Made by a program: the position numbers and the translations under genes
Assembly (NCBI RefSeq): GCF_020969955.1
Contig: NZ_JAHDSX010000002.1
Coordinates: 60,001 to 92,000 of the forward strand
Direction: 5' to 3'
DNA length: 32,000 nucleotides
Source: Allobaculum fili
GTDB lineage: Bacteria; Bacillota_I; Bacilli_A; Erysipelotrichales; Erysipelotrichaceae
Part shown: piece by piece, positions 1 to 32,000 of the stretch
Layout of the letters: the number at the start of each line of letters is the position of its first letter
How positions within the stretch are numbered: the stretch's first letter is position 1
The notes under the pieces: generated by a model
Database searches by the model: none
Told to the model about the DNA's origin: nothing
The model's input: the letters and a program-made list of their open reading frames with translations, nothing else

Positions 1-135
1 AACAAAACGGAAATCTGCCCCTTGTGTGGGACCAGAGAGGCTCTGGACGCTCTTGGAATTGACCGGCTGGAGCAAGAACACATCCTTTGTACCATCGATT
101 TCTACAGCCATCAGGCACGCAAAAACAAGAAGTAA
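1..135 (+). CDS. 3' end of an upstream ORF (partial, product unknown; contains a CPLCG cysteine pair)
   Basis: Frame 1 is open from the window edge to TAA at 133-135 (NKTEICPLCGTREALDALGIDRLEQEHILCTIDFYSHQARKNKK*). A hairpin terminator follows directly. Confidence 0.4.
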   Translation, partial: NKTEICPLCGTREALDALGIDRLEQEHILCTIDFYSHQARKNKK

Positions 136-141
136 ACCGGT

Positions 142-181
142 AGAATCAGAGAAAGAAAAAGCTCTGATTCTGCTTTATTTA
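142..181 (+). terminator. Rho-independent terminator candidate
   Basis: Perfect 10-bp stem AGAATCAGAG (142-151) / CTCTGATTCT (162-171) with a 10-nt loop, followed by GCTTTATTTAT. Confidence 0.6.
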
Positions 182-249
182 TCGCTGATTTGCTTGCTAT
201 GTATCTTCGTTAGAGTGATATATACAGTACCAAAACGGAGGACAGAACA

Positions 250-564
250 ATGACAAACAAAGAAGCAAAACATCAGGTATTCATGGAGGCGCATGCAAGA
301 TGGCTGGCCAACCAGGAGAAACATTACGGATACAACGAGAACGTTGGAAAATACCAGGACGACCTCAACGAGATGGTTTGGGCAGACTGGGAATTCACCG
401 AAGCCCACGAAAAACTCTGGAGCGACTACATCAGATACTTCGAAGAAGGCATCAGCCCCTACAAAGCAAAGCTGAGCAAGAAAGAAATCGAACGCCGCCT
501 GGAAAAGAAAATGGACGACATGGTTCAGGCCGAGTTCAAACGCTACGCGAAAGCGACCTACTAG
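250..564 (+). CDS. Hypothetical 104-aa protein immediately upstream of terL (not recognisable as a small terminase)
   Basis: ATG at 250 lies 8 nt after GGAGG (237-241). The product is charged and helical-looking. Hairpin terminators sit on both sides. Confidence 0.6.
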   Translation: MTNKEAKHQVFMEAHARWLANQEKHYGYNENVGKYQDDLNEMVWADWEFTEAHEKLWSDYIRYFEEGISPYKAKLSKKEIERRLEKKMDDMVQAEFKRYAKATY

Positions 565-576
565 AAAGCAATACCC

Positions 577-596
577 AAAGGCCTGCGGGCCTTTTT
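577..596 (+). terminator. Compact rho-independent terminator candidate between the 104-aa ORF and terL
   Basis: AAAGGCC (577-583) / GGCCTTT (588-594) stem with a TGCG loop, running into a T tract. The terL RBS GGAGG at 602-606 follows. Confidence 0.55.
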
Positions 597-613
597 AGAT
601 TGGAGGTTTCCTT

Positions 614-3235
614 ATGGCAATGCGAAAGCTGAAAAAATACAAACCTACAAAGTTCAAGGCTCGCACATCTTATTACGATAAGGAAGCAGCCGACTATGCG
701 GTTAACTTTATCCAGTGCCTGTGCCACACCAAAGGAACCTGGGCTGGTAAACCCTTTGAGCTGATCGACTGGCAGGAACAGATCGTGAGGGATCTGTTTG
801 GAATCAAAAAAAAGAACGGTTATCGTCAGTTCAATACAGCCTATATTGAGATAGGAAAAAAGATGGGCAAACAAGTTGCGTTAAATACATTAATTCCTAC
901 TCCAAAAGGCTTTACCACGATGGGGGAGATCAAGGTTGGCGATACCGTATTCGATGAAACCGGATCTCCGTGTCACGTAGTGGCCAAGAGTCAGGTCGAT
1001 TTTGACGAGCAGGCCTATCGTATTGTGTTCAAAGATGGAGAGGTCATCGAAGCTGGTGAGAACCATCAGTGGATTGGAGAGAAGCATCAAAAACCGATAA
1101 TGATGACAACCGGTGACTTGTACAGGTATTTCCAAACCAAATCCTACAATTTTCGGATTGCTGTCAATGGAGCGCTGGAAGCCCCTGAAGCGGAGCTGCC
1201 GATCGATCCATACCTGATGGGGTATTGGCTTGGTAACGGACATGCCACCAAGCCAGAAATTACTGTAAAGACTTCCGATGTTCCGGAAGTCCTTTTTAAT
1301 GTCCAGCAGAACACTGTAGTCAACAACGCCTGGTTGAATGTTGGCGACTCACTAATTTTCAAAATCAACGAGCTGAAGCCAGTCCTGCTCAAGTCATTCC
1401 ATGACAAAGTGATTCCGATTGAATATCTTCGTGCCTCTAAAGAACAACGGCTCCGCCTTTTGCAGGGATTGATGGACTCTGATGGATGTATCTCAGGAGT
1501 AAAAGGACAAGGAGTTTACTACTCCACAGAAAAGAGGTTAGCGGAAACAGTTAGTGAACTCCTGTGGACGCTGGGAATCAAAAATGCGATCACCTCAACT
1601 CCATCTACGCAACCGGCTAATAGGGATATGCCAAGCCAGGAATGTGGCAGAGTTGCTACCGGTGAAACCTGCTATATGATCAAATTCACCTGCTTTGACG
1701 ATGTGAAAGTTGCTGGTCTATCCAGAAAACTAAAGAATCGGATTCCCAGAAATCCAACGACCAGATCCCATTTTCGATATATCGACTCGATTGAGAAAAT
1801 CGAGAACCGAGGAATGCAATGCATCCAGGTGGATAGCCCGTCCCATCAATACTTGATTGGCAAAAGCTGTCTTCCAACGCACAACTCAGAGCTTGCAGCG
1901 GCCATTGCATTGCTCCTCACCTGCGGAGATGGAGAGCAGCGAGCTGAAGTGTACGGCTGCGCTTCGGATCGTCAGCAGGCATCCATTGTTTTTGATGTTG
2001 CTGCTGACATGGTCCGGATGTGTCCGGCTTTGAACAAGCGCTGCAAAATCCTCGCTTCTCAGAAACGGCTGGTGTATCTGCCCACGAATAGCTTCTATCA
2101 GGTTCTTTCCGCTGAAGCCTACTCGAAGCACGGCTTCAACATTCACGGAGTTATCTTCGATGAGCTACATTCCCAACCAAATCGAAAACTACACGACGTT
2201 ATGACCAAAGGTTCCGGGGATGCCAGGATGCAGCCCCTCTTCTTTCAGATCACCACTGCAGGAACAGATACCAACTCGATCTGCTATGAGGTCCACCAGA
2301 AAGCTAAGGACATTCTGGAAGGCAGAAAGGTCGATCCGACCTTCTATCCAGTCATCTATGGAGCTGATCCGGATGATGATTGGACCGATCCCAAGGTGTG
2401 GAAAAAAGTTAATCCCTCCTTGGGGATTACCGTTCCAATTGAAAAAGTCCAGGACGCTTGTGAATCCGCTAAGCAGAATCCTGCTGAAGAGAATGCGTTC
2501 CGGCAGCTAAGACTTTGCCAGTGGGTCAAACAATCCATCCGCTGGATGCCAATGGACAAATGGGACCTTTGCGCTTTCCCCGTTATCCCGGAAGAGCTCG
2601 AAGGCCGTGTTTGTTATGGAGGCTTGGACCTTTCCAGTACCACCGATATCACCGCCTTTGTTCTGGTCTTCCCTCCTATTGAGGAGGATGAACCATATCA
2701 GATCCTGCCGTACTTCTGGATTCCAGAAGACAGCCTGGATTTGCGTGTAAAGCGGGATCATGTTCCCTATGATATATGGAAGAAGCAGGGCTACCTGGAA
2801 ACTACCGAAGGAAATGTTATTCATTACGGATTCATCGAGAAGTTCATCGAGCGGCTTGGTGAAAAGTTCAACATCAAGGAGATTGCTTTTGACCGCTGGG
2901 GTGCTGTTCAGATGGTTCAGAACCTCGAAGGCATGGGCTTCACCGTCGTGCCCTTTGGCCAGGGCTTCAAGGATATGTCTCCGCCAACCAAGGAGCTGAT
3001 GAAGCTAGTGCTGGAAAAGAAGATAGCCCATGGCGGACATCCAGTTCTTCGCTGGATGATGGATAACATCTTTATTCGTACTGACCCTGCGGGTAATATT
3101 AAAGCAGATAAGGAGAAGTCCACAGAGAAGATCGACGGTGTGATTGCCACTGTCATGGGGTTGGACCGTGCTATTCGCTGTGGAAACATCAGCACCGAGA
3201 GTGTGTATGACAGTCGAGGTCTGCTGGTGTTTTAA
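614..3235 (+). CDS. terL: Terminase large subunit (Terminase_1-type), intein-containing precursor
   Basis: The ATPase Walker A YIEIGKKMGK is interrupted and resumes at SELAAAIALLL. Walker B is HGVIFDELH. C-terminal RNaseH-like nuclease motifs are present (GLDLSSTTDITAF, AFDRWGA, KIDGVIATVMGL). GGAGG RBS lies 7 nt upstream. The gene sits at the start of a portal-protease-capsid module. Confidence 0.95.
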   Translation: MAMRKLKKYKPTKFKARTSYYDKEAADYAVNFIQCLCHTKGTWAGKPFELIDWQEQIVRDLFGIKKKNGYRQFNTAYIEIGKKMGKQVALNTLIPTPKGFTTMGEIKVGDTVFDETGSPCHVVAKSQVDFDEQAYRIVFKDGEVIEAGENHQWIGEKHQKPIMMTTGDLYRYFQTKSYNFRIAVNGALEAPEAELPIDPYLMGYWLGNGHATKPEITVKTSDVPEVLFNVQQNTVVNNAWLNVGDSLIFKINELKPVLLKSFHDKVIPIEYLRASKEQRLRLLQGLMDSDGCISGVKGQGVYYSTEKRLAETVSELLWTLGIKNAITSTPSTQPANRDMPSQECGRVATGETCYMIKFTCFDDVKVAGLSRKLKNRIPRNPTTRSHFRYIDSIEKIENRGMQCIQVDSPSHQYLIGKSCLPTHNSELAAAIALLLTCGDGEQRAEVYGCASDRQQASIVFDVAADMVRMCPALNKRCKILASQKRLVYLPTNSFYQVLSAEAYSKHGFNIHGVIFDELHSQPNRKLHDVMTKGSGDARMQPLFFQITTAGTDTNSICYEVHQKAKDILEGRKVDPTFYPVIYGADPDDDWTDPKVWKKVNPSLGITVPIEKVQDACESAKQNPAEENAFRQLRLCQWVKQSIRWMPMDKWDLCAFPVIPEELEGRVCYGGLDLSSTTDITAFVLVFPPIEEDEPYQILPYFWIPEDSLDLRVKRDHVPYDIWKKQGYLETTEGNVIHYGFIEKFIERLGEKFNIKEIAFDRWGAVQMVQNLEGMGFTVVPFGQGFKDMSPPTKELMKLVLEKKIAHGGHPVLRWMMDNIFIRTDPAGNIKADKEKSTEKIDGVIATVMGLDRAIRCGNISTESVYDSRGLLVF
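872..1885 (+). mobile_element. Intein (338 aa, Gln87-Asn424 of TerL) with LAGLIDADG homing-endonuclease domain and class-3-type WCT signature
   Basis: Block A is QVALNTLIPTPKGF. Block B is GEVIEAGENHQW (His151, Trp153). LAGLIDADG motifs are PYLMGYWLGNGHA and LLQGLMDSDGCIS. Block F is MQCIQVDSPSHQYLIG (Cys403). Block G is LPTHN followed by +1 Ser425. Removing it rejoins GKKMGK|SELAAAIALL into an intact P-loop. Confidence 0.85.
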
Positions 3236-3245
3236 GGTAAATTCT

Positions 3246-3587
3246 ATGATCAACCTCGAAAATGGAAGATGGATTTGGATTTTCTACTATGCGTTCTTTT
3301 TGCTTATCTTTGTGTACGACCTCGCCAGGTGCTTCAGAGTCAGGAAGATGAAGCTGGTTCCGCTTTTGGGAGCGGTGCTCGCCATTATTGCTCCTGTCTG
3401 GTTCTTCTTTTTTGCGATCGGGAGAGGTCCTGCTGGTCCGAATGAGTTCATTTATTTATATCAACAATTAATTGTAGATGACAGTTCAGCCTGGGTTAGT
3501 CTTGCTTTATTCATTTTGACAATTCTCCTGTTTGTTTGGAGCATCTTCTTACCGTCCAAAGTAAGAAAGAACCAAAAGCGCCACTGA
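3246..3587 (+). CDS. Small integral membrane protein (about 3 TM helices), accessory gene
   Basis: Start taken at the internal ATG 3246 of ORF 3144-3587, just after the terL stop. Hydrophobic segments are WIWIFYYAFFLLIFVY, LVPLLGAVLAIIAPVWFFFFAIG and WVSLALFILTILLFVWSIFL. The RBS is weak. Confidence 0.6.
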   Translation: MINLENGRWIWIFYYAFFLLIFVYDLARCFRVRKMKLVPLLGAVLAIIAPVWFFFFAIGRGPAGPNEFIYLYQQLIVDDSSAWVSLALFILTILLFVWSIFLPSKVRKNQKRH

Positions 3588-3700
3588 AAAGTTGGATTTC
3601 ATCCGATCATGAAATAAATCCAACCTCCTTGGATTCTAAACTTTTTCTAAACAACGAAAAAGTCACGACTTTGTCACTACTAATCTGTAGACTCGTCCTC

Positions 3701-4033
3701 ATGAATCAAGAATTATTCATGAACGCTCTTTCGAGCCTGCTGGTTGTGTCGGATTATGCCGAGTATCTCGATACCCGCAGAAGCTTCATTATCGACAATC
3801 TTTGCAAACTCGGCTATCCAGAGGATGCTGCCGTCTCTTACTTGATGTCCTGCGGAGCCATTGAACAAGAACGTGCTGAACAGTACCTAAACGAAATTGA
3901 GCTTCAAGGTTTGAGTGAAGAATTCGAGCAGTGGTCAGATCAGGATGAAGTCATCGAGGAAAGGAAACAAGGAATTCTGGCTACGCTGTCTTTGGGAATC
4001 AGAGCTCTGAACCATCCTCACCGTTTCCACTAA
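3701..4033 (+). CDS. Hypothetical acidic protein (start uncertain)
   Basis: ORF 3536-4033. The first ATG in frame is 3701 (MNQELFMNALSS...). The TTG at 3536 would overlap the preceding gene. No clear SD and no family recognised. Confidence 0.45.
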   Translation: MNQELFMNALSSLLVVSDYAEYLDTRRSFIIDNLCKLGYPEDAAVSYLMSCGAIEQERAEQYLNEIELQGLSEEFEQWSDQDEVIEERKQGILATLSLGIRALNHPHRFH

Positions 4034-4077
4034 ATAAACTCTGGACTATTGTTTCCCGAACATCTGCAATCACTGAA

Positions 4078-4533
4078 ATGTTGGAGACTTTTCTTACAAA
4101 CTTTCTGGGCACAGGGAATAGTTATTCTATATGGGACCGGTATCATCTGCCCATGAAAAATGAAGAAATCAAAAGATACGGGCTCGCCATGTGGCTCGAT
4201 CGCCAGACAGATCTGGTTCTCTGTGACAAACCCAGCATGTTGTTTTCCTTCCTTGAGGCAAACCGTCTCACGGACCAACTGAAGACAGCTTTTCTGGTTC
4301 GCCTTCAGAAGACTATTGTTCTTTTTCAGGAAAGAGCGGTAGCAAATTCTGATCTTTCGGAATTCAAGAAAGCTTTGATTCCTTATATTGAATCTGAGGA
4401 ATATCCCGTTTACAACGAGGAGCACTTCCATCCTCTGGCGGAATACTTGGCCGCTTCTGTGACAGAAAATTATGAATCCGTCGATGCAGACGCTATCCAG
4501 AAACGCTTTCCGGAGCTGGAACTTTGCTTCTGA
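4078..4533 (+). CDS. Hypothetical 151-aa protein
   Basis: Clean ORF with protein-like composition and no family recognised. The SD is weak. A strong terminator follows. Confidence 0.55.
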   Translation: MLETFLTNFLGTGNSYSIWDRYHLPMKNEEIKRYGLAMWLDRQTDLVLCDKPSMLFSFLEANRLTDQLKTAFLVRLQKTIVLFQERAVANSDLSEFKKALIPYIESEEYPVYNEEHFHPLAEYLAASVTENYESVDADAIQKRFPELELCF

Positions 4534-4559
4534 AAACCGACAAGTCTGTTCAGACTACC

Positions 4560-4588
4560 AACACCTCATCACGAGGTGTTTTCTTTTT
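4560..4588 (+). terminator. Rho-independent terminator closing the terL-portal accessory cassette
   Basis: 8-bp stem AACACCTC (4560-4567) / GAGGTGTT (4573-4580), loop ATCAC, then TTCTTTTT. The portal RBS AAAGGAG follows immediately. Confidence 0.7.
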
Positions 4589-4602
4589 GGAAAGGAGAAA
4601 CC

Positions 4603-5838
4603 ATGAAACTCAAGAATCTGTTTCATCGAAAAGTCAGAGACCAGACCGCAGGAGCTGGTTACCGCTTCTTCCTGGGAACTTCCACTTCCGGAAAGCGAGT
4701 CAACGAACGCTCCTCCATGCAGATGACGGCAGTCTATTCGTGTGTGCGAATTCTCTCTGAAGCCATCGCTTCTTTGCCACTTCAAGTCTATGAGCAATCT
4801 GACAACAGCTCCCAGAAAGCCAGAGACCATCCTCTGTACTTTCTGCTGCACGATGAGCCTAATCCGGAGATGACCTCGTTCATCTTCCGGGAAACTTTGA
4901 TGACCCATCTGCTGCTTTGGGGAAACGCCTATGCGCAGATCATCCGAAATGGCAAAGGTGAAGTCGTGGCACTATATCCGCTGATGCCAGATCGCATGAA
5001 GGTCGACAGGGACGACAGCGGACAACTCTACTATGAATATCAGGTCTCGAAAGCCGATCCGGCAGTCAACAAATCCGGAATGGTCAGGCTGCATCCGCAT
5101 GATGTTCTTCATATCCCTGGTCTAGGCTTTGATGGCCTTGTCGGTTATTCACCGATTGCGATGGCCAAGAACGCCATCGGAATGGCGATAGCCTGTGAAG
5201 AATATGGAGCGAAATTCTTCGCTCATGGCGCCGCACCTTCCGGAGTCCTCGAACACCCTGGAACGTTGAAAGATCCATCCCGTGTTCGTGAAAGCTGGCA
5301 GGCTACCTTCGGTGGCTCATCAAACTCTGGTAAGGTAGCTGTGTTGGAAGAAGGTATGAAGTACACCCCAATCTCCGTACCACCCGAGCAAGCCCAGTTT
5401 CTGGAAACACGTAAGTTTCAGATCAACGAGATCGCCAGAATCTTCCGGGTGCCTCCTCACATGGTTGGAGATTTGGAGAAATCTTCCTTTTCCAACATCG
5501 AGCAGCAGTCCTTGGAGTTTGTGAAATACACGCTTGATCCCTGGGTTTCCCGTTGGGAACAGGCAATGACCAAGGTGCTCTTCAGTGAGGATGAAAAGCA
5601 GAACTTCTCCATCAAGTTCAATGTGGATGGCTTACTTCGTGGCGACTATCAGAGCCGTATGAATGGGTATGCCATTGCCAGACAAAACGGCTGGATGTCC
5701 GCCAACGACATCAGGCGTCTGGAAGAACTCGATCCGCTGCCTGCTGAGGCTGGTGGCGATCTGTATTTAGTGAACGGAAACATGCTCCCACTGGAAAAAG
5801 CTGGGGGCTTTTATTCTGGAAAGGAGAGAAGTGAATGA
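4603..5838 (+). CDS. Portal protein (HK97-family Phage_portal type)
   Basis: Start chosen at MKLKNLF (ATG 4603) after AAAGGAGAAACC. Length is about 411 aa. Typical portal blocks are present (AVYSCVRILSEAIASLPL, LLWGNAY, YTPISVPPEQAQFLETRKFQINEIARIFRVPPHM). It precedes the protease and capsid genes. Confidence 0.92.
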   Translation: MKLKNLFHRKVRDQTAGAGYRFFLGTSTSGKRVNERSSMQMTAVYSCVRILSEAIASLPLQVYEQSDNSSQKARDHPLYFLLHDEPNPEMTSFIFRETLMTHLLLWGNAYAQIIRNGKGEVVALYPLMPDRMKVDRDDSGQLYYEYQVSKADPAVNKSGMVRLHPHDVLHIPGLGFDGLVGYSPIAMAKNAIGMAIACEEYGAKFFAHGAAPSGVLEHPGTLKDPSRVRESWQATFGGSSNSGKVAVLEEGMKYTPISVPPEQAQFLETRKFQINEIARIFRVPPHMVGDLEKSSFSNIEQQSLEFVKYTLDPWVSRWEQAMTKVLFSEDEKQNFSIKFNVDGLLRGDYQSRMNGYAIARQNGWMSANDIRRLEELDPLPAEAGGDLYLVNGNMLPLEKAGGFYSGKERSE

Positions 5839-6572
5839 AATTCTGGAAATGGGTCCGAAATGAAGCCGATCCTGAACTGGAACCGGAAATCCAGGAAGCA
5901 AGAACCCTTTTTCTCAACGGGACCATCGCGGAAGAAACCTGGTTTGATGACGAGGTTTCTCCTAAGCAGTTCAAAGATGAGCTGATGGAAGACGATGGTG
6001 ACATTGCAATCTGGATCAATTCTCCCGGTGGAGATTGCTTTGCCGCAGCACAGATTTACAACATGTTGTCGGAATATCCTGGCAAGGTCACCATCAAGAT
6101 TGATGGCATTGCCGCATCCGCTGCTTCTGTGATTGCGATGGCTGGCGATGAAGTCCAGGTTTCTCCGGTGTCGATGCTGATGATTCACAACCCAGCCACC
6201 ATGGCCATGGGAGATGTGTATGAGATGAAAAAGGCTGCGGCAATGTTAGCCGAGGTCAAAGAATCCATCATCAACGCCTATGAGAGAAAAACCGGACTGG
6301 CAAGAACGAAGATTTCAAAGCTGATGGACGATGAAACGTGGATGGATGCCGGCAAAGCTATAGAGCTGGGGTTTGCCGACAGTCTCATGAATCGAAAAGA
6401 CGAACAGACAGATACTGGCATGGAGATTTCGAACTCCATGCTTTTTTCGTCGCGAAAAGTCATGAACAGCTTTGTCAACAAGCTCAAAAAGGAACGGAAG
6501 GATCAGGTCTCTTCTGCTTCGCTTCTCGAACGACTGGACCTGATGAAAACATGGAGGGATGACAATGAATAA
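5835..6572 (+). CDS. ClpP-family (S14) prohead maturation protease
   Basis: Motif run INSPGGDCFAAAQIYNML...IDGIAASAASVIAMAGD...MLMIHNP gives a Ser/His catalytic context. It overlaps the portal stop by 4 nt and lies upstream of the capsid gene. Confidence 0.9.
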   Translation: MKFWKWVRNEADPELEPEIQEARTLFLNGTIAEETWFDDEVSPKQFKDELMEDDGDIAIWINSPGGDCFAAAQIYNMLSEYPGKVTIKIDGIAASAASVIAMAGDEVQVSPVSMLMIHNPATMAMGDVYEMKKAAAMLAEVKESIINAYERKTGLARTKISKLMDDETWMDAGKAIELGFADSLMNRKDEQTDTGMEISNSMLFSSRKVMNSFVNKLKKERKDQVSSASLLERLDLMKTWRDDNE

Positions 6573-7740
6573 ACTGATGTCGCTGATTGAAAAGCGAAAC
6601 GCAGCCTGGAACGCTGCCAAATCCTTTGTGGAAACCAAGCAGGATTCTGATGGACTGCTTTCCAAAGAAGATGCCAAAACCTACGCTTCTCTGGAAGCCA
6701 AGGTCAAAGACTACAGCGCAGAGATTGAACGAGTGCAGGCGATGGAGGCTCTGGAAAATGAGCTCAACCGTCCCCTGAGTGCTCCGCTGACCACTAAGCC
6801 GGAAACCTACTCTGCCAAACCGATGAACATTCGTGAGAGCAAAGACTATAAAGACGCTCTGCTGTCCGCTTTCCGTTCCAACTTCAAGAACGTCTCCAAT
6901 ATTCTGCAGGAAGGGACTGCAGCCGATGGCGGATACCTGGTTCCGGTAGAGTATGACAACCGCCTGATTGATGTTCTGACTGAAGAGAACATCATGCGAA
7001 AACTGGCCACCACCATTACCACGGCAGGTGAGCACCGAATCAATGTGGCTGGTTCTAAGCCTGCCGCTTCCTGGATTGATGAAGGAGACGCACTGACCTT
7101 TGGAGATGCAAAATTCTCTCAGATCCTTCTGGATGCACACAAGCTGCATGTAGCAGTCAAAGTCACCGAAGAACTGCTCAACGACAATGCCTTCAACCTT
7201 GAGGGATACATCATTGACGCCTTTGGCAAAGCACTGGCCAATGCGGAAGAGGATGCCTTCCTGAACGGTTCCACCACCGGAAGACCTACCGGCATTTTTG
7301 CGGAAACCGGTGGCGGTACTGCCGCGCTCACCACAACTACTCTCAAAGCAGACGACGTGATCGACCTGGTCTATGCGCTGAAACGTCCGTATCGAAAGAA
7401 CGCCGCGTTCATTCTCAATGACAAGCTGATCGCCAAGATCCGTAAGCTGAAGTATGCCGATGGCAAAGAATACATCTGGCAGCCAACTTTTGTAGATGGC
7501 GAACCGGACCGGATCCTGGGCTATCCGGTCTACACTTCCGCCTTTGCTCCGGAAGACAAGATCGCCTTTGGTGACTTCTCCTACTACAACATCGGAGACC
7601 GTGGGAGCCGCTCTTTCTCTGAACTGCGTGAGCTGTTTGCGGGAAATGGCATGGTAGGTTTTGTAGCCAAAGAGCGTGTTGATGGAAAACTGGTACTGCC
7701 GGAAGCCGTTCAGATTCTGACTATCGGATCCGGTTCCTGA
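6565..7740 (+). CDS. Major capsid protein (HK97 fold, Phage_capsid family)
   Basis: N-terminal coiled delta-like region, then GGYLVPVEYDNRLIDVL..., ...FGKALANAEEDAFLNG... and LGYPVYTS. ATG 6565 is preferred over 6559 because the GGAGGG at 6553-6558 abuts 6559. Confidence 0.92.
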   Translation: MNKLMSLIEKRNAAWNAAKSFVETKQDSDGLLSKEDAKTYASLEAKVKDYSAEIERVQAMEALENELNRPLSAPLTTKPETYSAKPMNIRESKDYKDALLSAFRSNFKNVSNILQEGTAADGGYLVPVEYDNRLIDVLTEENIMRKLATTITTAGEHRINVAGSKPAASWIDEGDALTFGDAKFSQILLDAHKLHVAVKVTEELLNDNAFNLEGYIIDAFGKALANAEEDAFLNGSTTGRPTGIFAETGGGTAALTTTTLKADDVIDLVYALKRPYRKNAAFILNDKLIAKIRKLKYADGKEYIWQPTFVDGEPDRILGYPVYTSAFAPEDKIAFGDFSYYNIGDRGSRSFSELRELFAGNGMVGFVAKERVDGKLVLPEAVQILTIGSGS

Positions 7741-7756
7741 TAGAAGGTGACAGAGA

Positions 7757-8029
7757 ATGATTACTCTTGAACAGGTCAAAGAATGGCTAAAAGTGGACCA
7801 GGACGATTTCGACGAGCTGACTGGGGAATTGCTTCAGTCAGCTTCTTCTATTTGTTCGGATGTACTCCGTCTGAAATCAGTCGACGATCTCGAACCGACA
7901 CCGCTCAACAAGATCGCCATTCTGTTTACGATGTCCTATCTGTTTGAACACCGCGAAGATGCAGATCTCAACCAGTTGAAAACCAACCTTCGCGCATTAC
8001 TTGAACCAGACCGAAAGGCGGTGTTCTGA
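7757..8029 (+). CDS. Head-tail connector / gp6-like DNA-packaging protein
   Basis: 90 aa. The N-terminus MITLEQVKEWLKVDQDDFDEL... is typical of gp6/gp15-like connectors. It lies directly after the capsid gene. Confidence 0.7.
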   Translation: MITLEQVKEWLKVDQDDFDELTGELLQSASSICSDVLRLKSVDDLEPTPLNKIAILFTMSYLFEHREDADLNQLKTNLRALLEPDRKAVF

Positions 8030-8385
8030 TGCGAATCGCTGATCTCAATCGAACCGTCACAATCCAGAAGCTGAATTCATCGGCCAATTTTTATGGGGAT
8101 GCTCCTGAAATCGAAACCTCCTTTTCTACCTGGGCGCATGTGATGGATAAGGGAATCAGTGAGACTGATGGAAATGGTCATGTTCACGAAGCTCGAGAAC
8201 TGCTGATCACACTCCGCTCTTACCGCAAAACAAGAGCTATCCGACCGGACATGTATCAGTTGTTCTATATGGAAGAACTCTATGACATCACCCATGTAGA
8301 GCTTGATTCTGACTCTGATCGTTTCGTCATACTTCATGCCAGGAGGAAAAGTCACAAAAGTGGAACTCCCGCGGCAATTCCTTAG
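8029..8385 (+). CDS. Head closure / head-tail adaptor protein (SPP1 gp16-like)
   Basis: 118 aa. Its start overlaps the previous stop (TGATG). The motif MRIADLNRTVTIQK is typical of head-tail adaptor proteins. Confidence 0.65.
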   Translation: MRIADLNRTVTIQKLNSSANFYGDAPEIETSFSTWAHVMDKGISETDGNGHVHEARELLITLRSYRKTRAIRPDMYQLFYMEELYDITHVELDSDSDRFVILHARRKSHKSGTPAAIP

Positions 8386-8455
8386 AGCTTGGGAAATATA
8401 CAGAACATGTTTTTCTGAGAGAGCATGTTTGTGTGTATTTGAAGCACTCACAGAA

Positions 8456-8699
8456 TCTCTGCTCTCCCCAAATAGTGGTGGAGTTATCAGACCATTGCGG
8501 ATAGTTCCACTCTATGAGGGATAGTCTCTGCTCTTACAGTGCTGAAAAAATGTCTGCTCTCCCCAAATAGTGGTGGAGTTTCCAGACTATCGCGGATAGT
8601 TCCACTCTATGAGGAATAGTCTCTGCTCTTACAGTGCTGAAAAAATCTCTGCTCTCCCCAATAGTGGTGGAGTTTCCAGACTATTGCGGATAGTTCCAC
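8456..8699. repeat. Non-coding direct tandem repeat, 95-bp unit, about 2.6 copies
   Basis: Units start at 8456, 8551 and 8646. Copies 1 and 2 differ at about 6 positions by manual alignment. Copy 3 has a 1-nt deletion and diverges after GGATAGTTCCAC. The unit carries internal sub-repeats (CTCTGCTCT twice, ATAGT three times). 95 is not a multiple of 3. Confidence 0.9.
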
Positions 8700-8758
8700 C
8701 ATAAGAGATATTTAGAATTTATACAGGTTTATTGAAATATTCGGAAGGAGAAAAGATC

Positions 8759-9076
8759 ATGCAAGCAACAGATCTGCAAGCCCTTCTTAAAGACTGTCCG
8801 TATCCCATCACCTGGCACCATTTCCAAAGCGAACAGCAGTTACCCTTCGCGGTGTGGAAAGAAGACGAATCGGAAAATATCACATCCGATCTTTCCATGT
8901 TTCGCCTGCGAGATACATTCACCATCGATTTCTACTACGAAAGCTGGAGCCAGAAAAAGGCATTTGAAGAATATCTCACCTCACTGCCTCTTCTCTGGCA
9001 AAGAAACACATCTGATCTTTGGATTTCTTTGGAGCAGATGTACCTGTCCAGCTATTCCATCGAGGTAACTGTATGA
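8759..9076 (+). CDS. Hypothetical head-tail joining / tail completion-type protein
   Basis: ATG 8759 lies after GGAAGGAG. 105 aa. The function is assigned from position only (between adaptor and gp10-like genes). Confidence 0.45.
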   Translation: MQATDLQALLKDCPYPITWHHFQSEQQLPFAVWKEDESENITSDLSMFRLRDTFTIDFYYESWSQKKAFEEYLTSLPLLWQRNTSDLWISLEQMYLSSYSIEVTV

Positions 9077-9468
9077 GTGCAACCATAGATACACTTCGTG
9101 ACTCCATCACTCTGGTGCTGGAAGACTGTGTTCGTCAGGCTAACAAAGCCAATGACGAAACCCTCGATCAGATCTCCAAAGAAGCACTGAATGTCGTTAA
9201 AGATAATGCTCCTGCCAGAGAAAACGGTGGGATCTACAAGAAGGGTTTGAAAAGAAAGAAAACCAAAGACGAAAGGGATGAACTCCAGTACACGCTCTAT
9301 GCCAGCGGAATGGAGTCATCCCTTTCTCATTTATTGGAAAATGGCCACTTAACCAGAAACGGAGAAACCATCGTTCCAGGAAAGCCCCATTTTGCCAAAG
9401 GACAGGAATATGCTGCCAAAGAAATCGAGGCAGCCTTCATCAAAAACTACAGAAAGGAGTCTGAGTAA
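9073..9468 (+). CDS. HK97 gp10-family tail/neck component
   Basis: ATGA overlap with the previous gene. Contains the motif ...SLSHLLENGHLTRNGETIVPGKPHFAKGQ..., typical of the gp10 family. Confidence 0.65.
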   Translation: MSATIDTLRDSITLVLEDCVRQANKANDETLDQISKEALNVVKDNAPARENGGIYKKGLKRKKTKDERDELQYTLYASGMESSLSHLLENGHLTRNGETIVPGKPHFAKGQEYAAKEIEAAFIKNYRKESE

Positions 9469-10037
9469 TGGAAGAAAGAATCGCACTGGGTTCCGGAAAG
9501 ATTTATCTCATTGAGCGGCCATCCACCCTGGAAACCGATCTTGAAAATCTCGACACTATGATCACGAAATACTGTGTGGCAGCTAATGAGTTTGGTGCTG
9601 TCAAGAACGGAGCCACGCTGACTTATACACCTACCAACTACACCGCCAGTGATGATCTGGGACGTTTCACCAAGACGATCGTCCAGGAAGAAGTCGTCAC
9701 TTTAGGCTGCGGCCTGATCACCATTGGAGCCAACATGCTTAAAGTGCTGGTGGACACCGCCAGAACCGAAGAGACTACGGCTAATAAGAAGGTCATCAAG
9801 ATTGGCGGTACAGCCAATGCGAAGAACGCCTCTTATCTCGTGATCTTCGAACACCTGGATGCTAAAGATGGAAACATCTATGTCATCATCGTCGGCCAGA
9901 ATACCGCTGAGCTGCAGTTTTCTTTCCAGCCAGGGGCTGAAACGATCCTGAATCCGACCTTCACTGCGGAAGGTCTGGATGAAGACGGCACCAAGCTGAT
10001 CATCGTGATGGATAAACCGGGAGGTGCTACTGAATGA
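9468..10037 (+). CDS. Major tail protein (siphovirus tube protein)
   Basis: 189 aa, beta-rich Thr/Gly/Ala composition. It lies immediately upstream of the chaperone pair and tape measure. No sheath gene is present. Confidence 0.75.
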   Translation: MEERIALGSGKIYLIERPSTLETDLENLDTMITKYCVAANEFGAVKNGATLTYTPTNYTASDDLGRFTKTIVQEEVVTLGCGLITIGANMLKVLVDTARTEETTANKKVIKIGGTANAKNASYLVIFEHLDAKDGNIYVIIVGQNTAELQFSFQPGAETILNPTFTAEGLDEDGTKLIIVMDKPGGATE

Positions 10038-10333
10038 AGTCCTTCAAATTTAAAAACGTCAAGAAAGTCACCTGGCCTGTTGAAATGCCAGATGGTACGC
10101 AGCTGACCATCCGTCAGCCCACTAAAGCGGATGCGGATGTGCTGCAGACGGTTCTCAATACAACCGATATCAGTGAAATCTATGCCGGAGTCACCTACAT
10201 TCTCAATTGCAATAAAGAAGGCATCGTGATCGAACAGAATGAACTGGAGGCACTCTTTGACTACCAGGATCTGACAGCCTTCCTGCAGGGCTATACCGAC
10301 TTCATTCAGGAAAGCTCCAACGCAAAAAACTAG
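10034..10333 (+). CDS. Tail assembly chaperone (gpG-like)
   Basis: 99 aa, acidic, located between the major tail and tape measure genes. It ends in the slippery sequence GCA AAA AAC TAG. Confidence 0.75.
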   Translation: MKSFKFKNVKKVTWPVEMPDGTQLTIRQPTKADADVLQTVLNTTDISEIYAGVTYILNCNKEGIVIEQNELEALFDYQDLTAFLQGYTDFIQESSNAKN

Positions 10334-10369
10334 AGCTGCCCTTCTATCCTGTCCAGGGCGAAGGGCAGC
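10324..10369 (+). promoter_or_regulatory. Programmed -1 ribosomal frameshift signal (slippery heptamer plus hairpin)
   Basis: A AAA AAC at 10324-10330 is in the zero frame of the G gene. Four nt downstream is a perfect 10-bp stem GCTGCCCTTC (10335-10344) / GAAGGGCAGC (10360-10369). The -1 frame is open from well upstream through to 10605. Confidence 0.75.
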
Positions 10370-10605
10370 CCTATGACATTGAAACATTCTATGAACATAT
10401 GGTCATGGAATACACCGGACTGAATTTCCATGAAATCGATCAACTGCTCTATGAAGAGTTTCTGCTTTATCGCAGGGACGCATACATCTATCAGATGCAG
10501 CAAACCGAGGATGGCAGAAAGTATTTGAGAAATTGCCTCCTGTATGAAAAGACAGAGCCGGATCGAGATTCCCTCTGGAAGCTGAAGGAGAAAGGAGTGA
10601 GATAA
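10330..10605 (+). CDS. -1 frame extension (gpT-like part) of the tail assembly chaperone, giving a G-T fusion of about 190 aa
   Basis: The -1 frame reads LELPFYPVQGEGQPYDIETFYEHMVMEYTG... to TAA at 10603-10605, overlapping the tape-measure ATG (TAATG). The annotated ATG at 10399 has no SD. Confidence 0.65.
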   Translation, partial: LELPFYPVQGEGQPYDIETFYEHMVMEYTGLNFHEIDQLLYEEFLLYRRDAYIYQMQQTEDGRKYLRNCLLYEKTEPDRDSLWKLKEKGVR

Positions 10606-13376
10606 TGGCTGGCAACATCAAAGGGATCACCCTTGAGATCAATGGTTCGACCACCAAACTGGTGGATGCCCTTAAAGCGCCCATCAAGCAATCCAAAGAG
10701 CTGCAGAGCTCTTTGAAAAACGTGAATGCGGCTTTGAAGCTCGATCCCAAAAATGTGGATCTGCTCAACCAGAAGCAGCAGCTGTTGTCCAAATCGATCG
10801 GCTCAACAAAGGAAGAGCTGGCTCTTTTAAAGGAAGCACAAAAACAATATGTCGCATCCGGTAAAGATCTGACAGGAACGGAATACACCGAGCTGGAGCG
10901 AAAAATCGCAGTCACTCAGCGAACGCTTGAGAATCTGGAAAACCAGCAGAATAACTTTAATGGCCGTGTTCAGGCCATGGGAATGAAACTGTCAGAGTTT
11001 GGCGAAAAGACAGAGAAAGTCGGAACCGCCATGCTTCCAGTCACGGCTGGTGTATCCGCTTTAGCAGCTGGTTCTGTTGCAGCATTTAATGAGATTGATG
11101 AAGGCTATGACATCATCATCACCAAGACCGGTGCGACGGGTGAAGCCGCTGAGTCTTTGCAGAAAAGCATGGATACTGTATTTGGCTCCCTTCCCACCAC
11201 CGCTGCAGATGCCGGAACTGCGATTGGAGAGGTCAACACCCGCTTTGGCCTGACCGGAGACTCTTTGGAGCAGCTCTCCTCGCAATTCATCCAGTTTGCG
11301 CAGATCAACGAAACAGACCTCAACGGAGCTATTGGTTCCGTTAATAAGAACTTGCAGGTCTTCGGATTGGGTGCGGAAGACGCTCAGGGTTATCTTGGCC
11401 TTTTGACCACACAGGCCCAGGCAACCGGCATCTCCGTCGATGATCTGATGAATTCTGTGCAGAAAAATGGCCCCGTCTTCAAGGAGATGGGGCTTTCCAT
11501 AGATGAATCGGTGAATTTACTCGCGCAGTTCGAAAAGAATGGCGTCAATGCCGATTCTGCTTTAGCTGGATTGAAAAAAGCGCAGCAAAACGCCACAGCT
11601 GAGGGAAAAACACTCTCCCAGTCTTTGGGCGAGACCATGCAGGCGATCAAAGGAGCAAGCAGCGAGACCGAGGCACTTCAAATCGCAACGGAGCTTTTTG
11701 GAAAGAAAGGCGCTCTCGAAATGACCCAGGCTATCCGTGAAGGCCGGTTCAGTGTGGATGATCTTTCCAGCGGTCTGGACGATTTCAAAGGCACTGTCAC
11801 AGATACTTTTGAAGGAACCCAGGATGCGCCGGATAAGCTGACCACTGCTATGAACAACCTGAAAATCGCAGGTAAAGAGATCGGTGAAACTCTGCTTACT
11901 GCATTGGCCCCAATGTTTGAAAAGCTGGTCAACGCTGCCAAAAGACTGGCAGAATGGTTCTCCAACCTTTCGGACGGCCAGAAGCAGATGATTCTTGTTG
12001 CAGGCGGTGTTGCCGCTGCGATTGGTCCTGTTTTAATCGCAATCGGAAAGATGAGCGCTGGCCTGTCAGCTCTCATAAAGTATTTCGGTTCTGCCGAAAC
12101 CATGGGCGGAAAACTCATCGCAGCCATTGGTGGAATCAGCGCTCCGGTAGTTGCAGTGGCTGCAGCAGTAGCCGCATTAGTCGCAGCGTTTGTTCACCTT
12201 TGGAATACCAATGAAGAATTCAGAAACAATATTATGGAGATCTGGAACTCTATCGTTGAAGCATTCCAGAACTTCTTTCAGGGGATCGTTGATCGACTGA
12301 ATGCTTTAGGCTTTCAATTCGAGGACATCACGGAGGTTTTGAAAACCCTCTGGGACGGTTTCTGTTCGTTCTTAGCTCCTGTGTTTAAGGGAGCGTTTCA
12401 GTTCATTGCTACGACTTTGGAAACTGTCCTCAATGTTTTGACCGGACTATTCGACGTTTTCTCCGGACTCTTTACAGGAAACTGGGATCTGGTTTGGCAA
12501 GGTGTGAAAGAAATCTTCGAGGGTGTCTGGAATGGAATCAAGGACTGGTTCGATAACATCCTCAATACGATGAAGGATATTCTTGATGTCGTCTGCGGTT
12601 GGTTTGGGACTACCTGGGAAGAAACCTGGAATGGCATCAAATCCTTCTTTGAAGGCATCTGGGATGGAATCTCCGGTTTCTTTTCCGGAGCGGTTGAAGG
12701 CATCAAAACAGCCGCTTCCAATGCCTGGAATTGGATTAGCGAGAAAACACAGTCCGTTTGGAATGGCATCAAGGACCACATCATCAACCCCATTTCCGAC
12801 GCATGGAATAAGGTAAGTGAGGTCTTTGGAAACATCTACAACTGGATCAAAGATAAGATTGAAGGAGCCAGGGACATCGTTTCTGGTGCGATTGATGCCA
12901 TCAAGGGATTCTTCAATTTCGAGTTCCACTGGCCCCATATTCCGCTCCCGCATTTCAGTATTTCTGGTTCGATCAATCCACTTGACTGGTTTGATGGTGG
13001 TCTTCCTTCCATTGGTATTGAGTGGTACGCTAAAGCCATGCCAAGCGGCATGATCCTTGATGGACCCAGTGTATTTGGAATGAGAGGAAACACACTTCTG
13101 GCTGGTGGTGAAGCAGGAAAAGAAGTCATCGTTGGTGCGAACTCCCTTATGGGGATGATCCATTCTGCTGTACAAAGCAGCATGATGACCCGATCTTTTG
13201 AACAGCCACAAGTTATGGAGATTGACTATTCTAGAATCGGTCAGGAGATGAAAAACGCTGTTCTAGAATTGAGCCTGGAAGCCAATCTTTCCATGGACGG
13301 TAGAACTCTTGCTAAACAGTTGGTGAAGCCGATTGATCAGGAATTTGCCAGATTGACGAGAGAAAAATTCAGATAA
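10605..13376 (+). CDS. Tape measure protein
   Basis: 923 aa. It has an N-terminal coiled coil, central hydrophobic segments (MILVAGGVAAAIGPVLIAIG, ISAPVVAVAAAVAALVAAF) and Trp/Phe-rich periodic motifs (WNGIKD..). It lies after the G/T chaperones. Confidence 0.92.
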   Translation: MAGNIKGITLEINGSTTKLVDALKAPIKQSKELQSSLKNVNAALKLDPKNVDLLNQKQQLLSKSIGSTKEELALLKEAQKQYVASGKDLTGTEYTELERKIAVTQRTLENLENQQNNFNGRVQAMGMKLSEFGEKTEKVGTAMLPVTAGVSALAAGSVAAFNEIDEGYDIIITKTGATGEAAESLQKSMDTVFGSLPTTAADAGTAIGEVNTRFGLTGDSLEQLSSQFIQFAQINETDLNGAIGSVNKNLQVFGLGAEDAQGYLGLLTTQAQATGISVDDLMNSVQKNGPVFKEMGLSIDESVNLLAQFEKNGVNADSALAGLKKAQQNATAEGKTLSQSLGETMQAIKGASSETEALQIATELFGKKGALEMTQAIREGRFSVDDLSSGLDDFKGTVTDTFEGTQDAPDKLTTAMNNLKIAGKEIGETLLTALAPMFEKLVNAAKRLAEWFSNLSDGQKQMILVAGGVAAAIGPVLIAIGKMSAGLSALIKYFGSAETMGGKLIAAIGGISAPVVAVAAAVAALVAAFVHLWNTNEEFRNNIMEIWNSIVEAFQNFFQGIVDRLNALGFQFEDITEVLKTLWDGFCSFLAPVFKGAFQFIATTLETVLNVLTGLFDVFSGLFTGNWDLVWQGVKEIFEGVWNGIKDWFDNILNTMKDILDVVCGWFGTTWEETWNGIKSFFEGIWDGISGFFSGAVEGIKTAASNAWNWISEKTQSVWNGIKDHIINPISDAWNKVSEVFGNIYNWIKDKIEGARDIVSGAIDAIKGFFNFEFHWPHIPLPHFSISGSINPLDWFDGGLPSIGIEWYAKAMPSGMILDGPSVFGMRGNTLLAGGEAGKEVIVGANSLMGMIHSAVQSSMMTRSFEQPQVMEIDYSRIGQEMKNAVLELSLEANLSMDGRTLAKQLVKPIDQEFARLTREKFR

Positions 13377-13379
13377 CCT

Positions 13380-13406
13380 CAGCCTAACCCGCTGGGCTTT
13401 TTTTAT
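13380..13406 (+). terminator. Weak terminator candidate after the tape measure gene
   Basis: A short GC stem (AGCC / GGCT, or CCC-GCT-GGG) is followed by a T7 run at 13398-13404. The stem is short, so confidence is low. Confidence 0.3.
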
Positions 13407-13420
13407 GAAAGGAGGCAGCC

Positions 13421-13852
13421 ATGAAACTTGGAGTCACATTCGACAATCTTTACCACACCTTCAAAGACTGGAAATTGCACTTCGCTGCTCTCCAGATCAA
13501 CGAACCGGAGGTACAAACCTATCAGCTGTCCATTCCAGGTCGTGATGGTGTTCTCGATCTGACGGATGCGCTTTATGGAAAGACAACTTACCTCAACCGT
13601 ACAATCACCATGAACTTCTGGACGGAATTTGACCAGAATGGCCATCTGCAATCCGAGCTGATGAACGCTCTGCACGGAAAGCGGATGGCTTTTATCTTGG
13701 ACAATGACCCGGAATATTGCTGGACAGGCCGTATCTCTGTCCATGTTCAGAAGAATTGTCCCGCCATTACCGAAGTGATGATAACCGCGGATTGCGAACC
13801 CTATAAACAACCAGTCACCAAACTGGGAGCCCCGCTGGAAAGGAGTCTTTGA
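13421..13852 (+). CDS. Distal tail protein (Dit-like, short form)
   Basis: AGGAGG RBS. The N-terminus ...FDNLYHTFKDWKLHF...IPGRDGVLDLTDALYGKTTYLNRTITMNF is typical of siphovirus tail-component proteins. It lies after the tape measure gene. Confidence 0.7.
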   Translation: MKLGVTFDNLYHTFKDWKLHFAALQINEPEVQTYQLSIPGRDGVLDLTDALYGKTTYLNRTITMNFWTEFDQNGHLQSELMNALHGKRMAFILDNDPEYCWTGRISVHVQKNCPAITEVMITADCEPYKQPVTKLGAPLERSL

Positions 13853-16722
13853 TGTTTACCGTTTATTCAAATTCTATTTGCCTCATGGACCCTTCCATAT
13901 CGCTGCTGCTGATTGATCCTGTATTAGACCTTGCCATGAATGAAGCTGGGTCTTTTTCTTTCTCCATTCCTTCTTCGCACCCGGCTTATGAAGCGATAGA
14001 ACATGGCATGCGGATTATCGTTTCCAAAGATGACGAGCCAATATTCTATGGACGCGTCAATCGCATCGAGACGGACTTCTACAAAACAAAGTCTGTAGAA
14101 GTCCAGGGTGAGCTGTCTTATCTGGCTGACACGATTCAGCGTCCAGCTGAATATCACGAAATGTCTGTTCGCGGTTTTATCCAAACCCTGCTAAACCATC
14201 ACAACGAACAGTCAGATGAAACCTTCGAGCTGGGCATGGTGAATATCACCGATCCGAATGACTCGCTCTATCGCCATACGAACTATGAAGACACGCTGTT
14301 TTGCTTGATGGATAAAGTCATCAATCGCCTGGGTGGGATTCTCCAGATTCGGCATGAGAACGATCACCGCTATCTGGACATCTTGAGCAGCTACCCCCGT
14401 GTTTGTGGACAGCAGATCCATTTCAGGGAAAACCTGATGGATTACGTCTGTAACAGCGAATCGACGGAACTGGCAACAGTTGTCATTCCTCTAGGTGCAA
14501 CTTTAGAAGACCGTCAGATTGAAGCCCTGGAAGAGAGAGTTTCCATTGCCGCCGTCAATAACCAGAAAGACTACCTGGAAGCACCAACAGCTATTGCCAA
14601 GTACGGACGAATCTGCAAAGTCGTCACATTCGAAGATATCCACACGCCTTCGCTACTGAAAACCAAAGGTCAGGAATGGCTGGAGCACAACCAGTACGAA
14701 GATCTGCAATTGGAGGTCAGCGCGGTCGATCTCTCGATGCTGGATGTGAATGTCGATGACTTCCGACTGCTTGATCGCATCCGGGTGCAGTCCGACTATC
14801 ATGAGATGAATGAAGTCTTCCCGCTGACCAGCATGACGATTCATCTGCTGCAGCCAGATCAGAATCTGTATCACCTTGGTGGAAAACCGGTCTCCTTTAC
14901 CAGCAGCTCCAGAGCCTCCCAGGTTTCCATCACCCAGAAAGTACAGGCGCTTAGAACACCAAACTCTCTGCTGGAAGAGGCGAAAGAACAGGCGACACAG
15001 CTTCTGACCACATTCGGCAAATACGGACATGTCGTTCAAGTCCAGGATGAGCAAGGACAGATTCAGGAAATCTGCATCATCGATACGGAAGATCTGGAAA
15101 CCGCTCAGAACGTCTGGCGATGGAACATGGGTGGTCTTGGCTTCTCGTCCAACGGCTATGCCGGGCCTTATCAGACAGCCATGACCATGGATGGAACCAT
15201 TGCCGGTAACATGGTCGCTGCAAATTCCATTGCAGCAGAAAAGCTCGACATCTCCTATCGAACGAGTGTCGAGCAGAATATCTCGGACAGTCTGGCTGCA
15301 GCCAAAGCAGATACATCCGAGAAGCTCAAAGCTTACTGGACACAGGTGGAGACAGAATCACGGATCACCAACGCCATGGACTCCATCAGTCTTTCCGTTT
15401 ATCAGCAGGCTAAGGACTATACAGATGGTCAGTTTCGAGAGCAGCTTGCTCAGTACTATTCCAAAAGCGAGATTGACCTGAAGACGGATTCAATTCAGCT
15501 GCAGGTTTATCAAGAGTACGCATTGCCAAACAACCTGCTTCCGTATACAGCGGATTGGGGCAGCACATACACCTGGAAACGGCATGCCAATTGTGCGGTC
15601 TCAACCAACTATGTAAGTGGAGCAAAGACGATGCAATTCGACGATTCCATCTCTGGAGATGTGGAGATCCTGACATCTCAGGGAATCAGCATTTCATTCA
15701 ATCAGAATCACTACTACACCTTCAGCGCCTACATACGAGGAGCACAACCCTCACCGGTAACCATTGAAATCCGTACTGGAAGAAAACTGCTGGAAGCTGT
15801 GAAAACAACCAACAGCAGCAGCACCATGACTCTTGAAGCAGATCAGACAACCGGTGTGATTGCCGCCACCATTAAACCGCCTTCCTATGATTACCGGATC
15901 TCGATCACTTTCCGCGTGGGGAGCAGCGCATCGCCCTCAACGTTCGGGATCACGCTCAAGAAGACTGGAGCACCTGGCACATCTAATTTCGTAACGTTCT
16001 CCCGTTTCAAACTGGAAGAAGGACAGAAAGCGACGGACTATCAGAAAAAGATGTCGGAATTGACCACCATGCAGGCATCAATTCTGATGAACTACGATTC
16101 CATCGTTTCGACCGTTTCCACCAAGGTTGGAACCAGCCAGATCGCTTCCTATATTCAACAGAATGCTGAAGCAGTTCGCATCGCCTGGAGCAATATTTCC
16201 AATTACATCGAATTCAGCGGCGGGACGATCAATATCTTCTCCGCCTCTTCAAAGACAGCTGCCAATCGGCTCATGCAGCTTGGTCAAAGCGGAATGACTT
16301 TCTGGCGTGACAGCTATAACCTGGGACGAATCGGTGTCAATTCTTTCACGGGCTATTCTTCAGCTCGAGGACTCGTATTCGATCTTGATCCTGATGGCGC
16401 TTATATGGCCTGGGCGGCTAAAGTCAGCAGCTCTGGAAATTATATTGTCCAGATGCTCTATGCAAATAAGAGCTTTGGTGATTATGTTCGTGATCATCTC
16501 TACTTCAGCTGTGAAGTAGACTTTTTCGACAATGCCGACTTTCATTACCACCACCTGAAAAACTGCAATCTGCAGCAGCCGGATATTGTCAACAGCAGCG
16601 GGTATTCCGGTTTTGGCAGCTGGTCATCTCCCACCAGCATCAAACTGCCAATTTCCATCAATTCAGATGGAACCGTTCAGGAGTGGTACAACTGCAAAAT
16701 CTCAGGAGGTGTGATCTATTGA
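13849..16722 (+). CDS. Tail-associated protein (Tal / prophage-tail minor structural protein) with C-terminal extension
   Basis: 957 aa with ATGA overlap with Dit. The N-terminal region resembles phage minor structural / prophage tail endopeptidase-family proteins. The C-terminal half contains a beta-sandwich-like, possibly carbohydrate-binding segment. Confidence 0.8.
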   Translation: MMFTVYSNSICLMDPSISLLLIDPVLDLAMNEAGSFSFSIPSSHPAYEAIEHGMRIIVSKDDEPIFYGRVNRIETDFYKTKSVEVQGELSYLADTIQRPAEYHEMSVRGFIQTLLNHHNEQSDETFELGMVNITDPNDSLYRHTNYEDTLFCLMDKVINRLGGILQIRHENDHRYLDILSSYPRVCGQQIHFRENLMDYVCNSESTELATVVIPLGATLEDRQIEALEERVSIAAVNNQKDYLEAPTAIAKYGRICKVVTFEDIHTPSLLKTKGQEWLEHNQYEDLQLEVSAVDLSMLDVNVDDFRLLDRIRVQSDYHEMNEVFPLTSMTIHLLQPDQNLYHLGGKPVSFTSSSRASQVSITQKVQALRTPNSLLEEAKEQATQLLTTFGKYGHVVQVQDEQGQIQEICIIDTEDLETAQNVWRWNMGGLGFSSNGYAGPYQTAMTMDGTIAGNMVAANSIAAEKLDISYRTSVEQNISDSLAAAKADTSEKLKAYWTQVETESRITNAMDSISLSVYQQAKDYTDGQFREQLAQYYSKSEIDLKTDSIQLQVYQEYALPNNLLPYTADWGSTYTWKRHANCAVSTNYVSGAKTMQFDDSISGDVEILTSQGISISFNQNHYYTFSAYIRGAQPSPVTIEIRTGRKLLEAVKTTNSSSTMTLEADQTTGVIAATIKPPSYDYRISITFRVGSSASPSTFGITLKKTGAPGTSNFVTFSRFKLEEGQKATDYQKKMSELTTMQASILMNYDSIVSTVSTKVGTSQIASYIQQNAEAVRIAWSNISNYIEFSGGTINIFSASSKTAANRLMQLGQSGMTFWRDSYNLGRIGVNSFTGYSSARGLVFDLDPDGAYMAWAAKVSSSGNYIVQMLYANKSFGDYVRDHLYFSCEVDFFDNADFHYHHLKNCNLQQPDIVNSSGYSGFGSWSSPTSIKLPISINSDGTVQEWYNCKISGGVIY

Positions 16723-16836
16723 GTGAATATATATTCCCGGCATGCAGCCAGGCGGATGAAGTCCAGCCAATGGACCATTCAGTTCAACAGCGGACGCAAT
16801 CTGTCGTGACACAAGAGGAACTGAAAGGAGCAACCG

Positions 16837-17166
16837 ATGAAATTAACCAACGCACAAATCTTCGACTTAGCCTGCTCGCTGGAAGGGCTGATGGAACAGA
16901 CACTTCCGGTGAAACTGGCGTTTCAGATCAGTCAGATCTTTTTGAGTCTTGAAAGTCTGAGACGTTCTATCGCTCTGGTCATTGAGAAATTGCCCAAAGG
17001 CGAAAATGGAGTTCCGGAAGAAGAGCCGTTCACGGAATTGCTGGCGATCGAAAATGAGGTGGCCATTGAGCCCATTGATTCTGAAGAGCTTTTTAAAGCG
17101 CTGGACACCATGACGCCAAAGCAAGCCATGGCATTGGTCCCTATTCTGAAAGGAGGTGGACAATGA
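16837..17166 (+). CDS. Hypothetical 109-aa protein in the baseplate/fibre region
   Basis: AAAGGAG lies 6 nt before ATG 16837. Its end overlaps the start of the next gene. No family recognised. Confidence 0.55.
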   Translation: MKLTNAQIFDLACSLEGLMEQTLPVKLAFQISQIFLSLESLRRSIALVIEKLPKGENGVPEEEPFTELLAIENEVAIEPIDSEELFKALDTMTPKQAMALVPILKGGGQ

Positions 17167-18692
17167 GTATCCTGCCATTACAAATCAGTCAGCGCGTTCT
17201 GACTGGTTCTGATCTCAATCCGATCTTTTCCGGAGCGCAGAATATCGACTCGATCAAAGTCACTTTTGATGCTGAGTGGAGCGGATTTACCAAAACAGCG
17301 GTCTTTTCCAGAAATGGACTGGACTGCTATTTTTCTGATCTGGACAATTCTGGCCAGACCCTTATTCCTACAGCTGTCCTGGAAGAGTCCGGAACGATTT
17401 TCATTGGCATCATGGGCGAGAAAGGAAACCAGAGAATCACATCCTCCCTCGTTCGATACCGTGTTGGTGTGGGAGCCAGTGTAACGGATCTTCTTGATCC
17501 CGATGCGGTTCATTCTTTGATGGATCTGGTGAACGAGGCTCTTGCGGATACTGGTGGTATTACCGGAAAGCGGACAGGAACAACCTTCACACCTTCCGTT
17601 TCTTCTGCTGGCGTCATCTCATGGACCAATGATGGTGGACTGGATAATCCAAGTCCGGTCAATATCAAAGGTGAACAAGGAGTCGGCGTACAGTCAGTCT
17701 CTGTTTATCTAGCCAGATCGACAAGCAGCACCTCCGCACCAACCAGCGGCTACTCGATAAGTGTCCCGACGCTTACGTCTAGCTACCGCTATCTTTGGGG
17801 CTATTTACGATTCACGCTGACCAATAACCAGACAACAGAAACAGCCAAAATGATCATGGGTGTTTACGGAAATACAGGAGCACAAGGCCCCTCCGGCGTT
17901 TCACCAACCCTGAGTGCAACAAAAGCGGATAAAACAACAACCATTACGATCACAGATGTTAATGGGACCAGAGAGCTCGCTCAAATCCTAGACGGAATCG
18001 ATGGAACCGATGGAAGTGATGTGGCAAGCAAGATCACAAGCATTGTCCAGTACTATTGCAGGTCTTCGAGCAATTCAACAGCTCCTACTGCCACTTCCGG
18101 ATGGAGTACAACCCTTCCAACCCTGAGCTCTTCTTATCCGACGATGTGGACGTACTTCAAAGTGAACTACGAGGACGGTTCAAGCGTAGACAGCCAACCC
18201 GTGCTGATTGGAAATTACAACGAACGGTTAAGCTCTGTGAGCGCCTATTTCCAAGTTACCTCGACTTCCGATACGCCCTCAAGCTCTGCTTCGGGATGGA
18301 CAACATCGGTTCCAACCCTCACATCCGGCAGTCCTTATCTTTGGTGCCATCTACGCTTTACCTTCTACGCCCACCGTGCCACTTCGACACACCTCGTCTG
18401 CTCGAATGTGTTTCTGCTGCGGACTTACCAGGCATCAGGTTCGGCATCGGGTCTGGTCTTGAATTACACCGGATATCAAAGCACGTTGGATACAACCCAA
18501 GGCGACGCAGCATTATCTGCTATCCAGATGGGAATCATGCCGGTGATCTTCACCAACAACAACTACTACCAAGTCATCTTTGTCGAGCCGTATGAGGTCT
18601 GTGGCCAAAAATGCTTGAAGTTGTACTATCCATCCACATCGTGTTCGTCCACTTGCATTCTCAACTGTATTGAGTGGAGAACATCGGCCTAG
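17163..18692 (+). CDS. Tail fibre / receptor-binding protein candidate with three internal repeats
   Basis: 509 aa. It has a BppU-like N-terminus and Gly-rich collagen-like patches (GEQGVG, GIDGTDGSD). Three repeats of about 55 aa match Y..(R/V)(S/T)S..(S/T)AP...SGW(S/T)T..PTL(T/S)S..(Y/T)(L/M)W. The C-terminal domain is Cys-rich. Confidence 0.6.
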   Translation: MSILPLQISQRVLTGSDLNPIFSGAQNIDSIKVTFDAEWSGFTKTAVFSRNGLDCYFSDLDNSGQTLIPTAVLEESGTIFIGIMGEKGNQRITSSLVRYRVGVGASVTDLLDPDAVHSLMDLVNEALADTGGITGKRTGTTFTPSVSSAGVISWTNDGGLDNPSPVNIKGEQGVGVQSVSVYLARSTSSTSAPTSGYSISVPTLTSSYRYLWGYLRFTLTNNQTTETAKMIMGVYGNTGAQGPSGVSPTLSATKADKTTTITITDVNGTRELAQILDGIDGTDGSDVASKITSIVQYYCRSSSNSTAPTATSGWSTTLPTLSSSYPTMWTYFKVNYEDGSSVDSQPVLIGNYNERLSSVSAYFQVTSTSDTPSSSASGWTTSVPTLTSGSPYLWCHLRFTFYAHRATSTHLVCSNVFLLRTYQASGSASGLVLNYTGYQSTLDTTQGDAALSAIQMGIMPVIFTNNNYYQVIFVEPYEVCGQKCLKLYYPSTSCSSTCILNCIEWRTSA

Positions 18693-18704
18693 GAGGTGAT
18701 AAGG

Positions 18705-19427
18705 ATGGTCGATATCAAAATTGTCGCTTCCCGCCAGCGTCAGGAGATGGTGGAAAACTTACGGGATGCGTTGGAACTTACAGATCAGGATATTTTCTAT
18801 GATGAAAGTGCCGAAACCGGAAACCCCTATCTTCCAGTCAAGCAAACCTGGCTGCTTCCTCATGAAGAAGGAGTTACCCACCGAGTCGTGTTGAACGATG
18901 ATGTCCAGGTATGTAATGGATTCAAACAGATCATTGAACAAATAACGCAGTCACATCCGGATTGTGCCTTTTCACTTTTCACTATGGCCTTTGACGGAGA
19001 TTGTTACAACGGCTTCATTAGCGGACTGGATAGCCCCTATATCCGGCACGACTGGTCGATGTGGGGATGCGCCATTCTGCTGCCAATTGGTATTGTCGAA
19101 GAATGCTTCAACTATATCGAGGCCGTCTTTGGAGAAGACGCTTTGGAAAGTCATGGAATCCTCAGCTTTCTCAAACACAAGCAAATTCCGGTGCTTTCCA
19201 CAATTCCAGTAACGGTTCAGCACATTGGGGACGACTCTTTGTACGATCCCAGCCTTCCGGTGCGTCGAAGCAGTCGGTTTGAAGAAAATCCAACAGCAGA
19301 TTGGACATCAACTCAAATTGAGAATCCTCCTGTGTTGGAATGGTTTAAGCCCAGGCAAACCGGAAAAGTTGAGAACCGGACTGACCGGATTCTGAATGTC
19401 TTGAGAGGAGTGAATGTTGATGAATGA
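18705..19427 (+). CDS. Hypothetical protein, possible GT-A-fold (GT25-like) glycosyltransferase
   Basis: AGGAGG lies 8 nt before ATG 18705. The N-terminus IKIVASRQRQEMVENL and the segment HRVVLNDDVQVCNGFKQ resemble the Rossmann start and DXD-like motif of small GT-A enzymes. This rests on pattern recognition only. Confidence 0.4.
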   Translation: MVDIKIVASRQRQEMVENLRDALELTDQDIFYDESAETGNPYLPVKQTWLLPHEEGVTHRVVLNDDVQVCNGFKQIIEQITQSHPDCAFSLFTMAFDGDCYNGFISGLDSPYIRHDWSMWGCAILLPIGIVEECFNYIEAVFGEDALESHGILSFLKHKQIPVLSTIPVTVQHIGDDSLYDPSLPVRRSSRFEENPTADWTSTQIENPPVLEWFKPRQTGKVENRTDRILNVLRGVNVDE

Positions 19428-19845
19428 AGACGATAAACTGATCCGCTTTTTACGAAATCTGATTGTCTTTCTGACCAAAGAGGTCGTAAACGCTGGTGGT
19501 GATCCAGCAGAGTTTGATCTTGGCTTTCCTGTGTACAAGCAGAATTCCACTTACAAGGCTGGTGAGATCTTCCGGGATCGGGAATCTGACCAGCCTTTTG
19601 AATGCCTTGTCGACTACGACGGCAACATTCATCCCGACTGGAATCAATCCGTAGCGACCATCTGGAAACCGTATCATGGCAAAGATAAGGATCATGCCTA
19701 TCCCTGGGCAGCTCCTAGCGGTGCTCATGATCTGTATAAGTCTGGAGAGTTCATGACCTTCACAGATGGAGAAATCTACAAGGCACTGAGCGATACAGCG
19801 TTCAGTCCAACGGATCTTCCAACCGCTTGGGAAAAACAAGTATGA
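19414..19845 (+). CDS. Small protein with two CBM5/12-like (chitin-binding-type) aromatic repeats
   Basis: Two segments, YKAGEIF...PDWNQSVATIWKPY and YKSGEFMTFTDGEIYKAL...PTAWEKQ, match the Y..G..v..dG..Y.....P....W pattern. The start may be 19414 or 19420. Confidence 0.5.
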   Translation: MLMNEDDKLIRFLRNLIVFLTKEVVNAGGDPAEFDLGFPVYKQNSTYKAGEIFRDRESDQPFECLVDYDGNIHPDWNQSVATIWKPYHGKDKDHAYPWAAPSGAHDLYKSGEFMTFTDGEIYKALSDTAFSPTDLPTAWEKQV

Positions 19846-19859
19846 AAGGAGATGTTTCT

Positions 19860-20063
19860 ATGAGCAGCAAAACGAAAACCTGGATCAAAGCAGCAGCCGT
19901 CCGCGCGATTAAAACTGTAGCGCAGACGGCTGTTGGCGTTATTGGAGCTTCCGCTCTGATTACCGAGGTCGACTTTCTTGTCGTCCTTTCTGCCTCCGCA
20001 CTGGCTGGTCTGGTCAGCCTTCTGACTTCTGTAGCCGGTCTTCCGGAGGTGGAGAATGCCTGA
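19860..20063 (+). CDS. Holin candidate
   Basis: 67 aa after AAAGGAG. The motif WIKAAAVRAIKTVAQTAVGVI plus a second hydrophobic helix resembles small Gram-positive phage holins. It lies directly upstream of the endolysin. Confidence 0.65.
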   Translation: MSSKTKTWIKAAAVRAIKTVAQTAVGVIGASALITEVDFLVVLSASALAGLVSLLTSVAGLPEVENA

Positions 20064-20415
20064 ACTGGAAACAAGCATTGTCTGGCTTGGAGCCATTGCA
20101 GGAGCGCTGTCTTCTATCGCGGCGCTCCTTTCTTTGGCTTTTAAGCCATTCCTGAAGCTCAAAGAGCGTGTGAGAGTCCTGGAAGATGAGATTCGAACTC
20201 TCAAAGATGAGCTGGCTGAGCACCAGGACAAGCTCAACAAAGACCATCACAGCTTTCTGCTGCAGCAGGATGTAAACCGGCTTCTGCTCGAGTCCACATC
20301 CAACCTGCTCAAGCACAACGTGGATGGCAACAATACCAAACAAATGATGGACTGCGCCAGACGAATCGATGATCTTGTTTTCGCCAGAGGCAGCAGCATT
20401 AAGGAGGAACTATGA
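20056..20415 (+). CDS. Lysis-module membrane-anchored coiled-coil protein (holin partner or regulator?)
   Basis: N-terminal TM segment IVWLGAIAGALSSIAALLSLAF followed by a coiled-coil region. It overlaps both the holin and endolysin genes. Confidence 0.5.
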   Translation: MPELETSIVWLGAIAGALSSIAALLSLAFKPFLKLKERVRVLEDEIRTLKDELAEHQDKLNKDHHSFLLQQDVNRLLLESTSNLLKHNVDGNNTKQMMDCARRIDDLVFARGSSIKEEL

Positions 20416-21368
20416 CCTATTCAACACTGATCAATGGATCGACACCGATCTACAATAAATGCAATCCGAGAACTTCCAAAATCACCAAAATTACTCCTCA
20501 CCACATGGCGGGAAATATGGGTGCAGCTGCTTGTGCCAAGTATCATCGAGACAGCGACCGGCAGGCTTCTGCCAACTACTACATTGGAACCGACGGAACC
20601 ATCTGGGGCGGTGTTCCGGAAGAGTTCAGAGCCTGGACGTCCAGCTCCTGGGACAATGACAACCATGCCATCACAATCGAGGTGGCCAATTCCTCGACTG
20701 GTGGAAACTGGCCAGTCTCCGATGCTGCATTCAATTCTCTGGTCAGACTGTGCAATGACATCTGCCAGCGGTATGGTATCGAGCTTTCCTGGACTGGAAC
20801 TGCATCTGGAACGCTCACCTGCCATGATATGTTTGCGGCTACCAACTGCCCAGGTCCATACCTGAAATCGAAATTCCCAGAGCTGGTACGTCTGGTGAAC
20901 AGCAGCACTGTGAGCAATGAGCCAATCAAAAAATCCGTTGATGTCATCGCAAAGGAAGTCATCAACGGAAAATGGGGCAATGGAGATGATCGGAAGAACC
21001 GGCTGACCGGCGCCGGATACGACTACAATGCCATTCAGGCAAAGGTCAACGAGCTGCTGGAGCAGAAAGCGAAACCTGCTGCTCCGGCAAAGAAGTCCAA
21101 TGATGTGATTGCCCAGGAAGTCATCAATGGCAAGTGGGGGAACGGAAACGATCGGATCAACCGTCTGGAAGCGGCTGGATATGATCCGACTGCTATTCAG
21201 GCTCTGGTCAACCAGAAACTGGGGGCTGGAAAGAAGAGCGTTGATATAGTTGCCCGAGAGGTTATTGCAGGTAAATGGGGGAATGGTCAGGACCGTGTTA
21301 ATCGACTGAAAAATGCTGGCTATGATCCAGCAAGCGTGCAGACGCGCGTAAACGAAATTCTGAAATAG
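20412..21368 (+). CDS. Endolysin: N-acetylmuramoyl-L-alanine amidase (Amidase_2/PGRP) with three Cpl-7 (CW_7) wall-binding repeats
   Basis: AAGGAGG RBS. Amidase_2 motifs are ITPHHMAG, NHAITIEVAN and CHDMFAATNCPG. Three repeats match VI(A)(K/Q/R)EVI.GKWGNG.DR.NRL..AGYD...(I/V)Q..VN. Confidence 0.93.
   Translation: MTYSTLINGSTPIYNKCNPRTSKITKITPHHMAGNMGAAACAKYHRDSDRQASANYYIGTDGTIWGGVPEEFRAWTSSSWDNDNHAITIEVANSSTGGNWPVSDAAFNSLVRLCNDICQRYGIELSWTGTASGTLTCHDMFAATNCPGPYLKSKFPELVRLVNSSTVSNEPIKKSVDVIAKEVINGKWGNGDDRKNRLTGAGYDYNAIQAKVNELLEQKAKPAAPAKKSNDVIAQEVINGKWGNGNDRINRLEAAGYDPTAIQALVNQKLGAGKKSVDIVAREVIAGKWGNGQDRVNRLKNAGYDPASVQTRVNEILK
20931..21359 (+). repeat. Three coding Cpl-7/CW_7 repeats within the endolysin
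   Basis: The repeats cover aa 174-216, 228-269 and 274-316 of the endolysin and share the KWGNG.DR.NRL..AGYD core. Confidence 0.8.
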
Positions 21369-21370
21369 TC

Positions 21371-21421
21371 AAACAGCCAGAAGGCTTCACCGTCAGTGGT
21401 GAGGCTTGCTAGCTGTTTTTG
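21371..21421. terminator. Bidirectional terminator between the convergent endolysin and minus-strand module
   Basis: A 21-position imperfect stem pairs AAACAGCCAGAAGGCTTCACC with GGTGAGGCTTGCTAGCTGTTT (2 mismatches, 2 G-U) around a 6-nt loop. The 3' arm ends in TTT and two further T residues follow (TTTTT in all, 21416-21420, then GTGTTT). The opposite strand has a T-containing tail. Confidence 0.7.
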
Positions 21422-21465
21422 TGTTTATTCCATTTTGCTGACATTCACATTATCATTTCAACAAG

Positions 21466-21639
21466 TCATTTAGTTCGCTTCAAGATAAAACCATAGAGCA
21501 CGGCAACCAAAAGAAATATCAAAACGCAACTAAAGGCTTTAGAAGTATCGCCTTCTTTAATCGCCATAATCAACTCCATAGCGACTAAGGTGAGCACAAC
21601 GCTAAAACCGACTTGAATAATCCTAGTCCTTTTTACCAT
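21466..21639 (-). CDS. Tiny 2-TM membrane protein (57 aa from the SD-supported ATG; 63 aa from the first ATG)
   Basis: Hydrophobic segments are IIQVGFSVVLTLVAMELIMAI and FSCVLIFLLVAVLYGFIL. AGAGGA lies just upstream of the second ATG. It is co-oriented with and 27-45 nt downstream of the T5orf172 gene. Confidence 0.55.
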   Translation of the reverse strand: MVKRTRIIQVGFSVVLTLVAMELIMAIKEGDTSKAFSCVLIFLLVAVLYGFILKRTK

Positions 21640-21684
21640 TTTTCCTCTATCTCCCATGGAATAGAAATCTGTCTCATGTGACAG

Positions 21685-22356
21685 CTATCGGCTTCGATAG
21701 CTGTCTATTGGCTTTCCATTTGAATCCTTCCATACTCGCCAGCCATTTACGTTGTTTCCCAGTACGACAACGCCAGCAATCGAAACGGAAGAACATGGAA
21801 GATCTTTCTGAAGGACATTATCTATGATTAAAGCATTCTTCCTATATTTATATGCTGATTCATATTCAGAAGGTGCACAGATACTGCCCTTTTTAAGCAT
21901 CAGTTTTCCGTTCTTGATTTCGAGTTTCGCCTCGATCTTTCCAAAGCCCTTTCTATTCGAGCTTATCGTATAGATCCCGTTAGGGAGCAGACCGCTCTCC
22001 TCTTCTTCTTGTTTTTCTACCGCATTTTCAAAAGCATCTTCTTTCGTTCCTTCTTTAGGATAGATTTTCTTGCCATCGAACGCAGACAACAATTGGATCA
22101 CCATTTCCAAATCTGCTGCGAATAGCTCTGTCTGTCCGATTCGGCTCTTGCTGAAAATGTTATGGAGCAAAGCTTCTTTTTCTATATATCCGTCCACTTC
22201 GATTGCAAACTGACGGGTTAAAGCTGTCACATTTGAATAGCCGTTCTTTTCGAGGTTATACATTCTCTCCTCAAACCTTGAGCTTCCGGTCCTGCCAATT
22301 TTGATCAAACCCGGAACAGCCGTAGACATTACATACAAAATCCCTCTCGCCATCAT
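21685..22356 (-). CDS. GIY-YIG-superfamily T5orf172 (MUG113-like) domain protein fused to a DUF4357-type C-terminal domain
   Basis: The N-terminus GILYVMSTAVPGLIKIGRTGSSRFEERMYNL...EKEALLHNIFSKSRIGQTELF matches the T5orf172 consensus. The C-terminus ...KLMLKKGSICAPS...CSSVSIAGVVVLGNNVNGWRVWKDSNGKPIDSYR matches the DUF4357 pattern. A GAGG SD lies 6 nt before the ATG. Confidence 0.85.
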   Translation of the reverse strand: MMARGILYVMSTAVPGLIKIGRTGSSRFEERMYNLEKNGYSNVTALTRQFAIEVDGYIEKEALLHNIFSKSRIGQTELFAADLEMVIQLLSAFDGKKIYPKEGTKEDAFENAVEKQEEEESGLLPNGIYTISSNRKGFGKIEAKLEIKNGKLMLKKGSICAPSEYESAYKYRKNALIIDNVLQKDLPCSSVSIAGVVVLGNNVNGWRVWKDSNGKPIDSYRSR

Positions 22357-22370
22357 TAATTTCCTCTTAG

Positions 22371-22403
22371 CCAGATTCTGTTTTTGAAAGAATCTGGTTT
22401 TTT
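22371..22403 (+). promoter_or_regulatory. Perfect inverted repeat with T-run: + strand intrinsic terminator and/or operator in the divergent region
   Basis: CCAGATTCT (22371-22379) / AGAATCTGG (22389-22397) with a 9-nt loop, then TTTTTT (22398-22403). It lies 15 nt upstream of the minus-strand gene start and 53 nt upstream of the + strand early ORF. Confidence 0.55.
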
Positions 22404-22455
22404 CTTGTCACAAATCTACCTTCCTCACGGCTACCCAGTGAAGGAGGTAATCATC

Positions 22456-22725
22456 ATGGATGAATTCCAAAAAGAACTTCTCAATGTTCTGAACAGAATT
22501 GCCGACGCTCTTCACGCATCAAAGCCTGCTTCGGTCACTCCTACTGCACCCGAGCAGCCAAAGCTCTCGCTTGAAGAAGTCAGAGCAATTCTCGCTGAAA
22601 AATCCAGAGCCGGTTTTACAGCAAAGATTCAGCTGCTGCTTGAAAAGTATGGTGCAAGCAAACTTTCCAAGATTGATGCTGGACACTATCAGGCTCTTGT
22701 CAAAGATGTGGAGGAGCTGAAATGA
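22456..22725 (+). CDS. Small conserved early protein (function unknown)
   Basis: ATG 22456 lies after AAGGAGG. 89 aa. The C-terminal segment LSLEEVRAILAEKSRAGFTAKIQLLLEKYGASKLSKIDAGHYQAL is of a type I recall preceding DUF2800 genes. Confidence 0.6.
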   Translation: MDEFQKELLNVLNRIADALHASKPASVTPTAPEQPKLSLEEVRAILAEKSRAGFTAKIQLLLEKYGASKLSKIDAGHYQALVKDVEELK

Positions 22726-23831
22726 GTCATAGCATACTTTCTCCATCCTCGTCCCATCGTTGGCTTCATTGTACGCCATCCGCAAGGCTTGAAGAACCCT
22801 ATCCGGATACTTCCGGTCTTGCAGCCAAAGAAGGAACAGCCGCTCATGCCCTGTGTGAGTACAAGCTGAAGACAGCGCTCGGCATGAAGTCGACTCGTCC
22901 CGAATCTGATTTCCAGGATGAAGCAATGGAACAGCACTCGGACGAATACGTCTCCTGGATTCTGGAAACCATCAAGGATGAGATCAAACCGGTCATCATG
23001 ATCGAACAGAAACTCGACCTGTCCGCTTACGTCCCAGAAGGCTTTGGAACGGCTGACTGCATTATTGCCAGTGATAACAAACTGCATGTGATCGACTTCA
23101 AGTACGGATTGGGTGTGTTGGTCAATGCAGAAAACAACACCCAGATGATGCTGTATGCACTTGGTGCTCTTGAACTATTCGATGCCATCTTCGATATCGA
23201 TACCATCGAAATGACAGTTTTCCAGCCGCGCAAAGAAAACATCAGCTCCTGGACCATCACACCGGATGAGCTGAAAATCTGGGCTCATGAGGTTCTCAAG
23301 CCTAAAGCAGAACTTGCCTTTAACGGCAAAGGCGAACTTTGCAATGGTTCCTGGTGTCAGTTTTGCAAAGCTGCAGCCAAATGCAGAAAACGCGCAGAGG
23401 CAGCGCTGGAATTGGCCAAGGATGAATTCAAAGATCCAACAAGCCTTTCTGATGAAGAAATCGAAAAAATTCTTCCCAAGCTGGATGATCTGATCAAATG
23501 GGCAGAAGAGATCAAAGAGTACGCCCAGCACAAAGCCCTGCAAGGGAAAAAGTGGAATGGATTCAAGCTTGTCGCTGGCCGTTCCAATCGCAAGTACGTA
23601 AGTGAAGCCAAAGTCATCGCCGCCTGTCAGGCTGCCGGATTCACAGACATCTACAAGAAAAGTCTGAGAACCATCACAGATATGGAAAAAGTCATGACCA
23701 AGCCCGTCTTCCAGGAGATTCTAGGAAACCTGGTCACCAAACCAGTCGGAAAACCAACCCTGGTCCCTGTCTCAGACAAACGAAAAGAAATCGAATTTAC
23801 GGAGGAAACTGAAAATGAAAGCAAACACTAA
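22722..23831 (+). CDS. DUF2800-type PD-(D/E)XK nuclease (Cas4-like, Fe-S cysteine cluster)
   Basis: The N-terminus MSHSILSPSSSHRWLHC is typical of DUF2800. The nuclease core is GTADCII...HVIDFKYG. The cysteines are HC...CNGSWCQFCKAAAKC. Confidence 0.85.
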   Translation: MSHSILSPSSSHRWLHCTPSARLEEPYPDTSGLAAKEGTAAHALCEYKLKTALGMKSTRPESDFQDEAMEQHSDEYVSWILETIKDEIKPVIMIEQKLDLSAYVPEGFGTADCIIASDNKLHVIDFKYGLGVLVNAENNTQMMLYALGALELFDAIFDIDTIEMTVFQPRKENISSWTITPDELKIWAHEVLKPKAELAFNGKGELCNGSWCQFCKAAAKCRKRAEAALELAKDEFKDPTSLSDEEIEKILPKLDDLIKWAEEIKEYAQHKALQGKKWNGFKLVAGRSNRKYVSEAKVIAACQAAGFTDIYKKSLRTITDMEKVMTKPVFQEILGNLVTKPVGKPTLVPVSDKRKEIEFTEETENESKH

Positions 23832-24360
23832 AGTCGTAACCGGTAAAGAAACCCGCCTGTCCTACTTCAACGGATGGAAACCTGTCTCCATCAATGGCGG
23901 AGATGAAAAATACTCTACCCAGATCCTGATCCCCAAGGATGACCTGGATACACTGGCCGCTATTGAAAAAGCGGTGGACGCAGCCATCGAAAACGGTCTG
24001 GCCAAATTCGGTGGCAAGAAGCCAAACAAACAGGCTATCAAGCTCCCACTGCGTGATGGCGATATCGAACGAGACGACGACGTCTATAAAGGCCACTACT
24101 TCCTGAATGCTTCCAGTACGGAAGCTCCACAGATCGTTGACCGTCGCGTTCAGCCAATCCTTGACCAGAGTGAGGTTTACTCCGGCTGCTATGCCAGAGT
24201 TTCTCTGAACTTCTACGCGTTCAACTCCAATGGCAATAAAGGTGTCGCCTGCGGTCTGGGCAACATTCAGAAGATCAAAGACGGTCCTCGTCTGGGTGGC
24301 AGAACAACCGCAAATGACGACTTCGTCAGTGAGGATGCCGACGATGACTTCCTCTCGTAG
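23815..24360 (+). CDS. DUF2815-type protein (putative ssDNA-binding protein of the replication module)
   Basis: 181 aa. The N-terminus VVTGKETRLSYFNGWKP... and the acidic C-terminal tail DDFVSEDADDDFLS are SSB-like. It sits between the DUF2800 and polymerase genes. Confidence 0.7.
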   Translation: MKANTKVVTGKETRLSYFNGWKPVSINGGDEKYSTQILIPKDDLDTLAAIEKAVDAAIENGLAKFGGKKPNKQAIKLPLRDGDIERDDDVYKGHYFLNASSTEAPQIVDRRVQPILDQSEVYSGCYARVSLNFYAFNSNGNKGVACGLGNIQKIKDGPRLGGRTTANDDFVSEDADDDFLS

Positions 24361-26269
24361 GCTGTTCATCGACATCGAGACCTCTTCTACGACCGACTTA
24401 TCCAAAGCGGGCGTTTACCGCTATGCAGAGAGCGAGGATTTCCAGATCCTGCTCTTTGCATTTTCCTTTGATGGTGATCCTGTGGATGTGATCGACATGA
24501 GGCACTTTGAAGCACTGCCTGATTTTCTAATCGAAGCCATTCTCGATCCGGATGTGACCAAAGTGGCGCATAATGCGGCGTTTGAAAGAATCTGCCTCTC
24601 CCGGTATTTTCGCGATCTTGGAATGCTTGACGAATACGAGTTTCTTGACCCGGAAGACTGGCAATGCTCTATGGTACACGCAGCAACACTTGGACTACCG
24701 CTTTCTCTTGACCAGCTCTCTGAGGTTCTTCAGCTGGAACGACCAAAGCTCAAGGAAGGCAGAGCGCTGATCAAAATGTTCTGCAATGGTCCTGTTGAAA
24801 ATGAAGATCCAGCAAAGTGGAGTCTGTTCAAGGAATACAACAGACGCGATGTGGAAGCAGAAATTGAGATCGAACGACGGTTGATAAAGTTTCCGGTCAG
24901 AGCGTCTATATGGACGGAGTACCAATTGGATCAACGAATCAACGATGCTGGTGTTCTGGTCGATATCAATCTTGCCAAAAATGCTCTGGAAATTAGTGAG
25001 ACAGCCAAAGAATCGCTGCTCAAACGTCTTCAGGAAATGACCGGATTGGAGAATCCAAACTCACCCTCACAGATGAAAGAGTGGCTTTTGCAGCAGAATC
25101 TGCCAACAGACACTCTCAACCAGAAAGCCATGAAGGTACTAATGGAGAAAGCCTCTAACAATATACGAACCGTTCTTGCTCTTCGTAACCAGCTGGCTAT
25201 GGCCTCGGTTAAGAAGTATGAAGCCATGCTCAACTCGGCTTGTTCGGACGGACGAATTCGCGGGATGTTTCAATTCTACGGAGCCATTCGCACAGGCAGA
25301 TATTCCGGAAGAATTGTGCAGCTCCAGAACCTCCCCAGGAACAAAATGCCGGATCTCAAAGAAGCAAGAAGTCTTGTTGCCGATAAGAATATACAAGCTT
25401 TGGAAATGCTGTATGACGATATTCCCGACACGCTTTCTCAACTCATCAGAACAGCTCTTGTTGCTCCTGATGGAAAAGACTTCATCGTCGCTGACTTCTC
25501 CGCTATCGAGGCCAGAGTTCTTTCCTGGCTGGCAGAAGAAGAATGGCGCCAGGCAGTCTTCAAAGAGAACGGCGACATCTATTGCGAAACGGCCAGCCGA
25601 ATGTTCAAGGTTCCCGTCGTCAAACACGGTGTGAACGGTGATCTCAGACAGAAAGGTAAACAAGCAGAATTGGCCTGTGGCTATGGTGGCTCAGTAGGAG
25701 CCATGAAAGCCATGGGTGCATTGGATTTCGGAATGAAGGAAGAAGAACTCAAACCACTGGTTGATTCCTGGCGTGAAGCCAATCCGAAGATCGTGAAGTA
25801 TTGGTGGGCAGTTGATGCTGCCATCAAGAAAGCGATCAGGACCAAACAACCGGTGTTTCTAAAGAACCTGGTCTTCTCTCATTCGTCTGGCATCCTCTTC
25901 ATTCAGCTTCCTTCTGGCAGGTCACTGGCTTACCCAAAACCCAGGATCGAGAGCAATGAATATGGAACAGAATCGGTGACGTACATGGGGCTAGGTTTAA
26001 ACAAGAAATGGGAGAGGCTGGAAAGCTATGGTCCGAAGTTTGTCGAAAACATCACCCAGGCTATCTCAAGAGATCTTCTCATGAATGCCATGAGCAACTG
26101 TCAAAAATACAAAATCGTCGCTCATGTCCACGATGAAATCATCGTGGAGGCAGATCCCAGCATGAACGCTGAAACGGTCTGCCAGAAGATGTGTGAGCTG
26201 CCATCATGGGCAAACGGTCTGGTGCTCAATGCCGAAGGGTACAGAACTCCCTTCTATTGCAAAGATTAG
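24344..26269 (+). CDS. Family A DNA polymerase with N-terminal 3'-5' exonuclease domain
   Basis: Exo I is LFIDIETSS. Pol motif A is VADFSAIEARVLSW, motif B is RQKGKQAELACGYGGS and motif C is AHVHDEIIVE. ATG 24344 is chosen because GAGGA lies 8 nt upstream. The 24230 start would overlap the preceding gene by 130 nt. Confidence 0.93.
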   Translation: MTSSRRLFIDIETSSTTDLSKAGVYRYAESEDFQILLFAFSFDGDPVDVIDMRHFEALPDFLIEAILDPDVTKVAHNAAFERICLSRYFRDLGMLDEYEFLDPEDWQCSMVHAATLGLPLSLDQLSEVLQLERPKLKEGRALIKMFCNGPVENEDPAKWSLFKEYNRRDVEAEIEIERRLIKFPVRASIWTEYQLDQRINDAGVLVDINLAKNALEISETAKESLLKRLQEMTGLENPNSPSQMKEWLLQQNLPTDTLNQKAMKVLMEKASNNIRTVLALRNQLAMASVKKYEAMLNSACSDGRIRGMFQFYGAIRTGRYSGRIVQLQNLPRNKMPDLKEARSLVADKNIQALEMLYDDIPDTLSQLIRTALVAPDGKDFIVADFSAIEARVLSWLAEEEWRQAVFKENGDIYCETASRMFKVPVVKHGVNGDLRQKGKQAELACGYGGSVGAMKAMGALDFGMKEEELKPLVDSWREANPKIVKYWWAVDAAIKKAIRTKQPVFLKNLVFSHSSGILFIQLPSGRSLAYPKPRIESNEYGTESVTYMGLGLNKKWERLESYGPKFVENITQAISRDLLMNAMSNCQKYKIVAHVHDEIIVEADPSMNAETVCQKMCELPSWANGLVLNAEGYRTPFYCKD

Positions 26270-26278
26270 GAGAACAAC

Positions 26279-26686
26279 ATGGTCAGCAAGGAAAACAAGA
26301 AAACCATCATTGAAATGCGAAAAGCAAACAAAAGCTACGACTACATCGCCAGCCAGCTTAGTCTGACAAAGTCTGCTGTCCAAAACGTATGCAGACAGGC
26401 AGGGCTTGCGGGAAAGAAAGCCAAGCAGCGGAAAAGATGCAAACAGTGCGGAGCTCTTCTTCCTGAGGATGCTCCCAAAAGAAAGATCTTCTGTTGTCAG
26501 AAATGCCGTGAAGACTGGTGGAACAAGCATCAGCATCTGGTCCATAAACGAAATCCAGTCATCACCTACTGCAAAACTTGTGGCAATCCCATCGAGAATT
26601 ACAAGAGCTATCAGAAGCAATATTGCAATTCCCATTGCTTCCACATGGGCAAATTCGGTCGCGACAAAGCCGTAAATTTGAAGTAA
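26279..26686 (+). CDS. HTH (sigma-70 region 4 / resolvase-HTH-like) plus double zinc-ribbon protein; possible recombination or regulatory accessory factor
   Basis: The HTH is KSYDYIASQLSLTKSAVQNVCRQ. Cys pairs are CKQCG...CCQKC and CKTCG...CNSHC. It lies directly upstream of the recombinases. Confidence 0.65.
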   Translation: MVSKENKKTIIEMRKANKSYDYIASQLSLTKSAVQNVCRQAGLAGKKAKQRKRCKQCGALLPEDAPKRKIFCCQKCREDWWNKHQHLVHKRNPVITYCKTCGNPIENYKSYQKQYCNSHCFHMGKFGRDKAVNLK

Positions 26687-26756
26687 TCCTAACGTCGAAT
26701 TTACTGGATAATACGGCCTTTCAGAGTGATATATGGACCAACGAAAGGAGATCCAC

Positions 26757-27953
26757 ATGATCAAACAACTGAAACGGGTCGCAGCCTATTGCAGAGTTTC
26801 GGTGGAATCCGAGTTGATGCAGTCTTCCATTACAAATCAGATCGCCCACTTCACCAACAAGATCAATGACAATCCGCTCTGGCAAAACGCAGGTGTGTTT
26901 GCAGACTACGGCATCAGCGGTACCAACACAAAGAAGCGGCCTCAATTCAACCGGATGATTGCATTGGCCTTGCAAGGCAAGATTGATCTGATTCTGGCCA
27001 AGTCTATCCAACGATTCGCCAGGAACACCGTCGACCTTTTGGCAACCATCCGCCAGCTGAAAGAACACAACGTGGAGGTGTTTTTTGAGAAAGAAAACAT
27101 CTCCACGTTCAGCCATGATGGAGAATTCATGCTATCCATCATGGCTTCTTTTGCCCAGGAGGAAAGCCGAAGCATATCCGACAACATCCGCTGGGGTATT
27201 AAGAAGCGCTTTGAACAAGGCATTCCAAACGGACGAAATCCAGTCTTTGGTTACGACTGGAAAGGTGATGATCTGATCGTGAATGAGACCGAAGGCTGGA
27301 TCGTCACAAAGATGTTTCAAGATTATGCCGACGGAATGCGGGTTCGAGACATTCAGGAATGGATGAATCAGACCGGAGTGAAGACCCGGAAAGGCAATGG
27401 CTTCATGCCTGCAACGATCAAAGCCATGCTTGCTAACCCAACCTATACTGGAGTGCTGCTGCTTTGCAAAGAATACGTCGGTGATCCGATTCTGCATGAT
27501 AGGCATAAGAACCAGGGAGAGCTGCCGCAGTACCTGGTCGAAGACCATCACGAACCGCTGGTGGATGAAGAGACCTGGACAAGAGCGCAAGAACGGACCG
27601 AACAAAACCGGCGTTCAAATATGAACCGAAAAACGGTCAATGCTTTTACCGGAAAACTGAGATGCAAAGAATGCGGACGAAACTTCCAGCGAATTATCCA
27701 GCACTACAAAGAACGAAGTTACATCTATTGGCAGTGTTACACAAAACGCTGCCAGCTAGGTGAATGCCATTCCTTGAATCTTGATGAAGAGACTCTAGAA
27801 CAGATCGCTACCAAAATGCTGGAAATGAAAAAGTTCGATCCCACCATTTTTCGACAACAAGTCGAAGTCATCGAAGTCGAACCAGACGGAACCTTGGAGT
27901 TCCACTTTACAGATGGAAGGAGAAAGACATGCAAGTACGAAAAATCCCAGTAA
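26757..27953 (+). CDS. Large serine recombinase 1 (short form, about 398 aa)
   Basis: The catalytic region is VAAYCRVSVESE...ILAKSIQRFARNTVD...SFAQEESRSISDNIRWG. It also has a recombinase domain and a zinc ribbon CKECG...CYTKRCQLGEC. AAAGGAG RBS lies before ATG 26757. Confidence 0.92.
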   Translation: MIKQLKRVAAYCRVSVESELMQSSITNQIAHFTNKINDNPLWQNAGVFADYGISGTNTKKRPQFNRMIALALQGKIDLILAKSIQRFARNTVDLLATIRQLKEHNVEVFFEKENISTFSHDGEFMLSIMASFAQEESRSISDNIRWGIKKRFEQGIPNGRNPVFGYDWKGDDLIVNETEGWIVTKMFQDYADGMRVRDIQEWMNQTGVKTRKGNGFMPATIKAMLANPTYTGVLLLCKEYVGDPILHDRHKNQGELPQYLVEDHHEPLVDEETWTRAQERTEQNRRSNMNRKTVNAFTGKLRCKECGRNFQRIIQHYKERSYIYWQCYTKRCQLGECHSLNLDEETLEQIATKMLEMKKFDPTIFRQQVEVIEVEPDGTLEFHFTDGRRKTCKYEKSQ

Positions 27954-29503
27954 CCAGAACGATGGCCAGAGTTCAGCCAATCATCGCCAGAAAGAACGTA
28001 GCCGCCTATGCCAGGGTTTCTACCGACCGGGATGAGCAGCAGACCAGCTATGAAACCCAGGTTTCCTACTATGAGAACATGATCCGCGAACGAGCGGATT
28101 GGAACTTCGTGAACGTCTATACCGATGAAGGCATCAGCGGAACCAGCACAGCCCACCGTGAAGGCTTCAAGCAGATGATCCAGGACGCACTGGACCACAA
28201 GATCGACTTGATCATCACCAAGTCCGTCAGTCGGTTTGCCAGAAACACGGTTGACTCACTGACAACCATTCGGGAACTCAAAGAACACGGCGTGGAGGTC
28301 TACTTCGAAAAAGAGAACATCTGGACCTTCGATGGCAAAGGAGAACTGCTGCTGACGATCATGTCCTCCCTGGCGCAGGAAGAAAGCCGCAGCATCTCCG
28401 AAAACGTGAAGTGGGGTGTCCGGAAGAAATACGAAGAAGGCTCCTACCGCATCCCCTACGGAAACCTCATGGGCTATACAAGAGCTGAAGACGGTGGTGT
28501 CATGATCGTTGAAGAAGAAGCCAAGATTGTCCGGTTGATCTTCAAGATGTTTCTGGAAGGCAGTACCTACACGGACATCAAGAACTACCTGGAAAGCCAG
28601 CACATCAAGACCAAGTTTGGTCGAGATAAATGGGATATCCGAGTGATCAAGCAAATGTTGATGAACGAGAAATACAAAGGTGACCTGCTTCTCCAGAAAG
28701 TCTACACGCCAGACTTTATCACCAAGAAGCAGGTCAAGAACAAGGGCGCCATTCCTTCCTATTACATCACCAACTCCCATCAGGGAATCATCAGGGTGGA
28801 GGACTTCGACAAAGTCCAGAAGATGATCAAGGACCGTAAATACAGGTTTGGTAAAGAGCGACTCGGCTGCCATACACCATACCCATTCAGCCACCGAGTT
28901 CAATGCGCTATCTGCAAGTCCTGGTATACCAGAAGTGTTACCACCCGGTCGAACGGAAAGAAAGTGCCAGTGTGGTTATGCTGGAAGAACAAGTATGAAA
29001 GCGAGCAGCGTTGCCCATCACATCAGGTGATGGAGACTGTGTTGGAAGAAGAGTTTGTGATGGCGGTAAACGAATTGCTCCAGGACAAGCAAAGCATCCT
29101 CGATGAATGGAGCGAGAAGTTCAATACCACCTACAACATTGACAAGCTCCAAACCAAAGCCGATCGCATCCAGACAAGGATGGAGAAAATCGCTGAGAAA
29201 GCCGAGAAGCTGATCGAACAAACACCTACCAACTTCAACGAAGCCTACAACCAGCTGCTGATTGAATACGAGCAGCTTGATAAAGACCACGCAAAGCTGG
29301 CAGCCAAAATCAGGGATCTGCAATACGAAGGCGAACGAACACAACATTACCTAGAACTTCTTCAGAAACTTGACCACGTGTACGCGTTCGATGGCGATCT
29401 GGTCAGAGCGATGGTCGACAAGGTGATGGTGTACAAGAACCGGACGCTGATGTATTGCTTTGTAGGCGGTCGGAAGATCAAGCGAGAACCGGTGAAGAAG
29501 TGA
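27929..29503 (+). CDS. Large serine recombinase 2 (524 aa, with C-terminal coiled coil)
   Basis: The catalytic region is VAAYARVSTDRDEQ...IITKSVSRFARNTVD...SLAQEESRSISENVKWG. It also has a zinc ribbon CAICKSW...CWKNKYESEQRCPSH and a long coiled coil. It overlaps recombinase 1 by 25 nt and has a GGAAGGAG RBS. Confidence 0.93.
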   Translation: MQVRKIPVTRTMARVQPIIARKNVAAYARVSTDRDEQQTSYETQVSYYENMIRERADWNFVNVYTDEGISGTSTAHREGFKQMIQDALDHKIDLIITKSVSRFARNTVDSLTTIRELKEHGVEVYFEKENIWTFDGKGELLLTIMSSLAQEESRSISENVKWGVRKKYEEGSYRIPYGNLMGYTRAEDGGVMIVEEEAKIVRLIFKMFLEGSTYTDIKNYLESQHIKTKFGRDKWDIRVIKQMLMNEKYKGDLLLQKVYTPDFITKKQVKNKGAIPSYYITNSHQGIIRVEDFDKVQKMIKDRKYRFGKERLGCHTPYPFSHRVQCAICKSWYTRSVTTRSNGKKVPVWLCWKNKYESEQRCPSHQVMETVLEEEFVMAVNELLQDKQSILDEWSEKFNTTYNIDKLQTKADRIQTRMEKIAEKAEKLIEQTPTNFNEAYNQLLIEYEQLDKDHAKLAAKIRDLQYEGERTQHYLELLQKLDHVYAFDGDLVRAMVDKVMVYKNRTLMYCFVGGRKIKREPVKK

Positions 29504-29513
29504 GAAACGCAGA

Positions 29514-29551
29514 AAAGGGCTGGCTCCATGTGAGGGTGGAGTCAGTCCTTT
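29514..29551 (+). terminator. Terminator-like hairpin after the recombinase operon
   Basis: A 14-bp stem AAAGGGCTGGCTCC / GGAGTCAGTCCTTT (2 G-U pairs) with a 10-nt loop. The T-tract is weak (TTTGGTCGTTATTT). Confidence 0.4.
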
Positions 29552-29631
29552 GGTCGTTATTTCACAAAATCCATCAGCCATTCTTTCCTGTTAAAGAGGA
29601 AGAACACCAATAGTATTTCTACTGCACTGGC

Positions 29632-32000
29632 TTACAAATCTTGCGACAGATTGTTCGCCATTAGTTCTGCCTGAGAAAGAACCAGCTCAATCGCACCAGG
29701 GATTTCTTCAGGAGGATAATGATACTTCCTCAAAAGGCGTCTAATATTTTTGCGGATTCCGGCTCTGGCACTTTCTTTGCGTTGCCAGTCAATCGAGACA
29801 CTATGCCGAAGAATATCCGTGAGCTCTTTTGCAATTTGTACCAGCTGATCGTTTTCATAAAAGTCTTTAACCGCTTCCGGCTTGCAGAGAGCATCATAGA
29901 AAGCAACTTCTTCAACAGATAAGCCCAGATCATTTCCAGCCTGACTGGCATTCCGGATATCTTTAGCCATCCGCATCAATTCCTCAATCACTTCTTCATT
30001 CGTTATCAAACCATTCACATAGGAATTTAACGCCTTCTTCAAGCGATCAGAAAACTCTTCTGACTTAACAACATTAGTTCTTTTAAAGCCACGGATTTCA
30101 TCATTCAGTAGTCTTTTCAGAAGTTCCAGGGATAGATTTTTTTCCTTCATATTTCTGATTTCCTCTAAGAAGTCAGTATCAAAAAGTGAAAATTCTTTCT
30201 CGTGATCTGAGAAAAGGCTTATCACGCCATCACTCTTAATCGTCTGTTTCAGAAGTTCATTAATTTGAGCATTCACTTCTTTCAAAGACAGCCTGCCCGA
30301 AGCACCAGAAGTCGAAATCCGATTTAAAAGCGTTTTTACAGCGATAAAATAACCCGCTTCTCTTTGTTGTTCATCATCAACCAAACTGCTGCACAGGGAA
30401 AGAGACTGCTTCAAGCGCTGGGCTTCCTTGATAAACTTGAACTGTGCTCTTTCTTTTTCTGGAATATTCATTTCTTGATGGGTTAAATCCATGATGTAAT
30501 TCACCCCACCTGTGATTGCTCTTCCTTTTTCCAAATCCGTACCTTGCAAAAAGGACTTATAGTCGTACCCTTTGAATAAGTCTCTACAGCCGAATAGAGC
30601 CTCTTCAAATATTGGAAGTGCCTTTTTCTTAATATCTGGGTCACCAAAGTTCTTCTGGTCGCTCTTGGTATAGTCCTTCATTGCTTGCTTTAATGCGGAA
30701 GCAATACCGATATAATCGACTACAAGTCCGCCCTCTTTATCCCCGAACACACGATTCACTCTGGCAATCGCCTGCATCAGGTTATGACCGCTCATTGGTT
30801 TAAAAACATACATAGTAGCCAAAGATGGAACATCAAAACCCGTCAGCCACATGTCACGAACAATCGCAATCTTGAAATCAGACTCGTTATCTTTGAATTC
30901 TTTTGCTAAATCTGCTCGATACTTATCCGTGCCTGTATATTCGTGCCACTCTTCTGGATCTTTATTACTTCCAGTCATTACAATCTTGACTTTTTTATCC
31001 CAGGTAGGTTCCAGCTCTAGCATCTTATGGTAAAGCTTCACGGCAATTTCTCTGGAGTAAGCAACGATCAGTGCTTTCCCAGTCAATAAATTTTCACGAT
31101 TTTCTTTGTAGTGAGTAATTATATCTCTCGCTAGAGAGTCAATCGTTTCATCGCTACCAAGAATCGCCTCCATATTGCTTAGTTCTTTTTTACTTTTATC
31201 AATTGTGATCTCATCTGCCTCAGCAGCCAACATATCGTAAGTGTTATCGATTCTTCGAAGAGTCTCTTCATCGAGCTTCAGCTTCATAACCCGGCTTTCA
31301 TAGTAAACCGGTCTGGTTGCACCATCTTCAACAGCCTGAGTCATGTCGTAGATATCGATATAATCGCCAAACACAGCTCTCGTGTCTTTATCTTCAGAAT
31401 CAATTGGAGTTCCGGTGAAACCAATGTAGGTCGCATTTGGAAGACTATCACGGACCTTCTTAGCTGCTCCGATTACAGTTTTAGCGAGAATATTCCCATA
31501 CTGATCCTTGGTTGTTACAAATTTTTCTGTTAGTCCATACTGACTTCGGTGTGCCTCATCTGCCATAACGATAATATTCTTCCGTTTAGATAAGGCACCC
31601 CATTCATCCTCGAATTTTGCCATAATGGTGAAGATGATTCCGCCACTTTGTCTGTTATTTAAAAGCTCATACAGATTGTCTCTGGAGGTAGCTTGAACAG
31701 GCGTTTGACGCAGGAACTTATGACAATCCGAGAAAGTCTTGAATAGTTGATCGTCAAGATCGCGGCGATCAGTAAGGACAACAAAAGTTGGATCATCCAT
31801 TTGCTGGTCTAATAAATGAGTATAGAAAACCATAGACAGCGACTTACCGCTGCCTTGAGTATGCCAAAACACTCCTCCTCGTCCGTCTGTTTTTGAAGCC
31901 AGCATTGTAGAATGAACGGCTTTCTCAACAGCAAAATACTGATGATATCCAGCTAGAATCTTGATTAACCGACCACCAGGCGTCATGAATAAAATGAAGT
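29632..32000 (-). CDS. hsdR: Type I restriction enzyme R subunit (partial; the N-terminal region lies beyond the window)
   Basis: Helicase motifs are WHTQGSGKS (I), MADEAHRSQ (II, DEAH), FTGTP (III) and QAIARVNR (VI). The C-terminal tail ...[11 protein letters not shown]... is typical of HsdR. The frame stays open upstream of the listed Met to the window edge. Confidence 0.93.

Follow-up and report, generated by a model that had tools for sequence, protein, structure and literature searches.

Comparison with related loci shows a rare insertion, bearing a 95-nt tandem repeat, in the structural operon of a few Allobaculum prophages

The intergenic gap that follows the head-closure gene Hc1 in an Allobaculum prophage is, as comparison with related loci shows, a rare insertion into a formerly overlapping gene pair, confined to a few closely related Allobaculum prophages. 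The gap holds the sole substantial tandem-repeat array of the window (the whole 32-kb stretch of DNA analysed here), and we give about even chances to the reading that this array is a VNTR within a ~405-nt non-coding insertion at the former overlap of Hc1 and the next neck gene, carried as a tolerated passenger. The phage that hosts the array is a temperate HK97-type siphovirus of Allobaculum, present as a prophage.

Results

A long gap in a compact gene module

Between the Hc1 stop at 8385 and the next ATG at 8759 we measured 373 nt, the length that the first-pass annotation had given for the gap behind the head-closure gene. This ORF-free gap is the longest intergenic space of the packaging-to-lysis module, in which the other spacings range from -14 to +300 nt and are mostly ≤65 nt. 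The features of the locus are collected in Table 1. For the gene on the far side of the gap, Pfam, PHROG and PADLOC searches returned no match; the AlphaFold model of its 105-aa protein (pLDDT 72) has weak fold matches to phage connector or terminator proteins, and the product is probably a neck or tail-completion component. A function as a toxin was considered for this gene and rejected, given the absence of PADLOC and Pfam matches, the connector- or terminator-like fold matches and the presence of the gene without the array in relatives. The replication genes of the window are located at 22.7-26.3 kb, and in one relative (L023) terS lies ~4.6 kb upstream of TerL. The TerL intein of the same phage group is another presence/absence insertion polymorphism. 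No tRNA or tmRNA genes were found.

Table 1. Coordinates of the features at the Hc1/105-aa gene junction (positions in the window)
Feature	Position	Strand	Basis or remark
Hc1 head-closure gene, 118 aa	8029..8385	+	phrog_25, PF05521
Left copy of purine-rich RBS motif, AGGAGGAAAAGTCA	8341..8354	+	Homology to insert-free relatives stops at ~8349-8354
Lineage-specific non-coding insertion, net +405 nt against 18 related loci	8351..8758	+	Alignments, motif-to-ATG distance
GGAACTCCCGCGGCAATTCC, an imperfect palindrome of 20 nt at the insert's left end, in the new Hc1 tail	8362..8381	.	Inverted-repeat scan
Imperfect hairpin of ~25 bp with many G.U pairs and a 4-nt loop	8387..8445	+	Starts 2 nt past the Hc1 stop
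Repeat unit 1, 95 nt	8447..8541	+	TRF, direct-repeat scan, nhmmer E 3.8e-32
Repeat unit 2, 95 nt, 91-94% identity to unit 1	8542..8636	+	TRF, repeat scan, nhmmer
Repeat unit 3, 1-nt deletion, conserved to ~8699-8709, 3' third degenerate	8637..8726	+	TRF, nhmmer model positions 1-74
AU-rich leader with SD GGAAGGAG at 8743-8750, 8 nt before the ATG	8700..8758	+	Right, imperfect copy of the RBS motif
105-aa gene, narrow Allobaculum-phage family	8759..9076	+	Homologues at 74-96% identity only

The gap seen against related loci

Hc1 and the 105-aa gene share an overlap of 32 nt in 18 related loci, among them four Allobaculum mucilyticum prophages and a single near-isogenic empty site. The distance from the RBS motif to the ATG is accordingly short in relatives (19 nt), against 424 nt in the window and 235 nt in another carrier of the insert, L005. 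Blastn alignments with insert-free relatives break off at 8349-8351, and the empty site of L027, which reads CAGGAGGAAA-TCTC-ATGCAAGC, retains 99-100% identity within ~200 nt on either side while lacking the insert. The first-pass annotation had treated the gap as a fixed feature of the head-tail joining genes, a view that the comparison does not sustain, since relatives show it to be a rare insertion between genes that otherwise overlap. Because the array sits in an optional insert and the flanking genes overlap in relatives, it does not belong to the conserved head-tail machinery, and the status of a rare, lineage-specific insertion makes an essential or conserved role less likely.

The insert is composite, comprising a new Hc1 tail, a leader hairpin, the tandem array and an SD leader. 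It encodes the last ~10-11 codons of Hc1 (about 8351-8385), which end in the tail KSGTPAAIP before the stop; comparison with relatives gives ASNRSASPS before the stop as the ancestral C-terminal tail, which is kept in all Hc1 cluster representatives, and the ancestral Hc1 frame, now disconnected, is still readable as GRRKDHASNRSASPS followed by a stop at 8743-8790. The 105-aa gene is preceded here by the insert's own SD. Since the insert brings a hairpin past the stop, ~2.8 units and an open SD leader, both flanking genes are intact and the downstream gene is independently translatable. Both ends of the insert carry a direct repeat of ~14 nt (AGGAGGAAAAGTCA on the left, AAGGAGAAAAGATCA on the right), which is imperfect and amounts to a generic SD-like purine run, so that it may simply be the RBS of the donor and not a target duplication. 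A duplication in L012 and a MAFFT alignment prompted the idea that the insert had decayed from a copy of either neighbouring gene end (3' of Hc1 or 5' of the 105-aa gene). This origin was rejected: apart from the ~14-nt RBS motif, Smith-Waterman comparisons against 300 shuffles gave p ~0.08 or higher.

Architecture of the tandem array

TRF placed the array at 8454-8699 with a period of 95, 2.6 copies, 94% matches and a score of 443, in agreement with the initial description of a 95-bp tandem repeat in 2.6 copies. In the nhmmer register, which starts at 8447, the units occupy 8447-8541, 8542-8636 and 8637-8709, with an envelope to 8726, corresponding to ~2.8 copies and a degenerate 3' end. The period had been described as exactly 95 bp; this holds for the first start-to-start spacing in the repeat-finding scan, whereas the second is 94 nt because copy 3 carries a 1-nt deletion. 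Divergence between units is ~6%, and the variants are distributed among the copies in a mosaic pattern.

The motif content reported earlier was borne out in part. One A6 tract is present per unit, at each unit boundary, as had been stated, whereas ATAGT, said to occur three times in every unit, was counted 3, 3 and 2 times in successive units, and the motif said to occur twice per unit, CTCTGCTCT, has four exact copies (at 8457, 8526, 8621 and 8647), the fifth being GTCTGCTCT; the shorter TCTGCTCT occurs five times. At the RNA level, unit 1 has three GGAUAG motifs and unit 2 has two. A pair of 15-nt palindromes, (A/T)CTAT-N5-ATAGT, with centres 20 nt apart, and a pair of direct TCTCTGCTCT motifs are present in both unit 1 and unit 2, and unit 3 has one of each; a palindrome half-site of unit 1 is substituted (ACCAT in place of ACTAT). 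All four occurrences of the core CTAT-N5-ATAG in the 32 kb fall inside the array.

Carriers and copy-number variation

The insert is carried by five samples. L005 has one hybrid unit in a 184-nt gap, compared with ~3 units in the window, and another relative, L012, shows a tandem duplication of 140 nt that arose independently at this Hc1/105-aa junction, making a recombination or expansion hotspot the sole role among those proposed at the outset that has direct support. The short-read contigs L002, L004, L006 and L029 all end inside the array, the complete chromosome CP078088.1 has an array identical to that of the window, and both array edges are confirmed by independent samples. The flanking genes of the carriers are 6-20% diverged, the insert is intact in five samples and the array, with units ~6% diverged, has not collapsed. 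Persistence across diverged flanks and the uncollapsed array are compatible with maintenance by selection, an argument subject to ascertainment bias because the carriers were located through an identical neighbouring protein. For that same reason we did not accept a homing-like spread, which a ~1-kb block of 100% identity in mosaic backgrounds might have suggested.

Folding of the insert

On the + strand the leader hairpin folds at -24.1 kcal/mol (z -4.75), compared with -9.9 kcal/mol on the - strand. The sole SNP among carriers in this hairpin, A/G at 8404, converts an A-U pair with U8428 into G.U, and pairing is kept. As it is not followed by a U-run, the hairpin is not an intrinsic terminator. 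Folding of the palindrome at the left end of the insert was not significant, and the sole minus-strand terminator-like match (8373 to 8353) is weak. The region 8695-8762, by comparison with shuffles, is open: its z of +1.82 makes it less structured than 193 of 200 shuffled sequences.

The units themselves fold with z between -1.0 and -1.9, and the minimum-energy structure differs from copy to copy. The long stem described for copy 1 was confirmed by folding; copies 2 and 3 lose two of its pairs and adopt other minimum-energy structures. An alignment fold yielded 0 compensatory pairs among only four near-identical copies. The caution of the first-pass annotation that an RNA structure of the unit is not established is supported, and weak z-scores, copy-dependent folds and the 0 compensatory pairs led us to disfavour a conserved structure. 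The core unit hairpin (GGUGGAGUU/AGUUCCAC) and the leader hairpin both rely on G.U pairs and are thus sense-strand specific, which hints at constraint at the RNA level. The minus strand of each unit contains a GC-rich 7-bp hairpin and a U6 run, 8 nt apart.

Coding potential, signals and further copies

The longest stop-free stretch in the gap, in any frame, is ≤64 aa, and the ATG/GTG ORFs in the array span 23-31 aa, none with a homologue, consistent with the initial assignment of the repeat as non-coding. A hidden or decayed ORF was rejected after a concatenated six-frame translation retrieved nothing from 5.8 billion proteins. No sigma-70-type promoter, intrinsic terminator or ORF was found in the insert; promoter- and terminator-like sites are no more numerous than in shuffles, and the single promoter-like match overlaps the start codon. 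Without ORF, promoter and terminator, the insert is expected to form part of the late-operon transcript. Rfam 15 (riboswitches, ribozymes, group I/II introns, sRNAs) gave no gathering-level match in the 32-kb window, and in the interval 7800-9300 at E ≤ 10 the matches were at chance level only (E 2.2 and 5.6). A CRISPR array is excluded, as repetition extends over the full 95-nt unit and leaves no unique spacers. The number of 11-nt inverted repeats in the insert is at chance level, and those bracketing the units were rejected as terminal inverted repeats, given our own estimate that chance alone would produce ~10 such pairs in 400 nt. The array is thus without a link to Rfam, PHROG, Pfam or PADLOC, in accord with the remark made at first reading that no standard function or element was known for it.

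Neither the 32-kb window nor ~129 kb of related phage DNA yielded a second copy of the unit, and blastn in distant mode against deposited phages gave no similar DNA. Unit and hairpin patterns, exact or degenerate, returned 0 matches, whether in IMG/VR (five patterns), GTDB genomes (one pattern) or JGI metagenomes (one pattern); the absence of the unit from IMG/VR and the JGI metagenomes is uninformative because these collections lack the whole phage family. By pattern search the unit is also absent from GTDB representative genomes, including that of A. mucilyticum 128 with its four related prophages, a result that bears in part on the earlier concern that it might be a common host element of the REP/MITE type.

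Discussion

Under the reading to which we give even chances, the insertion would have landed exactly where Hc1 overlapped the next neck gene and was coupled to it in translation. Replication slippage or unequal recombination may have generated the units and may still alter their number; the units would need no sequence-specific function, and the insert as a whole would be a tolerated passenger, be it foreign DNA, filler DNA or a selfish insertion. The one effect likely to follow from it would be that of an intercistronic spacer that uncouples the translation of the two genes; the leader hairpin may additionally stabilise the mRNA at a 3' end or offer a site for RNase III-type processing.

A BOX/MITE-like element, a pseudo-ToxI-like decoy and a protein-binding array are possible but unsupported readings. 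We consider it unlikely that the insert is a copy of a non-autonomous composite interspersed element of BOX-like or MITE-like type, with a hairpin left module, a variable tandem middle and a right module, mobilised in trans and present in other copies in Allobaculum genomes or phages. The modular order of hairpin, n x 95-nt units and terminal module would fit such an element, as would the variable number of the middle units (~2.8 against one in L005), the precise presence/absence with an imperfect target repeat at both ends, and the unit divergence, which is compatible with a pre-formed array acquired elsewhere. Pneumococcal BOX elements, which consist of boxA, a variable number of boxB and boxC, are transcribed and have predicted stem-loops, and the altered 3' end of the gene has counterparts in BOX, RUP and SPRITE insertions (PMC3049150). 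Yet no second copy emerged from any of the collections searched, from the window to the metagenomes, the translated search against the protein collection was likewise empty, the flanking direct repeats are not followed inwards by terminal inverted repeats, and the presumed target duplication is imperfect, generic and possibly a donor RBS. It is quite improbable, in our judgement, that the array is an expandable sense-strand ncRNA derived from the late transcript that acts as a decoy, either as a pseudo-ToxI-like antitoxin mimic or as a sponge sequestering an RNA-binding or defence protein of the host, its copy number being selected by host defences. ToxN-type endoribonucleases cleave A-rich motifs, and type III antitoxin repeats (ToxI, CptI, TenpI) are about 34-45 nt long. 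The A6 tract at each unit boundary, the sense-strand-specific hairpins, the recurrence of GGAUAG in units 1 and 2 and the persistence of the insert across diverged phage backgrounds are in line with a decoy, as is the format of a tandem, non-coding, phage-borne array with mosaic copies and a copy number that varies among carriers; pseudo-ToxI of phage PhiTE grew through strand slippage from 1.5 repeats to 4.5-5.5 and also has mosaic repeats (PMC3475682). The unit, however, is ~2.6 times as long as the 36-nt ToxI unit (PMC3475682), has no Rfam match and shows neither a fold shared among copies nor covariation, and the array lacks a promoter or terminator of its own. No ToxN-, AbiQ- or defence-like gene is adjacent, the 105-aa gene having no PADLOC match and existing without the array in all relatives; no cognate host array is present in GTDB representative genomes, and most related phages in the same hosts are without the insert. 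The type III antitoxin-like role that had been proposed for the repeat is hence disfavoured. We also doubt, to much the same degree of improbability, that the insert is a self-contained, horizontally exchanged ncRNA cassette, in which the late-operon transcript would be cleaved at the leader hairpin and the A-rich boundaries to release ~95-nt RNAs that titrate a host defence nuclease or RNA-binding protein, while slippage would adjust the copy number; were it so, RNA mimicry of the pseudo-ToxI type would gain a new analogue with a longer unit, in a phage of gut Erysipelotrichaceae.

It strikes us as very unlikely that the units are bound, as phased DNA sites, by some protein of the phage or host, in the manner of an operator, iteron, centromere or packaging accessory. 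Iteron-type arrays have short repeats of about 17-22 bp beside a replication initiator or small-terminase gene. The paired palindromes and TCTCTGCTCT motifs of units 1 and 2 (one each in unit 3), the restriction of CTAT-N5-ATAG to the array and a 95-bp period that would be close to nine helical turns favour binding sites, but the motif copies are not independent, because tandem duplication made them, and one palindrome half-site of unit 1 is altered. Moreover, the sites are absent from the rest of the window and from related phage DNA, including ~10 kb of the replication/regulation region of a relative, the array has no gene for a replication initiator, partition or the small terminase beside it, and relatives do entirely without the array; the iteron or packaging function put forward for it earlier is not supported. 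Finally, it is extremely improbable that the repeat is an assembly artefact or that its units are minus-strand terminators directed against antisense transcription. Short-read assemblers do fail at the array, as an artefact might lead one to expect, but the copies differ at several specific positions, the complete chromosome and the window agree, independent samples confirm both edges, and the assemblies of four other samples either end inside the array or hold one unit, so the suspicion of an artefact raised at first reading can be set aside. As for terminators, a role likewise suggested there, the GC-rich hairpin and U6 run on the minus strand of each unit are the elements one would look for, but 8 nt separate them, no unit contains a terminator flagged by the scan, and the scan counts equal those of shuffles.

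With the VNTR-bearing, passenger-like insertion as the preferred reading, the locus carries a practical lesson: when an odd gap is encountered in a phage structural operon, close relatives should be compared first, for here an apparently intrinsic feature turned into a rare insertion polymorphism. It also offers a natural experiment, namely near-isogenic phages with 0, 1 and ~3 units at a site where neck genes normally overlap and are coupled, which could be used to study the effect of uncoupling, an added hairpin and a long untranslated spacer on the stoichiometry of head-tail genes. The array breaks short-read prophage assemblies and may be a useful strain marker (VNTR) for Allobaculum phages. 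If either a decoy RNA or a mobile repeat family were true, RNA counter-defence or BOX-like elements would reach gut Erysipelotrichaceae phages, although nothing found requires either reading.

Several known systems share traits with the insert. Like the BOX elements of S. pneumoniae and S. suis, it is short, non-coding and modular, with a variable-number tandem middle module (PMC3049150). BOX elements are transcribed with their neighbours, have predicted stem-loops and can change adjacent gene ends and downstream expression, to which the insert may be likened; the S. suis boxA and boxC modules, as the pneumococcal ones, are ~50 nt, compared with a unit of 95 nt here (PMC3049150). BOX elements, however, are multi-copy dispersed families, whereas the insert has one known locus, shares no sequence similarity with them, has no terminal inverted repeats and resides in a phage of Erysipelotrichaceae. 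With the Correia elements of Neisseria and the ERIC elements of enterobacteria, transcribed repeats that give rise to RNase III or RNase E processing sites within operons, it has in common a long imperfect hairpin inside an operon transcript, a putative determinant of processing or stability (PMC3049150); these are MITE-like and multi-copy, with terminal inverted repeats and defined target duplications, unlike the insert, for whose hairpin processing is a candidate role only. Like the pseudo-ToxI locus of the Pectobacterium phage PhiTE, the array is a phage-borne, intergenic, non-coding tandem repeat with mosaic repeats, whose copy number would change by slippage or recombination (PMC3475682). 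PhiTE pseudo-ToxI is expressed during infection (PMC3475682), and the array may be comparable in this respect; the PhiTE unit has 36 nt, a defined pseudoknot and a resemblance to a known host antitoxin, whereas the 95-nt unit folds differently from copy to copy and lacks a known host counterpart or toxin.

The insert also resembles the moron and VNTR indels of mosaic temperate phages in its presence or absence among near-identical phages, its insertion exactly at a gene boundary, the preservation of the genes and the variable copy number. A classical moron comprises a gene together with a dedicated promoter and terminator. The insert differs from this in being devoid of ORF, promoter and terminator, and it split an overlapping, coupled gene pair and brought along a replacement SD.

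A single tandem array in the head-tail joining region

The window contains a temperate siphovirus module of the HK97 type, in which the 373 nt between Hc1 and the 105-aa gene form the longest intergenic space, most others measuring -14 to +65 nt. The 95-bp array that the first-pass annotation had placed in this gap was borne out by Tandem Repeats Finder (period 95, 2.6 copies, 94% matches, score 443), a profile search and the gene coordinates, and is the only substantial tandem array that Tandem Repeats Finder reports in the whole window. In a repeat search the unit spacing drops from 95 to 94 nt, the result of a 1-nt deletion in copy 3, and the profile search, in register from 8447, gives ~2.8 copies with a degenerate array end. 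The motif content had been described essentially correctly. Each full unit has TCTCTGCTCT twice (spacing 69/26 nt) and two (A/T)CTAT-N5-ATAGT palindromes at a distance of 20 nt; unit 1 has three copies of GGATAG and unit 2 has two, and one A6 tract lies at each unit boundary. Since these motifs are mutual copies, their recurrences are not independent evidence. The repeat is non-coding, as proposed earlier; no frame in the gap stays open beyond 64 codons, the small ORFs lack homologues, and the 95-nt period shifts the frame with each unit.

An assembly artefact is contradicted by the identical gap in the complete 2.73-Mb chromosome CP078088.1, which overall shares 99.95% identity with the window, by copies that differ at defined positions and by the reproduction of both array edges in independent short-read assemblies. 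Elsewhere, the tape-measure gene is a single 923-aa ORF in the window and two ORFs (372 and 583 aa) in CP078088.1 (locus L003, 4846-6318), and a chaperone-region ORF has 99 against 113 aa. The two sequences are 99.94-99.95% identical with a few indels, and these ORF differences probably stem from homopolymers or indels that differ from one assembly version to the other.

Features of the phage module and of the insert (window positions)
Feature	Position	Strand	Remark
TerL	614-3235	+	873 aa
Long space	3236-3535		300 nt, after TerL
Portal	4576-5838		
ClpP-like protease	5835-6572		
Major capsid protein	6559-7740		
Head-tail adaptor Ad1	7757-8029		
Head closure Hc1	8029-8385	+	
Insert part a	insert left end		~35 nt completing Hc1 with a new tail; contains a 20-nt palindrome
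Insert part b	8387-8445	+	imperfect hairpin, 59 nt, starting 2 nt after the Hc1 stop codon
Insert part c	after hairpin		~2.8 tandem units
Array (Tandem Repeats Finder)	8454-8699		
Units (profile search)	8447-8541, 8542-8636, 8637-8709		envelope to 8726
Insert part d	before 105-aa gene		AU-rich leader, ~60 nt, with GGAAGGAG 8 nt ahead of the ATG
Old Hc1 frame	8743-8790	+	GRRKDHASNRSASPS, then stop
105-aa ORF	8759-9076	+	
HK97 gp10-like gene	9073-9468		
Tail genes	between HK97 gp10-like gene and endolysin		
Tape-measure gene	10605-13376		
Long space	19846-20055		210 nt, before holin/endolysin region
Endolysin	20412-21368		
Small ORF	21466-21657	-	beside DUF4357 gene
DUF4357 protein	21685-22356	-	223 aa, shortly after endolysin
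Region past lysis module	22722-29503	+	
Large serine recombinases	26733-27953, 27929-29503	+	side by side
Type I restriction R subunit	29632-31986	-	next after recombinases

Two further long spaces occur in the late region, and the gene content between TerL and portal varies among relatives (88/110/126-aa versus 165/151-aa ORFs). The window TerL carries a LAGLIDADG_3 homing-endonuclease domain (aa 278-333) between ATPase segments; the 873-aa form also occurs in the related contigs L023 and L026, and a 535-aa form without the domain in L024 and L025. The pattern resembles that of an intein carried by some members of the phage group and missing from others, a further insertion polymorphism beside the one at Hc1. 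On the strand opposite the endolysin, the DUF4357 protein has a match (E 5e-96) to PDC-S57, a candidate defence family in PADLOC; its gene is probably a moron-like defence gene carried by the prophage. Past the lysis module lie a DUF2800 PD-(D/E)XK nuclease, an Enc34-type ssDNA-binding protein, a family A DNA polymerase, a small HTH protein and the two recombinases; this stretch, with the restriction gene that follows, could mark the end of the prophage or belong to a second element.

The gap is an insertion

We compared the contigs encoding proteins of the 105-aa family, which is very narrow (11 clusters, 74-96% identity), together with four related prophages of Allobaculum mucilyticum strain 128 (NZ_CP078089.1). 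Hc1 and the 105-aa gene overlap by 32 nt in 18 loci, at a junction reading ...CATGCCAGGAGGAAA(N4)ATGCAAGC..., and all 18 place the downstream ATG 19 nt from this motif, against 424 nt in the window and CP078088.1 and 235 nt in contig L005 only. Homology with relatives ends at ~8349-8354 and restarts at ~8745. Contig L027, 99-100% identical to the window over ~200 nt per side, keeps the compact junction (CAGGAGGAAA-TCTC-ATGCAAGC) and represents an empty site in a near-isogenic background. The ancestral tail ...HASNRSASPS is found in every Hc1 cluster representative, the window protein has an insert-encoded tail ...HKSGTPAAIP, and the old overlapping frame is still open 3' of the insert, cut off from Hc1. 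Purine-rich ribosome-binding motifs on both sides of the insert (AGGAGGAAAAGTCA and AAGGAGAAAAGATCA) could be a decayed target duplication, or one could have been brought by the inserted DNA. The four strain 128 prophages (L019-L022) lie on one chromosome, and three share identical sequence around the junction.

The insert is composite. Its hairpin folds with -24.1 kcal/mol on the + strand (z = -4.75) and with only -9.9 kcal/mol on the - strand, owing to its many G.U pairs; the sole SNP among carriers (A/G at 8404) changes an A-U pair with U8428 to G.U. An intrinsic terminator is ruled out at this hairpin, since no U-run follows the stem. Of 200 shuffles, 193 are more structured than the leader (z +1.8), whose SD is open. 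A scan of the insert found no sigma-70-like promoter except one weak match overlapping the start codon, and a terminator scan found none in the units, contradicting the earlier suggestion of minus-strand terminators. With coding, promoter and terminator signals absent, the insert is therefore organised as a sense-strand intercistronic region, presumably co-transcribed with the late operon; both flanking genes are intact and the downstream gene has an independent ribosome-binding site.

A core hairpin GGUGGAGUU/AGUUCCAC (G.U pairs included) can form in all copies and is longer in copy 1. Minimum-energy folds vary from copy to copy, and unit z-scores are modest, between -1.0 and -1.9. Folding the alignment of the four available copies revealed no compensatory change, and Rfam gave no match.

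Carriers and further copies

The insert was found in five samples: the isolate chromosome, SRR34912171 (L002/L004), SRR31320882 (L005), SRR24718837 (L006) and SRR21707382 (L029). Copy number differs among the carriers. Four short-read contigs stop within the array, as expected where a repeat exceeds the k-mer. L005 crosses a single hybrid unit, whose 5' part resembles units 1 and 2 and whose 3' part resembles unit 3, as an in-register deletion would give; assembler collapse would be a less likely source. The carriers are mosaic: near the insert, over a minimal shared block of ~8230-9210, they are ~100% identical to the window, and farther out they diverge by 6-20%. We do not read this block as homing, because carriers were found through the identical neighbouring protein.

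At the same junction, contig L012 (GCA_029782595.1 JARCCX010031871.1, about 300-505) has 140 nt of the Hc1 3' end independently duplicated in tandem, giving a 136-aa Hc1; sister contig L013 of the same assembly lacks the duplication. The junction seems duplication-prone, or L012 is a metagenome assembly chimera. The Hc1 homologue P0018 (137 aa, NCBI), with its C-terminal third swapped for unrelated sequence, is another rearrangement in the family or a chimera.

No similar sequence was found in deposited phage genomes, and no further copy by blastn or nhmmer in the rest of the window and ~129 kb of related phage DNA. IMG/VR gave zero matches to five exact or degenerate patterns and JGI metagenomes zero to one, the phage family itself being absent from both; GTDB representative genomes also gave zero to one pattern. 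On the question of a common host repeat, only the negative in the representative genomes, A. mucilyticum 128 among them, is informative. Searching translations of the insert against 5.8 billion predicted proteins returned nothing, and an origin as a decayed duplicate of adjacent coding sequences was rejected.

Interpretation

The first-pass observation stands and its interpretation is partly supported: the feature is real yet an optional, rare insertion. With about even confidence, we favour a tolerated, lineage-specific non-coding insertion bearing a 95-nt VNTR, made and resized through slippage or unequal recombination, which would be transcribed within the late operon, its units having no specific function. 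Any effect would be that of an intercistronic spacer, uncoupling Hc1 translationally from the next neck gene, which would initiate independently from the insert's SD; the leader hairpin possibly stabilises or processes the mRNA.

A composite mobile repeat of BOX/MITE type would account for the modular architecture and variable middle module, but is unlikely, given that the searches gave neither a second copy nor terminal inverted repeats. A pseudo-ToxI-like decoy RNA has precedent in known phage arrays that are prone to expand and have mosaic repeats; unit length, the inconsistent folds and the absence of both toxin and host counterpart make that reading quite doubtful, and an exchangeable decoy-RNA cassette is similarly improbable. 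Palindromes and direct motifs would suit a phased array of protein-binding sites, yet these are mutual copies, a partner gene is lacking and no such sites occur elsewhere, and we regard such an array as slightly less probable still. Sequence comparison and the terminator scan contradict an artefact or minus-strand terminators, leaving these highly improbable.

The locus does not match type III antitoxins, Rfam families, iterons, terminators or CRISPR arrays. It differs from MITE/BOX elements in its ends, without terminal inverted repeats, and the searches above gave no second copy. Its closest likeness is to BOX-type composite repeats, together with the VNTR/indel polymorphisms of mosaic temperate phages: the sequence is new, but non-coding insertions that bear repeats and sit at the boundary between genes are already known.

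Follow-up and report, generated by a model that had tools for sequence, protein, structure and literature searches.

The RAMA domain has been proposed to be an m6A reader and occurs fused to nucleases, including those of the T5orf172 type (Iyer et al. 2016, PMC4738411). For GIY-YIG-RAMA fusions, the possibility has been raised that they are type IV enzymes (Helbrecht et al. 2024, PMC11037411). In crystals, RAMA contacts DNA irrespective of sequence, and binding showed no preference for 6mA (PMC9963953). DUF4357, in turn, is known from fusions with GmrSD and McrB (PMC4619093, PMC5714182, PMC11090510), and a DUF4357/RAMA-like domain is commonly interpreted as a module that binds DNA or reads its modification. 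With regard to the nuclease half of such proteins, T5orf172 nucleases are active in experiments and their activity needs a conserved Arg and a conserved Glu (PMC8263062, PMC10448857). A further point of reference is the set of PDCs, which are candidates picked for their embedding in BREX, DISARM or type I restriction-modification (RM) systems; the preprint that presents them validated seven other systems, not the PDCs (Payne et al. 2024, bioRxiv 10.1101/2024.01.29.577857). In the searchable literature we found no experiment on the T5orf172-DUF4357/RAMA family and no characterized RAMA-nuclease fusion, and a search for "PDC-S57", preprint supplements included, returned nothing.

Here we describe a member of this family that is carried by a temperate siphophage integrated in Allobaculum fili. 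The window analyzed comprises 32,000 nt (GCF_020969955.1, contig NZ_JAHDSX010000002.1, positions 60,001-92,000, forward strand), and all coordinates below are those of the window. Our leading interpretation, which we hold tentatively and at a little short of an even chance, is that we are dealing with a single-gene accessory endonuclease whose role is to protect the lysogen, perhaps by type IV-like action, and that it travels on a horizontally acquired cassette.

Results

The gene lies on a cargo cassette of ~0.98 kb (21416-22398) that homology breaks, a junction in related contigs and low GC mark as foreign to the phage backbone. The cassette occupies a slot between the lysis-operon terminator and the early/replication operon, in the orientation opposite to that of the phage genes. 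To its left is the endolysin gene (20412-21368, + strand; Amidase_2 and three CW_7 repeats), the last of the lysis cassette, and to its right is an 89-aa gene (22456-22725, + strand; ATG at 22456, with GGAGG before it), the first of the early/replication operon, 3' of which are genes for a DUF2800 nuclease, an Enc34-type SSB and PolA. These neighbors bear out the moron-like position that an earlier note on this DNA had proposed, and the other traits of a moron are also present: placement between conserved modules, deviant composition, an orientation and terminators of its own, and variability among relatives. The same phage has a LAGLIDADG insertion within TerL. The prophage is integrated adjacent to a type I hsdR that is outside the prophage, 7 kb from the cassette; we rejected the idea that this hsdR is N-terminally truncated, as the window merely ends inside a 1029-aa gene.

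The borders of the cassette are sharp. Homology to L097, the closest relative phage, ends near 21413-21420 and restarts at 22399, and in contigs L001 and L002 the cassette is found on a different left flank, beginning exactly at the equivalent of 21416. Its GC content is 0.406, relative to 0.482 +/- 0.019 (minimum 0.421) for other 978-bp windows of the phage, and module-wide values are 0.40-0.42 vs. 0.47-0.52 in the flanks, so the A+T-richness noticed previously by eye is real. Among phages with 81-99% identical backbones the slot is in three states. For instance, in L097 it is filled by a gene for an unrelated 368-aa SEC-C-motif protein (its PADLOC matches are meaningless, as they cover the SEC-C motif only), and in the sister phage L177 by nothing but a nuclease gene with 75% identity, at 70 bp from the endolysin gene that converges on it. 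Related phages are thus polymorphic for the presence of the cassette at one fixed intergenic site, and judging by these comparisons the cassette is horizontally acquired cargo in a variable slot of the prophage.

Two of the three inverted repeats of the region, all of which fold better than 200 of 200 shuffles, lie at these borders. The hairpin at 21371-21418 (-26.3 kcal/mol on the + strand, -23.7 on the - strand) had been considered part of a fence around the module, a bidirectional terminator; the hairpin is genuine and also lies in the path of the convergent cargo genes (with only a weak U-run after it on the - strand), but it is the lysis-operon terminator of the conserved backbone, ends at 21418, and is kept in L097, which lacks this cargo, as well as in L182 and L187. 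At the other border we confirmed a perfect 9-bp inverted repeat followed by T6 (22371-22403, the repeat itself at 22371-22397; -14.6 kcal/mol, z=-4.6). It is terminator-like when read on the + strand; read on the - strand, it falls within the 5' leader, with 5 nt separating it from the large gene's RBS. The repeat belongs to the cargo and its T-run spans the junction; it is present in L182 and absent in L177 and L097. A promoter had been thought likely to overlap this repeat. However, a promoter scan returned no sigma-70-like site upstream of the module, so that expression in the lysogen is an assumption of our interpretation. A search of 21000-22800 against Rfam gave nothing near threshold.

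What put the cassette into this slot? If we assume that the gene is selfish, it would encode a free-standing, homing-like nuclease that cuts the empty or alternative slot allele, whereupon repair copies the cassette in with no benefit to the host. The sharp junctions at an intergenic site between conserved modules, the presence/absence and allelic polymorphism among near-identical phages and the occurrence of the cassette on two different left flanks all speak for such an origin, as does the LAGLIDADG insertion in TerL. Also, T5orf172 is a major homing-endonuclease domain of phages, in which genetic exchange has its boundaries at nuclease genes (PMC10448857), and the N-terminal half of the protein matches a PHROG annotated "homing endonuclease" (E=1.3e-7). 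The gene is antisense to its neighbors, however, and phage T5orf172 homing enzymes have CapR/DUF723/DUF4397 zinc-finger DNA-binding domains, not DUF4357 (PMC10448857). Moreover, a site-specific homing enzyme would have no need of a C-domain that is highly conserved across unrelated genomic contexts. For these reasons, and because of the distribution of the family described below, we regard homing as unlikely, but as a serious rival nonetheless.

The large gene (21685-22356, - strand) encodes, as previously proposed, a protein of 223 aa, a stand-alone nuclease candidate supported by PADLOC, Pfam, a family census and a structure model. The match to PADLOC model PDLC05040 (PDC-S57) extends along the full length of the protein with E=5e-96: 221 of the 223 residues (2-222) align to model positions 1-226 of 229. 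Its N-domain (approximately residues 1-100, 22057-22356, - strand) had been described as a clear T5orf172 domain, which was an overstatement for the protein itself: the Pfam scan did not report T5orf172, and MUG113 scored 19.6 bits, below the cutoff of 22.3. What stands is the assignment through the family and the fold. T5orf172 is matched by 14 of 24 family members (best 1.1e-8) and MUG113 by 5 of 24, and many homologs have precomputed PF10544 matches. In the AF2 model of the protein (pLDDT 89.7; the structure models overall have pLDDT 89.7 and 91.9), the N-domain superposes on T5orf172, MUG113 and GIY-YIG proteins, the top Foldseek matches in BFVD, with probability 1.0 and an rmsd of 2-3 A over ~90 residues. 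Among the viral T5orf172 proteins that superpose is ICP1 ORF88 (F1D1B0), which we take to be Gp88/Odn. Foldseek against the PDB gave weak matches only for this domain (Slx1, probability 0.33), profile searches against PDB sequences gave chance-level matches only, and an hhalign comparison of the family with I-TevI residues 1-97 (an approximate query sequence) aligned the FE.R motif, not significantly. By family matches and predicted fold, the N-domain is of the GIY-YIG/T5orf172 type. In 24 sequences R31 and E77 are invariant and Y8 nearly so, and from the order of the motifs we infer that these residues are equivalent to the catalytic Tyr, Arg and Glu. The 223-aa protein is accordingly referred to here as a predicted nuclease with putative activity.

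The C-domain (approximately residues 122-223, 21688-21993, - strand) is DUF4357/RAMA-like. Pfam DUF4357 (PF14267) matches residues 181-216 with 43.4 bits vs. a cutoff of 38.4, and all 24 family members match, confirming the DUF4357-type assignment made before. Pfam RAMA (PF18755) fails on the same protein (15.7 bits vs. a cutoff of 35.2, at model positions 66-99 of 107, its last third); it matches 21 of the 24 members, below threshold. Longer proteins that share the C-domain have strong RAMA matches in 25 of 58 cases (best 2.6e-96), from which we conclude that the DUF4357 and RAMA models of Pfam overlap. With the full-length and C-domain models, Foldseek against the PDB gave no match below E=0.2 and no noteworthy RAMA or GIY-YIG structure; the solved RAMA structures of CcrM (6PBD) and MPND (7YDT) were absent from the top 50 matches, none of which had an E below 0.7. 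Membership of the 223-aa protein in RAMA is weak on these sequence comparisons. The C-domain alone is found in ~1,640 clusters at 50% identity, and its relatives bear T5orf172/GIY-YIG, HEPN_Swt1, TIR_2 and STAND NTPase domains.

More than 1,350 homologs (clusters at 90% identity) agree with the protein in length and architecture while being at least 50% identical to it, and they are spread across phyla, which suggests strong selection and horizontal transfer. We confirmed 160 homologue stretches in species genomes, relative to two loci among 2.9 million IMG/VR contigs and none in 50,697 GenBank phage records; that the family is so overwhelmingly chromosomal is a further argument against homing, as is its frequent position downstream of restriction genes. 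For instance, at 9-10 of 77 loci the gene directly upstream encodes a type I HsdR and has the same orientation, the median gap being -25 nt. Similarly, both copies in viral contigs have large same-strand ORFs upstream with sizes that match a type III Mod/Res pair, and in one of the two, L094, Pfam identified these as N6_N4_Mtase and ResIII; the homolog in P0006 abuts ResIII and Eco57I. Such neighborhoods, together with the full-length PDC-S57 match, fit the proposal that the gene is a defense candidate, although it is not the new system that the earlier note envisaged, as the family is already cataloged and its architectures are in print (PMC4738411, PMC11037411). In addition, co-transcription with type I or III systems that write m6A argues against a general m6A-dependent cutter. 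Against our own interpretation stand the near-absence of the family from phages and the fact that many homologs lie amid housekeeping genes, in Veillonella with a radical-SAM gene on one side and a HIT gene on the other. The immediate neighbor of ~85% of copies is not a restriction gene, and no conserved downstream partner was found at the homolog loci.

Does the protein, then, act on its own at all? The close linkage to hsdR in 9-10 of 77 loci would also be expected of an RM accessory, a backup or guard nuclease such as PrrC is for EcoprrI, or the protein could be a nuclease-derived DNA-binding regulator or repair factor, with the prophage copy being a passenger in either case. Embedding in restriction systems is also what the PDC concept is founded on, the integration site of this prophage adjoins a type I hsdR, and domesticated T5orf172 proteins can repress, as exemplified by CapR (PMC8096241). 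We nonetheless consider a non-autonomous role distinctly improbable: the large majority of copies have no restriction gene as immediate neighbor, the phage cassette contains no RM partner, with hsdR outside the prophage and 7 kb off, and the invariant catalytic-type residues argue against a purely regulatory function. An endonuclease that works alone is the interpretation we tentatively retain.

Downstream of the nuclease gene is a small minus-strand ORF (21466-21657) that would encode 63 aa from an upstream ATG at 21657 or 57 aa from an ATG at 21639, which is preceded by the RBS AGAGGAAAA. In the variant L182 the ATG at 21657 is no longer in frame, owing to a 1-nt indel, and for that reason we consider the protein to be 57 aa (21466-21639, - strand); of the two-TM protein of 57-63 aa that had been described, the longer start does not hold but the two hydrophobic segments do (residues 7-27 and 35-53). 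Of the codons of the ORF that are changed relative to L182, which is 87% identical, 8 are synonymous and 11 non-synonymous, with the frame still open; the protein is 81% identical with both TM segments kept, for a dN/dS near 0.45 that is a rough value, and the 98%-identical contigs have too few changes for an informative codon comparison. These substitutions indicate that the ORF is probably coding.

We had before us the proposal of a two-gene module, in which the nuclease senses or acts, the two-TM protein is indispensable to it as membrane effector or partner, and a hairpin at the stop codon couples the two in an abortive-infection or exclusion system. The genes do travel together in this lineage, even onto a different left flank, they are 45 nt apart, and the small ORF, preceded by an RBS of its own, has remained open with both TM segments at 81% identity and the dN/dS given above. 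Beyond the lineage the association vanishes. No comparable small membrane ORF is downstream of 80 genomic and two viral homologs, a co-occurrence of 0 in 82 other loci; it is absent from L177, in which the slot holds the nuclease gene alone; and the small protein, which has no PADLOC match, is represented by just 3 clusters in a set of 5.8 billion, none of them from outside this phage lineage. Nor did the idea of regulated coupling through mutually exclusive hairpins survive comparison. The stem across the stop codon of the large gene is real and perfect, with 11 bp at 21680-21705 (- strand) rather than the 10 bp proposed, without a U-tract, and with -20.9 kcal/mol and z=-5.7 for 21655-21712. 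However, it keeps 7 of its 11 pairs in L182 and is absent in L177, and the alternative CTGTC/GACAG hairpin is lost in L182. It is possibly a 3' stabilizer or a weak terminator. We consider the two-gene model very improbable; going by its distribution, the 57-aa ORF is a lineage-specific add-on and not a conserved partner of the nuclease.

Discussion

If the 223-aa protein is a single-gene accessory endonuclease, as we tentatively favor, then the prophage would express it in the lysogen, its C-domain would bind incoming DNA and distinguish foreign from host DNA, possibly by modification, and its N-terminal T5orf172-type GIY-YIG domain would cut the DNA so recognized. The outcome would be a single-chain, type IV-like restriction acting as superinfection exclusion, with the 57-aa membrane protein dispensable for the nuclease. 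In keeping with a reader-nuclease fusion that stands by itself, there is no cognate methyltransferase in the cassette or among the scanned ORFs of the window, a set that did not take in every small ORF. It is feasible to go further and propose that the protein is a working restriction enzyme that reads DNA modification via DUF4357/RAMA and serves the phage as a superinfection-exclusion weapon, while the 57-aa protein adds a second, independent layer of exclusion, but this fuller scenario we hold to be doubtful.

Why would such a protein matter? The family is widespread, is listed as a defense candidate and is discussed as a possible modification reader, and this locus is a compact test case: one 223-aa gene on a defined 1-kb cassette, with natural comparison phages that have the nuclease and the small ORF, the nuclease without the small ORF, or an unrelated gene instead. 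A clear phenotype would bear on PDC-S57 as a real defense, and also at stake is RAMA-type reading of DNA modification, a point that the structures of MPND and CcrM did not settle. If the protein were a true restriction enzyme reading modification, it would be the first characterized member of the RAMA-reader class, and if the gene were selfish, temperate gut phages would have to be added to the carriers of homing-type T5orf172 nucleases.

With regard to the small protein, the T4 Imm and lactococcal-phage Sie proteins are small prophage membrane proteins that block superinfection, and the 57-aa ORF likewise encodes a short two-TM protein in a moron position, although it has no sequence similarity outside its own lineage and a role in exclusion would be hypothetical. 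The nuclease has closer counterparts. It shares with PADLOC PDC-S57, a single-gene candidate, a full-length HMM match and the same length and architecture, in a family that is often beside type I or III restriction genes; the present copy differs in being prophage cargo that is not embedded in a restriction system, and PDC status is itself a prediction. As in the GIY-YIG-RAMA and T5orf172-RAMA fusions that have been suggested to be restriction or type IV enzymes (Iyer et al. 2016, PMC4738411; Helbrecht et al. 2024, PMC11037411), a nuclease and a RAMA-like C-domain are combined in one short chain, here on a cassette without a methyltransferase, whereas the RAMA match of this protein is partial and below threshold, and Foldseek did not recover the solved RAMA folds.

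Odn of ICP1 (Gp88; PMC8263062) is, like our protein, a phage-encoded two-domain T5orf172 protein, its structure matches the N-domain, and it is used in a conflict between mobile elements; however, its targeting domain, a borrowed DNA-binding domain, is RepA_N-like and N-terminal, and it comes from a lytic phage and attacks a satellite (PMC8263062). The type IV enzymes Ahi29725I and Apa233I (PMC11037411) have a winged helix as reader, rather than a DUF4357/RAMA-like domain, and the reverse domain order, and the m6A dependence that was shown for them would be hypothetical for the 223-aa protein (PMC11037411). Nevertheless, in joining a small reader domain to a GIY-YIG nuclease for modification-dependent restriction, these two enzymes are the best worked-out functional analog of the protein carried on this cassette.

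Position and borders of the cassette

All genes of the prophage arm in the window lie on the plus strand apart from two adjoining ORFs, a large one of 223 aa (21685-22356, minus strand) and a small two-TM one (21466-21657, minus strand; 63 aa as an ORF). The claim of the earlier note that these are the sole minus-strand phage-arm genes appears to hold; the other minus-strand ORFs of at least 100 aa overlap plus-strand genes. The plus strand carries TerL, portal, a ClpP-type protease, capsid, tape measure and tail genes, an r1t-type holin (19827-20063), an endolysin (Amidase_2/CW_7; 20412-21368), and an early block in which an 89-aa gene (22456-22725) is followed by a DUF2800 PD-(D/E)XK nuclease, an Enc34-type SSB and PolA. 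The arm ends with two large serine recombinases, tandem and overlapping (26733-27953 and 27929-29503, plus), and directly past them, beside the prophage as had been noted, is the host type I hsdR (29632-31986, minus), which is cut by the window and encodes 1029 aa with an HSDR_N domain in L187, a contig of the same phage lineage.

TerL (614-3235, plus; 873 aa) matches LAGLIDADG_3 at residues 278-333, N-terminal of its ATPase and nuclease domains, and seems to contain an intein or homing-endonuclease insertion there. The family A DNA polymerase (24230-26269, plus), a 679-aa ORF in the window, has predicted lengths of 641, 751 or 950 aa among its equivalents in the near-identical phages L001, L002 and L187, and the DUF2800 gene is broken into 206 and 128 aa in some contigs, which together suggest indels, an intein or frameshifts.

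Where does the cassette begin and end? Its GC content had been judged lower than that of its flanks, and it is (0.40-0.42 across the two ORFs): the cassette as a whole has 0.406, against 0.482 +/- 0.019 (minimum 0.421) for same-size windows elsewhere in the phage. Homology to the closest relative phage, L097 (endolysin 88%, DUF2800 94%, SSB 99%), runs through the endolysin stop codon and the hairpin at 21371-21418, is lost at ~21413-21420 and is back at 22399. All six contigs with a 98%-identical variant of the cassette stop 0-75 bp past the small ORF, and in the two that reach furthest (L001:5891-5966 and L002:5891-5964) the cassette is joined to another, unrelated left flank starting exactly at the equivalent of 21416, from which we conclude that at least two backbones carry the cassette and that assembly graphs branch there. 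These limits place the cargo at ~21416-22398 and include the 9-bp inverted repeat in it; the left terminator, described earlier as a fence of the module, is that of the phage's lysis genes and lies within backbone shared with L097. The sharp junctions and the mosaic boundary favour a selfish homing-type nuclease, the main rival to the reading of the cassette as accessory prophage cargo, and T5orf172 enzymes offer a precedent for it.

The slot between endolysin and early operon is polymorphic. L097 is without both genes and has instead a minus-strand gene (3391-4497) for a 368-aa protein in which nothing is recognisable beyond a SEC-C metal-binding motif at the N-terminus; the protein matched no PADLOC or NCBIfam family, and its gene may likewise have an accessory or defence role. 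In a sister phage (L177-L181), whose backbone shares 81-95% identity with the window, a nuclease of 75% identity is the only gene in the slot, its stop codon 70 bp from the convergent endolysin; both the small ORF and the 9-bp repeat are missing. The more distant Ruminococcus phage NatCom_2329 (PV036414) shares the gene order, and there too the slot is occupied by a minus-strand ORF (L096:2690-3067; 125 aa, without a Pfam, PADLOC or NCBIfam match); antisense cargo is thus a recurrent feature of this site.

One gene or two?

The earlier note had proposed a two-gene module; after a survey of 80 loci from species genomes and two from IMG/VR we conclude that only one of the genes is conserved. None of the 82 loci has a small hydrophobic ORF of this kind downstream, and the clearest evidence is the sister phage, a natural deletion control in which the nuclease stands alone. 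The small protein accounts for just three clusters among 5.8 billion, each beside the large nuclease in this phage lineage. Within that lineage the small ORF looks coding, to judge by its pattern of substitution: in the variant phage L182 it is open at 87% nucleotide identity, its RBS is kept, and its codon changes are synonymous in eight cases and non-synonymous, though mostly conservative, in 11. Of the two lengths that had been offered, 57 aa stands and 63 aa does not, since a 1-nt indel in L182 shifts the upstream ATG into another frame.

The three inverted repeats reported earlier are all there, each folding better than 200 of 200 shuffles. The 11-bp hairpin spanning the stop codon of the large gene is strong (-20.9 kcal/mol, z=-5.7) but has no U-tract; in L182 it is down to 7 of 11 pairs and the CTGTC/GACAG alternative is gone, a different hairpin being found in its stead, so the proposed two-state switch is unsupported. 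The 9-bp repeat with its T6 run would stop plus-strand transcription antisense through the cargo, and in minus-strand transcripts it would fold into a hairpin in the leader, 5 nt ahead of the large-gene RBS. A promoter scan found no promoter-like site for the module, and an Rfam search of the region returned nothing. The sole promoter-like site nearby (21432-21461, minus) lies downstream of the small ORF, aimed at the backbone terminator and before no obvious gene.

The predicted nuclease and its family

What kind of protein is the conserved one? It had been described as a T5orf172-DUF4357 fusion; DUF4357 passes the Pfam threshold, and matches to MUG113, a close relative of T5orf172, and to RAMA fall below it. 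T5orf172 itself was found in 14 of 24 family members scanned singly, alongside DUF4357 in 24, RAMA in 21 (below threshold) and MUG113 in five. The AlphaFold models are confident (pLDDT 89.7 full-length, 91.9 for the C-domain), and the N-domain superposes on viral T5orf172/GIY-YIG proteins (probability 1.0, rmsd 2-3 A over ~90 residues), among them ICP1 ORF88, which we take to be Gp88/Odn. Across the family Y8, R31 and E77 vary little or not at all. T5orf172 is a GIY-YIG subfamily whose shown nuclease activity needs a conserved Arg and Glu (PMC8263062, PMC10448857).

In PADLOC the full length matches PDC-S57 (E=5e-96), a phage defence candidate family, and the C-half has a further match to PDC-S14. 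The family has 1,356 matches at E 1e-3 or better, nearly all of 220-235 aa, with members of at least 50% identity across Firmicutes, Negativicutes, Synergistota, Actinobacteria and Bacteroidota, and others in MAGs labelled Saccharibacteria and Methanobrevibacter. Its near absence from phages argues against homing. The N-terminal nuclease half only is found, unannotated and in two pieces, in Neisseria gonorrhoeae (NZ_CP119140.1, 890139-890514; 46% identity over residues 2-119), in records that are chromosomes within a plasmid collection, and may be a pseudogene or the second PDC-S57 model type.

Restriction-system neighbours also speak against a homing enzyme. Type I HsdR lies upstream on the same strand at 9-10 of 77 loci (median gap -25 nt), P0006, a homologous protein, adjoins ResIII and Eco57I, and both viral-contig copies are preceded by large same-strand ORFs sized like a type III Mod/Res pair, an identity that Pfam matches (N6_N4_Mtase and ResIII) bear out for L094 only. 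Downstream neighbours are diverse (HIT, ArsR, HTH and housekeeping genes), with HsdM at just two loci. At seven Veillonella loci (L018, L063, L065, L080, L081, L085, L087) the gene has a fixed site, flanked on one side by a radical-SAM/UPF0004 (MiaB-like) gene and on the other by a HIT-family gene, and no defence genes are immediate neighbours.

The C-domain, which is unlike that of known phage T5orf172 homing enzymes, has ~1,640 relatives among 50%-identity cluster representatives. Of 58 relatives of other lengths 57 matched DUF4357 and 25 matched RAMA (best 2.6e-96), which means that the sequence spaces of the two Pfam models overlap; partners include T5orf172/GIY-YIG, HEPN_Swt1, TIR_2 and STAND NTPase. 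Some proteins of 500-1200 aa (P0132, P0159, P0169, P0209, P0272 and others) have 3-6 copies of the domain in tandem, and it is also found fused to sigma-70 domains. Differences between the window and L182 proteins cluster at residues 153-171 (~21844-21900; M153L, Y165N, S167A, Y169L, Y171H), the least conserved C-domain stretch across the family, which may be a specificity-determining segment.

Comparison with known systems

A single-gene accessory endonuclease, as predicted from its domains, carried as prophage cargo is the best-supported reading. We infer a defence role from PDC-S57 membership, frequent restriction-system neighbours, C-domain partners in conflict systems, a patchy, HGT-driven distribution and the antisense, compositionally foreign, swappable position. 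For a lone methylase-less nuclease the most economical mechanism is a type IV-like mode, in which a reader domain would guide the nuclease to foreign DNA. DUF4357 is found on the type IV enzymes GmrSD and McrB (PMC4619093, PMC5714182, PMC11090510), and RAMA, which is fused to methylases and to nucleases that include T5orf172, has been proposed to read m6A (PMC4738411). Foldseek with the C-domain model did not retrieve solved RAMA structures, and a crystal study of MPND found DNA binding to be sequence-independent, with 6mA not preferred (PMC9963953), so for the large protein both RAMA membership and m6A reading are tentative; co-transcription beside m6A-writing type I/III systems is hard to square with a general dependence on m6A for specificity.

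The family already figures in the catalogue of candidates, and its architecture is known from the literature, where GIY-YIG-RAMA fusions are named as possible type IV enzymes awaiting study (PMC11037411). The cassette gene is a new phage-borne member of this catalogued candidate family, and what our study brings to it is a cassette with defined borders, a three-state slot, and evidence that retention of the nuclease does not require the small membrane ORF.
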